Shown here piece by piece: positions 1-64,000 of a DNA stretch of 64,000 nucleotides. The DNA comes from an uncultured Pseudomonadota bacterium. Its GTDB lineage: Bacteria; Pseudomonadota; Alphaproteobacteria; Rs-D84. Both the position numbers and the translations under genes were made by a program. The notes below the pieces were generated by a model, which saw only the letters and a program-made list of their open reading frames with translations, did no database searches and had not been told where the DNA came from. The stretch lies in assembly GCA_902788485.1 (NCBI GenBank), contig CADAKI010000002.1, forward strand, positions 25,205-89,204. The letters run 5' to 3'. How positions within the stretch are numbered: the stretch's first letter is position 1; the number at the start of each line of letters is the position of its first letter.

Positions 1-99
1 ACAGGCACACCGTAATAACCATCAATGCGAAAATATAGGTTGTCATTTGAAAATCCTTTGCTAAAATCAATATGTAATAGATTATAAAGGATTTTATAT

Positions 100-603
100 A
101 TGTTGCAAATGAAACTTTGTGGTGACCCAATTTTGCGGACGACATGTGCGCCGGTTGACGAAATAAACGACGAACTGCGTGCGACAATGGACGCAATGGT
201 TGCAATGATGCGCGAACAAAGTGGCGTTGGACTTGCCGCGCCCCAGGTTGGCATTACACAACGTTTCTTGGTTATGATGACGCCTGATGATGAAAAAATT
301 TTCAAAATGATAAATCCGCGTATCGTATCATATGGCGATAAAACCTGCATAATGGAAGAGGGCTGCCTGTCCGTCCTGGGGGGTGATAATTTACCGGTTT
401 ATGCAAATGTGACGCGTCCGGAATCTGTGGTCGTTGAATGGACAAATGAAAATGGCGAACAAATGTCCGCCGAAATGTCCGGTGTGCCGGCGCGCATTGT
501 GCAACACGAAACGGACCATTTGGATGGAAAATTATTTATTGATTATTTATCTGGCGCGCGCCGCGAAATGGTTATGCGCCGTGTGCGGAGGCATAAAAAA
601 TGA
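100..603 (+). CDS. def: peptide deformylase
   Basis: Motifs GLAAPQVGI, EGCLS and HETDHLDG (metal-binding HExxH) are present. It is followed directly by fmt. Confidence 0.9.
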   Translation: MLQMKLCGDPILRTTCAPVDEINDELRATMDAMVAMMREQSGVGLAAPQVGITQRFLVMMTPDDEKIFKMINPRIVSYGDKTCIMEEGCLSVLGGDNLPVYANVTRPESVVVEWTNENGEQMSAEMSGVPARIVQHETDHLDGKLFIDYLSGARREMVMRRVRRHKK

Positions 604-1406
604 AACTGGTTTTAATGGGAACAAATGATTTTGTTGTGCCTGTGTTTGACGCGTTGCGTAAAAAGCATGATATTGTGTCGGTGTTCACGCGTGCGCCAAA
701 ACCGGTTGGTCGCAAACAAATTTTAACCCCGTCACCGGTGCAAATCTGGGCGGAAACACATGGTATCCCGGTGCATAATAAAATCCGCGAATTTGAACCA
801 AATGGTGCGGATTATGTTTTTGTGATGTCGTATGGTGTAATTGTGCCTGACGATATTTTGTCGCAATCCAGGTTTATAAATATTCATCCCTCGGCCTTGC
901 CAAAATATCGTGGTCCGTCACCAATACGCACGGCAATAAAAAACGGTGATGAAAAATCTGCGGTATGTTTAATGAAAATGACGCACGAATGTGATGCCGG
1001 TGATATTTATATGTGTCGTGAATTTGACATCGGTGCGGACGACACAAACGATGTGGTTGAAAACAAAGTGTCTGAAATTTCAATCGAAATGTTGAACGAA
1101 TTTTTTGCCGCACCATCTGAATTTCACACCACGCCTCAAACCGGCACGCCAACATACACAAAAAAATTCACCGGTGCCGATGAAATAATCGATTGGTCAA
1201 AATCACCAATCGAAATTCATAACTTGGTGCGCGCACTGGGGGCGGGGCGCACAAAAATAAACGGCACGGATGTCAAAATATTAAAAACCAAAATCGAAAA
1301 TGGTGAATTAAAGATTTTGGAATTGCAACCGGCGGGTAAAAAACCAATGGATTGGAAAAGTTTCGTAAACGGCCGGCAATGTGCAGAAATAAAATACGGG
1401 AAATAA
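600..1406 (+). CDS. fmt: methionyl-tRNA formyltransferase (somewhat short, 268 aa)
   Basis: N-terminal formyltransferase fold with SAL(P)KYRG-like region. It is coupled to def by a 4-nt overlap, the conserved def-fmt order. Confidence 0.85.
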   Translation: MKLVLMGTNDFVVPVFDALRKKHDIVSVFTRAPKPVGRKQILTPSPVQIWAETHGIPVHNKIREFEPNGADYVFVMSYGVIVPDDILSQSRFINIHPSALPKYRGPSPIRTAIKNGDEKSAVCLMKMTHECDAGDIYMCREFDIGADDTNDVVENKVSEISIEMLNEFFAAPSEFHTTPQTGTPTYTKKFTGADEIIDWSKSPIEIHNLVRALGAGRTKINGTDVKILKTKIENGELKILELQPAGKKPMDWKSFVNGRQCAEIKYGK

Positions 1407-1448
1407 TTTTTTATGCGGAGAGGGATAAAGAGCATAAAAGGAAACGAA

Positions 1449-1673
1449 ATGGATGCAAAAGATTATGGTAAAACGGCAACATGTGGGGTAAATGGCGCGG
1501 ATGTCGTTGTGTCGACTTACAACGCAAAATGCCCGTGCCTGAATTGTGTGGGATGTAAAGATTCAGATAATAAAAAACCGTGTGCATGGCGGCACGTTTT
1601 GGAAATCAGCCCATGCACAAATGAAGATATGCGCGCAACGATGTGTGTAAATTGCATTAAAAAACAAAGGTAA
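1449..1673 (+). CDS. small Cys-rich hypothetical protein (74 aa, 9 Cys incl. CPCxxCxxC and CxxC)
   Basis: ORF fits tightly between fmt and truA on the same strand. An AAGGA RBS lies about 9 nt upstream of the ATG at 1449. The longer track ORF starts at 1413. Confidence 0.35.
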   Translation: MDAKDYGKTATCGVNGADVVVSTYNAKCPCLNCVGCKDSDNKKPCAWRHVLEISPCTNEDMRATMCVNCIKKQR

Positions 1674-1676
1674 AAA

Positions 1677-2420
1677 ATGACGCGATATAAAATGACATTG
1701 GAATATGACGGCACGAATTTAATCGGGTGGCAAGAAAACCTGGACGGCCCATCTGTGCAGTCGGTTTTAATGGATGCATTTGAAAAATTTTGTGGTTTGC
1801 GCCCAACCATATTTGGTGCCGGGCGCACAGATTCCGGTGTGCATGCCGTATGCATGACGGCACATTTTGATTTGGAACCGGACTATGACGCCGACACAAT
1901 TATGCGCGCATTAAATTTTTATTTGATGCACGAACCGGTGTCTGTTTTATCTTGTGAAATTGTTGATGATGATTTTCATGCGCGTTTTTCTTGCACGGCG
2001 CGTCATTATAAATATGTTGTATTAAATCGTTCGGCACCACCGGTTTTGGAAAAAAATCGTGTTTGGTGGGTGCCACAAAAATTAGATGTTGCGGCAATGC
2101 GCGCGGCGGCAAAAAAAATGTTAGGATTGCATGATTTTACATCTTTTCGTGCCGTCCATTGCCAGGCCAAAAGTCCGATAAAAACACTGGACCAATTAGA
2201 CATCACGGTTGATGGCGACCGCATAATTTTTGAATTGTCTGCGCGTTCGTTTTTACATCACATGGTGCGCAATATTGTTGGAACATTGATTGAAATTGGC
2301 GTTGGTAAACCATACGATATCGATGAAATTTTTGCGGCAAAAAATCGTACCGCTGCGGGTCCGGCGGCGCCGGCATCGGGACTGTATTTTATTCGTGCGG
2401 ATTATTCCACCAACGATTAA
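1677..2420 (+). CDS. truA: tRNA pseudouridine(38-40) synthase
   Basis: TruA family: a GAGRTDSGVHA catalytic Asp motif and a length of 247 aa. Confidence 0.9.
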   Translation: MTRYKMTLEYDGTNLIGWQENLDGPSVQSVLMDAFEKFCGLRPTIFGAGRTDSGVHAVCMTAHFDLEPDYDADTIMRALNFYLMHEPVSVLSCEIVDDDFHARFSCTARHYKYVVLNRSAPPVLEKNRVWWVPQKLDVAAMRAAAKKMLGLHDFTSFRAVHCQAKSPIKTLDQLDITVDGDRIIFELSARSFLHHMVRNIVGTLIEIGVGKPYDIDEIFAAKNRTAAGPAAPASGLYFIRADYSTND

Positions 2421-4365
2421 AAGGTGTTTTTTCTAATTTCCCAGATTTATAAATCACAAACCCATTGTGCAAAATTTTGTGATTGCATTTTGGCGCCGAT
2501 ATATCAAAGAAAGACACAATAAAATCTATATCGTCATCACGACATAAATTCACAATGTTTTTATGCAGTGGCACAAATTTTTGTATATATGCCAGGGTCC
2601 ATTTTTCCGATTTATATATGCACACACCATCCGGACATTTGCGACGAATATTTGTGTCTTGCGCCGCTTCATTATTCAATTTACGGAAAGTATTAAATGC
2701 GAAATAATGATTTGATGCGCGTGCCTTATTAAATTCCAGTTTCTCATCATACACCATACCAATCAATTCATGGTCACCTGTTGCATAAAATACAGGTGTT
2801 TCGCGCGCGGCAACAATTACGCATCCAATCGCGACACATAATACACACAACAAATAATTTGCATGGCGATAAACGAAATTTTTGGAATCAGACACCGGTT
2901 TTATTAAAATCAACAACACTAACCCAACTACAAAAAACACAAATGCGTTTGTTGGAATGTGCGGCATTACGATGTTTGCCATTGGCAACGCAACAATTTT
3001 ATTTGCAATCATGAACGCGAAATTATAAATACTCATCGCGACATTTAATAATAAATGTCCATGGAACATCGCGCATATTGTGCCAATCAAAACCAACGGC
3101 ATAATCGCGACAGAAAATATCGGCAATAAAATTAAATTTCCAATCAAACTATACATCGGTATCAAATTAAAATGTGTTGCGATAAATGGCATTGTGAAAA
3201 TCGTCGCAATAATAGATGTCATGGTCGCCACATAAAATCCATTTTTTATTTTTGCAATGCGTGTTTTAGAATCAAATTTTTTATCGCCAAAAAACCAAAT
3301 TAAACCAAATATTGCCGCAAAAGATAATTGAAACCCGGGTTGTGTCACAAAGTGTGGATTTACCAAAAATAAAATTAAAAACGCGATTGAAATATTGCGC
3401 ATTGATATCGCACTGCGTCCCAACAATAACGCCAAAAATAATACAGATGTCATCAAAAATGCGCGCCATGTTGCAACACCGAATCCAGACATACAAACAT
3501 ATAAAAATAATAACACCCACGCACAAATTGTTGCCGTGTATCGCGCCGGAAAACGCCTGGTTAAAAATCCGCATCCGCGCATCAGAAAATAAAATATTGC
3601 AAATAACCATCCACCAATCAGTGTCATGTGAAAACCACTGATTGACCAAATGTGCCCAACACCGGCGGTGGTCCAAATTTGTTTGTGTGTTATCGGTACA
3701 GAATTTTTATACCCCAACACCAACCCATCGGTTAGAAAAGAATTTGCGCGATTATGGATTGTATCGCGTAATTGATTTATGTTTGCCCCTGATACATGTG
3801 ATATGACGTTATAATCATCAATAAACCCATTTGCGGTCAAATTATTAAAATATGCCCAACGCGCATAATCGAAAGTTTCCGGTGCCTCAATCGATGCCGG
3901 CGGAAATAAAAACGCATGTGCCGAAATTACATCACCAATTTGTGGCGTCGTCGCGCCATTGGAAACAGTGACGCGAACATTTGCATCGCGCGACACACCC
4001 AAATCAGACGCCGGTACACGCAACATTATACGCGTTTTTTCATCTGAAAAATCAATGTTTGTAATTGTTGCCGTAATATTTTTATCGCGCAGTGCATATT
4101 TTAATACCGGTGTTGACACAATGATATGTGTATAAAATGCCGCATATAAAAATCCGCACACAAAACACATAAACGCGCGAAATAAAAAATTCATTTTTGC
4201 AAACAATAAAATTATAACGGCGGTAACAAAAGCCACAGGCATAAATTTGATATTGGGTTCAACCGGCATAATAAAATACAATCCCGCACCAAATGCCAAT
4301 AAAAACGGCACCCATAAAAATTTATCGTTAAATTGTTTGTTCAGGAATTCTGTCATAATCAACAT
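2389..4365 (-). CDS. comEC: ComEC/Rec2 family competence membrane protein (no metallo-beta-lactamase domain)
   Basis: Multi-TM competence-domain core and N-terminal DUF4131-like region. The C-terminus lacks the HxHxDH motif. It overlaps the truA end convergently by 32 nt. Confidence 0.65.
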   Translation of the reverse strand: MLIMTEFLNKQFNDKFLWVPFLLAFGAGLYFIMPVEPNIKFMPVAFVTAVIILLFAKMNFLFRAFMCFVCGFLYAAFYTHIIVSTPVLKYALRDKNITATITNIDFSDEKTRIMLRVPASDLGVSRDANVRVTVSNGATTPQIGDVISAHAFLFPPASIEAPETFDYARWAYFNNLTANGFIDDYNVISHVSGANINQLRDTIHNRANSFLTDGLVLGYKNSVPITHKQIWTTAGVGHIWSISGFHMTLIGGWLFAIFYFLMRGCGFLTRRFPARYTATICAWVLLFLYVCMSGFGVATWRAFLMTSVLFLALLLGRSAISMRNISIAFLILFLVNPHFVTQPGFQLSFAAIFGLIWFFGDKKFDSKTRIAKIKNGFYVATMTSIIATIFTMPFIATHFNLIPMYSLIGNLILLPIFSVAIMPLVLIGTICAMFHGHLLLNVAMSIYNFAFMIANKIVALPMANIVMPHIPTNAFVFFVVGLVLLILIKPVSDSKNFVYRHANYLLCVLCVAIGCVIVAARETPVFYATGDHELIGMVYDEKLEFNKARASNHYFAFNTFRKLNNEAAQDTNIRRKCPDGVCIYKSEKWTLAYIQKFVPLHKNIVNLCRDDDIDFIVSFFDISAPKCNHKILHNGFVIYKSGKLEKTPFNRWWNNPHE

Positions 4366-4433
4366 TATAAAATTTTATACTTGCGTCGCAATTAATATTT
4401 TTTATACGATAATATTACATAAGGAGAAAACTT

Positions 4434-6002
4434 ATGTCGAAATATATCTTTGTCACCGGTGGTGTAGTTTCCAGTTTAGGCAAGGGCGTTTCAGCGGCAT
4501 CGTTGGGCGCCCTTCTTCAATCCCGTGGATACAGTGTCCATGTTCGTAAATTTGACCCATATTTGAATATTGATCCGGGGACGATGTCACCCTTGCAACA
4601 TGGCGAGGTTTATGTCACCAATGACGGCCATGAAACAGACCTGGATTTGGGATATTATGAACGTTTTTTGAATATTAAATTGTCGCGTAATGATTCTGTA
4701 TCTGGTGGGCGCATATATTGGGATGTATTAAATGCGGAACGGCGTGGGGAATACCTGGGGTCGACGGTGCAAATGATTCCGCATGTCAGCAATAAAATCA
4801 AAGAATACATTGGTGCACCCACGGGAACCGATTTTGTAATTTGTGAAATTGGTGGCACCGTTGGCGATATCGAAGGCAAAATATTCTTGGAATCCATACG
4901 TCAATTTGCAAATGATATTGGTCGCCGTAATGTGTTGTTTGCGCATTTAACATTGGCGCCATATTTGGAACAAAGTGGTGAATTAAAAACAAAACCGACA
5001 CAAATGTCTGTGCGTAGATTGTTGGAAAACGGAATCCAGGCGGATATTTTATTTGTTCGTTCACCACGTATGTTGACCGATGACGAACGGGCAAAAATCG
5101 GCATGTTTTGTAATTTGCCATCAAAAAATGTCATAACCAGTATGGATGTTGATAATATTTATAAAATCCCACTGGGGTATGATGCGCAACATGTATTTGA
5201 TATCATGGCGGAACATTTTGGTTTGCCAAATGCGTCGGGCAATATGTCAAAATTTACCAAGATAAAACATTACCTGGAATCTGATTTACCGGTATGCACG
5301 ATTGGGGTTGTTGGTAAATATTTTGATATTTCCGATGCGTATAAATCTTTGAACGAGGCGTTGTTCCATGCCGCCATGCAAAACAATGTCCAAATAAAAA
5401 TTAAAAAAATAAATGCAGAAACATTTTCGCCCGATGATTGTATCGGTGTTGATGGAATTTTAATTCCGGGCGGTTTTGGAACGCGTGGTGTCGAAGGAAA
5501 AATTGCTGCCGCTGGATACGCACGTGAAAACAATATTCCATTTATGGGGATATGCCTGGGGATGCAGGTTTCTGTTATTGAATTTATGCGAAATGTTGTG
5601 GGTGATAAAAATGCAAATTCTACAGAATTCGCCAAAGATTGCACACCGGTTGTTTATATTATGCCTGATTGTAATCGTGACAATATGGGCGGAACATTGC
5701 GATTGGGGGCATATCCGTGCAAAATTAAACATGGAACATTGGCGGAACGCATTTATGGCACGACCGAAATTTCTGAACGGCACCGTCATCGGTACGAGGT
5801 TAATATGGAATACAAAGATGTGTTGGAAAAAGCGGGCATGATAATATCCGGTATGTCGCCAGATGGTAAATTGCCAGAAATTATTGAAATACCATCGCAT
5901 AAATTTTTTATTGCCGGTCAATTTCATCCAGAATTCCAAAGCAATCCATACACCGGTCACCCGATGTTTAATGCATTTGTTGCCGCCGCAATGAAAAAGT
6001 AA
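4434..6002 (+). CDS. pyrG: CTP synthase
   Basis: N-terminal MSKYIFVTGGVVSSLGKG and the C-terminal glutamine amidotransferase GICLGMQ motif. Confidence 0.95.
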   Translation: MSKYIFVTGGVVSSLGKGVSAASLGALLQSRGYSVHVRKFDPYLNIDPGTMSPLQHGEVYVTNDGHETDLDLGYYERFLNIKLSRNDSVSGGRIYWDVLNAERRGEYLGSTVQMIPHVSNKIKEYIGAPTGTDFVICEIGGTVGDIEGKIFLESIRQFANDIGRRNVLFAHLTLAPYLEQSGELKTKPTQMSVRRLLENGIQADILFVRSPRMLTDDERAKIGMFCNLPSKNVITSMDVDNIYKIPLGYDAQHVFDIMAEHFGLPNASGNMSKFTKIKHYLESDLPVCTIGVVGKYFDISDAYKSLNEALFHAAMQNNVQIKIKKINAETFSPDDCIGVDGILIPGGFGTRGVEGKIAAAGYARENNIPFMGICLGMQVSVIEFMRNVVGDKNANSTEFAKDCTPVVYIMPDCNRDNMGGTLRLGAYPCKIKHGTLAERIYGTTEISERHRHRYEVNMEYKDVLEKAGMIISGMSPDGKLPEIIEIPSHKFFIAGQFHPEFQSNPYTGHPMFNAFVAAAMKK

Positions 6003-6004
6003 AA

Positions 6005-6319
6005 TTATTTGCCGAAAATAAAATCGGGATTTGTACTTAATGCGATAATGGCATCCATGTTGTCATTATCGCTAACTTTTTGGCGAATTGTTTTGCCACA
6101 TTTTTGACATTTATGAATAATAACAAATACCCCGGAATCCTGTTCCACAGATACAGGTTCCATCATACCCCCGCATGTCGATTGTCTGTCACCGGGATTG
6201 TTATCCACATGGCGCGACCACAGGCAATTTGGACAATGATTTGTATATCCATTGCCACGAACAACTGCGCCACAATGGGCGCAGTCAAAATTTTCAACGC
6301 GTTTAATAAACTGTTTCAT
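6005..6319 (-). CDS. RNHCP domain protein
   Basis: Contains the literal RNHCP motif: HCPNCLWSRHVDNNPGDRQSTCGGMMEP plus additional CxxC pairs. Confidence 0.5.
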   Translation of the reverse strand: MKQFIKRVENFDCAHCGAVVRGNGYTNHCPNCLWSRHVDNNPGDRQSTCGGMMEPVSVEQDSGVFVIIHKCQKCGKTIRQKVSDNDNMDAIIALSTNPDFIFGK

Positions 6320-6323
6320 AAAA

Positions 6324-6572
6324 TTAAATACCCAATGCGTCGCGATACATTTTTGTTAATTCATCTGCTTCGTCCAATTCATCTGGGTCTAATTTGCGCA
6401 AACGAATCATCTGGCGGATATATTTTGGATCATATCCGGCAGATTTTGCCTCGGAATAAATTTCTTTGATATCGGCGGCAATATTTGCCGTATCCTCGTT
6501 TAATTTTTCGATTCTTTCGATAATAGATAATAATTGTTGGTTGTCAAATGCACCGTGATTTGCGTTTTTCAT
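6324..6572 (-). CDS. gapR: GapR / DUF2312 (UPF0335) family protein
   Basis: 82 aa. Conserved segments LxxIIERIERLxEE, AADIKEIYxEAKSxGYDxK and IRLRKLD are characteristic of the alphaproteobacterial DUF2312 family. Confidence 0.6.
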   Translation of the reverse strand: MKNANHGAFDNQQLLSIIERIEKLNEDTANIAADIKEIYSEAKSAGYDPKYIRQMIRLRKLDPDELDEADELTKMYRDALGI

Positions 6573-6595
6573 GTTTGTTTTCCCCTTGATTAAAT

Positions 6596-6624
6596 TTGCA
6601 ATAATATAATATATTATTTATGAT
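6596..6624 (+). promoter_or_regulatory. candidate sigma70 promoter TTGCAA-17-TATGAT upstream of pyk
   Basis: Hexamers seen in sequence. The AT-rich context weakens specificity. Confidence 0.3.
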
Positions 6625-6656
6625 AAAAATCAAGAAAAAGCACGGAGAGAGTTTTT

Positions 6657-8024
6657 ATGTACAAATATACCAAAATCATCGCATCGGTTGGACCAAAATC
6701 TGAAAGCCACACGGTTATAACAAAAATGGTGCGTGCGGGTGTAAATTTGTTTCGTATAAATTTCAGTCATGATACTGGTGCTATCCAGGGTAAAAAAATC
6801 GATACGATTCGTGAAGTGGCGCGCGAATTAAAAACTCCGGTTGGGGTGGTCGTTGATTTACAGGGGCCCAAACACAGAATTGGAAATTTTGCCACCGAAG
6901 ATAAATATAAATTGACCGTCGGACAAAGGTTTGTTTTTGATTCTGATGAAACACCTGGTGACAATACGCGTGTGTATTTGCCACATCCAGATGTGATTGC
7001 GTCATTGCATCCCGGCGACCGTATTTTATTGAATGATGGAAAAATCGAAATGCGTGTTGACCGAACCGAACCGACCAAGATAATTGCGACGGTTGTGCGC
7101 GGAAATGAAATTTGGTCACGGCGCGGATTTAATTTGCCGGATACTTTTGTTGATGGTTCTGTGTTGACCGATAAAGACCGTGCTGATTTAGAATATGCTA
7201 TCAAGAAAAAACCGGATTATGTTGCGGTGTCTTTTGTGCAATCTGCGGATGATATTGCATATGTTCGCGATTTCATATCGGCACGCACATCGCATAAAAT
7301 CAAAATTATTGCAAAAATCGAACGTCCACACGCGGTGCATGACATCGATAATATTGTAATGGTGGCCGATGGCATAATGATTGCGCGGGGTGATTTGGCG
7401 GTTGAAATGCCTTTTGAGCAAGTTCCCGCGATTTCGCGTCATATAATTCGTGTGTGTCGTCAAATGAATAAGCCGGTGATTGTCGCAACACAAATGTTGG
7501 CGTCCATGGTGGAATCTGAATTTCCAACCCGTGCCGAAATCAGTGATGTTGCAAATGCGGCATACCTGCGTGCGGATAGTGTTATGACATCCGAAGAAAC
7601 AACAATCGGTATAAATCCTGTGCACACGGTTGAAACGATGTCGCGTATTTTGTCCTATGCCGATATGGATACAATTGCAAATCCATACGATTGGTCGCGT
7701 ATTGATAATGTACCGGAAAATAATTGGTCGCGTTCGGTGGCGTCTATGGCGCATTTGAATAACGCGTCTGCGATTGTTGTATTTGACAGGGACGGTATTG
7801 CCACAACCGAAATATCATGCCGTCGGCCCGACATGCCAATTATCGCGGTGTGCAACGATGAAATAATTGCAAATCAGTTGTGCATAAATCGTGGTGTTTT
7901 TCCAATTTTTGATACCGAAATATTCGGTCGTCGTGATACAGATGCGGCGGTAAAAACATTAAAAATAAAAATAGGTAATGTTGTAATCGTTGACGACGGC
8001 ACAATCAGTTTGCGTGAATTATAA
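6657..8024 (+). CDS. pyk: pyruvate kinase
   Basis: Barrel plus C-terminal domain, FSHG-like INFSHD, MIARGDLAVE, and 455 aa. Confidence 0.9.
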   Translation: MYKYTKIIASVGPKSESHTVITKMVRAGVNLFRINFSHDTGAIQGKKIDTIREVARELKTPVGVVVDLQGPKHRIGNFATEDKYKLTVGQRFVFDSDETPGDNTRVYLPHPDVIASLHPGDRILLNDGKIEMRVDRTEPTKIIATVVRGNEIWSRRGFNLPDTFVDGSVLTDKDRADLEYAIKKKPDYVAVSFVQSADDIAYVRDFISARTSHKIKIIAKIERPHAVHDIDNIVMVADGIMIARGDLAVEMPFEQVPAISRHIIRVCRQMNKPVIVATQMLASMVESEFPTRAEISDVANAAYLRADSVMTSEETTIGINPVHTVETMSRILSYADMDTIANPYDWSRIDNVPENNWSRSVASMAHLNNASAIVVFDRDGIATTEISCRRPDMPIIAVCNDEIIANQLCINRGVFPIFDTEIFGRRDTDAAVKTLKIKIGNVVIVDDGTISLREL

Positions 8025-8067
8025 AATTGATTGACCGAGATATAAAAATTTTACTAACATTTTAATC

Positions 8068-9207
8068 ATGTTAAGAAAATTCCTGTTTGTTTTGCCGATT
8101 TTATTCATGTGTGGTTTTGCACATGCGGCATCATATCGTGCGGCGTTGGTTGCGGATATGGAATCTGGTCGTGTGTTGTATTCTGAAAATGCAAATGTGG
8201 CAAATTATCCGGCGAGTTTAACAAAAATAATGACATTATATTTGACATTTAATGCGCTGGAACACGGGCGGCTTCATTTGGATGATTATTTAATTGTGTC
8301 GAATGCGGCGGCGGCGGCAGAACCTGTAAAACTGGGGTTGCCTGCGGGGTCCAAGATCAAGGTCGAAGATGCGATTAAGGCCGTTGCCGTGCACAGTGCG
8401 AACGATGTTGCGCGCGTGCTGGCAGAAAATTTAAAGGGTGGCAAAGAGGGTAATTTTGCGTCGTTGATGACCCAGGTTGCAACCGAGATTGGTTTATCAA
8501 ATACAAATTTTGAAAATTCGTCGGGACTGCCGGATGATGACCATTTATCAACCGCGCGCGATATTGCATTACTGTCGGTGGCGGTATATAAACATTTTCC
8601 ACAATATTGGAAATATTTCGGAATAAAAAGTTGGACTTACAACGGTCAAACATACACAAATGGAAATCGACTGCTTTCGTCTTATCCGGGGTGCGATGGT
8701 ATGAAAACCGGGTTCACAAACAAATCAAAATATTCACTTGTTGCAACGGCGTCGCGCGACGGTCGGCATTTGATTGCGGTTGTGTTGGGTGCGGATAATA
8801 AAGATGTCCGCGCATCTGTCGCAACCAGTTTGTTGAACCGTGGTTTTAAAATGTTGGAAAATGGCACAGAACCGGTGGTATTAAACACGGCATCCGCGTC
8901 GGGTCAACAATATAACACCACGCCAATCAACGAAAACAATCCATTGGCGAAATACACAATAAATCAAAACAAAAATAATAATTTAACACCCGGTGCGTCT
9001 GGTGTTCAATTTGGTGCGTTTTCATCGCGTGACGCCGCCGCGCGCCAGGTTAAAAACGTCGAACAATCGTTGGGTGTGCATGCAACGATTGAACCGGCGT
9101 CTGGCGGATTGTTCCGTGTGCGTGTAAACAATATTTCTGAAACCTCGGCACAAAGTTTGCGTAATTCTGCGACCGCCGCCGGAATTGACAGTTATGTATT
9201 TCATTAA
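8068..9207 (+). CDS. D-alanyl-D-alanine carboxypeptidase (PBP5/6 class) with C-terminal SPOR domain
   Basis: Signal peptide; SxxK (ASLTK), SxN (SAND) and KTG (KTGFT) motifs. The C-terminal ~70 aa (GVQFGAFSSRD...FRVRVNN) resembles a SPOR peptidoglycan-binding repeat. Confidence 0.8.
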   Translation: MLRKFLFVLPILFMCGFAHAASYRAALVADMESGRVLYSENANVANYPASLTKIMTLYLTFNALEHGRLHLDDYLIVSNAAAAAEPVKLGLPAGSKIKVEDAIKAVAVHSANDVARVLAENLKGGKEGNFASLMTQVATEIGLSNTNFENSSGLPDDDHLSTARDIALLSVAVYKHFPQYWKYFGIKSWTYNGQTYTNGNRLLSSYPGCDGMKTGFTNKSKYSLVATASRDGRHLIAVVLGADNKDVRASVATSLLNRGFKMLENGTEPVVLNTASASGQQYNTTPINENNPLAKYTINQNKNNNLTPGASGVQFGAFSSRDAAARQVKNVEQSLGVHATIEPASGGLFRVRVNNISETSAQSLRNSATAAGIDSYVFH

Positions 9208-9216
9208 TGGTATTGG

Positions 9217-9819
9217 GTGTGGTATATGAATCCAAAAATAGAAAAATTGATTAAACAATTTGCGCGCCTGCCACGGGTGGGTAATCGTGCGGCAACACGC
9301 ATAGTGTTGTCTTTGCTGGCTGATAAAACGGGGCGTGCGACAACATTGGCGGAAACATTGATGGATGTATCGTCTGTAATTCGACCATGTGAAAATTGTG
9401 GTGTTTTAACAGATTCTGATACCTGCGAATTTTGTCGCGACACATCGCGCAAAAACGGAACATTATGCATTGTTCGCGATATGGGGGATGTTTGGACATT
9501 TGAAAAATCAAATGTTTTTCATGGGGCATATCATATTATTGGCGGTGTGTTATCGGGGGTGAACGGTGTGACGCCATCGGATTTAAATATTCAAAATTTA
9601 GCCGCGCGAATCAAAAACGAAAACATAACCGAGGTTATATTTGCATTACCCAACACGATAGAGGGCAAAACCACTGCGAATTATATAATGTCGGTAATTG
9701 GCGATGATAAAAATATTACTTTTTCAGAATTGGCGTCTGGTGTGCCGTTGGGTGGCGAATTGGATTATATTGACGACGGAACATTGACATTGGCATTCGG
9801 GGGGCGTAAAAAATTATGA
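9217..9819 (+). CDS. recR: recombination protein RecR
   Basis: C4 zinc finger CENCGVLTDSDTCEFC and a Toprim domain; 200 aa. Confidence 0.9.
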   Translation: MWYMNPKIEKLIKQFARLPRVGNRAATRIVLSLLADKTGRATTLAETLMDVSSVIRPCENCGVLTDSDTCEFCRDTSRKNGTLCIVRDMGDVWTFEKSNVFHGAYHIIGGVLSGVNGVTPSDLNIQNLAARIKNENITEVIFALPNTIEGKTTANYIMSVIGDDKNITFSELASGVPLGGELDYIDDGTLTLAFGGRKKL

Positions 9820-10646
9820 CAGATGAAATCGCAAATTTGCCACCGGTGTCAACCATGATGCGCGAATGTGGAATGCAGGCAAAAAAACAATTCGGTCAAA
9901 ATTTTTTATTTGATTTGAATTTAACTGGTCGTATTGCACGCGCCGTGCCGAATATCGATAAAATCCCCGTGGTCGAGGTTGGACCCGGTCCGGCGGGTTT
10001 AACGCGGGCATTATTGATGGCGGGTGCGTTGCATGTTGTTGCGGTTGAAATGGATAAAACCACAGAACCAATTTTATCGCGTGTCGCCGCCGCCGCCGAC
10101 GGACGTTTAACGGTTGTGTATGGTGACGCATTAAAAACAGATTTTTCACAATTTGGTTTTGAAAAATATGCAATTTGTTCGAACCTGCCATACAATGTTG
10201 GCACCGAATTATTGATACAATGGATTCATAAAATTGTAGACGGCGAAAAAATTGAATCTATGACATTGATGTTCCAGCGCGAGGTTGCCGAACGTATTAT
10301 TGCGCATGCAAATGATGATGCGTATGGTCGTTTGGCGGTGTTGGTTGGGTTAACATCGGACGCAAAAATTTTATTCAATGTTCCACGCACGGCGTTTACA
10401 CCCGCGCCGCGCGTCACGTCCGCCGTTGTGCAAATAATTCCAAATGCGGACAAAATAAAATCGTTGGGAAAAAATTTGGCAAATCTGGAAAAATTGACGG
10501 CGAAATTGTTTGGCATGCGGCGCAAAATGATACGCGGTATCATGCCGGATGTCGATTGGTCGGCATTTGATTTAACCGGTACCGAGCGCGCAGAAAATTT
10601 ATCACCTGAAAAATTTTTAGAAATTTCAAAAAAAGTATTGATATAA
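9816..10646 (+). CDS. rsmA: 16S rRNA (adenine1518/1519-N6) dimethyltransferase
   Basis: KsgA family: FGQNFL and NLPYN motifs. Overlaps recR by 4 nt. Confidence 0.9.
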   Translation: MTDEIANLPPVSTMMRECGMQAKKQFGQNFLFDLNLTGRIARAVPNIDKIPVVEVGPGPAGLTRALLMAGALHVVAVEMDKTTEPILSRVAAAADGRLTVVYGDALKTDFSQFGFEKYAICSNLPYNVGTELLIQWIHKIVDGEKIESMTLMFQREVAERIIAHANDDAYGRLAVLVGLTSDAKILFNVPRTAFTPAPRVTSAVVQIIPNADKIKSLGKNLANLEKLTAKLFGMRRKMIRGIMPDVDWSAFDLTGTERAENLSPEKFLEISKKVLI

Positions 10647-10700
10647 CTTTCAACGATTTAGTATAGTCATTTTGTATCCAGAGGAGAGAGGGGACCCAAT

Positions 10701-12410
10701 ATGATTTCGTTGGAAGTATTACTGTTTTTTGCAATTACATGTGGTTTGGTTTTTTGCTTTAAAAGTGCGAAAATTGGCGCGCTGGTTGCATTTTTGTTCG
10801 CCGGAATTTTATCGGGTCCATACATGTTAAATTTGTTCGAATTGACCGGAACATGGCAAACACTGGGCGATTTGGGTATATTATTTTTATGGTTCACAAT
10901 TGGTTTGGAAATAAATTTTTCGCGTTTATGGTCTTTGCGTAACACGATTTTTGGTTTTGGTGCCGCCCAGGTTTTAATGGTTGCGGTAATGTTGTTTCCG
11001 TTTCTGTTTGAATTTACGACATGGAATGTTGCGGGCGCAATCATGGTATCGTTGTTGTTGGCGATGTCGTCAACATCTGCGGATTTACAAATTTTGGGTG
11101 ACCGCAATCAATTAAATTCAAATGTTGGTCGCCAGATTTTTTCTGTCTTGTTATTCCAAGATTTATTATCGATTCCGTTGCTGGCGATGTTGCCGGTGTT
11201 GTCCGGAAAATCGTTCAGTTTGGGCGCGACATTAATTGATGTTTTGGTGTTGTCTGTATTATTGGTATTTGGTGTTGTTATTGTTGGACGTTGTATAATG
11301 AATCCATTGTTGCGCGCCGTTGCAAAATTAAAATCCAAAGAATTATTATTGTTGGTCATAATGTTAAATATCATTATGTGGGCGGTATTGTTGGATTTGG
11401 CGGGACTGCCATCGGGATTGGGCGGATTTTTATGCGGTATGTTAATGAGTGAGACAATCTATCGTCACCAAATAACCGCAGAAATCAGTCCATATACCAC
11501 ATTATTTTTGGCAATATTCTTTATTGCGTTGGGTATGGGATTAAATCTGGATTTGTTGTTTGCGAAATGGTATTTGGTGTTGGGCGGATTGGCATGTTTA
11601 ATGGTATTAAAATTCTTTGCGATATTTATGGTTGCACGCGTTCGCCGAAATCGTGTGCCCGAATCAACATTTATTTCATTATTATTGGCCCAAGGCGGCG
11701 AATTTGGTTTGTTGATGTTGCAAATGATGCGCAATACCGGACTGGATACAATTCCGGTCGCCGATCAAGAAATTTTAATAGCGATAATTGTTTTATCAAT
11801 TATGACAACACCATTGTTGATGGCGGTGTATGATAAATTGCGTCGTACTGGCAAAATTGCCGCGGTTGATGCCAAAAATTTAAAATCTATAAAAACCGGG
11901 ATTCAACCATCCGTGGTAATTTGTGGATTTGGTCGTGTGGGGCAAATTATTGCGCGCCTGTTACGTGAACAAAATATTCCGTATGTCGCGATTGGGTTAA
12001 ATGTAAATTCGATAATGGAAGGTCGCGAAAACGGATTCAATGCGGTATATGGCGATGCGTCAAACATGACGGTGTTGCGCGAATGTGGGGTTAACCCGCG
12101 CACGACGCGTGCGGTTGTTTTGGCGTTGGATAACACCGAAAGTGCAAAAAAAACGATATTGTCTGTACGGACGATTGCGCCGCGTGCGAAAATATTTGCG
12201 CGTGCGCGTAATTTGACTGATGCGCGTGTGTTATTGCATGCCGGTGTCCAGCAAACATTCCCAGAAACAATCGAATCGTCATTTTTCTTGGGCTATGGTT
12301 TGTTAGAATTTTTGGGCATATCTGACAAAAAAATTGAAAATATATTGTCAGATTTGCGTGTGAACAATTATGAAAAACTAAATGCCGATATGACACCTGG
12401 CGAAAAATGA
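10701..12410 (+). CDS. CPA2 family monovalent cation:proton antiporter with C-terminal RCK/TrkA-N domain (KefB/KefC-like)
   Basis: About 12 TM helices, then a Rossmann GFGRVG motif and RCK domain; 569 aa. Confidence 0.75.
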   Translation: MISLEVLLFFAITCGLVFCFKSAKIGALVAFLFAGILSGPYMLNLFELTGTWQTLGDLGILFLWFTIGLEINFSRLWSLRNTIFGFGAAQVLMVAVMLFPFLFEFTTWNVAGAIMVSLLLAMSSTSADLQILGDRNQLNSNVGRQIFSVLLFQDLLSIPLLAMLPVLSGKSFSLGATLIDVLVLSVLLVFGVVIVGRCIMNPLLRAVAKLKSKELLLLVIMLNIIMWAVLLDLAGLPSGLGGFLCGMLMSETIYRHQITAEISPYTTLFLAIFFIALGMGLNLDLLFAKWYLVLGGLACLMVLKFFAIFMVARVRRNRVPESTFISLLLAQGGEFGLLMLQMMRNTGLDTIPVADQEILIAIIVLSIMTTPLLMAVYDKLRRTGKIAAVDAKNLKSIKTGIQPSVVICGFGRVGQIIARLLREQNIPYVAIGLNVNSIMEGRENGFNAVYGDASNMTVLRECGVNPRTTRAVVLALDNTESAKKTILSVRTIAPRAKIFARARNLTDARVLLHAGVQQTFPETIESSFFLGYGLLEFLGISDKKIENILSDLRVNNYEKLNADMTPGEK

Positions 12411-12416
12411 AAATAA

Positions 12417-12442
12417 ATCCGGCAAGTTCCGGATTTGTTTTT
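12417..12442 (+). terminator. rho-independent terminator after the antiporter gene (ATCCGG-caagtt-CCGGAT + TTGTTTTT)
   Basis: Perfect 6-bp stem followed by a T-tract. Confidence 0.5.
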
Positions 12443-12444
12443 AC

Positions 12445-12474
12445 TTGACCGTCAGGAAGTGTTTTTTTTATACT
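12445..12474 (+). promoter_or_regulatory. candidate promoter TTGACC-18-TATACT for the small lipoprotein gene
   Basis: Near-consensus -35 and a TATACT -10, the same -10 as the other mini-lipoprotein gene at 16714. Confidence 0.35.
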
Positions 12475-12504
12475 GAAAATATAGATTATATGGAGGAAGG
12501 CATT

Positions 12505-12651
12505 ATGAAAAAACTTTTACTTGGTTTTTTTGTCGCAATCGCTTTGGCTGGCTGTGGCCAGGTTTATGACCGTGAACCGGTTGGTGTTGGTTACGACAAT
12601 AACGAATTGAAACTCAGTCCTTGCGCCTGCATCATGGTGTACCAGGCATAA
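12505..12651 (+). CDS. small lipoprotein (48 aa precursor, mature ~32 aa, extra Cys), VirB7-like candidate
   Basis: Strong RBS GGAGGAAGG. Signal peptide MKKLLLGFFVAIALAGC with lipobox LAGC. Its position immediately upstream of VirB8-like genes mirrors virB7-virB8 order. Confidence 0.45.
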   Translation: MKKLLLGFFVAIALAGCGQVYDREPVGVGYDNNELKLSPCACIMVYQA

Positions 12652-12677
12652 AATTTACCATTTGGCATTGATGACAC

Positions 12678-13364
12678 ATGATGTATCCTGACGATTTTAA
12701 CACACCGGCATTTCCGTCCGGCAAATATGTTGCCATATCTCGGTTTATGGCGGTGTCTGTGATGGTTTTGTTTTTTTTAATTGTGTGTGTGTGCGGGGTT
12801 ATATTGTGGGTAAAAAACACCCAGAGTACCAGTCCTTTTTTAATATCAATAACGCCGGGTGGTGAACGTTGGACATTGGTCAGTCATGAAAACCATACAA
12901 AACAATTACCGGTATATTTTGTATTGCAAGAATCTGTGGTAAATAATTTTGCGCGTCAATGGTTTACGATTTCTGATAATATTTTGGAAAATACCGCCAC
13001 TTGGTCGGATGGATGTTCGCGCGATTCGGATGAATGTAAAATCGGTGGCACAAACACATGCGCAATTTTTTGTGACGCAGATGATAATGTATTCAATAAT
13101 TTTAAAAAACATGTTTTACCGGTTTATGAAGATATGGAAACGAATGAATCTGCTGTATGGCGTGTAACGTCGGTTCGGGCGCGTCCGGTTGATGTTCGTG
13201 CAATATCGAAAAATGGTGGCACATGGCGATTGACTGTTCATGTTGATACCGGTGGCGTGGATACGGTGTTTTTCGGTTTTGCGCGTGTCGGATATAATTC
13301 AATCGAATATCCAAAAACAATGGGGTATTATATTTCAGATTTTAACATGTTCAGGATGAATTGA
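12678..13364 (+). CDS. membrane-anchored periplasmic protein, VirB8-like (NTF2-like) candidate paralogue
   Basis: Short cytoplasmic N-terminus, single TM (AVSVMVLFFLIVCVCGVILWV), ~180 aa periplasmic domain. Weak local similarity to the VirB8 at 32698-33420 (QESVVNNFARQWFTISD). Confidence 0.4.
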   Translation: MMYPDDFNTPAFPSGKYVAISRFMAVSVMVLFFLIVCVCGVILWVKNTQSTSPFLISITPGGERWTLVSHENHTKQLPVYFVLQESVVNNFARQWFTISDNILENTATWSDGCSRDSDECKIGGTNTCAIFCDADDNVFNNFKKHVLPVYEDMETNESAVWRVTSVRARPVDVRAISKNGGTWRLTVHVDTGGVDTVFFGFARVGYNSIEYPKTMGYYISDFNMFRMN

Positions 13365-14014
13365 TGAATAAAGTAAAATATATCTTGATTGGATTTTGCA
13401 TGTTGGTCGTAATGTTGGGACTGGTGTTTTTCACGGGTGCAATTTATGACGCAGAAAACAAAAATAAAATCGAAACATATTTTTTTGAACCGAACAATAA
13501 ATCGTCGGACCGTATCAGTATTCCATTATCGCCTGATAACATGACGCAAAATGCATTGCGCGAAAAAATTGTGGAACATTTTTTATATGAATATTTTTAT
13601 GTTATACCTGATGAAAATAACGCCCGCATGCGCACGATGGATTTTCGCAACACCGACGGTACCCCAACACCGTTGGGTGCGATTGTGCGCGAACGTGCCC
13701 GCACACAATGGGCAACAAATGTCGGACCCGATATTATGGATTTGGCAACAAAACACGGGATGCGCACGGTGGAATTGTTGGGAATATCTGAATCGGAAAG
13801 TGGTCATTTGGTTGTCGATTATAAATTAAAAACTTGGAATCAATCAAATGATGTGTTGGCTCGTCCGATTGAAACAACGGGACGTTTGTTGTTGTATATA
13901 GAAAACAAACCAATCACTGTAAAACAAACCCAAGAAACATTGGATTATTTACAACGTGGTGTGGACCCTGTATCTGCATTTGATTTTTATATACATGATG
14001 TAATACAAGAATAG
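13361..14014 (+). CDS. VirB8-like protein (bitopic, periplasmic NTF2-like domain)
   Basis: N-terminal TM, then LREKIVEHFLYEYFYVIPDEN...GHLVVDYKLKTW. This aligns with QFIREYVRERNEIVPD...GRLSVVNDVN of the VirB8 at 32698-33420. Coupled by a 4-nt overlap to the preceding ORF. Confidence 0.5.
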   Translation: MMNKVKYILIGFCMLVVMLGLVFFTGAIYDAENKNKIETYFFEPNNKSSDRISIPLSPDNMTQNALREKIVEHFLYEYFYVIPDENNARMRTMDFRNTDGTPTPLGAIVRERARTQWATNVGPDIMDLATKHGMRTVELLGISESESGHLVVDYKLKTWNQSNDVLARPIETTGRLLLYIENKPITVKQTQETLDYLQRGVDPVSAFDFYIHDVIQE

Positions 14015-14024
14015 GAAAAATAAA

Positions 14025-14879
14025 ATGTTATTAAAACATATATTATTTTTGTGTTTGTTGACGTTGCCGATGTATGTTGGTACGGCGCGTGCGGCGGATG
14101 ATGGTTTTGAATTTATGGATGATGCATATTCGGGTTATGACGATGGTGCGGATGCATTTATGGATTCGAATAATACGGACATCACATATTCTGATTCTGG
14201 TGATGACAATGAATTTATCACAGATTCTGGGAATACAACATTGAACGATGGTGCGTCATTGATAAATGTGGCGAATTTTGATATTGCGGGTATCATGTTG
14301 GGCATGAATTTCGAAGATGTATATAACCTGTATCATGAACACAATAATTTATATGCACCACGCAAACGCAACAGTTTGGTTTACACCATCCCGACCGATT
14401 GGAAATATAATTTGGATTACGAATGTCGGCAATCGGGTGTTGTTCAACCGAACAAGTTGGAAAAATGTATACGCAGTTTGGCGCAAAATCGCGGATTGTT
14501 GTATGTATCGGAAATTCATTTGGAACGTGTCAAAACTGGTGAAAAAATCGATGTGTTTTTAACCAGTAATGCCACCGACAATGTTGTGTATCGTATTGTA
14601 TACAGTAATGATGTCGAAAAATTAGAAGGTAATAATCCAAAATTTGCTGACCAACGCGATAAACGGCGTTTGGCATTTTGGAAAAATGTTGTGGCAAAAT
14701 ATGGCACGCCAAATTCTGGGGTGGACACATGGATAACATCGACCAATTCATACGACCCGAAAATGACGGCATATTATGATTCGTTGGATTTAATGAACCT
14801 TGGGCAACAGGCAACCGACATCGCGGCGGCGGCCGAACAATCGCGTGAAAATTTCCGTGCGAAACCATATGCTTTTTAA
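14025..14879 (+). CDS. secreted hypothetical protein with Asp-rich N-terminal region
   Basis: Signal peptide MLLKHILFLCLLTLPMYVGTARA followed by an acidic low-complexity region and then a beta-rich domain. Co-directional with the VirB7/VirB8-like genes. Confidence 0.5.
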   Translation: MLLKHILFLCLLTLPMYVGTARAADDGFEFMDDAYSGYDDGADAFMDSNNTDITYSDSGDDNEFITDSGNTTLNDGASLINVANFDIAGIMLGMNFEDVYNLYHEHNNLYAPRKRNSLVYTIPTDWKYNLDYECRQSGVVQPNKLEKCIRSLAQNRGLLYVSEIHLERVKTGEKIDVFLTSNATDNVVYRIVYSNDVEKLEGNNPKFADQRDKRRLAFWKNVVAKYGTPNSGVDTWITSTNSYDPKMTAYYDSLDLMNLGQQATDIAAAAEQSRENFRAKPYAF

Positions 14880-15220
14880 TGAACACATACAAAACCGGAA
14901 TTTTATCAGAATGGTATGCACGCATGTTTTTGCGCATGCATGGGTATAAAATTTTACAATCGCGTTATGTCACCGGCCGATATACCGGACGTGCAGAAAT
15001 AGATATTATTGCGAAACGCAAAAACATCATTGTTTTTGTCGAGGTTAAAAATCGTCCCGATTTGATGTCTGCATGGGCGGCGATAAAACCGGCCCAGGTT
15101 GCGCGTCTGCGTAATGCGGCAAATACCTATTTGATAAAACATCGTTGGACGGGCGGGGCGCGTTTTGATGTTATTGCGGTGTGTGGGTTAAAGATTTATT
15201 GGGCAAAAAACGCCATATAA
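14879..15220 (+). CDS. yraN: YraN family (UPF0102) predicted endonuclease
   Basis: 113 aa; conserved EIDIIA...VFVEVK core. Confidence 0.7.
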   Translation: MNTYKTGILSEWYARMFLRMHGYKILQSRYVTGRYTGRAEIDIIAKRKNIIVFVEVKNRPDLMSAWAAIKPAQVARLRNAANTYLIKHRWTGGARFDVIAVCGLKIYWAKNAI

Positions 15221-15227
15221 TTATTTG

Positions 15228-15255
15228 TTGAAAAAAACCAATATTTTCCTATAAT
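15228..15255 (+). promoter_or_regulatory. candidate promoter TTGAAA-16-TATAAT upstream of rfbC
   Basis: Hexamers seen in sequence 32 nt before the rfbC start. Confidence 0.3.
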
Positions 15256-15286
15256 TTTTCATGATTTATCAAATGGAGTTAAAATC

Positions 15287-15841
15287 ATGAATTTTATAAA
15301 AACAGAAATCGATGGTGTTATCATTGTTGAACCAAAAATATTTCAAGATGCCCGTGGATATTTTTTCGAAAGTTATAACGAGGCAGAATTTATCAAAAAC
15401 GGCATAACAAATCGTTTTGTCCAAGATAATCAATCAAAATCATCATATGGGGTTGTTCGCGGCCTGCATTGCCAGTTGGGTTCTCATTCCCAGGCGAAAT
15501 TGGTTCGCGTGTTGTTGGGCCGTGTGTTGGATGTTGCGGTTGATGTGCGACCGGGGTCAAAAACATTTGGCAAACATGTTGCGGTTGAATTGTCCGATGA
15601 AAATCAGCGCCAGTTATTTATTCCGCGTCATTTCTTGCATGGTTTTTCTGTGTTGTCTGATACGGCGGTTTTTGCATACAAGGTTGATAATTTATATAAC
15701 AAAGAATCTGAATTCGGTATTCGTTATGACGACCCGGAAATCGGTGTTGATTGGCGTGTTCCGGCAAATAAAATCATTACATCTGACAAAGATAGAATCG
15801 CAAATAAATTATCTGATTTATTAAAGGAATATACAAAATGA
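15287..15841 (+). CDS. rfbC: dTDP-4-dehydrorhamnose 3,5-epimerase
   Basis: RmlC cupin: motifs DARGYFFE, QDNQSxSxxGVxRGLH and a catalytic His/Tyr pattern. Confidence 0.9.
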   Translation: MNFIKTEIDGVIIVEPKIFQDARGYFFESYNEAEFIKNGITNRFVQDNQSKSSYGVVRGLHCQLGSHSQAKLVRVLLGRVLDVAVDVRPGSKTFGKHVAVELSDENQRQLFIPRHFLHGFSVLSDTAVFAYKVDNLYNKESEFGIRYDDPEIGVDWRVPANKIITSDKDRIANKLSDLLKEYTK

Positions 15842-16680
15842 AAAATATTTTAATCACGGGTGCAAATGGGCAACTGGGCACCGAATTGGGTGCATTATTG
15901 CCGGACGCAATAAAAACAGACCGCGATGATTTGGATATAACAAATGCGGATGCTGTACACGATTTTATTCGTAAAAATAAAATTGATTCGATTATAAATT
16001 GTGCAGCATACACGGCGGTTGATCGTGCCGAAGACGACATACAAATGGCTGAAAAAATAAACGCCATCGGTCCGCGTAATTTGGCGGCGTCTGGTGCAAA
16101 AATAATTCATATATCGACCGATTATGTTTTTGACGGTACCGCACATCGACCATATTCGGCGCTGGATTTGCCGAACCCGGTGTCTGTATATGGTAAAACA
16201 AAATTATCTGGTGAATTTGCGGTGCGCAATTTCGCAAAAATTTATGCGATTATTCGCACGGCATGGTTGTATTCGCCATACGGTTCAAATTTTGTAAAAA
16301 CAATGTTGCGCCTGGGGCATGAAAAAACAGAAATAAATGTTGTTGCCGACCAAATTGGTACGCCGACATATGCCGCCGATTTGGCGCGCGCGATTGTTAA
16401 AATATTGCCTTTGTTAAATGAAAAGAATTCCGGTATATATCATTACACAAATAATGGTGTTTGTTCTTGGTATGATTTTGCAACCGAAATTATGACGATG
16501 TCTGGTTTGAAATGTCGGGTCAATCCAATTAAAACCGAACAATATCCAACACGTGCGACACGTCCGGCATACAGTGTTCTGGACAAATCGAAAATCAAAG
16601 AAGTATTTGATGTAGATATTCCGCATTGGCGTGCGGGGCTGGAAAAATGCCTGGGGGCGATAAAAAATAACGAACGCTAA
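15838..16680 (+). CDS. rfbD: dTDP-4-dehydrorhamnose reductase
   Basis: RmlD family: MKNILITGANGQLG Rossmann motif, STDYVFDG and YGKTK. Confidence 0.9.
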   Translation: MKNILITGANGQLGTELGALLPDAIKTDRDDLDITNADAVHDFIRKNKIDSIINCAAYTAVDRAEDDIQMAEKINAIGPRNLAASGAKIIHISTDYVFDGTAHRPYSALDLPNPVSVYGKTKLSGEFAVRNFAKIYAIIRTAWLYSPYGSNFVKTMLRLGHEKTEINVVADQIGTPTYAADLARAIVKILPLLNEKNSGIYHYTNNGVCSWYDFATEIMTMSGLKCRVNPIKTEQYPTRATRPAYSVLDKSKIKEVFDVDIPHWRAGLEKCLGAIKNNER

Positions 16681-16690
16681 GAAATAATTC

Positions 16691-16719
16691 TTGTTATTTG
16701 TGAAAATAATTTTTATACT
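16691..16719 (+). promoter_or_regulatory. candidate promoter TTGTTA-17-TATACT for the mini-lipoprotein gene
   Basis: 17-nt spacer, followed by an AAGGAG RBS. Confidence 0.35.
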
Positions 16720-16747
16720 AACCCCGTACCAATAAAAAGGAGACAAA

Positions 16748-16897
16748 ATGAAAAAAGTAATGTTGGCATTGTTTGCTGTTTTAACATTGGCGGCCTGCAC
16801 GGGTTCTTATAAATCTGGAAATTGTGAATATGATTTCTTGTTACACAAAGATATTTCTATTTCTAAATTGATTGGCAATGCAACTGGCGGTTGCTAG
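16748..16897 (+). CDS. mini-lipoprotein (49 aa precursor; not in the ORF track)
   Basis: AAGGAG RBS 7 nt upstream. MKKVMLALFAVLTLAAC with lipobox LAAC. Mature peptide of 33 aa with 3 Cys, followed by a strong terminator. Confidence 0.5.
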   Translation: MKKVMLALFAVLTLAACTGSYKSGNCEYDFLLHKDISISKLIGNATGGC

Positions 16898-16913
16898 TTT
16901 TTAGATAACCAGA

Positions 16914-16940
16914 TAAAACACACGGGGCGGAAATTTCGCC
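16914..16940 (+). terminator. rho-independent terminator (GGGGCG-gaaattt-CGCCCC + TTTTTT), possibly bidirectional with grpE
   Basis: 6-bp GC stem plus T-run, lying between convergent genes. Confidence 0.7.
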
Positions 16941-16957
16941 CCGTTTTTTCGATTTTT

Positions 16958-17506
16958 TTATTTACAAACAACAACCATTGCCGGACGCAACACAACATCA
17001 CCATACATATATCCGGTTTGCATTTCTTGGAATATCGTGTCTGCGGCGTGTGCATCATCCGCCGGCACGGTAGATATCGCACTGTGAAATTGTGGATTTA
17101 ATGGTTGCCCAACACTTTCGATTTTTACGATTCCGATTTGTGCAAATGCGGATTCGATTGCCATCGCCAGTGATTTTATACCCGCATCATCTGGGGTCTG
17201 TTTTAATGCCGCATCCAACGCGTCCATCACCGGCAAGAATTTTTTCGCAATCCCCATGCCCGCACCCCGTGCCGCAGATTCCATGTCGCGTGCCGCACGG
17301 CGACGCGTGTTTTCCAATTCGGCCACGGCCCGCATATATTTATCGGTTAAATCTGCAACATTATTTTGTAAATCTGAAATTGTTTTTTTTGTATCGTCTG
17401 TCGCAACATCCGCATCCGCCGGGATATTTGGTGTCGTATTGTCATTGATTTCTACTTGTTCGACATCAACTTCTTTTTTATTATCTGTCATAATTTCACC
17501 TGCCAT
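16958..17506 (-). CDS. grpE: nucleotide exchange factor GrpE
   Basis: Coiled-coil N-terminus and the conserved C-terminal GrpE domain (LRxxAELENxRRRxxRD). Confidence 0.9.
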   Translation of the reverse strand: MAGEIMTDNKKEVDVEQVEINDNTTPNIPADADVATDDTKKTISDLQNNVADLTDKYMRAVAELENTRRRAARDMESAARGAGMGIAKKFLPVMDALDAALKQTPDDAGIKSLAMAIESAFAQIGIVKIESVGQPLNPQFHSAISTVPADDAHAADTIFQEMQTGYMYGDVVLRPAMVVVCK

Positions 17507-17520
17507 TACTTTATTATATT

Positions 17521-18231
17521 TTATTTAACATTTTCTATTATAGGGATGAAATCTTGTTTTTTCAAGGATGCCCCACCAATCAATACGCCACTGACATTTT
17601 TTATGTTTATAATTTCGCGTACATTTTGTGCGGTGACAGACGCACCATACAAAATTGGCGTGTCGCCCAATCCCATATCAATCAAAGTATCACGAATAAT
17701 TCTGTGCATATCTGCGATTTCTTGTGTGGTTGGTGTAATACCGCGCCCAATCGCCCAACGAGGTTCGTACGCAATTATAAAGCCGCCATTTTTCGCATTT
17801 TTTGGTACAGATTCGCGCACACCATGCACAACGACCTTTTCACCAATGCCGGTTTTTCGTTCGATATCGGTTTCGCCAACACAGATAATTGGCAACAAAT
17901 CATTGTCGATTGCATGCATTGCGCGTAATGCGACATCCGCGTTTGTATCATGTAATGCGTCGCGTGTCTCGCTGTGTCCGACCAGTGTCGCCACCGCCCC
18001 GGTATCCCGGACCATTGCGGCCGATACATCGCCCGTATGTGCGCCAGTATCAAATTTACTGACATTTTGGGCGCCAATCATAACCATGTCATTTCCCGTG
18101 CGCAACATAGTATATGGCACAAACATCATTATTCGTAAATCGTTCCCTGCCACACGCGATACAGAATCAACCATGTCATCTAATGCCGTACGCGACCCGT
18201 TCATCTTCCAGTTGCCCGCAATAATTTTCAT
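17521..18231 (-). CDS. tpiA: triosephosphate isomerase
   Basis: AGNWKMNG N-terminus, catalytic AYEPxWAIGTG and the GGASLK motif. Confidence 0.9.
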   Translation of the reverse strand: MKIIAGNWKMNGSRTALDDMVDSVSRVAGNDLRIMMFVPYTMLRTGNDMVMIGAQNVSKFDTGAHTGDVSAAMVRDTGAVATLVGHSETRDALHDTNADVALRAMHAIDNDLLPIICVGETDIERKTGIGEKVVVHGVRESVPKNAKNGGFIIAYEPRWAIGRGITPTTQEIADMHRIIRDTLIDMGLGDTPILYGASVTAQNVREIINIKNVSGVLIGGASLKKQDFIPIIENVK

Positions 18232-18300
18232 ATTAAATTCCCTCTTTTTTTCATTGCGTTAAAATATCACTTTTGCTATGGTAACCCAAAAGGAAACAAA

Positions 18301-19713
18301 ATGCTAGAATATTTACGTAATGCTGCGGAACGACCATTGGCGAAATTTTTAATTGCCATATTGGCGTTTTCGTTTATTGGATGGGGTGTTGCCGAATGGA
18401 TTTTCGGTGGCGGTATGGGCGATACAACATTGGTGCACGTTGGTGATGCGGAAATCAGTGTGAATCAATTTTCGTCCCAAAAATCTAATGTTTTAATGGG
18501 GATGTCGCGCGAACAACAACGGTCGATTTACACCGATGCGAACTCAATGAAATCTTTTAATAATTACATCTTGGGCGAATTAACCAGTCAGCAAATGGTT
18601 CAAAACCGTGCGCACGATTTGGGCTTTGTTGTGTCTGATCACCGTATTGCGCGTCAAATTCGTGATGTTCCCGCGTTCCAACAAGATGGCAAATTTTCAC
18701 CATCGCGTTTTGATGCGGCATTGGCGGCAAATGGATTGACGGAAAATCGCCTGGCGGATGTTTTACGCGCAGATATCGTGCGTTCGATGGTGTTGGGTCC
18801 GATTGGTCAAAAAATTCCTGTGCCAAATTTTGCGGTTGATGCGACATATAATGCACGGTATGCAACGCGCAATATTGAATATAAAATTGTGAATTTTGAC
18901 GATTTTAATGTTTCCAAACCATCTGATGACGCGTTGCGTGAATATTATGCGGCGCATCCAAAAACATTACCGGAAACGCGTGCGGTATCATATGTTTTTG
19001 TTCCAACTGACATGTCCAAACCTGACGAATTTGACGCCGGTATGCAACGTATGACCCGTATCGAAGATGAAATCATCGGCGGCGATACATTGGAATCTGC
19101 GGCGAAAAAGCACGGTGCAAAATTTGTAAAATTGGCGGCGTTTGCGCGTAATGGTGCGGCGAACGATGCAAACATTACACCGCAAATTATTGCACAAATA
19201 TTTGGTATGGATGCGGGCATGGATACCGAAATTATCGAGACCAAAAAAGGTTTTATGATAATTCATCTGGATACGATAAATCCGGCAAAAACGGCGGATT
19301 TTGCATCGGTAAAATCTGAATTGGTGCCACAATGGGTTCGTTCCGAAAAACGGAAATTGGCATACGAACGCGCGAACGGAATTTTGGTTGATTTGAATCA
19401 AAATAATAAAATGACGGGCGCAACACATAAAAACGTGACGCGTACCGATGGGGCGCCGATTGCGGTGTTGTCTGATGCGTTTAATAATCCGATTGGTACG
19501 AACAAAATTGTCGAGGTTTCAAACGGATTTTATGTGTTATCTGTGAAATCTGAAAACGCGCCAAAATCCGACCCGAAAAAACGTGCCGATTTGCGTCGTG
19601 AAATGGAAAATATGAACGCGTATCAAATCCAGGCAGATTACAACAAATTCTTGCAACGTAAATATCCGGTAAAGATAAACAGCAAGGTTTATAATCGTTA
19701 TATTGAAAAATAA
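18301..19713 (+). CDS. periplasmic chaperone / peptidyl-prolyl isomerase, PpiD/SurA-like, N-terminal membrane anchor
   Basis: N-terminal TM, SurA_N-like domain and a parvulin-like region; 470 aa. Confidence 0.65.
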   Translation: MLEYLRNAAERPLAKFLIAILAFSFIGWGVAEWIFGGGMGDTTLVHVGDAEISVNQFSSQKSNVLMGMSREQQRSIYTDANSMKSFNNYILGELTSQQMVQNRAHDLGFVVSDHRIARQIRDVPAFQQDGKFSPSRFDAALAANGLTENRLADVLRADIVRSMVLGPIGQKIPVPNFAVDATYNARYATRNIEYKIVNFDDFNVSKPSDDALREYYAAHPKTLPETRAVSYVFVPTDMSKPDEFDAGMQRMTRIEDEIIGGDTLESAAKKHGAKFVKLAAFARNGAANDANITPQIIAQIFGMDAGMDTEIIETKKGFMIIHLDTINPAKTADFASVKSELVPQWVRSEKRKLAYERANGILVDLNQNNKMTGATHKNVTRTDGAPIAVLSDAFNNPIGTNKIVEVSNGFYVLSVKSENAPKSDPKKRADLRREMENMNAYQIQADYNKFLQRKYPVKINSKVYNRYIEK

Positions 19714-19715
19714 AA

Positions 19716-19736
19716 AACGGCATTTGCCGTTTTTTA
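19716..19736 (+). terminator. weak rho-independent terminator after the PpiD-like gene
   Basis: AACGGC-attt-GCCGTT followed by TTTTT. Confidence 0.4.
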
Positions 19737-19796
19737 TTTATTTGATTTTGTTGTGCATAATTGCTATATTTTTTGCATTGATATAAAGGCGAAAAG

Positions 19797-20303
19797 ATGA
19801 AAACCGCAATTAAATATTTATCCATCATTTTTGGTATCATATTATTGGACCAAATTGTTAAATCATTGTTGTTGTATTTGATTACCGGGACTGTGCCGGT
19901 GTCGGGCAATGCATGGGGAATTGTTGGGTATCCATATTTAATGGCGCATATTTTTGATTGGTTTAATATTGTGTTCACTTGGAATCCGGGAACATCGTTT
20001 TCTTTGTTGCGTTCATTGGGCGAGGGTGCACCGTGGATTATCGTTGGTGCAACCGGGGTTATATGTGCGATGCTGATTTATTATACTTTTTGGCGCGCCG
20101 GGAAAAATGAACGGTTGCCATTGTGTTTTATTATTGGTGGTGCGATTGGAAACCTGATTGACCGTGTTCGTTTTGGTGCGGTGATTGATTTTATCGATTG
20201 GCATATTGGCAATATTCATTGGCCGGCGTTTAATATCGCCGATATGTTTATTGTAATTGGTGTGGCATTGTATATAATAAATCTGACATTTCGTAAAAAA
20301 TAA
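19797..20303 (+). CDS. lspA: lipoprotein signal peptidase II
   Basis: 4 TM; conserved NxGxSF/AxNI(A)D Asp motifs (NPGTSFS, FNIADMFI). Confidence 0.85.
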   Translation: MKTAIKYLSIIFGIILLDQIVKSLLLYLITGTVPVSGNAWGIVGYPYLMAHIFDWFNIVFTWNPGTSFSLLRSLGEGAPWIIVGATGVICAMLIYYTFWRAGKNERLPLCFIIGGAIGNLIDRVRFGAVIDFIDWHIGNIHWPAFNIADMFIVIGVALYIINLTFRKK

Positions 20304-20314
20304 AGGGTAAAATA

Positions 20315-21880
20315 ATGGTTGAATATTTGAATAATAATTCTGGATTTGCGGCATGGAACGCGGCACAGAATCGTGGCGCATCGCGTTCACGGTTGGGGAA
20401 TTTTTTATGGTGGACATTTTTGTTCTTGGTTGCGTGGTGGATTGTGGGATTGTTTATGGGGCCAAATACCACAACAAAAAATATTACCGAACCGGACGCA
20501 ACCGTCACGGTTGATGTATCAAATGTTCCGGTGTATGAAATCGCATCTGATGCAATTTCGGCGAATGTTCGCGGGTTGCGTGTATCAAATATAGATTTGA
20601 AAAACTTTGCAAAATCGGGTGATGATAAAACGCCGGTGCGTTTAATTGACGGTGATGGTTTTATTGAAATCGGGTTGACGCCATCTGGGACAACCGCGCC
20701 AACCGCAACGACCAAATGGCAAAACACTGGCGACAAAATGGTTTGGCGTAATGGCGACGGTGTGGAATTTACACGTGAAATTACGGTTGATGGATATTTG
20801 ATTCGCGTATCGGATACAATAAAAAATAATTCTAAACATGGATTTGCGTTTGCACCATATGTGCGTGTGTTGCGCGGTGCGGATAAAACTGATTCTGCCG
20901 GTGTATACACGGGTGCGGTGGCATATGTGAACAACGATGTTGAACATAATGCGTGGCGTGATTTGGATAAAAAATCTTATGCTTATACGACGACAAACGG
21001 TTTTGTTGGGTTTGCGGATCAATATTGGGAAACAATTGCACAAATAGACACCCCCGACCAAACCATGCGCATGAAGAAACAGGGTGAATTATATGACACA
21101 ACTACATCGGCGGCACCAATAAATGTTGCGGCGGGACAAACCCACACAATTACAACAAATGTTTTTGCCGGACCGCGTGATACAAATGTTTTAGGTGAGA
21201 TTGATACAACTATAAACGGCATATCAGAAACAATGGATTATGGGTGGTTTTGGTTCTTGGCGCGTCCGATGTTATGGTCGATAAATATGATTCATAAATT
21301 CGTAATGAATTATGGATTGGCAATCATAATCTTTACGATTTTAATTCGTATTTTGATGTGGCCATTGACACGTAAATCATATACTTCGATGATTGCGATG
21401 CAGAAAATGCAACCTGAATTGCAACGCGTGCAAAAATTATATGCGAACGACAAGGGACGCATGCAAATGGAAATGATGCGCGTATATCAATCGCACAAAA
21501 CATCCCCGATGTCGGGCTGTTTGCCAATGTTGATTCAAATTCCGATTTTCTTTGCATTGTATAAAGCATTGTTGATTTCGGTACAAATGCGTAATGCAAA
21601 CTTTTTATGGATACATGATTTGGCAACGATGGACCCTTATTTCATTTTGCCAATTTTGATGGGTGCGACAATGTGGTTGCAACAATACTTGCAACAAAAT
21701 AAAGGTGACACAAAAAATCAAAATGAATTCGCCGCCCAAACGGCCCAGGTTATGAAATGGATGCCGATATTGTTCACAATAATGTTTGCGTGGATGCCAT
21801 CGGGTTTGGTTTTGTATTGGACCGTATCAAATATATTTGGAATTGGTCAAATGTTGTGGTTAAAACATAATACAAAATAA
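20315..21880 (+). CDS. yidC: membrane protein insertase YidC
   Basis: N-terminal TM, large periplasmic domain, and a C-terminal 5-TM 60-kDa IMP core (WPLT, PxxGCLPMLIQIPIF). Confidence 0.9.
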   Translation: MVEYLNNNSGFAAWNAAQNRGASRSRLGNFLWWTFLFLVAWWIVGLFMGPNTTTKNITEPDATVTVDVSNVPVYEIASDAISANVRGLRVSNIDLKNFAKSGDDKTPVRLIDGDGFIEIGLTPSGTTAPTATTKWQNTGDKMVWRNGDGVEFTREITVDGYLIRVSDTIKNNSKHGFAFAPYVRVLRGADKTDSAGVYTGAVAYVNNDVEHNAWRDLDKKSYAYTTTNGFVGFADQYWETIAQIDTPDQTMRMKKQGELYDTTTSAAPINVAAGQTHTITTNVFAGPRDTNVLGEIDTTINGISETMDYGWFWFLARPMLWSINMIHKFVMNYGLAIIIFTILIRILMWPLTRKSYTSMIAMQKMQPELQRVQKLYANDKGRMQMEMMRVYQSHKTSPMSGCLPMLIQIPIFFALYKALLISVQMRNANFLWIHDLATMDPYFILPILMGATMWLQQYLQQNKGDTKNQNEFAAQTAQVMKWMPILFTIMFAWMPSGLVLYWTVSNIFGIGQMLWLKHNTK

Positions 21881-21895
21881 TAAAAGGAAACATAA

Positions 21896-22942
21896 ATGTT
21901 AAATGTTATAAAAAAATTACTTGGACCACGTGGTGTAAAAATTACTGCGGGTGAATTGGCAACAATGTTTAATTTAGAATTGCGTGGCGATAAAAATGCG
22001 ACGGTGTCGTCTGTTGCACCAATCGCTGATGCGCGACCTGGCCAGTTGGCATTTTATTCCACCGAACAAAACAGTGCCGCATTCAAAATTTTACCAATTG
22101 ATGTTTTGCGTAAAACACGCGCGACGATTATATTGTTGCAACCGGCGCAAATAAATGACGCACCGGCAGGGGCAACTTTGTTGGTGACGGATTCGCCGCG
22201 TGGAAATATTGTTAAAATATTGGGTGAAATTTATCGTGAAAAACCCCGCTTCGGGGTCAGTGCCGATGCCCGGGTTGAACGCGGTGTGTTTTTTCGTTCG
22301 CGTAAAACAAATTATGTTGGGCAATTTGCAACAATCGAACGTGGCGCGGTAATTGAACCGGGGGTGAAAATTTATCCCGGCGCATACATCGGTCGTAATG
22401 TCACATTGGGACGCGGCACGGTTGTGTTCAGTGGCGCACATATCGAAAACGCCACAATCGGCGCCGATTGTGTGATAAACGCAAATGCCGTGATTGGTAA
22501 AAATGGTTTCGGATACACACGCCAAGACGGTCACAATATTTTTATTCCGCATGTTGGACGCGTGGTGTTGGGTGATCGTGTGTCGGTTGGTGCAAATTCT
22601 TGCATTGACCGTGGTGCGATGACGGACACGATTGTGGGTGACGGGACCAAGATAGATAACTTGTGCCAAATTGCGCATGGTGTTGTTGTGGGACGCGAAT
22701 GCTTTTTGGCGTCGGGCGTGGGCCTGGCGGGTGGTACGGTTATCGGCGACCGCGTGTTGCTTGGTGGCCAGGTTGGCGTCGCAAACGGAATTCATATCGG
22801 CGATGATGTCGAGGTTGGCGCAAAATCCGGCGTTTTCAAAAATGTGCCGGCCGGTGCGCGTATTATGGGATATCCGGCGGGCGTGGGATTGGAATTTTTC
22901 CGCAACTATGCATGGGTGCGAAAAAACGCGACCAAGAATTAA
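21896..22942 (+). CDS. lpxD: UDP-3-O-(3-hydroxyacyl)glucosamine N-acyltransferase
   Basis: Hexapeptide-repeat left-handed beta-helix with the LpxD N-terminal domain; 348 aa. Confidence 0.9.
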   Translation: MLNVIKKLLGPRGVKITAGELATMFNLELRGDKNATVSSVAPIADARPGQLAFYSTEQNSAAFKILPIDVLRKTRATIILLQPAQINDAPAGATLLVTDSPRGNIVKILGEIYREKPRFGVSADARVERGVFFRSRKTNYVGQFATIERGAVIEPGVKIYPGAYIGRNVTLGRGTVVFSGAHIENATIGADCVINANAVIGKNGFGYTRQDGHNIFIPHVGRVVLGDRVSVGANSCIDRGAMTDTIVGDGTKIDNLCQIAHGVVVGRECFLASGVGLAGGTVIGDRVLLGGQVGVANGIHIGDDVEVGAKSGVFKNVPAGARIMGYPAGVGLEFFRNYAWVRKNATKN

Positions 22943-22948
22943 AAAAAT

Positions 22949-22973
22949 CCGGCGATAAATTCGCCGGTTTTTA
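22949..22973 (+). terminator. rho-independent terminator after lpxD (CCGGCGA-taaat-TCGCCGG + TTTTT)
   Basis: Perfect 7-bp stem plus T-run. Confidence 0.65.
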
Positions 22974-23259
22974 TATGAACCAATTCCACGGTAATAAAAG
23001 TCGCATCTCGCTTTGATTATCATAAACCGGGTCGCCGGTGGTGCCAACCTCGGGTACGGTGTTGGATGTTAAATCGGCAACCTTGGCACATCCCGAACAT
23101 AAACATAAAAGACAAAAGCATAATATGAATTTCATTATTCCACCCATATATCATATTGTATTATACTATGTTTGCGCCAAAAATTCAATGTTTGTAAATT
23201 CTTATTTGCATCACATAAAAATAAGTGTATATTTGTTGAACGGTTTTTTTTAGTACAGG

Positions 23260-23838
23260 ATGGTAATAATGAATAATTTTGCGTATATGACAAACCCAAG
23301 TGCAGTTATGATGCAAAAATATTTTAATTTTTATATGAACGAAATTTTACCATATGTTAAACAATATACAACCCAAAATCCCGATGGGTGTCATGCATTG
23401 GATAAACACACATCTGCGGTTGTTTTTCGTGGCATAGATTACGCATTGTCGTTAAAAGAAAATCCATTGCCGGTTGTATTTGCCGGGGCTTTTCATGACA
23501 TGGCGCGCACAAACGATGGATTTGATACCGAACACGGAAAATATGCGGTGCCATACGCAGAAAAAATAATGTCGCAATTTACAAATATTTTGGATGCACG
23601 TGCGCAATCAAATATCATTTATGCGATTGAAAATCATACAACGGGAACATATGCACCTGATTATGTATCAAAATGTTTGTGGGATGCGGACCGGACGCGT
23701 ATGTCATGGGAATATGGATTTAATCCAAAATTTTTCAACACGGCGCGCGCGAAATATGTCGCATCACACAATGCCGCCGATTATATAAAGTTCCAACAGA
23801 AATGTTTTCCGAATTTATTTTGGTCCCGCGAATATTAA
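23260..23838 (+). CDS. hypothetical protein, possible HD-type phosphohydrolase fold
   Basis: 192 aa with His/Asp clusters (CHALDKH, AFHDMAR). The assignment is tentative. Confidence 0.35.
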   Translation: MVIMNNFAYMTNPSAVMMQKYFNFYMNEILPYVKQYTTQNPDGCHALDKHTSAVVFRGIDYALSLKENPLPVVFAGAFHDMARTNDGFDTEHGKYAVPYAEKIMSQFTNILDARAQSNIIYAIENHTTGTYAPDYVSKCLWDADRTRMSWEYGFNPKFFNTARAKYVASHNAADYIKFQQKCFPNLFWSREY

Positions 23839-23871
23839 CTGTGTAAATACATTCAATTAGGACAAGAAATC

Positions 23872-24243
23872 TTACATCATCTGAACAACAGGAACTGTTT
23901 TTGATATTTTCATACCAGTCGTATAGCGGTATGTGCCAATTTGCCTGAAACATTTTCCCTGAGTCAACTTAATAACTTGATCGTCATAATACGTATTCTC
24001 GTTATCATTAACTAATAAAAACACAGGAGAACTAGATGTGTCTTGCATTTCCGTAAGAGCTGCATTTGGTGCAATAACTTGAAAGACTTTTAAATCAGAC
24101 TGTTCTATCAAACAATCGCCTGGTTGTTCAAATATATTCAATCCAGTAACATTACTGTTAAAATTAGCTATACAAACAGCTATAACTACGGTTAAAACAA
24201 ATCCTACAATAACCCCCAATACAAACACCCAAATCTTTTTCAT
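23872..24243 (-). CDS. N-terminally anchored hypothetical periplasmic protein
   Basis: MKKIWVFVLGVIVGFVLTVVIAVCIA signal-anchor; 123 aa. Confidence 0.4.
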   Translation of the reverse strand: MKKIWVFVLGVIVGFVLTVVIAVCIANFNSNVTGLNIFEQPGDCLIEQSDLKVFQVIAPNAALTEMQDTSSSPVFLLVNDNENTYYDDQVIKLTQGKCFRQIGTYRYTTGMKISKTVPVVQMM

Positions 24244-24328
24244 TTGTTATCCTTTTGTAAGTGTACAGTAAAAGTGTATGTTAATAAACACAGTTTTTCA
24301 ATTAAAAAGATATTAAAAAATACATTAT

Positions 24329-25348
24329 TTAAAAACTGACCTTTAATGCGGTGGATAAAAATGGTGTTTCATCTGTCAATCCGATTGATGTCCACACCTC
24401 TAAATTCTCGCTGTATTTATACCGGAAAGACGCAATTCCCGTATGGTCATAAAAATGTGGTAAATCGTGATGCCAAATGCCGGTATGTGAATACATATAC
24501 GATAACGACACAGAATAATTCAAAATATCATAACTGACACCCGCGCCCGCCGATATGCCGTCTGACGGTGTGCCAATCGGGTTTTTATCATAAATCGCAA
24601 CGGCAGATGTGCCGAAAATCCAACTGTTATATTGTAAATTAAAACCGATGGATGTTTGCGCCCGCCAATCGGCCGACACATCCGGCAAATACGATGCAGG
24701 ACTAAATCCATCCGGTTTTTCCATAAATGATGCGCCCAACGACACGGCAGATTTTAATTTCCCATTTGGAAATCTAAATTTGACACCACCGTCAACCGCG
24801 TAATCATACGCATCACCGAATGCCGCAACCGACACACCATATTGACCGACATTTGTTGGCACCGTCACCAAATTTATACGCGGTGTTCCATCCCCCGATG
24901 ACACAGACACATTTGGTATAACATTTCCACGTGGCGACATGCGTTTATAAAACAAAGGTTTGTTATTTACACGCAACCCACCAACATCCGGAATTCCAAC
25001 ACTTAATTTTCGTGCCGCAGAATCGGTCAGTCCAACCTCTAATCTACCAAGATCTTGATTTTCATATAACGCGAACGCATCGTGTGATATATCGTGTCCG
25101 GCCAATGCCTCTTCGTCCCAGGCATATACCAATCCCAATGTTTGACCGCGTGCGACGGCATAATTGTATTGTGCGCGCAAATCAAAATCGCCCAAAAATA
25201 AAGTGTCACGAAATTTTGGTTCGATGATGCCTGCGGTTCCCGACGCATTAAATTTCAACGCACTGCGCCCGTTGTTATATTGCAATGCATGCCCCGGGTT
25301 TATGAAGCACATCCCAAACACCATCGCACACAATAAATATTTTTGCAT
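24329..25348 (-). CDS. outer membrane beta-barrel protein (porin-like), translationally coupled to rpoH
   Basis: Signal peptide; alternating amphipathic strands; C-terminal ...LKVSF aromatic terminus. Its start overlaps the rpoH stop (TAATG). Confidence 0.55.
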   Translation of the reverse strand: MQKYLLCAMVFGMCFINPGHALQYNNGRSALKFNASGTAGIIEPKFRDTLFLGDFDLRAQYNYAVARGQTLGLVYAWDEEALAGHDISHDAFALYENQDLGRLEVGLTDSAARKLSVGIPDVGGLRVNNKPLFYKRMSPRGNVIPNVSVSSGDGTPRINLVTVPTNVGQYGVSVAAFGDAYDYAVDGGVKFRFPNGKLKSAVSLGASFMEKPDGFSPASYLPDVSADWRAQTSIGFNLQYNSWIFGTSAVAIYDKNPIGTPSDGISAGAGVSYDILNYSVSLSYMYSHTGIWHHDLPHFYDHTGIASFRYKYSENLEVWTSIGLTDETPFLSTALKVSF

Positions 25349-26262
25349 TATTTTCCCCCATCCGTATCATTTAAAATTGCATCGCGTAATTTTTGATACG
25401 CGCGTTCTTCGATTTGGCGCACACGTTCACGCGAAATTCCATATTTTTGCGACAAAGATTCCAATGTCTCTACCGGTTCACTCAACCGTCGTGCGCGTAA
25501 AATCTCGCGGTCGCGTTCCGGCAGTTCTGCCAAATGTTTGCGCAACAATTCATACCCACGCTTTTTAAATTCTAATTGTTCGATACTATCCTCGATACCG
25601 ATTTTATCATCAGACAAATTAGATAAAATATCATGTGCGTCCGGGTCATTATGTGCCGGCGCATTTAACGACACATCACGCGCACCAACACGCGTCGCCA
25701 TACGCGATACATCGGTTTCAGAAACATTTAAAAAATCCGCAATCTGTTTTGTTTGGTCAGAATTTAGATTGTTGTCCATAATACCCAACGCGCGTTTTGC
25801 ACGTGATAAATTAAAGAACACGCGTTTTTGATTTGCCGATGTTCCAATTTTCACAATAGACCAATTATTCAAAATTGTTTCATAAATTTCCGCCTTGATC
25901 CAAAACATCGCGTATGTTGAAAACCGAAACCCGCGTTCCGGGTCAAATTTTTGTAATGCCTGCATCAAACCCATGTTGCCCGACGCGATTAAATCCGCCA
26001 CCGGCACACCATAGTTTTTGAAATCATACGCCACCGATACAACCAGGCGCAGGTGCGATGCCACCAGTTTTTCCGCCGCCGCCGCATCGTGATTTTGTGC
26101 CCATTTAGTGGCATATTCATATTCTTGTTCGGCGGAAAGTATTGGGTATTTTTGAATACTTTGGATATATTGCGCCAAACCCGATTCATCACTGACCCCA
26201 CGGGCGGCAACAATACCGGTATTATTTACGGTCGGCAAAGTATTCTTGATTTGCTTTTTCAT
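25348..26262 (-). CDS. rpoH: RNA polymerase sigma-32 factor
   Basis: Sigma70 regions 2-4 plus RpoH box QKRVFFNLSRAKRAL; 304 aa. Confidence 0.9.
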   Translation of the reverse strand: MKKQIKNTLPTVNNTGIVAARGVSDESGLAQYIQSIQKYPILSAEQEYEYATKWAQNHDAAAAEKLVASHLRLVVSVAYDFKNYGVPVADLIASGNMGLMQALQKFDPERGFRFSTYAMFWIKAEIYETILNNWSIVKIGTSANQKRVFFNLSRAKRALGIMDNNLNSDQTKQIADFLNVSETDVSRMATRVGARDVSLNAPAHNDPDAHDILSNLSDDKIGIEDSIEQLEFKKRGYELLRKHLAELPERDREILRARRLSEPVETLESLSQKYGISRERVRQIEERAYQKLRDAILNDTDGGK

Positions 26263-26319
26263 AACTTTTATAGTATATCATAAATTATAAATTATCAAGA
26301 CATACATAGGGGAATAAAA

Positions 26320-26982
26320 ATGGCAAATATTTTACAACGCAAACAAGGTTTGAAACCGGCGACACCAAAAAAAACACGCGAAGATTACGCCCAGGATGCC
26401 CTGTATCGCGAGGTATGGGAAGATGTCAACAACGACAAAACAATCGCGTTTTTCAAAAAATATGCGCGCCAAATGATTGGTGGTGCAATCGCATTGTTGA
26501 TTATTGTGGCGGGATATCAAATTGGTGTGCGTGCATATCATGCAAAGCGCATGGCAACGGCGGTGGCGTATGAAACGGCGTTGGACGCAACCGATATCAA
26601 TGCATTGGCAAAATTGGGTGAAAATGCCGGTGGTGCAAATGCAGATTTGGCACTGTTTCAATCATATGTATTGGATAAAAATAAAGATATTACAAAATTG
26701 GAAAAATTGGCTGAACACGGGTCAACTCGTGATTTTCGCGATTTGGCGCGTTTGCATGTTGTGGCGGCGCGTGGGGATGAAATGTCGGCACGGGACGTTG
26801 AAAAATATTTATCTGATTTAGATACAAAATCTTCGCCGTTTTATTATACCGCCATGTTGACAATTGCACAAAAATATTTGGCGTCTGGTGATATGGATGC
26901 GGCAAATAAATGGTTGGATAAATTGGCATCTGACCCGGATTGCCCGGCGGAAATTTCTGGGGTTGTGCAAACATTACGGTAA
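26320..26982 (+). CDS. YfgM-like membrane-anchored TPR-like protein (UPF0070)
   Basis: N-terminal TM then a helical repeat domain. Synteny with bamB downstream matches the yfgM-bamB order of other proteobacteria. Confidence 0.45.
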   Translation: MANILQRKQGLKPATPKKTREDYAQDALYREVWEDVNNDKTIAFFKKYARQMIGGAIALLIIVAGYQIGVRAYHAKRMATAVAYETALDATDINALAKLGENAGGANADLALFQSYVLDKNKDITKLEKLAEHGSTRDFRDLARLHVVAARGDEMSARDVEKYLSDLDTKSSPFYYTAMLTIAQKYLASGDMDAANKWLDKLASDPDCPAEISGVVQTLR

Positions 26983-27000
26983 AAAAATTGGGGGGATTTT

Positions 27001-27735
27001 ATGCGTAAATATGCGTTTATAATTTTGTGTTTGATGTTGGTATCGGCATGTGATAAACACGACCCGATTTTACCTGGGGTTCGTACAGAAATATTTAATA
27101 CATCAACCATGAAAATATTAAATGTGCCGGTTGAAAATTTACCTGATGCGGTATCTCCGCGCGATGCAATTGATTGCAAATACACAATCGATGCGAATAA
27201 CATTGTGCGTGATGATGCCGGACATAAAATTTTTGTTGGTTTTCCATCCCCAAATTCGGTTGATATTGAAACCAAACCATTATGCAATGGTGGATATGTT
27301 TACGCCGGATTAAATACCGGTAATGTTGTAAAAATTGCGCCGAAAAATCGCAATATCGTATGGATGACGGATGTGTTTGCAGAAAACAATATGACGGGCG
27401 GGGCGACAACGGTTGATATTGTTGCACCATTGGTGATTGATGGTGCGTATGTTTTTGCCGCTGGTATGGGTGACGCATTTTGTAAAATAAATGTGTCCAA
27501 TGGTAATAAAAAGTGGTGTACCCAAATTGGGACGCGTTTTCCATTTGTTGTTTTACCAAATGTTGCATATATAATGGGCATGGATGATATTTTATATGCG
27601 GTGCGGACATCGGACGGTGCAATATATTGGCATACTGATGTAATAAATAAACCGGGTGCGCCAACATACGAAAACAAAATTATTCATGTTGGAAAAAAAC
27701 AATTTAATGCCACAACGGGCGAAGAAATTAAATAA
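27001..27735 (+). CDS. bamB: BamB-like PQQ-repeat lipoprotein (reduced, 244 aa)
   Basis: Lipobox LVSAC and PQQ-like beta-propeller repeats (GYVYAGLNTGNVVKI, DGAYVFAAG, DDILYAVRTSDGAIYW). It is only about 60% of canonical BamB length. Confidence 0.5.
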   Translation: MRKYAFIILCLMLVSACDKHDPILPGVRTEIFNTSTMKILNVPVENLPDAVSPRDAIDCKYTIDANNIVRDDAGHKIFVGFPSPNSVDIETKPLCNGGYVYAGLNTGNVVKIAPKNRNIVWMTDVFAENNMTGGATTVDIVAPLVIDGAYVFAAGMGDAFCKINVSNGNKKWCTQIGTRFPFVVLPNVAYIMGMDDILYAVRTSDGAIYWHTDVINKPGAPTYENKIIHVGKKQFNATTGEEIK

Positions 27736-28121
27736 AAAAATCTGACATTTTTGTCAGATTTTTTTAAATATCGAAATAAAGCGTCTGGCGTTTGAATCCA
27801 AAATTTTTTAATTCCTAATGTGTGTTTTGCATAGTTTACACATGTCCACGCATTCGGGTTAAAATGCATATCCGGTGGTGATTTCAAATAAATAAAATAC
27901 CATCCATACCGCGCCAGTTGCGAAATTCCACGCATTGTTATTGCAATGTGTGCAACATTACCGCGCCTAACAAATTGGTGTATTATAAAATTATTTTTAC
28001 TTGGCACGATAATTGCACAGTGCTTGAACTTGCCACAAAATATTCGTGCCAAAATCATATTCGTTTTACACGAAAAACCAACGATAATCATTGAATAAAT
28101 CCTTTTAATCAATCCATCCAT
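27684..28121 (-). CDS. YiiX/YaeF-like (DUF830) permuted papain-fold hydrolase, probable lipoprotein
   Basis: FKHCAIIV resembles the YSHVGIVV His motif, and TCVNYAKHTLG resembles the YCSELVWLAYQHAG Cys motif of E. coli YiiX. The His-then-Cys order is typical of the permuted NlpC/P60 clade. N-terminus MDGLIKRIYSMIIVGFSC is lipoprotein-like. Overlaps bamB's 3' end convergently by 52 nt. Confidence 0.4.
   Translation of the reverse strand: MDGLIKRIYSMIIVGFSCKTNMILARIFCGKFKHCAIIVPSKNNFIIHQFVRRGNVAHIAITMRGISQLARYGWYFIYLKSPPDMHFNPNAWTCVNYAKHTLGIKKFWIQTPDALFRYLKKSDKNVRFFYLISSPVVALNCFFPT
27740..27766. terminator. bidirectional rho-independent terminator (ATCTGACA-tttt-TGTCAGAT flanked by A7/T7)
   Basis: Perfect 8-bp stem with T-runs on both strands. 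Confidence 0.55.
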
Positions 28122-28449
28122 TTTTGCGTGCAGTGTTTTCTATTATTTCCATGGCGCCACCCCATAAATACGCATCGTGATTTTCCGACCATATATATTG
28201 GTGTGGTGCGCGTCGCCGGTCGCCATATTTTTTCATAACCCGTAATTGTTCATCGGTCAACCGTCCCGCCAAATACAGTTTTGTAATCATTGTTTCCACA
28301 TCCAACAATTCGCACACACGACGCGTCCCCGCCTGATGATTTTGTGTAATGCCCGTTTGCACAGATTTTGAATAAATAAACCAAAACCACATCTGTTCTG
28401 CATTGTGAAATTTTTCCAAATTATCATTGATGTTTTTTACAGTATTCAT
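28105..28449 (-). CDS. hypothetical protein (114 aa), operonic partner of the YiiX-like gene
   Basis: 17-nt overlap with the downstream gene. No recognisable motifs beyond a possible helix-turn-helix-like segment. Confidence 0.4.
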   Translation of the reverse strand: MNTVKNINDNLEKFHNAEQMWFWFIYSKSVQTGITQNHQAGTRRVCELLDVETMITKLYLAGRLTDEQLRVMKKYGDRRRAPHQYIWSENHDAYLWGGAMEIIENTARKNGWID

Positions 28450-28613
28450 TTTTTTCTCCTTTTATGTTGTTTATTTTATAAATCAAATCCGGAACATTTG
28501 CCAAATATTACAACCCGCGGTTGAAGTTCGAATCGAGAATTATATTGTTTAGCAATATTTTCCTATTTTTATTCGAATCGACGCATGTTCTCGTTTTTTG
28601 ATTTATGATTTAT

Positions 28614-28654
28614 TTAATAAAAAAACACACATCTTTCGATGTGTGTTTTTCATT
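28614..28654 (-). terminator. rho-independent terminator of the virB8-B9-B10 operon (AACACACATC-tttc-GATGTGTGTT + T-run on the minus strand)
   Basis: Perfect 10-bp stem. On the minus strand a T7 tract follows it. It sits 25 nt after the virB10 stop. Confidence 0.65.
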
Positions 28655-28678
28655 GCACATTTCACCACGCGGGGTAAA

Positions 28679-31108
28679 TCAATTAACCTCGAACGGTGGG
28701 AAACAATCGCCACTGCCCGCCGGGCAACACGCAAATGGGTATTCCGAATCAGGTCCCATTTCCGTATATGTTTCGCCTGTACAGCATCCATTTGCATCGG
28801 GGGCCGTGCCATCTTCGCACAATAATGTGCCAACCGCATTTGTGCCCGCCGCCGGTTTTGGCTGATTAAATGGATTTATGATATTGTCATTTTCATCATA
28901 TTTTAATCCCAAAACCTGTTCATTATACGCCTTGGTTTGTTCTTCTGTTCGATTATCGGTGGTTCCGTATGTGTTTTGGAATGCCTGTTGTTGACTGTTA
29001 TAATATGCATCCTGTTTTGCCATATTAATTGCGGTATAATTTTTGGCCTGACAATACGCCAACACCGTTCTGTAATCGTATCCTGCGTTTGAAATTTCCA
29101 ACGCTTTATTTGAATCTGCGGTCCATACCCCTTTGGAATCTTGGGTGCAATATGGATCCAGGTTAAACGCACGAACTTGTCCAATCCATGAAGAATCTGT
29201 TTTATCAACAGTCATTTTATTTTTTACATCTTTCCACTCGCGCCGTTGTTGTTCGCTGTATTTTTCAAAAGCACATTTTTTGCCCGCATTTGGCCCTTTA
29301 GGGTCGCCACATGTTGCGATTAAATCAACAGGTGAATAAACGGTAATACGTGTTCCGGCGGCAATCGAAAATGGCGGCACGGTATTATCCAATGCATCAA
29401 CCATCAATTTTTGCGCAACCTTGTTCCATGCGGAAATAACCTCGTTCTTGGCCAATTCAGACGACCGCACAGTTCCCGATTGCACAACCGTGTTATTGTC
29501 CAAATCAATTTGATTTACAAATGTATCGGCAATTGGCGCAATCATATTTACCGCCGCCGGAATCACCGCCGTCAACAATGGCATAACCATTTGTTCGATA
29601 TAATCGGTACTGCCGTATCCGGGGACACCGACACGACCCTGGGAATCCGCGGAATACGGATCCTGGTCTTCGTCTTTGAAATTGAATTCGACGCCATCTG
29701 GACGAATAAATTGATACCATTTAATTTCCATACGTCCAATAGATTTATACGGCCCCGGCAAATTACCACGCAAATATCCCAATAATAATGTTCCGGTTGG
29801 AATAATGACCGTGCGTCCATTATCAGAATAAACATTTCTGTCCACCGTTGCACGAACCGGAATACCACTGCCGCCCTTGCAGTTACCGTCGTTATCGCAA
29901 TCATACACGGATGGGTCGGCACGAACCTCGGATACAATGGTTGCCGGAATTGGTTTGAATTGACGTAATATAAATGTGCGGTCGTACGGCATACTGGAAT
30001 ATACAGATTCCCCACCGCTTGCGGACCCTTTTAAAGATTCTGTATTTACTGTATTTGCCACAAAATTCATACCACTTTCATTTGGTTTCATTGTCTTTTT
30101 CAAATTATTCATCCCTTTGGGGGTGTATCCATCGCTTGCCGCCGGGCGCGTTGAAACACCGGTCGATTTTGAACGCAGGTTTGGCACCACATTTGTCGAT
30201 GTTGTGCGATGATCGGCATCGGTTCCAATCTTTGTCCGGCCGTCGATACTTGTAATAATGCCGGTATCCGGATTATAAACACCGGTTGGATTATTGCATT
30301 CCGTATCAGAAAACGGATGAAATTCATATCGACCCGATTTCGGTTTTATCCAACCAATTTGCACACCCGACATATTATATCCAGGCATCGCAAAATCAGA
30401 ACATTTTTCCGGTGCGCGCCGACGTGGTGCGGGGGCAGGTGTGGGTAAATTGTCTTCGAAAATATTTTTTTCGCCACCAACAATCGGTTCGGGCGTATCA
30501 AAATAATCGTCATCGTTAAAATCGTTATCATCGGCAACAATGTCGTCTTCAACAGGCGAGGGTGCAGGTTCCGGTTTCGATTCTGTTTTTTGTTTTTGGA
30601 TGTTGCCTGTGGCACTGACCGGGATAACAATTTTTGATGTTTGTAAATTTGTATCGCGCGAATCGTTTTTATCAAACCATTCAATCAACAATGTGACATC
30701 GCCCGCCACGTCCGTCGTGCCCGGGGTGAACGTCACATCCACAGAACACGGAATATCTTTATTTACCGGTTGATTCGTGCATCCCGCGGTATTCGCCGAA
30801 AATCCCGGTATAGAATTTTCCACACTGACCGAATCAACAATTGCATCATGGGTTGCATTTATACGAAAAACCTGGGTGCGTTTTGTCCCGATTTTAGTAT
30901 TTAAAAAATCTACATTGTTTGGTGTGACAGTCAATGTGATATCATACCCCGTATCCACAACCGGCGTCGGATTCTTGTTCGACCGCCCAATCAATAACAC
31001 CAACAATATCAACACAACAACAAATGCCGCAATCATCAACAGCCAACGAACCGCGGTTGGTGTCGTATCCAATGTTGATTTTATTTTATCTCTCATCGTA
31101 TTTGCCAT
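28679..31108 (-). CDS. virB10: VirB10/TrbI-family T4SS protein with N-terminal beta-rich domain, Pro-rich linker and ~200 aa Cys-rich C-terminal extension
   Basis: Cytoplasmic N-terminus plus TM (LLMIAAFVVVLILLVLLI). Pro-rich segment PEPAPSPV...PTPAPAP. Conserved VirB10 C-terminal barrel motifs (RTVIIPTGTLLLGYLRGNL; ...TRITVYSPVDL). The 809-aa length is about twice that of canonical VirB10. Confidence 0.7.
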   Translation of the reverse strand: MANTMRDKIKSTLDTTPTAVRWLLMIAAFVVVLILLVLLIGRSNKNPTPVVDTGYDITLTVTPNNVDFLNTKIGTKRTQVFRINATHDAIVDSVSVENSIPGFSANTAGCTNQPVNKDIPCSVDVTFTPGTTDVAGDVTLLIEWFDKNDSRDTNLQTSKIVIPVSATGNIQKQKTESKPEPAPSPVEDDIVADDNDFNDDDYFDTPEPIVGGEKNIFEDNLPTPAPAPRRRAPEKCSDFAMPGYNMSGVQIGWIKPKSGRYEFHPFSDTECNNPTGVYNPDTGIITSIDGRTKIGTDADHRTTSTNVVPNLRSKSTGVSTRPAASDGYTPKGMNNLKKTMKPNESGMNFVANTVNTESLKGSASGGESVYSSMPYDRTFILRQFKPIPATIVSEVRADPSVYDCDNDGNCKGGSGIPVRATVDRNVYSDNGRTVIIPTGTLLLGYLRGNLPGPYKSIGRMEIKWYQFIRPDGVEFNFKDEDQDPYSADSQGRVGVPGYGSTDYIEQMVMPLLTAVIPAAVNMIAPIADTFVNQIDLDNNTVVQSGTVRSSELAKNEVISAWNKVAQKLMVDALDNTVPPFSIAAGTRITVYSPVDLIATCGDPKGPNAGKKCAFEKYSEQQRREWKDVKNKMTVDKTDSSWIGQVRAFNLDPYCTQDSKGVWTADSNKALEISNAGYDYRTVLAYCQAKNYTAINMAKQDAYYNSQQQAFQNTYGTTDNRTEEQTKAYNEQVLGLKYDENDNIINPFNQPKPAAGTNAVGTLLCEDGTAPDANGCCTGETYTEMGPDSEYPFACCPAGSGDCFPPFEVN

Positions 31109-31137
31109 AATTATCTATCCATTTTTTTGTGATAAAA

Positions 31138-32673
31138 TTATTGGATTCTGACCACACGACATCCCGAAACCTGGAATTTCATCAGTTTATCACATAATGT
31201 TTGTGCCTCGTCGATATCCGCCAATGGACCAATGCGCAAACGATACATAGTTGCCGACGATACACCCGAACCCAAATCGCCCACACCTTCGGTGTCAATC
31301 GCAAAGAACACTTTGTTTTGATATGGAGTCAAAATTCCGGCACCACCATCGCCACTGAATTTAACCAATAAATCGTTCCAATATTCTTCCAATGCTTTTG
31401 GTGATCTATCAGACGCAAATTCCACCGCCACACCCGATTGATTTGATTTTATCAACGGAATATTTGATTGTGGCAGGTACGAACCGGCGGTATCCCGTGC
31501 GGTTGGAATCATTGTTGTGCCACCCGATGTGGCACCCCCAGACATTGGCACCGCCCCCGGCATATTCATTTGTGCATTACCATATCCCGCCGGCATATAA
31601 GCACCGGTTGCCATTGGATTTTGTACATTTGACATATACATCGGTGTTGCGGTGTAATCCATTGCACCGCCATACATCGCCGACATATCTGCATCATACG
31701 CAATATTATTTAATGATTGCCCAGACATCATGCTTTGCGCAACATTTGCCTCGGCCAACGCCATAACCGACGCGGTATCCGCAATCAAGAACGGCTTTTC
31801 ACGTTTTTTAATACAAACAATGCGTTGACCACTGCGTAAAACCATATCGCCCACGGCCTCGACAATTAATAATCTGCCGTCTTGGCCATCGGTGCGGAAA
31901 CCAACCGGGGATTCGCCACCTTCTATCAACAAAGACACCACAGGACGTTGAGTCATGGCAATAACTTTATCGCCAAAATCAATGTATGTAAATATTTTGT
32001 CGCGCCACACGCGTTCCGGCGCAATTACATAATCGTCCGGGTTTGGAACGAAAATATCCAAATCAAAACGGAATTCAGACGGGTCGATTTTCATCGATTT
32101 TATCCACGCATAATCTTCGCCATCAACACCAATGGTATTGGTGGTTGGTGCCGCTTTGCGGAATATAGAATTCATCCCACCGGATTGGCGTTGTGTGGCA
32201 GGTGTTGCATTTGCAATTGTTGCGCCATTGTCCAAAACAACATCCACCTGGGAATAAGAAATTTCATTTGCATCGACGGTGCCTGGACTGGACAAATAGA
32301 ATATGTATTTATTTCCCGATTGTCCCGTCACAATCATGTTGGTGTCCGATTCTGATGCTTCGATGGGGGTGATGTAAAAAGTACGATCGCCCTGGGTTGC
32401 CTCGATTTGATACAAAGATTGGTCGCCAACAACCGCATCGGCAATTTGTTCGCCATTTGGCAATGTTACCATCGTCACCATACCATTACGCAACTTTAAT
32501 GGCAAAACCGTTCCGGTTGACCACCCCAGTTGTGCATATCCAGGTTTTGTACTGCCGGTGGCCATGTTTGCCGTTGGGTTTTCCCATGCGCGTTGCACCA
32601 CGGCATTTGCGATGTCAACGGACATCAAAAACAAACAAGAAACAATTCCGTTGATTTTCAAAAACTTTAACAT
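31138..32673 (-). CDS. virB9: VirB9/CagX-family T4SS protein fused to a Met/Gly/Tyr-rich linker and a C-terminal SPOR domain
   Basis: Signal peptide. VirB9 N- and C-domain beta-sandwich regions (FYITPIE..., TDGQDGRLLIVEAVGDMVLRSGQRIVCI). A low-complexity region rich in M, G, A and Y. Terminal ~75 aa (…YRLRIGPLADIDEAQTLCDKL…CRVVRIQ) is SPOR-like. Confidence 0.65.
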   Translation of the reverse strand: MLKFLKINGIVSCLFLMSVDIANAVVQRAWENPTANMATGSTKPGYAQLGWSTGTVLPLKLRNGMVTMVTLPNGEQIADAVVGDQSLYQIEATQGDRTFYITPIEASESDTNMIVTGQSGNKYIFYLSSPGTVDANEISYSQVDVVLDNGATIANATPATQRQSGGMNSIFRKAAPTTNTIGVDGEDYAWIKSMKIDPSEFRFDLDIFVPNPDDYVIAPERVWRDKIFTYIDFGDKVIAMTQRPVVSLLIEGGESPVGFRTDGQDGRLLIVEAVGDMVLRSGQRIVCIKKREKPFLIADTASVMALAEANVAQSMMSGQSLNNIAYDADMSAMYGGAMDYTATPMYMSNVQNPMATGAYMPAGYGNAQMNMPGAVPMSGGATSGGTTMIPTARDTAGSYLPQSNIPLIKSNQSGVAVEFASDRSPKALEEYWNDLLVKFSGDGGAGILTPYQNKVFFAIDTEGVGDLGSGVSSATMYRLRIGPLADIDEAQTLCDKLMKFQVSGCRVVRIQ

Positions 32674-32697
32674 ACTTCCTTCCTTTTTATTTTGTTT

Positions 32698-33420
32698 TTA
32701 TAACTCGTCTGCTTGGCGTGTCCAATTCAGTGGGTCATTTTGTTCCAAATCTAAAACATTTCCGGCGGCATCAATAACATTATAATCACTGATGCGAAAA
32801 CCCAATGGGTTTTCCATGCGTTCCGCCCACCGAACCGCATTTCCGGCGTTTGATTCCAATTTTACACGCAATTTATATGGTTTGCGATATTCCATATCCC
32901 CCAGTGGTCCATAATTACACACATATGTAAATGTCACGATATATGTATCTGCATCGCGTGAATTTACATCGTTTACGACCGATAACCGACCCGCCGGATA
33001 TTCAACAGCACAACTGATATCAAATGCCTCGTCCAAATCTTGGCGAATGATGTTCACCATGTCTGTCATAACAAATTTTCCAAAAACCGCATCTGTGGAC
33101 CGGGTTTTGATAACGCCGTCATCGCTGTATGCCCATTTTTCGCGCATTTTAGATACATCGGGCACAATTTCATTTCGTTCACGAACATATTCGCGAATAA
33201 ATTGATGTTTATACGCATCCAGGTTGTCCGTCGGCATCTCGGTCAGTGTCAATTCTTTGTCACGAATATTTTGTGTGGTCAAGAAAAACACCTGGGGACG
33301 ATTTAATGGGAACATTTTATCCAATGTCCAAACCAAAACCCCCAGCACGACCAACGCCGTTGCCATAACCAAGGTCATTAATCTAGATATCAAAACTGGC
33401 GGTTCTATGCGTTCTGGCAC
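32698..33420 (-). CDS. virB8: VirB8-family T4SS protein (GTG start)
   Basis: Bitopic topology with a periplasmic NTF2-like domain. It is the first gene of the B8-B9-B10 operon. A GGGGGAG RBS lies 8 nt before the GTG. Confidence 0.65.
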   Translation of the reverse strand: MPERIEPPVLISRLMTLVMATALVVLGVLVWTLDKMFPLNRPQVFFLTTQNIRDKELTLTEMPTDNLDAYKHQFIREYVRERNEIVPDVSKMREKWAYSDDGVIKTRSTDAVFGKFVMTDMVNIIRQDLDEAFDISCAVEYPAGRLSVVNDVNSRDADTYIVTFTYVCNYGPLGDMEYRKPYKLRVKLESNAGNAVRWAERMENPLGFRISDYNVIDAAGNVLDLEQNDPLNWTRQADEL

Positions 33421-33446
33421 AGGTTTTCTCCCCCTTTTATTAAATG

Positions 33447-33476
33447 ATTGTAGAAAAAATATTTATATATACGCAA
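33447..33476 (-). promoter_or_regulatory. candidate virB operon promoter TTGCGT-18-TACAAT (minus strand)
   Basis: The -35 lies inside the left arm of a 12-bp inverted repeat (ACGCAAGTAAAA, 33471-33482). The -10 is about 26 nt before the GTG. Confidence 0.3.
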
Positions 33477-33567
33477 GTAAAAAACGATATAACAATGGTA
33501 AAAAAATTTGTTGTGCAAAAATTGTACTTTGAACTTTGTAAATTGAATTTTGATATAAAGATTTTAC

Positions 33568-33596
33568 TTGCGTTAAAATATTTAAATCTTTATAAT
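33568..33596 (+). promoter_or_regulatory. candidate promoter TTGCGT-17-TATAAT for tRNA-Trp-secE-nusG
   Basis: The -35 lies inside the right arm of the inverted repeat (TTTTACTTGCGT, 33562-33573). The -10 is about 79 nt before the tRNA. Confidence 0.35.
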
Positions 33597-33674
33597 ATTT
33601 TCGCTTGATTTTTGCCAATGTTGTGCTAGCCTTGGCAAGAATATCGATTGTATCGTGCGCAACAGGTATGCCAC

Positions 33675-33748
33675 AGGGGCTTAGTTCAACGGTAGAATAT
33701 CGGTCTCCAAAACCGCGGATGAGGGTTCGATTCCTTCAGCCCCTGCCA
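33675..33748 (+). tRNA. trnW: tRNA-Trp (anticodon CCA)
   Basis: Cloverleaf with a 7-bp acceptor stem AGGGGCT/AGCCCCT, anticodon loop CT-CCA-AA, TPsiC arm GGTTCGATTCC and 3' CCA. Near-identical in outline to known tRNA-Trp and in the conserved position before secE. Confidence 0.9.
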
Positions 33749-33786
33749 AAGAAATAACTCTTGGAACCTGGTGATATAATTGGTAT

Positions 33787-33996
33787 ATGTCTGGACAAAA
33801 AAACAAGTGGCGACTTATGAAAAAAGTATTTGAATATATAAAATCTGTTCGCAGCGAATGGTTCAAAATTGTATGGCCGTCGCGCGATACTGTTGTTCGT
33901 TCAACCATAATGATTTTGATTTTTTCTGGGTTGGCGGCGTTGTTTTTCTTTGTTATCGACAGTATTTTAAACGCATTGGTAAATTGGATTTTCTAA
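33787..33996 (+). CDS. secE: preprotein translocase subunit SecE
   Basis: EWxKVxWPSRxE-like motif (EWFKIVWPSRDTVV) and a single C-terminal TM. Confidence 0.85.
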   Translation: MSGQKNKWRLMKKVFEYIKSVRSEWFKIVWPSRDTVVRSTIMILIFSGLAALFFFVIDSILNALVNWIF

Positions 33997-34024
33997 CCGT
34001 TAAACACCAAAGGGGTACACTAAA

Positions 34025-34558
34025 ATGGAAGATAAAATGCAATGGTTTGTTGTAAATGTTCATACCGGCGCCGAAGACAAAGTCGCCCGTCAGTTGCGTG
34101 AACAAATTGATAAACGTCGTTTAAATGCATATTTTGGTGAAATTTTGGTTCCCACGCGTGAGGTTGCGGAAATCAAGGGCGGAAAACGTGTTGTTTCTGA
34201 ACGGAAATTCTTTCCGGGCTATATCGTTGTTCAAATGGTTTTGAATAATGAAACATTTTCTTTGATTAAATTGATGCCGTTGGTTGTGATGTTTTTGGGT
34301 GCAAAAAACAAACCAATTCCGGTCACCGAAGAAGAAGCCCGCCGTCTGTTAAAACAGGTCGAAGAAGGTTCCAAGGTACCCGAAGATATTATTTATGAAA
34401 AAGGTCAAGAAGTTCATGTTATCGATGGCCCATTTGCGGGTTTCAATGGTATTATATCCGAGGCCGATAATTTGAAACAAAAAATGAATGTGACGGTTTT
34501 GGTGTTTGGGCGTGAAACCGGTATGGAATTGGACTTTGCCCAGGTCGAAAGAGTTTAG
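34025..34558 (+). CDS. nusG: transcription termination/antitermination factor NusG
   Basis: NGN domain (WFVVNVHTG) and KOW domain (GQEVHVIDGPFAGFNGII). Confidence 0.9.
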   Translation: MEDKMQWFVVNVHTGAEDKVARQLREQIDKRRLNAYFGEILVPTREVAEIKGGKRVVSERKFFPGYIVVQMVLNNETFSLIKLMPLVVMFLGAKNKPIPVTEEEARRLLKQVEEGSKVPEDIIYEKGQEVHVIDGPFAGFNGIISEADNLKQKMNVTVLVFGRETGMELDFAQVERV

Positions 34559-34667
34559 TTTGGGTGTTCCAAACTGAAAAAAAACGCGGGAAACCGCGAC
34601 AAACCCGTGGCAGATGGCCATATCGTACCACGGAAATTACTTAAAAATAACAAAAAGGTAAAACAAA

Positions 34668-35099
34668 ATGGCAAAAAAAGAAGTAAAAAGTCTTGTAAAG
34701 TTGGTTGTTCCGGCCAAGCAAGCAAACCCAGCGCCACCGATTGGGCCGGCATTGGGTGCGGCGGGTGTGAATATCGCCGAATTCTGCAAACAATTTAATG
34801 ACAAAACGGCTGATAAAAAACCTGGGATGCCAATTCCATGTATAATTACCGTTTATACAGACCGCAGTTTCGAATTTATCATGAAATTGCCACCTGTGTC
34901 ATATTATATCAAAGAAGCATTAAAGTTGAAATCTGGTTCGCATAAACCGGGTCGTGAATTTGTTGGGACATTGAACAAATCACAAATCAAAGAAATTGCT
35001 GAAAACAAAATGCCTGATTTGAATTGCTCTACCATTGAATCTGCGATGAACATTGTTGCGGGTCAATGCCGTTCTATGGGCGTCAAGGTGGAGGATTAA
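34668..35099 (+). CDS. rplK: 50S ribosomal protein L11
   Basis: [16 protein letters not shown] is the hallmark L11 motif. Confidence 0.95.
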
Positions 35100-35101
35100 T
35101 C

Positions 35102-35776
35102 ATGAAACAGACAAAAAGACAAAAAAATTTATCCGCATTGGATAAAGAAAAGGTTTATACAATTTCTGATGCGATTGATGCATTGCGTCCATATTGTTCA
35201 TCTAAATTTGACGAAACATTGGAAATCGCAATCCGTTTGGGTATTGATGTGACCAAAAACGATCAAAATATCCGTGGGATGTTGTCTTTGCCAAACGGAA
35301 CCGGTAAAACCGTTCGTGTTGCTGTATTCACAGAAAACAGCCAAGACGAAGCCAAAAAGGCCGGTGCCGATGTTGTTGGTGGCGAAGATTTAATCGCACG
35401 TGTTGCGGACGGTAATGTTGATTTTGACCGTGTTATTGCAACACCGGATATGATGCCAAAGATGTCACGCGTTGCACGTGTTTTGGGACCAAAAGGTTTG
35501 ATGCCGAATCCGAAATTGGGAACGGTCACAACCAATGTTGCCGATGCGGTTAAAACCGCCAAGGCGGGTCAAATTGAATACCGTGCCGACAAAAATGGTA
35601 TTATCCACGCAGGCATTGGCAAAATGTCTTTTGCGACGGAAAAATTGGTCGAAAACGCGAACGCATTGATTGATCAATTGAAAAAGGTTAAACCTGCGTC
35701 ATCCAAGGGTCAATACATCTTGGGATGCAGTGTTGCAACAACCCAAGGCCCAGGCCTGAAAATTGACGCAAAATAA
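35102..35776 (+). CDS. rplA: 50S ribosomal protein L1
   Basis: L1 family (GMLSLPNGTGKTVRVAVF). The start is set at the ATG preceded by a GGAGGA RBS, overlapping the rplK stop region. The track ORF begins further upstream in frame. Confidence 0.9.
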   Translation: MKQTKRQKNLSALDKEKVYTISDAIDALRPYCSSKFDETLEIAIRLGIDVTKNDQNIRGMLSLPNGTGKTVRVAVFTENSQDEAKKAGADVVGGEDLIARVADGNVDFDRVIATPDMMPKMSRVARVLGPKGLMPNPKLGTVTTNVADAVKTAKAGQIEYRADKNGIIHAGIGKMSFATEKLVENANALIDQLKKVKPASSKGQYILGCSVATTQGPGLKIDAK

Positions 35777-35793
35777 TATTTCAAGGTTTATAT

Positions 35794-35836
35794 GTGCAAA
35801 GTTTGAACTTTGAACTTTGAACTTTGCACTTTGAAC
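35794..35836. repeat. GTGCAAAGTT-(TTTGAAC)n-AACTTTGCAC hairpin / tandem heptamer repeat between rplA and rplJ
   Basis: Five tandem heptamers (4x TTTGAAC, 1x TTTGCAC) inside a 10-bp inverted repeat. A related copy occurs at 33513-33555. Confidence 0.6.
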
Positions 35837-35986
35837 CACAGCTTTCTGTCCGTGACTGATGGTGTGCAAATGCACTTAATTCCCATCATAGACAAAGAAA
35901 TTTCTTTGGGGCAGGAAAACAAGAGCCCCACCCATGAACAACATGGATGGATATGTTAAACAAAATGAAGAAGTAAGGGTATATAG

Positions 35987-36466
35987 ATGAGACGCGAAGA
36001 AAAATCAGATCTGATTTCAGCGTTGCAGTCGTCCTTGAAATCTGCAAACGGTGTTTTCGTTATTGAAAACCATGGTTTGACAGTGCGCGAAATGGAAACA
36101 TTACGTAATGAATTGCGTCCATTGGTGTCATTGTTCAAAGTTGTCAAAAACCGTTTGATGAAATTGGCTTTGGCCGACACAGATTTCGCACCTGTATCTG
36201 ACATGATGAAACGTCCAACGGCGGTTGCAATCGCAACAGACGCATTGGCGGTCACCAAGGTTTTGGCCAAATTTGCCGATGAACATCCAAATTTGACAAT
36301 CGTTGGTGGAAAAATGGATGCAGATGTTTTGGGTGTGAACGACATTGTGCAATTATCCAAGCTTCCTTCCCTGTTGGAAGTTCGCGGTACAATCGCGCGT
36401 ATCTTGGTCGAACCTGCATCGCGCTTGGCACGTGTTTCCGCAGAGTATGGAAAAAAAGAAAATTAA
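35987..36466 (+). CDS. rplJ: 50S ribosomal protein L10
   Basis: L10 family; position upstream of rplL. Confidence 0.9.
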   Translation: MRREEKSDLISALQSSLKSANGVFVIENHGLTVREMETLRNELRPLVSLFKVVKNRLMKLALADTDFAPVSDMMKRPTAVAIATDALAVTKVLAKFADEHPNLTIVGGKMDADVLGVNDIVQLSKLPSLLEVRGTIARILVEPASRLARVSAEYGKKEN

Positions 36467-36492
36467 AATAAAACTCAAGTAAGGAGTAAAAA

Positions 36493-36858
36493 ATGGCAGA
36501 CATTCAAAAATTAGTTGAAGAATTGTCAAAATTGACTGTTTTGGAAGCTGTTGAATTATCCAAAGCATTAGAAGAAACATGGGGCGTCAGTGCGGCTGCT
36601 GCGGTGGCTGTTGCTGCGGGTCCGGCTGCGGCTGCGGCGGAAGAAAAAACAGAATTTGATGTCGTATTGGCAGAAGCCGGTGCGAACAAATTGGCTGTTA
36701 TCAAGGCCGTCAAAGACATCACCGGTTTGGGATTGGGTGAAGCCAAAGCATTGGTTGAATCTGCGCCAAAAGCCGTGAAAGAAGGCGTTGCCAAAGAAGA
36801 AGCCGAAAAAATGAAGGCAACTTTGGAAGCCGCCGGCGCAAAAGTAGAAATGAAATAA
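36493..36858 (+). CDS. rplL: 50S ribosomal protein L7/L12
   Basis: Ala-rich hinge and the C-terminal domain [19 protein letters not shown]...[22 protein letters not shown]. Confidence 0.95.
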
Positions 36859-36871
36859 TTTCAAAACCGCT

Positions 36872-36924
36872 AATCGCACGGATTTGCGATTGGGTCCACC
36901 CCGCCGGGAAAAATCCCCGGCGGG
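36872..36924 (+). terminator. tandem hairpins at the rplL-rpoB junction (attenuator-like)
   Basis: A 7-bp AATCGCA/TGCGATT hairpin, then a 9-bp GC stem CCCGCCGGG-aaaaatc-CCCGGCGGG. No clean U-tract follows. This is the classic location of the rplL-rpoB attenuator. Confidence 0.4.
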
Positions 36925-36995
36925 TGTTGGGCAAAAAAACATATTACAAACAGTTTCGTTTGCAAAACGCATAATAAAATAAAGGATTTAAACCC

Positions 36996-39900
36996 ATGGC
37001 AGTCATCCAGAAATTTAGAAAATCTTTTGGCAAAAGTTTTTTGCAAACTCCACTTCCCGATTTGGTCGAAATTCAATATAATTCATACAAGGACTTTTTA
37101 CAGGCCGATGTTGACCCGCAAAAGCGCGAAAACAAGGGACTGCAAAGTGTTTTCTTGTCAATGTTTCCAATCAAAGATTATTCTGGTATCGCGGATTTGG
37201 AATTTGTCGAATATACACTGGAAAAACCTGTATACAATGTAAAAGAATGCATGTTGCGCAATATGACATATTCACGCAGATTAAAGGTGAAATTACGCCT
37301 GATTCTGTGGGATATTGCCGAAGACGGTAAAAAAACATTGCGTGATATCAAAGACCAAGAAATCTTTATGGGCGAAGTCCCATTGATGACTGAACGGGGC
37401 AGTTTTATCGCGGCCGGTGTGGAACGTGTTATCGTTTCCCAAATGCACCGTGCCCAAGGTGTCGTTTTTGCAACCACCAAAGAGGCGAAAATTGCCGGTA
37501 ATCCGACAACATATACCGCGCGTATTATCCCGGAACATGGGTCTTGGATTGATTTCGAAGAATCCAAAGGCGTGATTTACGTTCGTATTGACCGTCGTCG
37601 CAAGGTTCCGGCGACCGTATTGTTACGTTGCCTGCCATGCGCCGAAGATGAAAAGAAATGGGCGTCTGACCCGCGCAAACCGGGCATTCGCGGCATGTCT
37701 GATGTGGAAATATTGTCGGCATTTTATAAATCAATTCCGTTGTCTTTTGATGGCAAGGTTTGGGTTGGTGACACCGCCAGTTTCGATGGATTGGATAAAT
37801 ATCGCCTGAATTATGATTTACTGTCTGTCAAGGGTGACAAAGAATTGGCCAACAAAGGCGACCGCCTGACGGCAAAACGTTTGTCTAAATTGATGTCGTC
37901 TGCAAAACAATTCGGTATCAAACCGGAATCATTGGTTGGCGAATATTTGTTCGAACCAATAACATCTGCGGGCGAAGTGGTGTATCCATCGGGTACCGAA
38001 ATTACTGACGAAATTTTGTCTGATTTGGATAAAATGGGTGTCAAAAACATTTCCATCATCGCGATTGATAACACAACCGTGACGGCGCACATGCGCAATA
38101 CTTTGGCGGCGGATAAAATTACAAACCGTGACGATGCATTGATTGAAATTTATAATGTTATCAGACCTGGTGAACGTCCAACGGTCGAGGCCGCACTGAA
38201 TTTATTCCTGCGCCAGGGTTTTGATGCCGCATATTATGATTTGTCGGCGGTTGGTCGTTTCAAAATGAACAAACGTTTGAAAATTGATTCTGGCAAACGT
38301 CCCGAAGATGAACGTTTATTGACCAAGAACGATTTCTTGGCGGTGTTAAAAACATTGACCAACATTATCGACCACAAAGATACAATTGATGATATTGATA
38401 ATTTGTCTAACCGTCGTGTTCGTGCGGTTGGTGAATTGTTGGAACAAACTTTCCGTACGGGTATGTTGCGTATTGAACGTCTGGTTCGTGAAAGTTTGTC
38501 GTCCCCAAATATCGCAAATATGCAACCCCAAGATGTTATCAATGTTAAACCATTGATGTCATTGGTTGCAGAATTTTTGGGAACATCGCAATTATCACAA
38601 TTTATGGATGCGTATAATCCATTGGCGGAATTGGAACACAAACGTCGTATTTCGGCATTGGGGCCGGGCGGGTTAAACCGCGAACGTGCCGGCATTGATG
38701 TCCGCGACGTGCATCCGACACATTATGGTCGTTTGTGTCCAATTCACACACCCGAAGGTGCAAACATCGGTTTGATTAACCATTTGTCATCTTATGCGCG
38801 TGTAAACGAATATGGATTTATCACAACCCCATATTACGAGGTTAAAAATGGCAAGGTCACAGATAAAATCGTATATTTGACTGCTGACGAAGAAATGGGA
38901 CACAAAATTGCCCAGGGTAACACCCCGACAAACGCACGTGGTGAATTGACACCGGATGTTGTGACGGCACGTGTTGACGGCGAATTTACGATGGTTCCAA
39001 AATCTGAAATTGATTTAATCGACGTTGAACCGCGCCAGGTGGTGTCCATCGCAACAGGTTTGATACCGTTCGTTGAAAACGACGACGCGAACCGTGCATT
39101 GATGGGTTCAAACATGCAACGCCAGGGCGTTCCATTATTGCGTGTCCAGGCCCCATTGGTTGGTACCGGTATCGAACGCGAGGTTGCACGTGATTCCCGC
39201 ACCGGCAAGGTTGCAAAACACAGTGGTGTTGTGGAATCTGTGGATGCGAACCGTATTGTGGTTAAATGTATGAATTCCCGCAATGTTGTGACGGGTGTGG
39301 ATATTTATAACCTGGAAAAATTCGAACGTTCCAACAGTGAAACAATCGTTCATCAAAAACCATTGGTCCGTGTTGGCGACCGTATTTCTGCAGGCGACAT
39401 TATTGCCGACGGTTCTTCGATGAATTATGGTGAATTGGCGTTGGGTCGCAATGTGTTGGTTGCATTTGTGCCATGGCGCGGATACAACTATGAAGACGCG
39501 ATTGTTATTTCCGAACGCATTTCCCGCGAAGATGCATTTACATCGGTCAAGATTGTGGAAAAAGAATTCAAGGTTCGTGATACCCAACTGGGGCCAGAAA
39601 GTTTTACACGCGACATCCCAAATGTCAGTGAAGAAGCCGTGAAAAACCTGGACGAATCCGGTATCATTTATGTTGGCGCCCGCGTGAAACAGGGTGACAT
39701 TTTGGTTGGTCGTGTATCGCCAAAATCTGAAACATTATTGACACCCGAAGAGGCGTTATTGCGCAACATATTCGGTGAAAAGGCATTAAATGTCAAAGAT
39801 ACATCTTTGCGTGTTGGACCAAACGAAGAAGGAACGGTTATTGGTGTGAACGTTTTGACCCGTCATGGTGTCAAAAAAGACGAACGCACCCAAATGATTG

Positions 39901-41132
39901 AATTGGAAAAAATCGCAAAAATCAACCAAGACCGCAGCGAAGAAATCGCAATCATCGAAAAAGGTTTTGCTGACCAGATTTTCCAAATGGCGGAAAACGA
40001 AACAATCGAAAACGGTTCTGGTTCTTTGAAACCATTTATTGGTAAAAAATTAACTGCCGAGGTTTTTGAAGGTATCCGTGCATCGGACGTTAAAAAATTG
40101 GTCATCAAAAACAAAGAAATCCAGGCAAAAATCGCCGAATTGGTTGAACAACACAATATCAAATTGGCGGCATTGAACGAAAAAGCCGATGCCGAGGTTG
40201 CCAAAGTGACCGAAAGCAATTCTTTGAGTGCCGGCGTCTTGAAAGAGGTCAAGGTTTATATCGCGCACAAAATGAAATTGCAACCGGGTGATAAAATGGC
40301 GGGTCGTCACGGAAACAAGGGTATTGTATCCAAGGTTGTTCCAATCGAAGACATGCCATACATGGAAGATGGAACCCCGGTCGATATCGTTTTGAATCCA
40401 TTGGGTGTGCCATCGCGTATGAACATTGGTCAGATTTTGGAAACGCACCTTGGTATGGCGGCACGTTCTTTGGGTCAACAAATTGGCGCCGTTTTGGACG
40501 AGGTTAAACAAAAACGCGCCGTGACCGACGATTTGCGCAATATCATGGGCAAAATATACGGCAAAGAAGTATCTGAAAAATTAGAAAAAATGACAGATAC
40601 CGATGTTCGTGCCGAAGCTGCACTGTTGCGTGACGGTGTTCCAATGGCAACACCAACATTTGACGGTGCGAACCCGGATGATATTCGTGCGATGTTGAAA
40701 TTGGCGAAATTGCCTGAATCCGGTCAATTTACATTGTATGATGGTATGACGGGTGAAAAATTTGCTCGCCCGGTGACCGTTGGTGTTATGTACATGATGA
40801 AATTGCACCACTTTGTGGATGAAAAGATTCACGCACGTTCCGTGGGCAGTTATTCACTTGTCACACAACAACCATTGTCTGGTAAGGCCCACATGGGTGG
40901 TCAGCGTTTGGGTGAAATGGAGGTTTGGGCATTAGAGGCCCACGGTGCCGCACACTTGTTGCGCGAAATGTTGACGGTTAAATCCGACGATATTACCGGC
41001 CGTAACAAGATGTACGAGGCCATCATTTCCGGCAGTAATGATATCCAAACCGGCACGCCCGAAGCATTCAACGTGTTCGTTCGCGAATTGCGTGGATTGG
41101 GTCTGGCGATGACACCTAAAAAAGTAGATTAA
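36996..41132 (+). CDS. rpoB: DNA-directed RNA polymerase subunit beta
   Basis: 1378 aa; full set of conserved Rpb2 domains incl. the rifampicin cluster region. Confidence 0.98.
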   Translation: MAVIQKFRKSFGKSFLQTPLPDLVEIQYNSYKDFLQADVDPQKRENKGLQSVFLSMFPIKDYSGIADLEFVEYTLEKPVYNVKECMLRNMTYSRRLKVKLRLILWDIAEDGKKTLRDIKDQEIFMGEVPLMTERGSFIAAGVERVIVSQMHRAQGVVFATTKEAKIAGNPTTYTARIIPEHGSWIDFEESKGVIYVRIDRRRKVPATVLLRCLPCAEDEKKWASDPRKPGIRGMSDVEILSAFYKSIPLSFDGKVWVGDTASFDGLDKYRLNYDLLSVKGDKELANKGDRLTAKRLSKLMSSAKQFGIKPESLVGEYLFEPITSAGEVVYPSGTEITDEILSDLDKMGVKNISIIAIDNTTVTAHMRNTLAADKITNRDDALIEIYNVIRPGERPTVEAALNLFLRQGFDAAYYDLSAVGRFKMNKRLKIDSGKRPEDERLLTKNDFLAVLKTLTNIIDHKDTIDDIDNLSNRRVRAVGELLEQTFRTGMLRIERLVRESLSSPNIANMQPQDVINVKPLMSLVAEFLGTSQLSQFMDAYNPLAELEHKRRISALGPGGLNRERAGIDVRDVHPTHYGRLCPIHTPEGANIGLINHLSSYARVNEYGFITTPYYEVKNGKVTDKIVYLTADEEMGHKIAQGNTPTNARGELTPDVVTARVDGEFTMVPKSEIDLIDVEPRQVVSIATGLIPFVENDDANRALMGSNMQRQGVPLLRVQAPLVGTGIEREVARDSRTGKVAKHSGVVESVDANRIVVKCMNSRNVVTGVDIYNLEKFERSNSETIVHQKPLVRVGDRISAGDIIADGSSMNYGELALGRNVLVAFVPWRGYNYEDAIVISERISREDAFTSVKIVEKEFKVRDTQLGPESFTRDIPNVSEEAVKNLDESGIIYVGARVKQGDILVGRVSPKSETLLTPEEALLRNIFGEKALNVKDTSLRVGPNEEGTVIGVNVLTRHGVKKDERTQMIELEKIAKINQDRSEEIAIIEKGFADQIFQMAENETIENGSGSLKPFIGKKLTAEVFEGIRASDVKKLVIKNKEIQAKIAELVEQHNIKLAALNEKADAEVAKVTESNSLSAGVLKEVKVYIAHKMKLQPGDKMAGRHGNKGIVSKVVPIEDMPYMEDGTPVDIVLNPLGVPSRMNIGQILETHLGMAARSLGQQIGAVLDEVKQKRAVTDDLRNIMGKIYGKEVSEKLEKMTDTDVRAEAALLRDGVPMATPTFDGANPDDIRAMLKLAKLPESGQFTLYDGMTGEKFARPVTVGVMYMMKLHHFVDEKIHARSVGSYSLVTQQPLSGKAHMGGQRLGEMEVWALEAHGAAHLLREMLTVKSDDITGRNKMYEAIISGSNDIQTGTPEAFNVFVRELRGLGLAMTPKKVD

Positions 41133-41219
41133 ATATTGGGATGCGGCGCGGGGGTAATCGCTTTACCCCGGCCGTTTTCCCAAACAGCATCTTTAAAGCG
41201 ACTTAAAGGAGCAAAATAA

Positions 41220-44200
41220 ATGACAAATATGTTGCAAAAGATATTTGGACAAATCGAAACCAAAGAACAATTCGACGCATTGCGTATCACCATCGCAAGC
41301 CCAGAAGAAATTTTATCTTGGTCTCATGGCGAGGTTAAAAAACCTGAAACCATCAATTATCACTCTTTGAAACCAGAACCCGAAGGATTGTTTTGCCAAG
41401 AAATCTTTGGTCCGGTCAAAGATTATGAATGCGCGTGCGGTAAATATAAACGCATCAAAAATCGTGGTATTATTTGCGAAAAATGCCATGTCGAGGTTGG
41501 ACCGTCGTCCGTTCGTCGTGAACGTATGGGACACATCAAATTGGCGATGCCTGTGGCGCACACATGGTTCCTGCGCGAGGGTAAAATTGCCGTTTTGTTA
41601 AACAATTTACCACAAAAGAAGTTAGAGCAGGTCATTTCATACGATGCATACATTGTTATCGAACCAGGTTTAACCAATTTGAAAATGTATGATGTCATCA
41701 GTGAAGATGAATACCAGGCCAAGGTCGAAGAATTCGGCCCGGATGCGTTCCGTGTTGGCATCGGTGCCGAAGGCGTCCGCAGTATTATTGCAAACCTGGA
41801 TATGGGTGATGAACGCACACGTTTGCGCGCGGAATTGGCGGATACAAAATCCGAACAAAAACGCAAATTATTGATTAAACAGTTAAAATTGGTTGAATCT
41901 TTCTTGGATTCTAAAACCGAACCTGCATGGATGTTGCCGGACATTTTGCCGGTTATTCCACCAGATATGCGCCCTTTGGTCACATTGGATGCGGGACATG
42001 TTGCGGCATCTGATTTGAACGATTTGTATCGCCGTGTGATTATCCGTAACAACCGTTTGAAACGTTTTATGGAAATGCATGCACCGGACATCATTATTCG
42101 TAACGAAAAACGCATGTTGCAAGAGGCCGTAGATTCATTATTCGATAACGGACATAAAGCACGCCCGATGGTTTCGCAAAATCGTCGTCCGTTGAAATCT
42201 TTGTCTGATTCATTGCGTGGTAAATCGGGTCGTTTCCGTATGAACATGTTGGGTAAACGTGTGGATTATTCCGGTCGTTCGGTTATTACCCCGGGGCCAA
42301 CATTACGCATGCACCAGGTTGGTTTGCCGAAAACAATGGCATTGGAATTGTTCAAACCATTTGTGTTTGCGCGTTTGATGGCGGGTGGTTATGCAAATAC
42401 ATTGAAAACCGCGCGTAAAATGGTTGAAAACGGCGAAGATATCGTTTGGGAAATTTTGGAAAAGGTTATCTATCAACACCCCGTGTTGTTAAACCGTGCG
42501 CCATCTTTGCACAGATTGTCGCTGATTGCGTTTGAACCGGTTTTAATCGAGGGCAAGGCAATCCGTTTGCACCCATTGGTCTGCAAGGGATTCAATGCTG
42601 ACTTTGACGGTGACCAGATGTCCGTTCACGTTCCAATTTCACTCGAGGCACAATTAGAGGCCCGCACATTGATGTTATCTACAAACAATGTGTTGTCACC
42701 TGCGAACGGTGAACCAATGACGGTTCCGTCCCAAGACATGGTGTTGGGTATTTACTATATCTCGTTGATAAACGGTGAACATGACCCGAAAAAATCTCCG
42801 CGTTTCTCTGGCATGGACGAGGTTCAGTTGGCATTGGAAAACCATGTTATTACATTACATACGCCAATTTATGCGCGTATCAATGGTAAAACATACGCCA
42901 CAACCGCGGGCCGTATGATTTTGGGTGAATTATTGCCGAAATCTGACAAAATGCCGTTTGATTTGGTCAACCGTGTTATGCCCAAGGGTGCGATTGAAAA
43001 ATTATTGGCAACCGCATATGAAAACTGTGGCGACAAGGCAATGATTTTATTGGCGGACGCGTTGAAAGACACCGGTTTCGAACAGGCCGCACGCAGTGGT
43101 ATTTCCATCGGTTTCAACGACATTGTTATTCCAGAAGAAAAGAAAACAATGATTGCCGATGCAAAACATGCCGCCGAAGAAATCGAAGAACAATATCAAA
43201 ACGGTCTGTTGTCTGGTGGTGAACGTCATAACAAACTGATTGACCTGTGGCAGAAAACAACCGACAAATTGGGTAATTTGGCATTTGCTGCGCTGGGTAA
43301 ATCCGACGGTGACAATTGGAATTCAATCTATATGATGGCTGATTCCAAGGCCCGTGGTTCCAAGGGTCAGATTCAACAGTTAGCGGGTATGCGTGGTATG
43401 ATGCAGAAACCTGACGGTTCTATTATCGAGGTTCCAATTATCTCGAACTTCAAAGAAGGTCTGACCATGTCCGAATACTTTACATCCACCCACGGTGCGC
43501 GCAAGGGTATGTCGGATACGGCGTTGAAAACTGCGTCGGCCGGATATTTGACCCGTCGTTTGGTTGAATTGGCGCAAAATACGGTTATCACCGAACACGA
43601 TTGCGGCACATCGGAATTTATCACCGCAAAACCCGTGTACCAGGGTTCGACATTGGTTGTGCCATTGGGCGATGTGGTTTTGGGGCGTACGGCGGCACAC
43701 GATATCGTCAATCCTATGACCAAAGAAGTTATTGTCCCGGCGGGCGAATTGATTACGAAATCTGCGTCGAAAATCATCAACGACAGTGGTCTGCCGTCTG
43801 TTGATGTGCGTTCTGTTTTGACATGCCAAAGTGACGGTCTGTGCGCGAAATGTTATGGTATGGATTTGTCGCGCAACGCGTTGGTGCACGTTGGCGAACC
43901 GGTTGGTGTGATTGCGGGTCAATCCATTGGTGAACCGGGAACCCAGTTGACATTGCGTACCTTCCACATTGGTGGTATTGCCGAAGGTGGTGCCGAAAGC
44001 CACTTTATCGAAATGCCGGTTGCGGGTCGCATCAAATTGATTGGTGTGAACACGATTACAAACGCGGCGGGCCGTGTGGTTGTGTTGTCACGCAACGGCG
44101 AAATCGCGGTTGTTGATGACAAAGACAACAAATTGTTCAGTTGTGCATTACCATACGCGTCGAAATTGATTGTGGCAGAGGGCGACATGGTCGAAAAGGG

Positions 44201-45332
44201 TGCCAAGGTTGCCGAATGGGATCCGTATTCTAACGATATTATCGCGGAAAAAGACGGAACCGTGTGCTTTAACGATTTGGTCGAAAATGTTTCGTTCCAA
44301 GAAGAAGTTGACGGCACAACCGGTATCACATCGCGCAAGGTTATAAATTGGAAAAACACAACGAAAAAGGCATTAAACCCATCAATCACATTGGTTGATG
44401 ACCATGGCGAGGTTATATCACTTGGCGGTAAAAAGGTTGCCCAGTATATGTTGCCGGTGTATTCGGTGTTAAATGTTGCGAACGGTGACCATGTTGCCGC
44501 GGGTGACATTTTGGCGCGTATCCCGGTCCAGGCGAAAAAGACGGGCGATATTACCGGTGGTTTGCCGCGCGTCGAAGAATTGTTAGAGGTGCGTCGTCCA
44601 TCCAACCCGGCATTATTGGCCGAGGTTGACGGCACAATCGAATTAGAAGATGCGAAATCTAAAATCATCATCCGCATTGAACCGACCGATGGCACCGCGC
44701 CGGTGGAATACGCCGTACCAAAGGGAACAAACCTGTTGGTGCGCAGTGGCGATGTCGTGAAAAAGGCGGAAAAATTGGTTGATGGCGAACCGGTCCCCCA
44801 AGATATCTTGCGTATTTTGGGACAAAAGGCATTGGCGACATTTATGGTTGACCAAGTGCAACAGGTTTATCGCCTGCAGGGTGTGACTATCAACGACAAA
44901 CATATTGAAATTTTGATTCGCGAAATGACGCGTCGTGTTGAAATTGCAAACCCGGGTGACACTGGATTCTTGATGGGTTCGGTTGTTGACCGTGTTGATT
45001 TCGAAGAAGAAAACGCCCGTGTTGTGCGCGACGGCGGCCGCCCGGCCGAGGCCTCTCAGGTCTTGGTTGGTTTGACCCGTGCGTCATTGACATCGCGTTC
45101 GTTCATTTCAAATGCATCGTTCCAACAAACAACCAAGGTTTTGGTGGATGCCGCTATCAATGGTTCGACCGATAAATTGGTTGGTATCAACGAAAACTTG
45201 ATTGTTGGCCGTCTGATTCCAATTGGCACCGGCGCGTATGTCCGCCGTGTCCGTGAAATCGCCCGCGAAGAAGAACGCGCGGAAAAAATTGCACGCGAGG
45301 GTGGCGAACACCAACAATTGTTGGATATCTAG
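41220..45332 (+). CDS. rpoC: DNA-directed RNA polymerase subunit beta'
   Basis: 1370 aa; zinc-binding Cys cluster near the N-terminus and the NADFDGD catalytic motif. Confidence 0.98.
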   Translation: MTNMLQKIFGQIETKEQFDALRITIASPEEILSWSHGEVKKPETINYHSLKPEPEGLFCQEIFGPVKDYECACGKYKRIKNRGIICEKCHVEVGPSSVRRERMGHIKLAMPVAHTWFLREGKIAVLLNNLPQKKLEQVISYDAYIVIEPGLTNLKMYDVISEDEYQAKVEEFGPDAFRVGIGAEGVRSIIANLDMGDERTRLRAELADTKSEQKRKLLIKQLKLVESFLDSKTEPAWMLPDILPVIPPDMRPLVTLDAGHVAASDLNDLYRRVIIRNNRLKRFMEMHAPDIIIRNEKRMLQEAVDSLFDNGHKARPMVSQNRRPLKSLSDSLRGKSGRFRMNMLGKRVDYSGRSVITPGPTLRMHQVGLPKTMALELFKPFVFARLMAGGYANTLKTARKMVENGEDIVWEILEKVIYQHPVLLNRAPSLHRLSLIAFEPVLIEGKAIRLHPLVCKGFNADFDGDQMSVHVPISLEAQLEARTLMLSTNNVLSPANGEPMTVPSQDMVLGIYYISLINGEHDPKKSPRFSGMDEVQLALENHVITLHTPIYARINGKTYATTAGRMILGELLPKSDKMPFDLVNRVMPKGAIEKLLATAYENCGDKAMILLADALKDTGFEQAARSGISIGFNDIVIPEEKKTMIADAKHAAEEIEEQYQNGLLSGGERHNKLIDLWQKTTDKLGNLAFAALGKSDGDNWNSIYMMADSKARGSKGQIQQLAGMRGMMQKPDGSIIEVPIISNFKEGLTMSEYFTSTHGARKGMSDTALKTASAGYLTRRLVELAQNTVITEHDCGTSEFITAKPVYQGSTLVVPLGDVVLGRTAAHDIVNPMTKEVIVPAGELITKSASKIINDSGLPSVDVRSVLTCQSDGLCAKCYGMDLSRNALVHVGEPVGVIAGQSIGEPGTQLTLRTFHIGGIAEGGAESHFIEMPVAGRIKLIGVNTITNAAGRVVVLSRNGEIAVVDDKDNKLFSCALPYASKLIVAEGDMVEKGAKVAEWDPYSNDIIAEKDGTVCFNDLVENVSFQEEVDGTTGITSRKVINWKNTTKKALNPSITLVDDHGEVISLGGKKVAQYMLPVYSVLNVANGDHVAAGDILARIPVQAKKTGDITGGLPRVEELLEVRRPSNPALLAEVDGTIELEDAKSKIIIRIEPTDGTAPVEYAVPKGTNLLVRSGDVVKKAEKLVDGEPVPQDILRILGQKALATFMVDQVQQVYRLQGVTINDKHIEILIREMTRRVEIANPGDTGFLMGSVVDRVDFEEENARVVRDGGRPAEASQVLVGLTRASLTSRSFISNASFQQTTKVLVDAAINGSTDKLVGINENLIVGRLIPIGTGAYVRRVREIAREEERAEKIAREGGEHQQLLDI

Positions 45333-45335
45333 TTC

Positions 45336-45399
45336 CCCTCCCTCGGAGGGGAGGGCCGGCGCCAGCCGGAGGGGTGGTTTCTCCCTCGGAGGGAAACCG
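45336..45399. repeat. GC-rich triple-hairpin element containing two copies of the palindrome CTCCCTCGGAGGGA, immediately after rpoC
   Basis: Hairpin 1 CCCTCCC-tcggag-GGGAGGG. Hairpin 2 CCGGC-gcca-GCCGG. Hairpin 3 GGTTTCTC-cctcgga-GGGAAACC. The region is GC-rich (mostly G/C runs) in an AT-rich genome, and no T-tract follows. Confidence 0.6.
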
Positions 45400-45472
45400 C
45401 CCGAAAAATCCCTTGCAAAAATGGAATTATGAATTAAAATATACCGAACAAAAAAATAAAAAGGATTATAAA

Positions 45473-45622
45473 ATGGCAACGCCCAGAAGTAAAACCAGCA
45501 AAGCACGCAGTGCGCAACGTCAATCACATGATGCATTAACCGTGATGCCATGTGGTGTTTGCAAATCTTGTGGTGAAAAAAAACGTCCACATCATATTTG
45601 TCCTGCATGCGGTGCGAAATAA
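45473..45622 (+). CDS. rpmF: 50S ribosomal protein L32
   Basis: MATPRSKTSKARSAQRQSHDAL plus the CxxC...CxxC zinc ribbon. The conserved rpmF-plsX order holds. The track ORF is N-terminally over-extended. Confidence 0.85.
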   Translation: MATPRSKTSKARSAQRQSHDALTVMPCGVCKSCGEKKRPHHICPACGAK

Positions 45623-45708
45623 TAAATAAAAAAATAAATATGGCAGATTTGGCGGTCCTGTGTCATAATGGGGGTGTCAAATCTGTTTTTTTATAAAAGG
45701 CATAAATC

Positions 45709-46755
45709 ATGACCAAGGTTATTTCCATTGATGCATTCGGCGGCGACAAAGGGCCAAAAGTTGTTTTGGGCGGAATAAACCAATTTTTATACCAAAATGG
45801 CGAGGGTTCAGTCCATTTCCGCATATTTGGCAAGCAGGCGGTTTTGAACAAATTGCTGGCGAAATTTCCGCGCGTTATGCGTAATTGCACGGTGATTGAT
45901 GCCCCCGATGTTATTCGTGGTACGGACAAAATTCGCGATGTTATCCGCCACGCCGACGGGACATCGATGTTCATGGCAATCAAAGATGTGCGCGCCGGCA
46001 ACGCATCCGCGGTGGTCAGTGCGGGCAACACCGGGGTTTTAATGTCGTTGTCTAAATTGGCATTAAAAACGATTGACGGCATATCGCGCCCGGCGATAAC
46101 AACAATGTTGCCATCGGGCGGCGGTGATTCCCGCGTGGTGGTGTTGGATTTGGGTGCAAATGTTCAATGTGACGCGCAAAATTTATTTGACTTTGCGATA
46201 TTGGGTTCTGTGTATGCGGAAACGATTGGGCACATGTCGCGCCCGCGTGTTGGCATTTTAAATATTGGCACCGAAGAAACCAAGGGCAACGAAACCCTGC
46301 AAGAATTAAACCGCGTGTTGACCGAACATCGCGATGAATTGCCGTATGAATATATCGGCTTTGTCGAACCAACCGACATCAGTGCCGGCCGGGTCCAGGT
46401 TGTCGTCACCGACGGCTTTACAGGCAATATTGTTCTAAAAACGGTCGAGGGTACCGCAAAATTGATAAAACGCGTTATCATGGAAAATTTCAAGAAATCC
46501 GTGCTGGCGATAATTGGTGGATTTTTCTTGGTTCACGTATTCAAACGGTTAAAGCATAAAATTGACCCGCGTTCATATGCCGGCGCGACATTTTTGGGAT
46601 TAAATGGGTTTTCGGTTAAAACCCACGGAAACAGTGACGCATTGGCATTTTCAAATGCAATCAAATATGCGGTGGATTTATCAAATGCCGATTTTAATGG
46701 CGCAATCCGTGAACGTGTTGCGGCGGTTGCGCGCATTCGTGATAAATTGGTGTAA
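45709..46755 (+). CDS. plsX: phosphate acyltransferase PlsX
   Basis: PlsX family: N-terminal IxIDAxGGD and a GNTGV-type motif; 348 aa. Confidence 0.9.
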   Translation: MTKVISIDAFGGDKGPKVVLGGINQFLYQNGEGSVHFRIFGKQAVLNKLLAKFPRVMRNCTVIDAPDVIRGTDKIRDVIRHADGTSMFMAIKDVRAGNASAVVSAGNTGVLMSLSKLALKTIDGISRPAITTMLPSGGGDSRVVVLDLGANVQCDAQNLFDFAILGSVYAETIGHMSRPRVGILNIGTEETKGNETLQELNRVLTEHRDELPYEYIGFVEPTDISAGRVQVVVTDGFTGNIVLKTVEGTAKLIKRVIMENFKKSVLAIIGGFFLVHVFKRLKHKIDPRSYAGATFLGLNGFSVKTHGNSDALAFSNAIKYAVDLSNADFNGAIRERVAAVARIRDKLV

Positions 46756-46758
46756 AAA

Positions 46759-46780
46759 ACCGGCGACGCCGGTTTTTTTA
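46759..46780 (+). terminator. rho-independent terminator after plsX (ACCGGCG-a-CGCCGGT + T7)
   Basis: GC stem plus a T-run. Confidence 0.65.
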
Positions 46781-46858
46781 TTTAGTTTTTGTTTCCTGGG
46801 GGGACAATCCGATACACAATATTTGGTTGGTGATTTATAATAAAACCATACAACCAAA

Positions 46859-47105
46859 GGAACGAGCTATGGAAAAAATGAAAAAAAATCCCCCCAAAAA
46901 AATTTCAAAAAGTACATCTGTCAAAAAATTAGATGCTAAAAAAATGGTTAAAAAACCGGCGCGTTCAAAACGTGTTAAACCAAATCCAAACCATTGGATA
47001 GAATCTCGCGCCCGTTTGGTAAAAATATTAGAGGCATCCGGTTTTGTGCCCGAACAATGCGCAGTAATGATAACGCATCGTAAAAAAGACGCGCGTTCTA
47101 TATAA
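46859..47105 (+). CDS. Lys-rich small hypothetical protein
   Basis: AAAGGAA RBS 6 nt before the ATG. Basic N-terminal half (KKNPPKKISKSTSVKKLDAKKMVKKPARSKRVK). The track ORF begins at 46827. Confidence 0.35.
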
Positions 47106-47116
47106 ATTTTGTGTAA

Positions 47117-47160
47117 ACAACAAAAAAACCGCCGGCAATTACTTGACGGCGGTTCCTCCT
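47117..47160 (-). terminator. terminator for the minus-strand gene at 47188-47520 (ACCGCCG-loop-CGGCGGT then a T-run on the minus strand)
   Basis: 7-bp GC stem with a 12-nt loop. On the minus strand TTTTTTTGTTGTTT follows it. Confidence 0.4.
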
Positions 47161-47187
47161 CTCCTTCCGGTATAATCCGGAAACTGT

Positions 47188-47520
47188 TTATGCCGCACGG
47201 ACGTGACGTTCGTGATTTTCCGTATCGTTGTCCATAATCTTTTTTGCTTCGGCAAACACCATTTCTTTGACTTTCAACGCCAAATCATGTGTTTCCAAAC
47301 TTTCGGCGGCAACATCAAAGTTGTCTGTTCTGATTTGCAAAGACACATACGCGCCAACCAGTGACGCACGTGGTAAATCTTCGATAGAACGTGGTGCATT
47401 ATTGTGGCCAATGTGCAATTCGTCACTCAATGACACGATTTGTCTGTCTTGATTTACCCAAACGGTGGTATTTAAAACCTGGTCCAGTGCAATCATGATT
47501 TGTTTAATATTTTTTTGCAT
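47188..47520 (-). CDS. hypothetical protein, possibly ribosome hibernation factor (HPF/RaiA)-like
   Basis: 110 aa. The C-terminal segment FDVAAESLETHDLALKVKEMV loosely matches HPF AEGQDMYAAIDGLIDKL. Weak. Confidence 0.3.
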   Translation of the reverse strand: MQKNIKQIMIALDQVLNTTVWVNQDRQIVSLSDELHIGHNNAPRSIEDLPRASLVGAYVSLQIRTDNFDVAAESLETHDLALKVKEMVFAEAKKIMDNDTENHERHVRAA

Positions 47521-47808
47521 TGTGTGGGTCCCTCCTTTCTGGGTGTGTTGGTTTTTTGGTGGTTTAACCTGTATTTACATACGTATTTACAAAATCAAAC
47601 CATCGTTTGGTTGTTTTTATTTTGTTTTTTGCCGGAAAACCAAGGTTTTCAGACGATTTAGAACTCTTTCCCCATGTCTATACAAACAGTTTAGAACAAA
47701 AACGAATCGCAGGTCAAGAGAAAAAATGATTTATTTCAAAAATATTTTAAAAAATATAAATTTGTCATTAAAAACCATAAAATCCCATAATTTGATTATA
47801 AATTGTCA

Positions 47809-47837
47809 TTGACAATGAAAAAGTCACATGCTATTCT
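47809..47837 (+). promoter_or_regulatory. candidate mraZ promoter TTGACA-17-TATTCT overlapping the palindrome CATTGACAATG
   Basis: Perfect -35 embedded in an 11-bp palindrome, about 55 nt upstream of mraZ. Confidence 0.4.
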
Positions 47838-47891
47838 GATGTCCAGAGGTACGAAAACGGCGGGAAAAACGCCCAAATTTGGAATATACAA

Positions 47892-48335
47892 ATGTCATTG
47901 TTTCTCTCATCTTATGAAAATCGTTTGGATAGCAAGGGGCGCATTTCTGTCCCGGCCCAATTTCGTACCGCGTTAAATAACGAAAAATTCGCGGGTGTCG
48001 TCCTGTATCGGTCGTTCACAAATAAATGTATCGAGGGATTATCCATGTCGCGTATGGAATCTTTGGCGGCGGCAACCGACAAAATGGGCGTGTTTGATAA
48101 CGCGTTGGATGATTTGTCGGCGATGTTGTTTGCAGATGCCCGTCCTTTACAATTTGATGTGACGGGACGTATTGTAATCCCGGCGGATTTATTGGCGCAT
48201 GCAGAAATTGATGATACGGCATTATTTGTCGGTCGTGGAAACAGTTTTCAAATATGGAACCCGGTGGCGTTCCGCGCGGCGCAAAATAAATCATTGGAAA
48301 ACTTGCGCGCGTCGCGGCCAAATTTGGTGGTGTAA
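47892..48335 (+). CDS. mraZ: transcriptional regulator MraZ
   Basis: Two MraZ repeats containing DxxGR motifs (DSKGRISVP, DVTGRIVIP). Confidence 0.85.
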   Translation: MSLFLSSYENRLDSKGRISVPAQFRTALNNEKFAGVVLYRSFTNKCIEGLSMSRMESLAAATDKMGVFDNALDDLSAMLFADARPLQFDVTGRIVIPADLLAHAEIDDTALFVGRGNSFQIWNPVAFRAAQNKSLENLRASRPNLVV

Positions 48336-48380
48336 AACAATCTGAAATATTTCGACAGATTATATTATGCAAAATAAAAA

Positions 48381-48402
48381 CCCCGTTTCCGGGGCTTTTT
48401 TT
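48381..48402. terminator. bidirectional rho-independent terminator (CCCCG-tttc-CGGGG + T7) between mraZ and the convergent 726-aa gene
   Basis: An A-run precedes the hairpin and a T-run follows it. Confidence 0.65.
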
Positions 48403-48418
48403 GTTTTATCTGGTTGCC

Positions 48419-50599
48419 TTATTCGCATGTCACAGAAGTTTTTCTCTTTCCGCGCGAATTTGTGTTATCCCATTCACATGCGCCGGTCAGTATTCTTTGT
48501 GACACCGTGCAATACACCTTGGTAGATGCGATGTCGGTTTGATCGGTCACATTGTTGCATACAGCGTTGATTTCATCATTGCTTGAAACTGTTTCGATAC
48601 TGGCATATGTTCCGGTCACCCATGTTTTCAATGCGTTGGGTGATATCGCGCCAAACACATTTCCATTTACCGACATGCATGTTTTTATTTGTGCATAGCA
48701 TGAATTGATTGCGGTTCTGGATTTTGTGTTATCCGGGTTTGCATCATCGTAATTATTTGATGTCAAACAACTCTGAACATCACCGATACAATCCGTTGCG
48801 TATGCTGTTAACAATTCGTCTTGTTGTGTCTTGATTTGAACCAATGCACGTTGCAAGAAATTTTTGATAACTTCATTGTCGGCTTTGTATTTACCTTTGG
48901 AATCGTATGTGTAATCTTGGCATTGATTTAACACAGACATGCACATACCGTAATCTTTGTTTGTTTTATCATCGTGATATCCGATTTTGTTTTGTAAAAA
49001 TGCAGACATTTTATCAGATGAATCTTTTGCATTTGTCAAACTAACCGTATTGTTTATGTAATTCACCAACGTGATATAATCGTCATTAGACACAGAATAC
49101 CATGGGTTTTTGTCGTTGTCGGTTTCCCATGTGCTGAACAAATTTTCATGTGAATATGTTGAACTGATTGTTGCATTGGTGTCTTCGGTGTTATTGCCCG
49201 GCATACTGCCAACGACGACGGCGCCATTTACAATATATTGACCGGTTGGGTCCAAACATCCTTCGTAATCAGAACCGCATACATAATCATCTTGCATGCA
49301 TGATTCCAACGCACTGACGCAGCCACGCAAATCGTAAGAATTTTTGTTTTGTGCAACCATCAAACGGGCTTTTTTCAAAACTTCCTTGGCATTTGCAACG
49401 GTTTGTGTCATTTGTTGATTTGATTCGGTTAATGCGCGTTCGTATGCCAAACATGCCTTGTCGATTTCCAAATCGTATGAATTTGTCACAACGGCGGCAT
49501 CAACACCTTGGGCGGTGCAGGCATTCAACACAGATGCCTTGCAACGTGCAGTTGCGGTTTTATATAAATTTTCGCCGCGTTGATTTGAAATACTGTTGGT
49601 GTTGTTTGTTGTGGTGGTCATAAATGAACTTAAATCAAAACCAAAATCACCCATATCGAAATTCAATAATCCCGACAAATCGAAATTCATTGCGCCGGTC
49701 GTGTCAGATGTGGTTGCAGTTCCACTTTTTACATCAACAACCATGCGTTTGACTTTGTCCAAACTGGAACGGATTGCGGAATTATCTTTGGCGTTTTTCA
49801 TTGATAATTCGGCCTCGGTCTCGTTAAACAATGTTGTGATTTGGTCCGCAGACAATCCGATGTATTGAATATTGCGTGCAACATCTTGTAATGCTTCGGT
49901 TGCGGCTTCTAATGCAACCTCGGTCTTTTCATAATTTTTCAAATTTTTGGAACATGTGCAACGACCCTGGTTATCATCCAATGCGTCGCAATAATTATCC
50001 ATACATGATGCGTATTGTGCCTGACAATATTCGGTCAAAGCCTTCATCGTGTTCATTTCGTTGGTGGTTTCCGTCGCAGATTCCGGTGTTGCAACCGGTG
50101 TTGCCGCAACATTTGCCGCACGGATTGAACCGCTGCGTGTTGCGATTGATGCGCGTGATGTTGTTCCACGTGATTGAACGGTTGCGTTTGGATTATATAA
50201 TGTTGTTGTTGTATTCAATGTTGTCGCACGTGCCGCCGAACCCGGACGTTGTTGCGAAACCGGTGCGGTTGCGCCTGTTGCGCGACGTGTTGATACAGAT
50301 GTTGTTCTGACGGGTGACGACACATTACGAACCGAAACCCCGCGTGAACGCACCGTGTTTGTACGTGTTGTTGGTACGCGTGATGTTGTTCGCGCCGTCG
50401 TCCGTGCCGTTGTCCGCGGTGTCATGCGCGCGTTTGTTGATTGTGCCATGGAATCATTTTTTTCTTCAATGGCGCCTGTATCGACATCGTTTAATTCAAC
50501 ATCAGAAAATGTCAAATCTTCGTCGTAATATACCGGTGCAACCTCAGCAAATGCGGGTAAAACCAACAAACTGCCAATCACAACAAACAATCTTTTCAT
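48419..50599 (-). CDS. large secreted Cys-rich protein with Thr/Arg/Ser-rich repetitive N-terminal region
   Basis: Signal peptide MKRLFVVIGSLLVLPAFA. Low-complexity RTTARTTARTTSR... segment (~150 aa). About 30 Cys, mostly in pairs 6-10 residues apart. A central coiled-coil-like segment. No recognisable catalytic motif. Confidence 0.6.
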   Translation of the reverse strand: MKRLFVVIGSLLVLPAFAEVAPVYYDEDLTFSDVELNDVDTGAIEEKNDSMAQSTNARMTPRTTARTTARTTSRVPTTRTNTVRSRGVSVRNVSSPVRTTSVSTRRATGATAPVSQQRPGSAARATTLNTTTTLYNPNATVQSRGTTSRASIATRSGSIRAANVAATPVATPESATETTNEMNTMKALTEYCQAQYASCMDNYCDALDDNQGRCTCSKNLKNYEKTEVALEAATEALQDVARNIQYIGLSADQITTLFNETEAELSMKNAKDNSAIRSSLDKVKRMVVDVKSGTATTSDTTGAMNFDLSGLLNFDMGDFGFDLSSFMTTTTNNTNSISNQRGENLYKTATARCKASVLNACTAQGVDAAVVTNSYDLEIDKACLAYERALTESNQQMTQTVANAKEVLKKARLMVAQNKNSYDLRGCVSALESCMQDDYVCGSDYEGCLDPTGQYIVNGAVVVGSMPGNNTEDTNATISSTYSHENLFSTWETDNDKNPWYSVSNDDYITLVNYINNTVSLTNAKDSSDKMSAFLQNKIGYHDDKTNKDYGMCMSVLNQCQDYTYDSKGKYKADNEVIKNFLQRALVQIKTQQDELLTAYATDCIGDVQSCLTSNNYDDANPDNTKSRTAINSCYAQIKTCMSVNGNVFGAISPNALKTWVTGTYASIETVSSNDEINAVCNNVTDQTDIASTKVYCTVSQRILTGACEWDNTNSRGKRKTSVTCE

Positions 50600-50725
50600 A
50601 TTTTTCTCCTACATTTTTATAAATATTTTACCATATTTCAGGGTATAAAACAAATAAAAAAAGTGCATTAATTGCACTTTGCCTGTACCCCCATAGCGCA
50701 AAGCGCGACGGGGCAAACTTTGAGA

Positions 50726-51076
50726 TTAGTGGTGCGCCACAATATGCAAAATAACACTGATGATAAATAAAACGGTTATGATTCCCAATAATATTTTCTG
50801 GGGCACATGATGATCGTCGTCACAATGGTCGTCATTGCAACATGGACAATCGCGCAAAACAAAAATCCAGGACATGCCCAACATTATGCTGGACAAAACA
50901 AAAATCCATGGTTCAATCCATTCAGGTATGTATTCGGTATGGGCAACCTCGGGCGCAAAAAGTCCCACAATTCCCATTACCACCGGCAACACACAGCAAA
51001 AAATGTGTGGCAAAATTGTGGCAATAATTCCAAATTTTACAACTTTGTTTTTCATATTGAAACCTTTATATGGCAC
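50726..51076 (-). CDS. small His/Cys-rich membrane protein (possible metal-binding)
   Basis: Three TM segments. Motifs FCCV, CPCCNDDHCDDDHH and a C-terminal HH. Confidence 0.45.
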   Translation of the reverse strand: MPYKGFNMKNKVVKFGIIATILPHIFCCVLPVVMGIVGLFAPEVAHTEYIPEWIEPWIFVLSSIMLGMSWIFVLRDCPCCNDDHCDDDHHVPQKILLGIITVLFIISVILHIVAHH

Positions 51077-51174
51077 CGCGTCCTAAACTGGCGACGATAA
51101 ATTAAACTTTCGCGCCTGTCGTCGCAAAACTTTAATTTATGGTACTTGTGCCACGAAGCACCAGCGGTGCGAAG

Positions 51175-51250
51175 TGGTATCCCCAGCAGGAATCGAACCT
51201 GCATCAGAGGTTTAGGAAACCCCCGTTCTATCCAGTTGAACTATGGGGAC
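51175..51250 (-). tRNA. tRNA-Arg (anticodon CCU)
   Basis: The minus-strand sequence GTCCCCATAGTTCAACTGGATAGAACGGGGGTTTCCTAAACCTCTGATGCAGGTTCGATTCCTGCTGGGGATACCA folds as a cloverleaf. Anticodon loop TT-CCT-AA. It closely resembles E. coli tRNA-Arg(CCU). Confidence 0.9.
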
Positions 51251-51371
51251 AGTTCCGATTATTTTAATCGAATAAAAATATAAAATCAACCGTTTGCAAA
51301 AAAACAAATAAATGTTGATTTTTTTATATGGCCCGATATAATAATTACGAAAAAACAAAGGGAAATTTGAA

Positions 51372-51659
51372 ATGGCAACAATAACCCGTAACGATTTGGC
51401 GTCCAACTTGCGCGACCGATTTGGTCTGACGGCAACGGATGCATACAAAATGATTGATATTATTTTCCAAGAAATTGGTGATGCGTTAACTAATGGCGAG
51501 GATGTAAAGCTGTCTGGTTTTGGGACGTTTAAAATTTTAACAAAACCTGCGCGCATCGGTCGCAATCCGAAAACTGGTGTGCCGGCGGTGATATCTGCGC
51601 GTCGTGTGACGGCATTTCGCCCCAGTGCCGAATTTCGTGCCCGTGTCGGAAATAAATAA
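51372..51659 (+). CDS. ihfA: integration host factor subunit (HU/IHF family; alpha-like)
   Basis: GFGTFxxxxxxxRxGRNPKTG arm motif; 95 aa. Confidence 0.75.
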   Translation: MATITRNDLASNLRDRFGLTATDAYKMIDIIFQEIGDALTNGEDVKLSGFGTFKILTKPARIGRNPKTGVPAVISARRVTAFRPSAEFRARVGNK

Positions 51660-51666
51660 TTCAAAA

Positions 51667-51691
51667 AACCGGTGTTATACCGGTTTTTTTA
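51667..51691. terminator. bidirectional rho-independent terminator (AACCGGT-gttat-ACCGGTT flanked by A6/T7)
   Basis: Lies between the convergent ihf and pepO genes. Confidence 0.65.
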
Positions 51692-51727
51692 TTGGTTATC
51701 GCGACGAATTCGCCAGGCCTAGACGGA

Positions 51728-53707
51728 TTACCATATCTTGACTCTTTTTTCTGGTGCAACATACATTTTGTTGCTTTGGTCCACGCCAAACGCATCATAC
51801 CACGCGTCGATGTGTGGCAATATTCCATTTACACGCCACCGTTCCAACGAATGCTCGTTTGTTTTGGTTTGTTTTAATACGGCCTCGTCCCGTATGTTGC
51901 TTGTCCAATTTGTTGCGTATGAAATAAAGAACCGTTGCACATCGGTAAAACCGTCCGCATCCCCGGTGCGATTACCGAAATTCATATACGCCGTATACGC
52001 AACCATGACACCGCCATAGTCCGCCAAATTTTCACCCAATGTAAATTCACCGTTCGCATGAACACCCGGCGCAACAATAATGTTGTTAAAGAAATCCCGC
52101 ATAACATTTGCGCGCGCAACAAAAGATTTTGCGTCTGCCGCGGTCCACCAATCGCGCATATTGCCATCTTTATCAAACTGACGCCCCTGGTCATCGAACC
52201 CATGCGTCATCTCATGCCCAATCACCGCACCAATCGCGCCATAGTTAAATGCGTCGTCCGCCGACATGTCAAAGAACGGATATTGCAAAATTCCCGCCGG
52301 GAAACAAATTTCGTTCGTTGATGGGTCGTAATATGCATTGACCTCGTGCGCATTCATGAACCAAATATTTGGATCTTTTTTTTGCCCAATTTTGTCCAGC
52401 CAAAAACGGTCTTCAAATTGCGCCACACGAATCATGTTGTCATATAAAGAATCGTCGCGTATTTCCAGTTTTGAATAATCGCGCCAAACATCCGGGTATC
52501 CAATTTTTGCATGGAAAGTATTTAATTTTTCCAATGCCTGACGTTTTGTGTCATCCGACATCCATGACAGATTTTCAATGCGCATCTTTAATGCAGATTG
52601 TAAATTTTCAACCAACGTTTGCATGCGTTTTTTTGCCGCATTCGGAAAATATTTTTTTACATACAACCGACCAATTTCTTCGCCCAAAGACCCGTCCAAC
52701 ATTGCAACGGCGCGTTTCCAACGTGGTTTCTTTTCGGCCTGACCTGACAAGACGCGTGAAAAATCAAACGCAATGTCGTATGTTTTGTCGTCTAAAAATC
52801 CCGTCGCAGAATTGATTACGCACCATTTTAAATAAGTTTTTATCAAATCTAAATCTACATCGTTCATGATTTTTATAGATTCCATTAACGGTTCAATTTG
52901 ATTCACATTGATATATTCAGGCGCAATAGAACGCGCGGCAAAATATTTGTCCCAATCAAATCCGGGCAATTCTGTTTTTAATTGTGCAATCGGCATTTTG
53001 TGATAATTTGCAACCGGGTCGCGCAATTTTTCTTTTTTATAGAAAGATTTTGCCATGCGTTTTTCTAATTCAAATAATTTTTTTGCATCCGCCGCCACAC
53101 CAAAATTTTCCATTTGTCGTGTGATGTATTCCAAATATTTTTCACGAACCTGTTTTGATTTGTCGTCGTCATCAAAATAATAATCGCGCGACAGACCAAT
53201 TCCACCTTGACCGATGTTGTATAAATAATGTTCGCTGTCTTTTTCATCCAATGCCACACCGTCGCCAAAAAATCCGTCGGCAAACGCATGGAATTTACCC
53301 AAAAATTCCGGTAATTCGTCGCGTGATTTTATCGCGTCAATTTGATTTAAATATTTTTGCACAGGTTTCACACCATCGGCATTTAATTTTTTTTCGTCCA
53401 TTGCGATTTTATATAATTTTCCGATTTTACCATCGTCACCATCCGCAATATCACGAACGCGTTCCAAATTAGTATTCACCAACACATCAAACATCCCGTA
53501 TCGTGAATAGTCCGCCGGAATTGGGTTTGCGCGCCGCCATCCGATTGTTGCAAAATCGTAAAAATCATCGCCCGGTTTAACGGTTAAATCCATGTCGGCC
53601 AATTTTATACCTGTATCCATTTTTTTCACCTTTATTTCAAAAAACGCAAATGTCAGTGTTATTGCCACTGCACAAATTCCAATAATGTTCCAAAATTTAT
53701 GTTCCAT
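51728..53707 (-). CDS. pepO: M13 family zinc metallopeptidase (neprilysin/PepO-like), N-terminal membrane anchor
   Basis: HEMTHGFDD (HExxH), downstream GENLADYGG (ExxxD) and an NAxY motif; 659 aa. Confidence 0.85.
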   Translation of the reverse strand: MEHKFWNIIGICAVAITLTFAFFEIKVKKMDTGIKLADMDLTVKPGDDFYDFATIGWRRANPIPADYSRYGMFDVLVNTNLERVRDIADGDDGKIGKLYKIAMDEKKLNADGVKPVQKYLNQIDAIKSRDELPEFLGKFHAFADGFFGDGVALDEKDSEHYLYNIGQGGIGLSRDYYFDDDDKSKQVREKYLEYITRQMENFGVAADAKKLFELEKRMAKSFYKKEKLRDPVANYHKMPIAQLKTELPGFDWDKYFAARSIAPEYINVNQIEPLMESIKIMNDVDLDLIKTYLKWCVINSATGFLDDKTYDIAFDFSRVLSGQAEKKPRWKRAVAMLDGSLGEEIGRLYVKKYFPNAAKKRMQTLVENLQSALKMRIENLSWMSDDTKRQALEKLNTFHAKIGYPDVWRDYSKLEIRDDSLYDNMIRVAQFEDRFWLDKIGQKKDPNIWFMNAHEVNAYYDPSTNEICFPAGILQYPFFDMSADDAFNYGAIGAVIGHEMTHGFDDQGRQFDKDGNMRDWWTAADAKSFVARANVMRDFFNNIIVAPGVHANGEFTLGENLADYGGVMVAYTAYMNFGNRTGDADGFTDVQRFFISYATNWTSNIRDEAVLKQTKTNEHSLERWRVNGILPHIDAWYDAFGVDQSNKMYVAPEKRVKIW

Positions 53708-53713
53708 AATTTT

Positions 53714-54784
53714 TTACCTTAAAATATCAACCAGCAAATCATCCAAAATTAAAATTCCGGCATCTGTTGCATAAATTTTATCGCCGTCAATTTTAACCAA
53801 CCCATTATGTGAATTTATAAAATCAAAATCCAGAACATTTTTTACATCATTATCTATGGTTGCGCCGCGCATGGTGCGTAATCCCGTCATCAATTTTTCA
53901 ACCGCGCGTGTTTTATTTGAAATTTCATTATATTTGATATCGCCGCCGGATTGTTCAAACCAAGTGTTGTTCATAAATACGCGTCCGTGTGCGCCATGGC
54001 CCAAACCAATATATGGTGCACCATCCCATACATTTTGATTATGCCGACATGTGTGTCCCGGTGCGGCATAATTTGAAACCTCGTACCGTTGCAGATTCAA
54101 ATGGTCTTGGATTGCCAAATACATATCTGCCATTGTGTTATTATCCGGCATGTTTAAATTCATTTGTCCAAATGGAGTGTTTTTTTCAATGGTCAATTCG
54201 TACATCGACACATGTTGCAATCCAATTTTGTTTATTTGATTGCATAAACAAATAATATTTTCCGTATTATGGTTTGGCAATCCGTAAATAAAATCTGCAC
54301 TGACGCGGATGTTTTTTTGCATTGCCATGTCCAGTATTTTTATTGCACATTCTGCATCATGTCGCCGTCCCAAAAATTGCAGTTCGTCGTCATCAAATGA
54401 TTGCACGCCAACCGATAATCGTGACAGACCGCATTTGATAAAATCGTCTAATTTTTGTGCCGACATTGTTCCCGGATTTGATTCAACGGTGATTTCAGAA
54501 CAATTTGATAAATCAAACCGGTGTGCAACATAATTTATAATGTCGCCAAAAATATTTGCTGGCATTAAACTTGGGGTGCCACCGCCAAAAAATATTGTTG
54601 GCACATTTATTTGACCCAATTTGCCGTGCCAAAAATTGACCTCGGACAAAATTTGTTTTTTATAAGATTCCCAATCTGGCGCGATGGCGCGTGAAAAAAA
54701 CGCGCAATAATTGCATTTAGAAATACAAAAAGGAATATGAATATATATGTTATGTGCGTGTGTCATGGTTTCAATGTTAAACAT
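53714..54784 (-). CDS. hemW: radical SAM heme chaperone HemW (HemN-like, oxygen-independent coproporphyrinogen oxidase family)
   Basis: CxxxCxYC radical SAM motif (CISKCNYCAF), GGGTPS and an HemN C-terminal domain; 356 aa. Confidence 0.85.
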   Translation of the reverse strand: MFNIETMTHAHNIYIHIPFCISKCNYCAFFSRAIAPDWESYKKQILSEVNFWHGKLGQINVPTIFFGGGTPSLMPANIFGDIINYVAHRFDLSNCSEITVESNPGTMSAQKLDDFIKCGLSRLSVGVQSFDDDELQFLGRRHDAECAIKILDMAMQKNIRVSADFIYGLPNHNTENIICLCNQINKIGLQHVSMYELTIEKNTPFGQMNLNMPDNNTMADMYLAIQDHLNLQRYEVSNYAAPGHTCRHNQNVWDGAPYIGLGHGAHGRVFMNNTWFEQSGGDIKYNEISNKTRAVEKLMTGLRTMRGATIDNDVKNVLDFDFINSHNGLVKIDGDKIYATDAGILILDDLLVDILR

Positions 54785-54856
54785 CAGAATAAAAAAATCC
54801 AGTAAATCATTTTTTTAGTTGCATTGGATATAAAAATTGTTTCATAATGCAATCAA

Positions 54857-56326
54857 ATGAGGAAGGATTTAATCACAATTTTGTTGGGTTTTTGCGCGTC
54901 GGTACCGGCAATGGCCAGTAACGAAGGTGTCCCATCATACTATCAAAAAAATGCAACATCAATGAATCGGGCGGGTTATGGTTCGTACCAAAACCGTGGT
55001 TATCAAAACTATGTCACACCCGGTTCTAAACAGGTCGTGTCGTCCAAAACCACCACGTACCAGGTTCCATCCGCATCTGCGGCAAATGTGTCACGCGGTG
55101 CGACAACAAAAAATGGTATTGCGCGTGCGGCATCGGACGAAAATGGTTTTTCGGTCTATGGTGGATACAGTCGACGTTTTGCGGATTTTGAATTCACAAC
55201 ATCGGTCAATTCTGTTTTGGAATGGGACGATATGCAATTTAATGAATTGACGGCGGGTGCGCGGTATAATTTTTCAATTCGTAATTTCGATATGATGGCA
55301 TTTGGTGAATACACATATGGCAAAATGGCAACGGGCGGTCTGTCCATGGATTACGATTTGCGCCCATATAACGACAGTATTTTGAACGAGGGGATATTTA
55401 CAATTTCTGTTGGTGACCAATCTGGTGATTCGCATCATATGCGTTTTGGAATTGGTGCGCGTAATATTTGGGATATTGGTGGTTGGAAATTGTCGCCGGT
55501 GATTGGTTATGAAATTTTCAAACATAACCTGCAAATGAACGACCATTATTACCCGAACCAGGGCGTATATATCCCATTGATGACCGCCGATGGTTATTAT
55601 GTGTTTGGTAACGCAACCAACGAAACATATTTTCCGGTTGCGCAATCTGATGTCAATGCATACGCGGAAAACGACAATTATTACCAGGTTTGTGTTTCCC
55701 CCGCGGAAATCAAGGTTGCATCGATAAACAGTGCGGGCGGTATTGAAATGAATGATTTGCCGGCACCAACCGACCCGTATTCGACATTGCCATGGGGGGT
55801 ATATTATGACGAATGTGTTGTGATTGGTGGTGATGGTCCAATCATGATTTCGGGAAAAACACATGAATATAACACAACATGGTCTGGATTTTTTGTTGGT
55901 TTGGAAATTGAAAAGCAAATGACATGGAACGATAAATTGCGTTTTTATGGTCAAATCAGTATGCCCAAATATTCGTCCGAGGGTATTTGGCCAAACCGTA
56001 CCGATTGGCAACAGAGCCCCAGTTTCCTTGACGAGGGCGACGGTGGCGCATTGGCATACCAATTAGAAATGGAATATATAATGAAATTGTCTGACCGGTT
56101 GAATTTATCGTTAAAGGCCGACACAAATTATTTCCATATTGGTGAAATTGGTGGTGAAATTTATTGGGCACCATACACCGAATATACATACACCGATAAT
56201 GGCGATGGTACGGTTGATATTATGGCAACAACATATCCGGGCTATACCGAAAGTGTGGCCCAGGCATTAAAAGAGGCCACATGGCGTTCATTCGGGTTGT
56301 ATTTGGGCCTGAAATATTCGTTTTAA
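54857..56326 (+). CDS. outer membrane beta-barrel protein (489 aa)
   Basis: Signal peptide (…VPAMA), Gly/Tyr-rich amphipathic strands and the terminal LGLKYSF aromatic motif. Confidence 0.5.
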   Translation: MRKDLITILLGFCASVPAMASNEGVPSYYQKNATSMNRAGYGSYQNRGYQNYVTPGSKQVVSSKTTTYQVPSASAANVSRGATTKNGIARAASDENGFSVYGGYSRRFADFEFTTSVNSVLEWDDMQFNELTAGARYNFSIRNFDMMAFGEYTYGKMATGGLSMDYDLRPYNDSILNEGIFTISVGDQSGDSHHMRFGIGARNIWDIGGWKLSPVIGYEIFKHNLQMNDHYYPNQGVYIPLMTADGYYVFGNATNETYFPVAQSDVNAYAENDNYYQVCVSPAEIKVASINSAGGIEMNDLPAPTDPYSTLPWGVYYDECVVIGGDGPIMISGKTHEYNTTWSGFFVGLEIEKQMTWNDKLRFYGQISMPKYSSEGIWPNRTDWQQSPSFLDEGDGGALAYQLEMEYIMKLSDRLNLSLKADTNYFHIGEIGGEIYWAPYTEYTYTDNGDGTVDIMATTYPGYTESVAQALKEATWRSFGLYLGLKYSF

Positions 56327-56347
56327 TTTGTAATCGGGGTTTAATGT

Positions 56348-57379
56348 ATGAAAAAAATTGGCGTGATATTATTTTTCGCGACATTTGTTTGTGGTGTGTA
56401 TCCGGCAAATGCGGCGCGTGGTGATTTTGATTTTGACCGATGGAATGCGTTGATGGATTCTGTGCGGGATGCGGCCACGGCAAAAAAAATATCCGGCCCC
56501 ACAATTGACGCCACATTAAAAAATCCGGTGTTTATTCCGCGTATTGTTTATAACGACAAAAATCAATCGGAATTCAAATTGACACTGTCAGAATACTTGC
56601 GCCGCACGGTAAGTGCCGAACGGGTAAAATCTGGTCATAATATGGCAAAAAAATATCCAACATTATTGGGCAAGACGCATGCAAAATACGGTGTGCCAAA
56701 ACACGTGATTTTGGCGTTTTGGGGTATGGAATCAAATTATGGTGCGGTAAAAAAGGCATACCGGTTAAAAGATGCATTTTTTACATTGATGTATGATGGT
56801 CGACGTGAAAAATTTTTTACCGAACAATTATTGTCTTTGATGAAAATTGCTGACAAAAACGGTGCGGACATAAATGATATTTATGGCAGTTGGGCGGGTG
56901 CCATGGGTCATTTTCAATTTATACCAACGACACTGTCGCAATATGGTGCCGATGGAAATGCCGATGGAAAAATCGATATTATAAATAATGTCAGTGACGC
57001 AATGTTCAGTGCCGGCAATTACCTGAATAAATTGGGTTGGGATGATAATCAACCAATTGCCCGTCGTGTTTTAATACCATCGGATTTTGACGATGGTTTG
57101 ACGGGCGGGGATAAAAAATACGCCATCACCCAATGGGGTAAAATGGGTGTGTTAAACGCCGATGGTTCGCCATTGACGGCAACAAATGATGTGGTTGGTT
57201 TGGTCGCAGGCGCAGATGACGATGGTGCAAATCTGGTTGCATCCCCGGATAACGATGTTGAAATGACGACAATGCGTGTTGCATATTTAACATATCCAAA
57301 TTTTTATCGCATTAAACGTTGGAATAATTCAAATTGGTATGCGATTGCAATACACGAGTTATCTGAAAAATTAAAATAA
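56348..57379 (+). CDS. mltB: lytic murein transglycosylase (MltB/Slt35 family)
   Basis: FWGMESNYG catalytic Glu region and AGAMGHFQFIPTT (compare AGAMGQMQFMPST in MltB). Confidence 0.75.
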   Translation: MKKIGVILFFATFVCGVYPANAARGDFDFDRWNALMDSVRDAATAKKISGPTIDATLKNPVFIPRIVYNDKNQSEFKLTLSEYLRRTVSAERVKSGHNMAKKYPTLLGKTHAKYGVPKHVILAFWGMESNYGAVKKAYRLKDAFFTLMYDGRREKFFTEQLLSLMKIADKNGADINDIYGSWAGAMGHFQFIPTTLSQYGADGNADGKIDIINNVSDAMFSAGNYLNKLGWDDNQPIARRVLIPSDFDDGLTGGDKKYAITQWGKMGVLNADGSPLTATNDVVGLVAGADDDGANLVASPDNDVEMTTMRVAYLTYPNFYRIKRWNNSNWYAIAIHELSEKLK

Positions 57380-57443
57380 AACTGTTGCGATGGGGCGTTT
57401 TCTTTGCTATTCTTATCCCGGTATATAAAAGGATATAAAAGAA

Positions 57444-58406
57444 ATGTCTATAAAAGTTCGTGATTTCGAAGTGCGTCTGACGCGTACCAAAGAAGAACGT
57501 CGCCAGGTGCGTCAATTACGTTATGCGGTTTTTGTTGAAGAAGAGGGCGCATCTGCCACCGAAGAACAAAAAAATTTACGCGAAGAATATGATTCTTATG
57601 ACCGTTTCGCGGAATATTTGGGTGTGTTTCACAACGGAAAAATTGTTGGAACATATCGTATTATAAATCGTGATGCGGCTGAAAAAATGGGCGGTTTTTA
57701 TACCGAAACAGAATTTGATATTTCAAAAATAAAAAAATCTGGTGCAAATATTGTGGAAATGTCGCGTGCATGCGTTGCGCCCGAATATCGCGATAATGCG
57801 CTGGTTATGCGTTTGTTATGGGTTGGTTTGGGTGAATATATTGTGCGTAATAAAATCGGCATTGTGTTTGGTGTTGCGTCATGGACGGGAACAAATCCGG
57901 CAATGTCTGCCCAAGCAATTTCGTATTTATATTACAATCATTTGTCGCCATTGCGTTTGCGTGCGACGGTGGAATCAACCAAATTGGCACCGGGTGTAAA
58001 TCCGAAATTGACCCGTATGAACATTTTACCAGAAGTTTTTGTTGATGCAAACATTGCGCGTCGTGAAATGACTCCATTGGTCAAGGGTTATTTGCGTATC
58101 AACGCGACATTTGGACGTGGCGTGTTTATCGATAAACCGTTTAATTCATACGATGTGTTTGTGATGTTGGAAACACGCAAAATGGATGCCGCATATAAAA
58201 AACGTTTCTTTGGCACGGATGACCGTTTCGAAGGCGAAGATTTCGAATTGCCGACAAACTTTATCCAAACACTGGGCAAGGTTATTACATCCCCGGCCAA
58301 GGGCGCGATGCGCGTTGTGCGTTCTGTGTTTGCATTTTTATTGCGTGAGGACGCGGCGGATGCGGAATTAATTGCCGAAGATAAACCATCCGAAGAAGAG
58401 GAATAG
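57444..58406 (+). CDS. olsB: hemolysin-like N-acyltransferase, ornithine lipid synthesis OlsB-like
   Basis: GNAT-like hemolysin-family fold (LRYAVFVEE...). A PlsC-type acyltransferase gene lies 4 nt downstream, matching the olsB-olsA gene pair. Confidence 0.5.
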   Translation: MSIKVRDFEVRLTRTKEERRQVRQLRYAVFVEEEGASATEEQKNLREEYDSYDRFAEYLGVFHNGKIVGTYRIINRDAAEKMGGFYTETEFDISKIKKSGANIVEMSRACVAPEYRDNALVMRLLWVGLGEYIVRNKIGIVFGVASWTGTNPAMSAQAISYLYYNHLSPLRLRATVESTKLAPGVNPKLTRMNILPEVFVDANIARREMTPLVKGYLRINATFGRGVFIDKPFNSYDVFVMLETRKMDAAYKKRFFGTDDRFEGEDFELPTNFIQTLGKVITSPAKGAMRVVRSVFAFLLREDAADAELIAEDKPSEEEE

Positions 58407-58409
58407 AAC

Positions 58410-59252
58410 ATGAAAATTATGGCGGATAAATGCCGGGTAAATGTTTTCGATACAATCGTCGCATTTTTTCGTGCGGTGCTGTTTGTATTGGTTGTTTTAA
58501 TCCAGGTTCCAATTCTTTGTATAATTCCGCGTGGTCGTTTTTCGGTAAAATATATGCGATTTTTTATGTGGACATTGTGTGTGGCGTCTGGGGTGCGGGT
58601 GCGCCGTCATGGAAAATTGACGCGTAAACGTCCATTGGTGTGTATTTGCAACCATATATCGGTGTTTGAATTGATGTCTATGCCGGTTGGATACGGGTGT
58701 TCATTTGTTGGAAAAATTGATATTGCCAGTTATCCATTGGTCGGTTGGATTGCAAAAAAATTTGGTGTTGTGTTTGTTGACCGTCGTCCATCGCATGCAC
58801 GTGATGCATTGGCGGTTGTATCGAAACAAATGCATACGGCGTCTTATCCGGTTGTTATTTTCCCCGAAGGTACCACAACCAACGGCGCATATGTCAAAGA
58901 ATTTAAATCTTCATTGTTCAATATTGCCGAAGAAATCCCGGATTTGACAATTCAACCAATGGTGATAACATATCGGACGCGTCGCAACAAATGTGTCAAT
59001 GATTGTGTTTTGGCAAACGATTATGCATATTTCGATAATGTTAAACAAGACATGGGTCCAAAATGCGAGGTTGAACGCAGTGCGTTTGGTCAAATATTTC
59101 ATATTGCGCAACTGGGCGGGATGACGGTGCATATAACGGCACTGGAACCGGTTTCTGTTTCGGGTATGGACCGCAAAGAAATTGCAAAAATGTTGCATGA
59201 AATCGTATCGAACAAATATATGGAAATAAAAGATAAAGAGATAAAGAAATGA
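58410..59252 (+). CDS. olsA: lysophospholipid/lyso-ornithine lipid acyltransferase (PlsC family), OlsA-like
   Basis: NHxSxxE acyltransferase motif (CNHISVFE) and FPEGTTTNG motif. Confidence 0.5.
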   Translation: MKIMADKCRVNVFDTIVAFFRAVLFVLVVLIQVPILCIIPRGRFSVKYMRFFMWTLCVASGVRVRRHGKLTRKRPLVCICNHISVFELMSMPVGYGCSFVGKIDIASYPLVGWIAKKFGVVFVDRRPSHARDALAVVSKQMHTASYPVVIFPEGTTTNGAYVKEFKSSLFNIAEEIPDLTIQPMVITYRTRRNKCVNDCVLANDYAYFDNVKQDMGPKCEVERSAFGQIFHIAQLGGMTVHITALEPVSVSGMDRKEIAKMLHEIVSNKYMEIKDKEIKK

Positions 59253-60685
59253 AAACTGCGATAACGCCGACACGTGCGGAAAATTTTAACGAGTGGTATC
59301 AAAATTTAATTGTTGCGGCCGATTTGGCGGAAAATGCGCCTGTGCGTGGTTGCATGACTATAAAACCATACGGTTGGGCAATATGGGAACTGATGCGTGA
59401 CCAAATGGATAAACGGATTAAAGCGGCGGGCGTTCAAAACGCAAACTTTCCGTTATTGATACCAATCGATTATTTTAATCGCGAGGCGGAACATGTCGCC
59501 GGTTTTGCCAAAGAATGTGCGGTTGTGACGCATCACAGATTGAAAATGATTGATGGCACATTGCAACCGGACCCGGATGCAAAATTGACCGACGCATATA
59601 TCATCCGCCCAACATCCGAAACCATTATTGGCGAGGCCATGTCCCGTTGGGTGCAATCTTGGCGTGATTTGCCAATGAAATTGAATCAGTGGGTAAATGT
59701 TATGCGCTGGGAAATGCGTCCGCGTATGTTTTTGCGCACATCTGAATTTAATTGGCAAGAGGGCCATAATGTTTTCGCAACTCACGACGATGCCAATGCG
59801 GACGCGAAAAAAATGCACAAAATGTATGCGGACTATATGCGCGATGTTTTGGCGGCACCTGTTATCGCCGGTGAAAAAACGCCCGAAGAAAGATTTGCCG
59901 GTGCCGACCACACATATACCGTCGAACAAATCATGCAAGATGGCAAGGCGCTACAGGCGGGCACATCGCACGATTTGGGACAACATTTTGCAAAATCATT
60001 TGATATAAAATATCTGGGAACGGATGGAAAATTGCAATACGCATGGACGACATCTTGGGGAACATCAACCCGTATGATGGGCGGCCTGTTTATGATTCAC
60101 AGTGACGATGACGGTCTGGTTTTGCCACCGGCTATTGCGCCATATCAAATTGTGATTATTCCAATCGTTCGTGAAGAAAATACAGATGCGTTAAATGCGT
60201 ACGCTGAAAAATTGGGCGAAAAATTACGTAGCACGGATTTGCGTGTCTTGGTTGATACATCCGACATGCGCGCGCCTGATAAAATGTGGAAATGGATTAA
60301 ACGCGGTGTGCCATTGCGTGTTGAAATTGGCGCGCGTGAAATGGAAACGGGCACCGTCACAATTACCCGTCGTGATTTGGGCAAAGGATCCAAACAAACG
60401 GTGTCTGTGGATGAATTGTTGAATATGGCGCCTGATTTAATGAAAAAAATGCAACGTGAAATGTATGAACGTGCATTGGCGCGTCAAAACGCACAAATTC
60501 ACGATGTAGAAACATTGGCGGCATTGGAGGGCGAATTGGAAAATGGCACAACCGGATTTTTCCGTATTAAATATGATTTAACATTAAATGCGGAATTTGA
60601 CGGATTGATTGAAAAATATAAAATTAGCCGTCGGTGTCTGGATTCAAATGACCCAAGTTACGTCTATGTTGCAAAATCATATTAA
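59249..60685 (+). CDS. proS: proline--tRNA ligase (short, editing-domain-less type)
   Basis: Class II motifs, N-terminal RGCMTIKPYGWAIWE and a C-terminal zinc-binding-like domain; 478 aa. Confidence 0.9.
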   Translation: MKTAITPTRAENFNEWYQNLIVAADLAENAPVRGCMTIKPYGWAIWELMRDQMDKRIKAAGVQNANFPLLIPIDYFNREAEHVAGFAKECAVVTHHRLKMIDGTLQPDPDAKLTDAYIIRPTSETIIGEAMSRWVQSWRDLPMKLNQWVNVMRWEMRPRMFLRTSEFNWQEGHNVFATHDDANADAKKMHKMYADYMRDVLAAPVIAGEKTPEERFAGADHTYTVEQIMQDGKALQAGTSHDLGQHFAKSFDIKYLGTDGKLQYAWTTSWGTSTRMMGGLFMIHSDDDGLVLPPAIAPYQIVIIPIVREENTDALNAYAEKLGEKLRSTDLRVLVDTSDMRAPDKMWKWIKRGVPLRVEIGAREMETGTVTITRRDLGKGSKQTVSVDELLNMAPDLMKKMQREMYERALARQNAQIHDVETLAALEGELENGTTGFFRIKYDLTLNAEFDGLIEKYKISRRCLDSNDPSYVYVAKSY

Positions 60686-60693
60686 AAAAATCA

Positions 60694-60719
60694 CAGGGAT
60701 TTTCATCCCTGTTTTTTTA
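60694..60719 (+). terminator. rho-independent terminator after proS (CAGGGAT-tttc-ATCCCTG + T7)
   Basis: Perfect 7-bp stem plus T-run. Confidence 0.65.
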
Positions 60720-60779
60720 TTAAAACAAATCCGACCAAATATGATATAATAAATAAAAAAACGAGAGCAGGGGGAATTA

Positions 60780-61703
60780 ATGAAAGTTGCGATTATTGGT
60801 TTGGGTTCGGTTGGTTCGGCGGTTGCGACCGCAATTAAAAATACGGGCCTGGTTCATGAAATGGTTTTATTTGACCGCGACGGTGTGCGGGCGATGGCGG
60901 CGGCGGCGGATTTGGGACATGCATCCGCGTTTTCGTTTGATGTAAAAATCACGGCGGCAAATTCATATCGTGAAATTCGTGGTTCTGAAATCGTGGTGAT
61001 TGCCGCGGGCGCAAATCAAAAGCCCGGTCAAACACGCACAGATTTATTGGCGGCAAATGCCGATGTTATTCGCGATATTATCCCACGCGTCATGGCAAAT
61101 ACAGACCCAAAAACAGTTAAAATAATTGTCGTCACCAACCCACTGGATGTCATGGTAATGTTGGCGCGTGATTTGTCTGGATTGCCGGCGGCGCGGGTTA
61201 TTGGCACGGGAACGATGTTGGATTCGGCGCGCCTGCGCACGATTTTGGCGCGTCAATTTGATGTGTCGCCGATGTCAATCAATGCGTATGTTTTGGGCGA
61301 ACATGGCGATTCATCGGTTGTGAATTGGGGATCAATATGTATTGGTGCAATACCATTAAATGATTTTTGTAAATCTACAAAATTACCATTGCCACAAACA
61401 ACGCGGCGCACGATTGAACACCGTGTTCATAATGCAGCATATGAAATAATCCAGGGTCGTGGTGCAACATGGGACGGAATTGCGGCGGCGGTAAACGATT
61501 TACTGCGTTGCATTATAAATGACGAAAAAAGAATTTTAACGGTCAGTTGTGTTGCCACCAAAACAAATGTCGCCATGTCGCGTCCGGCGATTGTTGGGCA
61601 TGATGGCGTGATAACGGTTTTGACGCCGCGCCTGTTGCCGATGGAAAGTCGCGCATTGCAAAACTGTGCCCGCATTATCAAGAAAAATTATAATAATATT
61701 TAA
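60780..61703 (+). CDS. L-lactate/malate dehydrogenase family oxidoreductase (LDH-like Gln at the substrate-specificity position)
   Basis: GLGSVGSAVA Rossmann motif. AGANQKPGQTR loop with Q where MDH has R. Catalytic His region. Confidence 0.8.
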   Translation: MKVAIIGLGSVGSAVATAIKNTGLVHEMVLFDRDGVRAMAAAADLGHASAFSFDVKITAANSYREIRGSEIVVIAAGANQKPGQTRTDLLAANADVIRDIIPRVMANTDPKTVKIIVVTNPLDVMVMLARDLSGLPAARVIGTGTMLDSARLRTILARQFDVSPMSINAYVLGEHGDSSVVNWGSICIGAIPLNDFCKSTKLPLPQTTRRTIEHRVHNAAYEIIQGRGATWDGIAAAVNDLLRCIINDEKRILTVSCVATKTNVAMSRPAIVGHDGVITVLTPRLLPMESRALQNCARIIKKNYNNI

Positions 61704-61779
61704 TGGATTTTAATCGTATTTATTCGCGTGAATTTTATGTTTATAGTTGTTGTGAAAACATATTTGGAATACAACAATC

Positions 61780-62076
61780 ATGGACAAAATTCAATACGAA
61801 CTTTTACCAGATGGATGCGGTTTTTGCGCCAAAATAAACGGTGAAAACATTGGCGAAATAACATTTGTAAAAATTGGTTTGGACAAATTGATGATTGATC
61901 ACACATTTGTTGAATCTGATTATCAAAAATTACCGATTGCACTGGATTTAGTACATCATGTCGTTGATTTTGCGCGTGAACAACATCGTAAAGTTTTAAA
62001 CCGATGCAACACGGCCCAGAATATATTCATCGGGCATCCAGAATTTGATGATGTGTTGTTGATGAATTCTCATTAA
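61780..62076 (+). CDS. small GNAT-fold N-acetyltransferase (YjdJ/GNAT_2-like)
   Basis: 98 aa; the pattern ...FVESDYQKLPIALDLVHHVVDFAREQHRKVLNRC is typical of minimal GNAT_2 proteins. Confidence 0.4.
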   Translation: MDKIQYELLPDGCGFCAKINGENIGEITFVKIGLDKLMIDHTFVESDYQKLPIALDLVHHVVDFAREQHRKVLNRCNTAQNIFIGHPEFDDVLLMNSH

Positions 62077-62105
62077 AAATAAATCAAAAATTTCATAAAA
62101 ATATC

Positions 62106-62135
62106 TTGCACGATTTGGGTTGCTTTTTCTATAAT
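62106..62135 (+). promoter_or_regulatory. candidate promoter TTGCAC-18-TATAAT
   Basis: Consensus-like hexamers about 25 nt upstream of the AAAGGAG RBS of the 62160 gene. Confidence 0.35.
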
Positions 62136-62159
62136 CAAACCAACGGCAAAGGAGATTTT

Positions 62160-62744
62160 ATGAAACACAAAATTTTATCTGTATTATTTGGTTTGTTTGT
62201 TGTGTGTGGGGCGGGTCGTGCGGCCGATATAACGATTTATTATTCGCCAACATGTCCGCATTGTCATCATATGCGCGATTATGCATCGAACAATTTTATT
62301 TATGAATATCCGACAATAAACATCACAATGGTTGATGTGACGGTACCGGAAAATCGTGGATTGTTTTTTGATGTGATAAAATCATGTGATTTTTCATCTG
62401 GTGGTGTGCCGGTAATTAAAATCGGCGACAAATGTTTCCAAGGTTTTGCCGAATCTATGGTGGATGATATGCGCACCGCGATAGAGGTTGATATGGATGA
62501 CGCTGCAAAAAAATCTGCGGCGGCGGTCAAAAAATCAATTGCCGAAAACGGTGATGAATATCGTGATGCGCACCCAACACCGGTTGCAACCATCACGGAA
62601 TACAGTGCGCCGGCAACAGATGAAAATCCGGAAAAAAAAACGGCCGCATCTGACAACAAATGGGCATCATGGGGTTTAATAATATTGGCATTGGCGGTAT
62701 TGGGATTCAGTATTTTTGTCGCCGGTGGTAAATCAAGAAAATAA
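62160..62744 (+). CDS. secreted thioredoxin-fold protein (CPHC motif) with C-terminal membrane anchor
   Basis: Signal peptide MKHKILSVLFGLFVVCGAGRA, a YYSPTCPHCHH redox motif and a C-terminal TM WASWGLIILALAVLGFSIFVAGG. The start is set at the ATG after the AAAGGAG RBS rather than the track start 62106. Confidence 0.45.
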   Translation: MKHKILSVLFGLFVVCGAGRAADITIYYSPTCPHCHHMRDYASNNFIYEYPTINITMVDVTVPENRGLFFDVIKSCDFSSGGVPVIKIGDKCFQGFAESMVDDMRTAIEVDMDDAAKKSAAAVKKSIAENGDEYRDAHPTPVATITEYSAPATDENPEKKTAASDNKWASWGLIILALAVLGFSIFVAGGKSRK

Positions 62745-62766
62745 TATTTTTCCAAAGGTCTGAATT

Positions 62767-63555
62767 ATGTTTGATTTAACAAGTTTGGATTATGTATATA
62801 TTTTTGTTTTGTTGGCATCAACGGTTTGGGCAACAATCCGTGGCGGTGTTTATGAAACAATCGCGACATTATCGTGGGTGGTTGCGGCGGTTGCGGCGCG
62901 TTTTGCATCCCCATGGTTGGATAATGTTTTCCAAGATTGGTTCAAATTGCCTGATTCCACGGTTGTGACATTGGTTGCGTCGTATTTTGTTGTGTTCTTT
63001 GTTATATTGTTGGTTGTTGGTTTTATCAATCAAAAATTGCGCGATAAAATCCAAGAATCTATGATGAATGTGACGGACCATACATTGGGTGTTATATTTG
63101 GAATTGTCCGCGGAATTGTTGTTATGGGAATCGTATATTGGGTTGCGATATGGTATTATTCTGATACGCCACATATGCCGCGTTGGTTGGAAAACGCGCG
63201 GACCCGTCCGGTTATGCAACTGACCGCGGTAAAGTTGGATGATTGGTTTGTCCCGGGGGACGCAAATAAATTACTGGCGCGTGATGTTGCGGGAACAAAA
63301 CAGGCGGACGAAATATATAAAAATTTGATAAATCCGGCGGTGACCGCGGTCAAGGATATAAAATCTGGGACGCCGCGTGACGTAAAAAAATCGGACGCAT
63401 CCGCGACACAGTCAAAACCAAAACCAACGGTTGCGGCAGATAACGACACCGGATACAAATCATCTGAACGTACCGCACTGGAAAACCAGTTGTTGCAAAT
63501 TGAAACATCCGCACGTGCGGCGGATGCGCGGGCCCATGCGGACGCATCAAAATAG
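62767..63555 (+). CDS. cvpA: CvpA family membrane protein with C-terminal extension
   Basis: Four TM helices in the typical CvpA arrangement, plus a ~90 aa hydrophilic tail. Confidence 0.65.
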   Translation: MFDLTSLDYVYIFVLLASTVWATIRGGVYETIATLSWVVAAVAARFASPWLDNVFQDWFKLPDSTVVTLVASYFVVFFVILLVVGFINQKLRDKIQESMMNVTDHTLGVIFGIVRGIVVMGIVYWVAIWYYSDTPHMPRWLENARTRPVMQLTAVKLDDWFVPGDANKLLARDVAGTKQADEIYKNLINPAVTAVKDIKSGTPRDVKKSDASATQSKPKPTVAADNDTGYKSSERTALENQLLQIETSARAADARAHADASK

Positions 63556-63563
63556 ATTACAGC

Positions 63564-63588
63564 CCCGATTTTTATCGGGGGTTTTTCT
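63564..63588 (+). terminator. rho-independent terminator after cvpA
   Basis: CCCCGAT-ttt-ATCGGGG followed by GTTTTTCTT. Confidence 0.5.
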
Positions 63589-63661
63589 TGGGTTTTTGTT
63601 CTTGGTGCATGTTTGCATGCGTTGTTTCAAAATATCATTGACGCAACCAAAGGATTCAAAC

Positions 63662-64000
63662 ATGTTATTAAAACCAAAAATTTATATCACCATATTATTT
63701 GTTTACGAGGTTATCGCCGTAATGGTTTTGCATTGTCAAACCATCTGTACAGAAATGTTGGGATATACCGCGTGTAATGATTGGTTTCGGTATTTTGCAT
63801 TTTGCGTGGTTATACCCGGGATTGTTGGTTTGATATGGATGTGGGTAAAAACGATAATACACGCATATCGTCATCGCTTTTTGCGTCGCGCGCGTGGTGC
63901 ATTGATAGATGTTTTGGATGGTTTGCGTGACAAATTGGCGGACAAAATTTCCCGTGAAGATATTGAACGTTATATCACCGTTGCATCATTGTATGGTATT
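63662..64000 (+). CDS. hypothetical membrane protein (partial, continues beyond the window)
   Basis: AAGGA RBS, an ATG at 63662 and hydrophobic segments. The ORF is open at the window end. Confidence 0.3.
   Translation, partial: MLLKPKIYITILFVYEVIAVMVLHCQTICTEMLGYTACNDWFRYFAFCVVIPGIVGLIWMWVKTIIHAYRHRFLRRARGALIDVLDGLRDKLADKISREDIERYITVASLYGI

Follow-up and report, generated by a model that had tools for sequence, protein, structure and literature searches.

The 64-kb stretch of DNA analyzed here (the window) belongs to an uncultured member of the gut alphaproteobacterial order Rs-D84 (Candidatus Enterousia and relatives). Within it, a 254-bp spacer separates a set of leftward type IV secretion genes from tRNA-Trp and the secE-nusG genes, which are read rightward. 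The flanking genes and the feature that closes the leftward set are as follows:

28612..28651, minus strand: intrinsic terminator, stem AAAAACACACAUC/GAUGUGUGUUUUU followed by a U-run, closing virB8-virB9-virB10
28679..31108, minus strand: virB10-like gene, 809 aa, TrbI domain (PF03743, 5e-15)
31138..32673, minus strand: virB9-like gene, 511 aa, CagX domain (PF03524, 4e-21) and C-terminal SPOR domain (PF05036, 1e-4)
32698..33420, minus strand: virB8-like gene, GTG start, 240 aa, weak match to Pfam PF04335
33675..33748, plus strand: tRNA-Trp (CCA)
33787..33996, plus strand: secE
34025..34558, plus strand: nusG, followed by rplK, rplA, rplJ, rplL and rpoB

These assignments agree with those of an earlier sequence-only reading of the locus, with VirB8 supported by a weak Pfam match; its N-terminus is conserved in 33 aligned homologues. 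The sequence-only reading also placed a "virB operon" behind the leftward promoter. The promoter stood up to comparative analysis (below), and the extent of the operon proved smaller. The terminator begins 28 nt past the virB10 stop codon and is strong (-18 kcal/mol, z -5.15, with none of 200 shuffles equaling its fold), and searches of the 64-kb window for virB11, virD4 and virB4 found none of them. Thus, the operon is a three-gene unit, virB8-virB9-virB10. The terminator at 28612..28651 had been omitted by the consensus terminator scan.

The spacer contains a 12-bp inverted repeat whose arms, separated by 79 bp (33483-33561), had been described in the sequence-only reading with coordinates that we verified throughout. 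The left arm, ACGCAAGTAAAA (33471-33482), and the right arm, TTTTACTTGCGT (33562-33573), are exact reverse complements when read from the sequence. In a repeat search this pair ranked first among the inverted repeats, and at 84% it can be extended to 19 nt. When the spacer was shuffled 2000 times with dinucleotides preserved, 1.3% of the shuffles contained an exact inverted repeat of 12 bp or more. Looking for other copies of the 12-mer, as had been suggested, we found that the only exact copies in the 64-kb window are the two arms, together with one copy at 4375 that carries a single mismatch. From left to right, the spacer contains:

33427..33435, minus strand: Shine-Dalgarno sequence AGGGGGAGA, 6 nt 5' of the virB8 GTG, read from the sequence
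33447..33452, minus strand: -10 hexamer TACAAT of the putative promoter P_virB8, predicted start near 33440
33453..33470, minus strand: 18-bp spacer of P_virB8, in which a T-tract plus C (33453-33459) abuts the -10 on its upstream side
33471..33482, minus strand: left arm, comprising the -35 hexamer TTGCGT (33471-33476) and the upstream C, A and T-run of P_virB8
33512..33555, plus strand: TGTGCAAA and five degenerate heptamers, period 7, upstream of all three promoters
33562..33573, plus strand: right arm, comprising a T-run, A, C and the -35 hexamer TTGCGT (33568-33573) of the putative promoter P1
33591..33596, plus strand: -10 hexamer TATAAT of P1, 17-bp spacer, predicted start near 33603
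33605..33632, plus strand: putative promoter P2, consisting of TTGATT (33605-33610), a 16-bp spacer, TGTG (33622-33625), C and TAGCCT (33627-33632)

On the minus strand, TTGCGT (33476->33471) is followed after 18 bp by TACAAT (33452->33447), which lies 26 nt from the virB8 GTG start with the Shine-Dalgarno sequence in between. P1, on the plus strand, is made up of TTGCGT (33568-33573), TATAAT (33591-33596) and the 17 bp between them. P2, a further conserved promoter candidate that had been overlooked in the sequence-only reading, lies 36 bp downstream of P1, between P1 and tRNA-Trp, with a predicted start near 33639-33640. The distances from the -10 boxes to tRNA-Trp are 78 nt for P1 and 42 nt for P2.

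Conservation of the spacer across Rs-D84

Using a VirB8-homologue profile, we collected 80 loci from species-representative genomes, with VirB8 identities ranging from 91% down to ~40%. ARAGORN placed tRNA-Trp divergently upstream of virB8, 220-281 bp away, in 77 of them, and a 78th locus (L006) has the same head-to-head arrangement interrupted by a contig end, giving 78/80 species-level relatives in which the arrangement is kept. Promoter elements were counted over 79 sequences, namely the window and 78 species-level relatives. The spacers are mostly unalignable, and three blocks within them are nearly invariant: P_virB8, P1 and P2.

The near-invariant pair consists of CTTGC-18 bp-TACAAT directed toward virB8 and CTTGC-17 bp-TATAAT directed toward tRNA-Trp. 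For P_virB8, C-TTGC (TTGCNN) and the 18-bp spacer occur in 79/79 sequences, and the -10 is TACAAT in 72, TATGAT in 6 and TATCAT in 1, with T, A and the final T invariant; the T-tract positions within the spacer are 95-100% conserved. For P1, TTGCNN and the 17-bp spacer are each found in 78/79 sequences and TATAAT in 79/79. The T-run upstream of the -35 (positions -7 to -3 counted from TTGC) shows 96-100% conservation at the left arm and 58-87% at P1. The virB8 Shine-Dalgarno sequence is likewise kept in relatives, as a GGGGGAGA-like block.

The P2 block takes the form CTTG(A/C)TT at the -35 and TGTG-n-TAnnnT at the -10. CTTG, TGTG and TA...T are invariant in 55 sequences, and the spacer is 16 bp in 79/79. 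The 14 variants of its -10 hexamer retain only T, A and T, and, judged from sequence comparison, such variation of the middle bases around fixed T, A, T is the signature of a real -10 element. A leader RNA following P1 was considered as another explanation for this conservation. A hairpin drawn by eye showed seemingly compensating changes in close relatives, but RNAalifold returned 0 consensus pairs in 55 leaders and the leader in the window folds no better than shuffles (single-sequence fold z -0.93). We therefore attribute the conserved block to the DNA level and read it as promoter P2. An Rfam search of 33000-34200 at a permissive threshold recovered the tRNA alone, with no other RNA family in the spacer or leader.

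All three promoter candidates in the window have a -35 that starts with TTG and a -10 of the form TAnnnT, 16-18 bp apart, and the same geometry is present in 79/79 sequences with spacers fixed at 18, 17 (78/79) and 16 bp. In the per-position profile, conservation centers on the contact positions (TTG; -12T, -11A and -7T) and the other positions vary freely. Each of the three is suitably placed ahead of a gene or an RNA and leaves a plausible leader. Phylogenetic footprinting strongly supports the promoter part of the sequence-only reading, which had predicted an outward-facing promoter at each arm. The invariant tracts inside the spacers, a T-tract on the virB8 side and an A-tract on the P1 side, are left unexplained by canonical hexamer contacts.

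A scan with the E. coli consensus gave a different picture, one that could suggest that the repeat and hexamers are chance matches in A/T-rich DNA and that the real promoters lie elsewhere. The scan called neither P_virB8 nor P1, found 7 promoter-like sites in the real region versus 5.8 +/- 2.1 in shuffled sequence, and preferred a different site on the plus strand, TTGATA(33550)-18-TAAAAT(33579). Neither hexamer of that site is conserved in relatives, whereas the hexamers and spacings of P_virB8 and P1 stay invariant in 79 sequences amid unalignable DNA, and chance is the least probable of the explanations that we considered. It also counts against the two promoters that TTGCGT agrees with the E. 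coli consensus TTGACA at 3/6 positions only.

The reader of the two arms

The sequence-only reading had proposed that one factor binding the repeated arms could co-regulate the secretion genes and the tRNA-Trp/secE/nusG operon, i.e., that the arms are operator half-sites for a dimeric or looping protein. Some observations point in this direction: an exact 12-bp repeat is improbable by chance, the head-to-head order is kept in nearly all species sampled, and the arms within a genome are slightly more alike than the consensus alone predicts. The relatives argue against it on several counts. (i) The -35 boxes lie anywhere from 44 to 115 bp apart (median 56) with no preferred phase, so the half-sites hold neither a fixed distance nor a helical register. 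(ii) Common to both arms everywhere is C-TTGC only, with a tendency to an upstream T-run and a following purine; in about half of the species, among them the closest relative (L003, 91% VirB8 identity), the exact run shared between arms amounts to 5 bp, and the half-sites are thus not conserved beyond what a promoter needs. Runs of 10-14 bp occur in ~17/71 genomes dispersed over several subclades, the window having 12. (iii) The half-sites also occur singly. Two loci without the tRNA-Trp side, L007 and L013, keep ATACGCAAGTAAAAAACG, the 18-bp spacer and TACAAT 5' of virB8, with the arm and promoter base-for-base identical to the left arm of the window. (iv) The arms lie exactly at the -35, with invariant spacing to the -10, where RNA polymerase alone suffices, and (v) no motif between the arms is conserved. 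Reduced genomes with few regulators add to these objections. The spacing drift, the short shared run and the lone left arm in L007 and L013 indicate that the arms are autonomous promoter elements rather than an obligate pair, and the proposal of a shared operator, which the comparison does not support, now seems very improbable.

The excess similarity of arms within a genome amounts to 315 matches at positions -12 to -2 versus 279 +/- 7.8 between genomes, and control regions show no such excess. It weakens as dereplication is made stricter, p rising from 0.0014 at n=41 to 0.026 at n=26 and 0.16 at n=16, and we regard the signal as weak. Templated mutation arising now and then between quasi-palindromic arms might account for this co-variation, as might a drift of polymerase preference along lineages. 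A second factor is not required, though a second reader of both arms could produce such an excess.

The same -35 module recurs at unrelated genes. The pattern CTTGCR-N13-TTTTT-N-TAYRAT has three matches in the window: P_virB8 itself; 4380-4410, which lies 24 nt 5' of pyrG and includes the 1-mismatch copy of the 12-mer; and 62105-62135, which precedes a secreted-protein ORF with its own Shine-Dalgarno sequence and an ATG at 62161. The single modules at pyrG and 62105 count further against a site that acts in pairs. In addition, a SurA-like gene at 18254 has a predicted promoter that shares TTGCGTTAAAATAT with P1, and among the non-homopolymer 4-mers of the intergenic DNA of the window, TTGA and TTGC show the strongest enrichment at the -35 register of a TANNNT. 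In 485 kb of relatives' loci, 97/102 occurrences of TTTTNCTTGC fall at the two promoter arms of this spacer. The motif is therefore promoter-specific and not a common dispersed repeat; a dispersed repeat unrelated to promoters was the outcome that the sequence-only reading had named as one that would undermine its case.

A 304-aa, RpoH-like protein of the sigma-70 family (regions 1.2, 2 and 4) is encoded at 25348-26262, 7 kb away, and alphaproteobacterial RpoH promoters likewise start with CTTG. The CTTGC boxes could then be read by an alternative sigma factor such as this one, with both operons in a stress regulon. Against this, the -10 boxes are TACAAT and TATAAT rather than the C-rich RpoH type, pyrG shares the design, and tRNA, secE, nusG, ribosomal protein and rpoBC genes form the archetypal regulon of a primary sigma factor. 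We give this idea a slim chance at best. Because P1 and P2 precede core housekeeping genes, we infer that the shared -35 type belongs to the primary sigma factor.

RNA polymerase holoenzyme is the simplest candidate for reading both arms. With considerable confidence, we interpret the inverted repeat as two copies of a generic housekeeping -35 module in back-to-back promoters of the primary sigma factor. The spacer would hold three promoters for the primary (sigma-70-type) holoenzyme. P_virB8 (CTTGCGT, 18 bp, TACAAT) would produce a short-leader virB8-virB9-virB10 mRNA ending at the terminator, and P1 (CTTGCGT, 17 bp, TATAAT) and P2 (TTGATT, 16 bp, TGTGcTAGCCT) would together feed tRNA-Trp-secE-nusG and also supply the ribosomal protein and rpoBC genes further on. 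Each arm would be the -35 module of this lineage, i.e., a T-run, A/G, CTTGC and R, and the copies read as an inverted repeat because the two promoters face away from each other. Both arms would be recognized by RNA polymerase itself through sigma region 4, and the alpha C-terminal domains may contact the T-run. How long the perfect match is differs from species to species, and templated mutation between the arms has probably extended it at times. The DNA between them would be filler, rich in A/T and of no fixed length.

The region between the arms

The filler in the window contains the motif GTGCAAA (33513-33519) and the heptamer run ATTGTAC TTTGAAC TTTGTAA ATTGAAT TTTGATA (33521-33555). The run of degenerate TTTGAAC heptamers that had been described here is real and is one unit longer than reported; lag-7 autocorrelation gives 19/28 matches (p ~0.001 vs shuffles). 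Tandem Repeats Finder does not score it. The element at 33512..33555 lies upstream of all three promoters and would thus be transcribed by none of them.

A second, more regular version of the element is present in the rplA-rplJ spacer:

35794..35836, plus strand: source-like heptamer copy, GTGCAAAG (TTTGAAC)x3 TTTGCAC TTTGAAC

Positions 33512-33553 and 35793-35834 are 34/42 identical (81%) without gaps, with an alignment score of 44, whereas shuffles score 16.5 +/- 2.6 and no other intergenic region of the window exceeds 27; no further copies are present in the 64 kb. The rplA-rplJ copy folds as a 14-bp RNA hairpin (-18.2 kcal/mol, z -5.39), is conserved in many relatives, and occupies the place of the GC-rich hairpins found after rplA in other species. 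Rfam over 34500-37100 gave sub-threshold noise only. In the copy between the promoters this fold is lost (z -0.4 and -0.6).

Taken as functional, the heptamers or GTGCAAA would be an array of regulator sites or an upstream activating element for P1, and perhaps for P_virB8, with the array before rplJ tying in the ribosomal operons. The position suits such a role, since the run lies at about -48 to -82 from the predicted P1 start, the usual zone of upstream activators, and the near-perfect, widely conserved copy in the rplA-rplJ spacer might be taken as a companion site. Both the window and L008 show a significant period-7 signal; in L003, L005 and L009 it is weaker. However, the copy between the arms is plainly recognizable in L008, is weaker or has diverged in L003, L004 and L009, and is absent in L005, L006, L010, L011 and all distant relatives, and the promoters there are invariant. 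The strength and the place of the rplA-rplJ hairpin point to a likely role at the RNA level, whereas the spacer copy has no fold and has lost 19% of its positions. Moreover, the array has no further copies in 64 kb, and 7 bp is not a helical repeat. A regulatory array is accordingly hard to credit, and co-regulation through the heptamers, which had been offered as an alternative to the arms, loses its footing with their patchy occurrence among close relatives only. In our reading, the inter-arm heptamers are an ectopic copy of the hairpin element from the rplA-rplJ spacer, which is decaying and appears to lengthen variable filler.

Other candidate sites were sought across the relatives. The Agrobacterium vir box TNCAATTGAAAY, the CtrA box TTAA-N7-TTAA and the alphaproteobacterial LexA box GAAC-N7-GAAC occur in 0 of 55 dereplicated spacers. 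A DnaA box search with k-mer enrichment of the central region returned A/T-tracts only, and the 6- to 8-mers shared between species in the inter-arm region are likewise A/T-tracts only.

Comparison with known promoter arrangements

On sequence grounds, the feature appears to be an ordinary arrangement of primary-sigma promoters placed back to back, of which the rightward side carries P1 and P2 in tandem, and it shows no sign of a special shared regulator. It resembles classical divergons in having two complete outward promoters, each with its own -35 and -10, whose upstream regions abut, and in that housekeeping and accessory operons share a spacer. It differs in that no regulator gene or operator lies between the promoters, and in that the arrangement is fixed order-wide and joins a type IV secretion sub-operon to a translation/transcription superoperon. 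Bidirectional promoters in E. coli and Salmonella consist of pseudo-symmetrical DNA that RNA polymerase can engage either way (PMC12825309, PMC10268837). As in those promoters, divergent transcription is tied here to sequence symmetry, but theirs is one shared core with -10 symmetry, whereas the present spacer has two separate -35 modules 79 bp apart and separate -10 boxes (33447-33452 and 33591-33596) in place of a single pseudo-symmetrical core. With 138 bp between the -10 boxes, there is room for two polymerases to bind simultaneously.

The Caulobacter-type -10 is GCTANAWC, and a C similarly precedes the -10 in P_virB8 (CTACAAT) and P2 (GCTAnnnT). The -35 norm in Alphaproteobacteria is of the CTTG type, as in Sinorhizobium CTTGAC-N17-CTATAT (PMC2873474). 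The promoters in the window share with this consensus a -35 that starts with CTTG, an invariant C before TTG and spacers of 16-18 bp, but have C and G/A (TTGCR) rather than AC at -35 positions 4-5, and the TATAAT of P1 is E. coli-like.

In Rickettsiales, the promoters of virB8-virB9-virB10-virB11-virD4 are controlled by factors of the EcxR/wBmxR type (PMC3518464, PMC9657007). The two systems have in common a virB8-first operon, a scattered type IV secretion system and a small alphaproteobacterial genome. Here, in contrast, the operon stops at a terminator after virB10 without virB11 or virD4 following, the neighbor is tRNA-Trp and not ribA, and no factor-binding site is conserved. Judged from their sequence, the type IV secretion core genes would be under a promoter of the housekeeping type, which is probably constitutive and not visibly regulated. 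Genomes of Rs-D84 / Candidatus Enterousia, which are mostly smaller than ~1 Mb (PMC12306168), fit simple, largely constitutive promoters.

In small genomes with few transcription factors, the head-to-head arrangement itself could be the regulatory device, kept by selection next to the strong P1/P2 promoters, with the secretion core tracking growth-dependent transcription through supercoiling or a shared A/T-tract. Negative supercoiling between divergent polymerases would couple the two operons, an effect discussed for divergent genes in PMC4770239, and the similarity of the arms would be maintained so that both promoters respond alike. The 78/80 conservation, the unequal invariant spacers (18 vs 17 bp) and the T- and A-tracts are compatible with coupling and do not demonstrate it; the very high conservation of the head-to-head order could stem from selection for coupling instead of from a scarcity of rearrangements. 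We consider such coupling unlikely.

Read as back-to-back primary-sigma promoters, the spacer provides a well-footprinted promoter set for the uncultured, reduced-genome gut lineage Rs-D84 / Candidatus Enterousia, and its design (a C-TTGC-R -35, fixed spacers, and T-tract or TGTG extensions) is usable to annotate transcription units there. It also calls for caution, in that inverted repeats between divergent genes need not be operators; oppositely oriented promoter modules form them automatically.

The rightward pair recalls the rrn operons of E. coli, in which tandem P1-P2 promoters ~120 bp apart, with A/T-rich upstream elements, precede rRNA/tRNA operons. In both, paired promoters precede an operon for stable RNA and translation, a TATAAT matches the consensus, and an A/T-tract abuts the -35. 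In the spacer studied here, P1 and P2 are 36 bp apart rather than ~120 bp, and a T-run on the non-template strand stands in place of an A-rich UP element, with no conserved Fis-like sites. The upstream run in the lineage is T-rich, unlike the A-rich E. coli UP consensus.

Gene order and predicted promoters at the virB8/tRNA-Trp junction

The head-to-head arrangement of virB8 and tRNA-Trp is found in 78 of the 80 species of the order Rs-D84 compared here as species-level genomes (L003-L082). In the two exceptions, L007 and L013, another gene lies upstream of virB8 in the same orientation, and the virB8 promoter is unchanged despite the different neighbor. On the tRNA-Trp side, a further predicted promoter follows P1, the predicted plus-strand promoter toward tRNA-Trp/secE/nusG:

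33605-33632: P2, in the interval between P1 and tRNA-Trp, TTGATT-16-TGTGcTAGCCT

P2 is completely conserved and is positioned 36 bp downstream of P1; tRNA-Trp/secE/nusG is therefore predicted to have tandem promoters.

The type IV secretion genes at 28679-33420 comprise a virB8-virB9-virB10 unit only, which is closed by a strong terminator (28612-28651). VirB9 carries a SPOR (peptidoglycan-binding) domain at its C-terminus, and VirB10 (809 aa) ends in a cysteine-rich tail. A term search of an Enterousia genome paper found neither "secretion" nor "virB" (PMC12306168).

Predicted promoters resembling that of virB8, and a sigma factor gene

Two other sites in the window share the design of P_virB8, the predicted minus-strand promoter of virB8, and a sigma factor gene lies ~7 kb from the virB genes:

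4364-4410: second symmetric pair of predicted divergent promoters in the window, in the 68-bp spacer between the divergent comEC and pyrG
62105-62161: predicted third member of the P_virB8 promoter class: CTTGCAC-18-TATAAT, including a T5-tract
25348-26262, minus strand: sigma-70-family protein, 304 aa, regions 1.2, 2 and 4

The promoters predicted for pyrG on the plus strand and comEC on the minus strand have overlapping -35 boxes, which together form the palindrome TTGCGTCGCAA (4381-4391), and the pyrG promoter has in common with P_virB8 the CTTGCGT, 18-bp spacer, T6-tract and TACRAT. AAAGGAG and an ATG at 62161 lie downstream of the predicted promoter at 62105, so the start given by the longest ORF, 62106, is probably wrong. 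The product of this ORF has a signal-peptide-like N-terminal sequence and no match in Pfam. The sigma-70-family protein is probably RpoH-like.

Heptamer hairpin and a similar hairpin

35794-35836: near-perfect heptamer array in the rplA-rplJ spacer, GTGCAAAG (TTTGAAC)x3 TTTGCAC TTTGAAC
50660-50690: hairpin GTGCATTAATTGCAC followed by TTTG, resembling the GTGCAAAG...CTTTGCAC-TTTG element

The rplA-rplJ array is predicted to fold into a 14-bp RNA hairpin (-18.2 kcal/mol, z -5.4). Many Rs-D84 genomes retain the array, and others have a GC-rich hairpin in the same position. The widely conserved block GATTTCTGTCCGWGACTGATGGTGTG follows the array and looks like the beginning of the rplJ (L10) leader; the hairpin/leader region had no matches in Rfam. 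The 50660-50690 hairpin is the second-best local match (score 27) to the heptamer segment of the virB8/tRNA-Trp spacer (GTGCAAA plus degenerate heptamers, 33512-33553), and terminator-like hairpins with GTGCA stems may constitute a small family.

Follow-up and report, generated by a model that had tools for sequence, protein, structure and literature searches.

The gene at 48419–50599 of the window (the whole 64-kb stretch of DNA analyzed here) encodes a 726-aa protein of a Cys-rich superfamily that comprises 744 representative clusters, is present in at least 290 GTDB species and has so far been found only in gut Alphaproteobacteria of the Rs-D84/Candidatus Enterousia type, partner-dependent organisms with tiny genomes. 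Sequence and model comparisons support the conclusion that this superfamily belongs to no known family. Its helical core is conserved, while both the disordered region near the N terminus and the tail at the C terminus are strongly divergent. Tentatively, we read the protein as a Sec-exported, disulfide-stapled scaffold of the envelope or surface that serves contact with other cells, a function that we infer.

Results

Judged from its sequence, 48419–50599 on the minus strand is a real and intact gene that would be transcribed independently, with a putative promoter of its own and a terminator on either side. The reading frame, taken from the list of open reading frames, is complete, with the stop codon inside these coordinates, and encodes a type A member of the superfamily. 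A reading made earlier from the sequence alone (the sequence-only reading) had named a pseudogene as one alternative, and this was countered by intact full-length orthologs in the genomes of at least 290 GTDB species; full-length orthologs 99 to 48% identical were found. The putative promoter and ribosome-binding site (50606–50633, minus strand) were read from the sequence as consensus matches and consist of an extended −10 element, TGgTAAAAT, at 50633–50625 and the motif AGGAG at 50610–50606, 6 nt ahead of the ATG. Upstream, a terminator-like hairpin at 50660–50680 (minus strand; terminator scan and sequence) closes the merC-like gene, so that the family gene is probably monocistronic. At the other end, a scan of both strands placed a bidirectional intrinsic-terminator-like hairpin (48376–48399), 10 bp long, G+C-rich and flanked by T-runs on both strands, between the gene and the convergent mraZ (47892–48335), which would share it. 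With this hairpin, and with rsmH, ftsL and ftsI absent from the gene list of the window after mraZ, the arrangement described in the sequence-only reading, of mraZ followed by a terminator and a convergent gene, was borne out.

The protein, whose segments are all given below with minus-strand coordinates, opens with a predicted signal peptide (residues 1–18, MKRLFVVIGSLLVLPAFA|E; 50546–50599) that is its most conserved segment, the majority-residue frequency among A-type orthologs being 0.88. By inspection, it is composed of MKR, a 14-residue hydrophobic core (LFVVIGSLLVLPAF) and AFA|E, and it has the positive n-region, the h-region of about 10 to 15 residues and the A-x-A at −3/−1 of a type I Sec signal; a core of 14 residues ending in AFA argues for a cleavable signal and not an anchor. 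The first Cys is residue 192, and there is thus no lipobox Cys; the positive residues are KR, not RR, and the signal is thus not of the twin-arginine kind. The mature N terminus (residues 19–50, 50450–50545), predicted to be disordered, opens with a conserved EVAPxYYD and is acidic, with 11 D+E and one K/R. The polybasic region that follows (residues 51–185, 50045–50449) is rich in Arg, Thr, Ser and Ala (R18, K0, D0, E3, T33, S16 and A19) and is predicted to be disordered, with AlphaFold2 pLDDT below 50, and conservation reaches at least 90% at several of its Arg positions. Both the signal peptide and this disordered basic region had been correctly recognized from the sequence alone. The RTTA-type repeats reported for the latter reduce to one small tandem repeat at 50385–50418, where Tandem Repeats Finder (score 47) found 2.8 copies of a 12-nt unit encoding (ARTT)n; outside it, the region has compositional bias and no repeats.

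The remainder of the protein is arranged around its Cys residues. Helical Cys domain I (residues 186–288, 49736–50044), defined by invariant columns and by helices modeled at 172–288, carries the hallmark motif C192-x6-C199-M-D-x2-C204-x9-C214-x-C216, which is also present in types B, C and D. A conserved segment (residues 289–338, 49586–49735; conservation 0.72) is predicted to be disordered (pLDDT below 50) and has a twin acidic-aromatic motif (FDLSGLLNF...GFDLSS...SISNQRGE) that types B and C have as well. Helical Cys domain II (residues 339–422, with C353, C361 and C383; 49334–49585; helices modeled at 337–418) is followed by a globular alpha/beta head, as modeled by AlphaFold2 (residues 423–665, 48605–49333), with 10 invariant Cys (427, 434, 441, 448, 553, 560, 604, 611, 634 and 641), and by a variable C-terminal tail of 61 residues (666–726, 48422–48604) with four Cys and four short beta-strands modeled at 694–719. 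For residues 423–726 together, the model has a pLDDT of 93.1 and a pTM of 0.86.

In total, we counted 22 Cys, in place of the approximately 30 paired ones of the sequence-only reading. A set of 249 full-core relatives, with identities down to about 25%, retains 18 of the 22, each in at least 97% of its sequences. Pairs do recur as had been described, the spacing being mostly C-x6-C (192/199, 427/434/441/448, 553/560, 604/611 and 634/641) with one C-x7-C (353/361). They do not amount to a module repeated several times: self-comparison of sub-profiles with hhalign gave no domain-level duplication (probabilities at most 10%), and the short Cys motif alone recurs. With only two His in the whole protein, metal sites are unlikely. 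The tails of the relatives contain 6.5 Cys per 100 aa, and the number of Cys is even in 179 of the 204 tails that have any (88%; P ~ 7e-30, a value uncorrected for the relatedness of the sequences), which suggests intramolecular pairing and not free Cys for cross-linking. Joint loss of Cys in divergent members was rejected as a guide to the disulfide partners, the Cys being too conserved and the few losses falling mostly in truncated fragments. As for the enzymes of disulfide formation, the window contains a candidate exported glutaredoxin-like (thioredoxin-fold) protein with a CPHC motif at 62160–62744, with scores under curated cut-offs, and neither DsbB nor VKOR was seen within the 64 kb.

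The superfamily has at least four divergent branches, types A to D, with one layout in common. In type A, this layout runs from a signal peptide through a basic Arg/Thr/Ser/Ala-rich disordered region and C-x6-C-M-D-x2-C-x9-C-x-C to helices and C-x6-C-M-Q-x5-C-G-x5-C; the 726-aa protein has all these motifs, which are invariant or at least 97% conserved in its relatives and common to types B, C and D. Types C and D keep the helical Cys motifs and have much of the head replaced. All named members come from uncultured gut or rumen Alphaproteobacteria, whose genomes of about 0.9 Mb contain several members each. Tandem duplicates are found in 10 of 80 related loci, with distant paralogs nearby, and one locus (L085) has three members; our 64-kb window has no second copy. 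The co-occurrence of types A and D in one genome is supported, and the two share the locus-tag prefix ACLRFO, while the case for A and B is circumstantial, consisting of the adjacent accession series JAWPOD/JAWPOE/JAWPOF. The literature on Enterousia and Rs-D84 makes no mention of the superfamily.

Conservation is unevenly distributed along the protein, ranging from 0.80–0.84 in the helical domains (0.84 in domain II, the best-conserved part of the core) through 0.66 in the head and 0.48 in the disordered region to 0.35 in the tail. Between tandem paralogs of the same genome, the core is 77–94% identical (domain II 85–94%) and the signal peptide 72–94%, the disordered region 20–52%, and the tail is likewise not kept. 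Across the relatives, the tail measures from 5 to 1677 aa, and the extensions of the long ones contain GGTW..C.C and CxxC..GxYC modules. The sole match recognized by a model is to Listeria–Bacteroides repeats (PF09479/TIGR02543) in two long relatives (P0216 and P0226).

The sequence-only reading had called the protein secreted and probably disulfide-rich, which our results support, had not placed it in a known family, and had proposed profile and structure searches; these were run, from Pfam to PDB and with Foldseek, and found no characterized family either. The 726-aa protein gave no significant match in Pfam (E up to 10), NCBIfam, PHROGs or a PDB profile search, only coiled-coil and low-complexity noise, and such noise was the most that was obtained with Pfam for 22 superfamily members (E up to 1) and with Pfam and NCBIfam for types B, C and D. 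Foldseek found no structural analogue in PDB or BFVD, even for the C-terminal domain at pLDDT 93: in PDB, the best hit of the model of residues 423–726 had E = 2.1 with TM at most 0.19, and the matches were otherwise non-significant coiled coils alone (best E = 0.69). For the long extensions (P0125, P0141 and P0226), sequence searches found no relative of solved structure. A phage or mobile-element protein was rejected, since tblastn against 50,697 phage records gave no match, IMG/VR likewise gave none and the PHROG matches were non-significant. Type V secretion (autotransporter, inverse autotransporter or TpsA) was set aside with no Pfam match and a model of short strands without a barrel, as were the alpha-helical pore-forming toxins (ClyA/HlyE, Hbl/Nhe and YaxAB/XaxAB) with no Pfam match and non-significant Foldseek results.

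The comparison of homologues and their neighborhoods, likewise proposed earlier, covered at least 290 species and 80 loci; among the latter there is no fixed neighbor, and synteny reveals neither an operon nor a functional partner. Three modules, namely mraZ with orf110, HU with the merC-like gene, and the family gene, are found in numerous arrangements that differ in order and orientation. In only 36 of the 80 loci is mraZ no more than 10 kb from the family gene, in variable order and orientation, and the gene that constantly accompanies mraZ is orf110, which diverges from it, rather than the family gene; the merC-like gene adjoins the family gene in 51 but travels with HU, on either side. 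As the region is a rearrangement hotspot, the adjacency to mraZ is incidental. The genes for PBP1, MraY and FtsW are located elsewhere in a related contig (L089), and the view that the gene stands in place of the dcw cluster did not hold; membership in that cluster was rejected on the convergent orientation, the intervening terminator and the variable arrangement.

Discussion

Rs-D84/Enterousia are widespread in the guts of humans, ruminants, horses and birds; their genomes, smaller than 1 Mb, encode no respiration and next to no biosynthesis or standard transporters (PMC12306168). They are described as partner-dependent and proposed to draw metabolites from other cells, with hypothetical membrane-bound proteins put forward for the interactions (PMC12306168). 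As the organism lacks respiration, most biosynthesis and standard transporters, the superfamily would be its means of attaching to other cells or host material, or of making contact with them. After export, the Cys would form about nine intramolecular disulfides, which would hold head and long helices together as one rigid stalk-and-head unit, and the CPHC thioredoxin-fold candidate could catalyze their formation. The Arg-rich tract, nearly without acidic residues, may tether the protein electrostatically to anionic polymers, whether LPS or peptidoglycan of the same cell or the surface of a partner, and the variable Cys-rich tail, hundreds to 1677 residues long in paralogs and orthologs, would be an exposed, diversifying contact module. 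The surface protein or adhesin suggested from the sequence alone is thus still the best reading, given the variable Cys-rich extensions, the Listeria–Bacteroides repeats and the expansion of paralogs, with the function itself conjectural. That a genome of less than 1 Mb still keeps several large, fast-ended secreted genes of one family makes these prime candidates for the partner interface. A bolder version, to which we assign a low probability, sees in the superfamily the main cell-contact apparatus of Rs-D84/Enterousia, a polybasic-tethered stapled stalk with hypervariable Cys-rich modules by which these Patescibacteria-like Alphaproteobacteria would attach to other gut microbes or host cells and take metabolites from them.

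The same features could also describe a lattice in the periplasm or at the inner leaflet, in which Cys-rich proteins under the outer membrane are cross-linked by disulfides into a rigid layer in the manner of OmcA/OmcB in the chlamydial outer membrane complex and the basic tract binds peptidoglycan or membrane lipids. The protein has a Sec signal only and no device for crossing the outer membrane, its Cys content is very high and each genome has several paralogs, a syntenic gene for a Protochlamydia-type Pom porin lies 4 kb away, and other envelope proteins are Cys-rich too, such as the VirB10 homolog with 16 Cys. There is, however, no obvious need for a replacement of the sacculus, as the organism's peptidoglycan genes include SLT and S11 carboxypeptidase, and RodA/MreB/MrdA are retained (PMC12306168). 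Extensions of up to 1677 aa with surface-type repeats and fast-diverging ends fit the lattice poorly and even Cys counts suggest intramolecular pairing over cross-linking, and we consider it unlikely.

Pertussis toxin is released from the periplasm by Ptl, and alpha-helical pore-forming toxins insert into or bind their target membranes. It is rather improbable that the 726-aa protein is a comparable released effector or toxin, whose helical hairpins, with residues 289–338 at the tip, would insert in or bind the membrane of a partner after exit, possibly, via a type IV secretion system. The genes for VirB8, VirB9 and VirB10 at 28679–33420, about 15 kb off, the conserved yet unmodeled segment between long helices and the proposed uptake of metabolites from other cells would suit such a role; the family gene is, however, unlinked to the secretion genes, about five Asp in 25 residues make the segment not membrane-like, multicopy scaffolds with huge repeat tails would be atypical, and neither Pfam (E up to 10) nor Foldseek (non-significant coiled coils only) turned up a resemblance to the ClyA, Hbl, YaxA or Tc families. 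We regard a periplasmic or extracellular enzyme of new fold as very unlikely: while the head (423–665) models confidently and has invariant polar residues (D450, S465, N558, Q561, R584 and D594), the two His and the lack of a conserved His/Glu catalytic constellation speak against it, as do the lower conservation of the head than of the helical stalk, the reverse of what is expected of a catalytic domain, and the replacement of much of the head in types C and D, where the helical Cys motifs are kept. A part in cell division, replacing or complementing missing dcw genes, has next to no probability and is largely refuted by synteny; the gene does adjoin mraZ here, but convergently, with a terminator in between and no shared transcript, and the variable orders and orientations, the constancy of orf110 and the location of the PBP1–MraY–FtsW genes in the related contig all count against it.

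The superfamily offers a concrete handle for testing the proposed symbiotic or parasitic lifestyle, with targets for antibodies and binding assays and a structural target without a solved analogue. A further question that it poses is by what means an anaerobe that has no respiratory chain oxidizes about nine or more disulfides per molecule.

Several known systems share parts of this design. OmcB (60-kDa CRP; Chlam_OMP6/DUF11), an envelope protein conserved in a host-dependent lineage, has a signal peptide, a basic N-terminal stretch and a Cys-rich body, the first two preceding the Cys-rich body in the 726-aa protein also, with a Pom porin gene as its neighbor. OmcB is, however, built of beta-sandwich DUF11 repeats, whereas our protein consists mainly of alpha-helices plus an alpha/beta head and its organism keeps peptidoglycan genes; Pfam gave no Chlam_OMP6/DUF11 match to it (E up to 10) or to the 22 members (E up to 1). 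In the secreted Helicobacter Hcp proteins, helix pairs of Sel1-like repeats are stapled by disulfides of regularly spaced Cys, but the 726-aa protein is far larger, with a disordered basic N terminus and a variable tail, and no Sel1 repeat was detected in it or in the 22 members, hhalign finding no periodic domain repeat. In the twin Cx9C/CHCH proteins of the mitochondrial intermembrane space, Cys separated by two helical turns on a common face cross-link neighboring helices in an oxidizing compartment; here, the spacing is C-x6-C, the helices are many, the protein has 726 aa and a predicted Sec signal, there is no homology, and the Cys pairings are those we infer. The enterococcal surface protein PrgA, the subject of a preprint (10.1101/2020.06.18.156562), and the periplasm-spanning TolA/TonB combine an N-terminal targeting signal, an extended or charged spacer, a helical stalk and a globular head, and TonB has an acidic stretch before its basic spacer. 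There is no homology to these either, the signal of the 726-aa protein is probably cleavable, LPXTG is absent and the huge Cys-rich tails have no counterpart there, but the order of parts is the same, and residues 19–185 are acidic and then basic as in TonB. Although the tail of the 726-aa protein itself has just 61 residues and four Cys, its long relatives carry, in extensions after the conserved core, CxxC...GxYC, GGTW..C.C and PF09479/TIGR02543 modules, in the way of exposed, variable surface proteins such as the Cys-rich Giardia VSP-like/furin-like and the Listeria–Bacteroides repeat proteins.

An independent gene in a shuffled neighborhood

The 726-aa product is encoded on the minus strand of the window (48419-50599), and its gene carries signals of its own. 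Upstream, a terminator scan and the sequence place the terminator-like hairpin of the preceding gene at 50680-50660 (-), followed on the same strand by a putative extended -10 element, TGgTAAAAT (50633-50625), and, 6 nt ahead of the ATG, a putative AGGAG ribosome-binding site, both read from the sequence. On the other side, between the gene and the convergent mraZ, the scan recovered the terminator that the sequence-only reading had seen there, a hairpin at 48376-48399 with a G+C-rich stem of 10 bp and T-runs on both strands. With a hairpin on each side and its own putative -10 element and ribosome-binding site, the gene is thus an independent, monocistronic unit, and across 80 related loci no neighbor qualifies as an operon partner.

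The window also holds rpoB, rpoC, L32, plsX, mraZ, a merC-like small membrane ORF and HU, as well as an M13 peptidase, a radical-SAM HemW-like gene, a Pom-family porin and an SLT_2 transglycosylase, and relatives of the gene are flanked by the same set. Between plsX and the M13 peptidase (45700-51700; loci L005-L084 among the relatives), three small modules, namely mraZ divergent from orf110, HU divergent from the merC-like ORF, and the family gene, are shuffled and inverted into many orders and orientations in otherwise syntenic genomes; the stretch is a rearrangement hotspot. mraZ lies within 10 kb of the family gene in 36 of the 80 loci, and the merC-like ORF, on either side, in 51. Given the many module orders and the 36 loci, the adjacency to mraZ is incidental, and the earlier view that the gene replaces the dcw cluster after mraZ is not supported; mraZ is solitary throughout the lineage, and a PBP1-MraY-FtsW group is found elsewhere in a related contig. 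mraZ (47892-48335) and the divergent orf110 (47188-47520; 110 aa, no Pfam family, a weak FtsK_gamma match at E=0.02) are always paired and move as a unit, and the merC-like ORF (50726-51076, minus strand; 116 aa, CC in the first transmembrane helix, a CPCCNDDHCDDDHH loop, a weak MerC match at E=0.0025) is always divergent from the HU gene (51372-51659). Farther out and syntenic in relatives are a Pom (Protochlamydia outer membrane protein) match (Pfam, E=2e-10; 54857-56326, plus strand), occurring here in an alphaproteobacterium, and an Acetyltransf_5 (OlsB-like) gene followed by an OlsA-like acyltransferase (57444-59252, plus strand), a pair that suggests ornithine-lipid synthesis.

A conserved core between variable ends

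By inspection, the N terminus (MKR, a 14-residue hydrophobic core and AFA|E) reads as a type I signal peptide with neither lipobox nor twin arginine, in agreement with the sequence-only reading. It is followed by an acidic stretch (residues 19-50, 11 D+E) and a basic tract (residues 51-185) of 18 Arg, 0 Lys, 0 Asp, 3 Glu, 33 Thr, 16 Ser and 19 Ala. The earlier claim of a disordered, repeat-bearing Thr/Ser/Arg-rich region stands for the region itself and for a small but genuine (ARTT)n repeat (12 nt x 2.8 copies, 50385-50418), the remainder being compositional bias. The Cys residues number 22, not the roughly 30 first reported, every one beyond residue 191; they do recur at short spacing, as C-x6-C at 192/199, 427/434/441/448, 553/560, 604/611 and 634/641 and as C-x7-C at 353/361. 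When the profile was compared with itself, this short motif alone recurred and no internal repeat appeared at domain level, so that a module repeated several times is not supported there.

An AlphaFold2 model of the full protein, built on a 97-sequence alignment, leaves residues 1-171 and 289-338 disordered (residues 51-185 are unmodelled, with pLDDT below 50); residues 172-288 and 337-418 are predicted to form long helices, and the part from 423 on is well defined. Modelled alone, residues 423-726 give a pLDDT of 93.1 and a pTM of 0.86, with a mixed alpha/beta fold ending in four short strands.

Among orthologs of type A, the superfamily branch of our query, the majority-residue frequency is 0.80 in helical domain I (186-288), 0.84 in helical domain II (339-422), 0.72 in the 289-338 segment and 0.66 in the head (423-665), and falls to 0.54 in residues 19-50, 0.48 in the basic disordered region and 0.35 in the tail (666-726). 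The highest value of all segments, 0.88, belongs to the signal peptide, which is unusually more conserved than the mature core. The 289-338 segment, conserved yet unmodelled, carries a twin acidic-aromatic motif (FDLSGLLNF...GFDLSS...SISNQRGE) that recurs in the divergent types B and C; its folding is probably induced by a ligand, which could be a partner, another subunit, Ca2+ or the Arg-rich tract. Eighteen Cys are kept in at least 97% of 249 core-covering sequences, down to ~25% identity.

Beyond W660 the proteins extend by 5 to 1677 aa, with a median of 77, and by more than 150 aa in 74 of 250 sequences, the tails having 6.5 Cys per 100 residues. Even Cys counts are what one expects where cysteines pair into disulfides in an oxidising compartment, and these are found in 179 of the 204 Cys-containing tails (88%; p ~7e-30, uncorrected for relatedness) and in 74% of the long tails (n=74, mean 30 Cys). 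Members of 1000-2338 aa add highly diverse Cys-rich arrays of GGTW..C.C and CxxC..GxYC modules, and two relatives, P0216 and P0226, contain Listeria-Bacteroides repeats (PF09479/TIGR02543), a repeat type characteristic of proteins on the cell surface.

A multi-branch superfamily so far seen in one lineage

A word-indexed search returned at least 1170 relatives (48-99% identity, 91-100% coverage), none with a precomputed Pfam domain; those that carry a name are all called "hypothetical protein" and come from MAGs bearing the label Alphaproteobacteria or Proteobacteria. When 1.84 billion cluster representatives were searched exhaustively with a profile, 744 matched at E<=1e-3, of which 248 reached E<=1e-30. 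In a scan seeded with the motif and covering one genome for each GTDB species, the family turned up in 290 genomes, which go by the names Candidatus Enterousia, uncultured Alphaproteobacteria or "Rickettsiales" and were sourced from the rumen and the gut of ruminants, horses, birds and humans. NCBI places Candidatus Enterousia in Alphaproteobacteria incertae sedis and GTDB in order Rs-D84 (PMC12306168). Searches of the query against Pfam (E up to 10), NCBIfam and PHROGs and of 22 members against Pfam gave no significant match, the family profile met only low-complexity noise among PDB sequences, and the family was not found in 50,697 phage records or IMG/VR. By these searches the protein belongs to no described family, in line with the sequence-only reading, which could place it in none.

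The family HMM, run over 89 fetched loci, revealed tandem full-length duplicates in 10 type A loci and a much more distant paralog within 10 kb in 3; among type B loci, L085 has three members and L087 two. Types C and D, distant paralogs, have in common a signal peptide, a basic Arg/Thr/Ser/Ala-rich tract and C-x6-C-M-D-x2-C...C-x-C, and the later C-x6-C-M-Q...C-G-x5-C is present in type D. Types B and D, with at least 1055 and 1522 matches, are each large families with no annotated member. P0059 (ACLRFO_01075), of type A, and P0407 (ACLRFO_02945), of type D, have the same locus-tag prefix, which indicates that one MAG carries both. Between tandem type A copies of a genome, the signal peptide is 72-94% and the helical core 77-94% identical, residues 19-50 10-42% and the disordered region 20-52%, and the tails are unequal in length and essentially unrelated.

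The 2338-aa member P0141 (L086, 1-9849) lies beside terminase, ParB-methylase, Fic, ADP-ribosylglycohydrolase and ZorA-like/OmpA genes, prophage-like and defence-like neighbors that point to a variable genomic region. Near type B members, runs of four or five 400-480-aa ORFs without a Pfam family (L087, 15074-21674; L089, 1563-5417) may be another lineage-specific gene family.

The envelope context

An obligate symbiont or parasite lifestyle has been proposed for Enterousia (PMC12306168). The window holds, on the minus strand, a type IV secretion core (28679-33420) of VirB8-like (32698-33420), VirB9/CagX with a C-terminal SPOR domain (31138-32673) and 809-aa VirB10/TrbI (28679-31108) genes, an rvh-like T4SS kept in a ~0.9 Mb genome. 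The VirB10 homolog has 16 Cys, those of a C-terminal tail with CC...CC...C (residues 764-802) among them, which is unusual for VirB10 and suggests heavy disulfide use in this envelope. A second SPOR (septal peptidoglycan-binding) fusion is an S11 D-Ala-D-Ala carboxypeptidase (8068-9207, plus strand), and YidC, a SurA-like chaperone, LpxD and a BamB-like protein are also encoded.

Adjoining cvpA is the gene of a candidate periplasmic (envelope) thiol-disulfide oxidoreductase (62160-62744, plus strand), with a signal peptide, YYSPTCPHCHH (DsbA-type CPHC), a VPV cis-Pro loop and a C-terminal transmembrane helix; it is glutaredoxin-like (NCBIfam GlrX_YruB, E=2.7e-7, below the curated cut-off; PDB glutaredoxin, E=0.004). 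Three consecutive ORFs of 228, 217 and 284 aa (12678-14879, plus strand) and one of 339 aa (24329-25348, minus strand) have no Pfam family; hydrophobic segments occur at the N terminus of several of them, and orf12678 contains 6 Cys.

Discussion

The family gene is real and conserved. Its product is Sec-targeted and Cys-rich with a pairing signature, and joins a conserved helical core to variable ends; the superfamily is multi-branch and multi-copy, has no recognisable relatives or solved analogue and is so far seen in this lineage only. We tentatively favor, with a good deal of reserve, a scaffold of the envelope or cell surface, built as a stalk and head and stapled by disulfides, in which the polybasic tract would be an electrostatic tether to anionic polymers, the variable Cys-rich C terminus would be an exposed, diversifying contact module and the whole would serve a partner-dependent lifestyle. 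Against such a scaffold, no outer-membrane translocation or anchoring device was identified, and it leaves unexplained the source of disulfide oxidation in an anaerobe without a respiratory chain. The protein, whose function we infer, may prove central to how an abundant and enigmatic lineage of the gut lives.

The cysteines could instead cross-link a periplasmic lattice, an unlikely reading to which chlamydial OmcB is analogous, not homologous. Pertussis toxin is exported by Sec and then leaves through a T4SS, and it models the route by which the protein might, perhaps, be released as an effector or pore-former-like protein, a prospect we doubt strongly. An enzyme of new fold seems highly improbable, and a division role tied to mraZ, whose adjacency is incidental, scarcely credible. 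Bacterial envelope or surface proteins that are secreted, rich in Cys and variable in their outer region are already known as a general kind; what is new here is the fold, the motifs and the restriction to one lineage.
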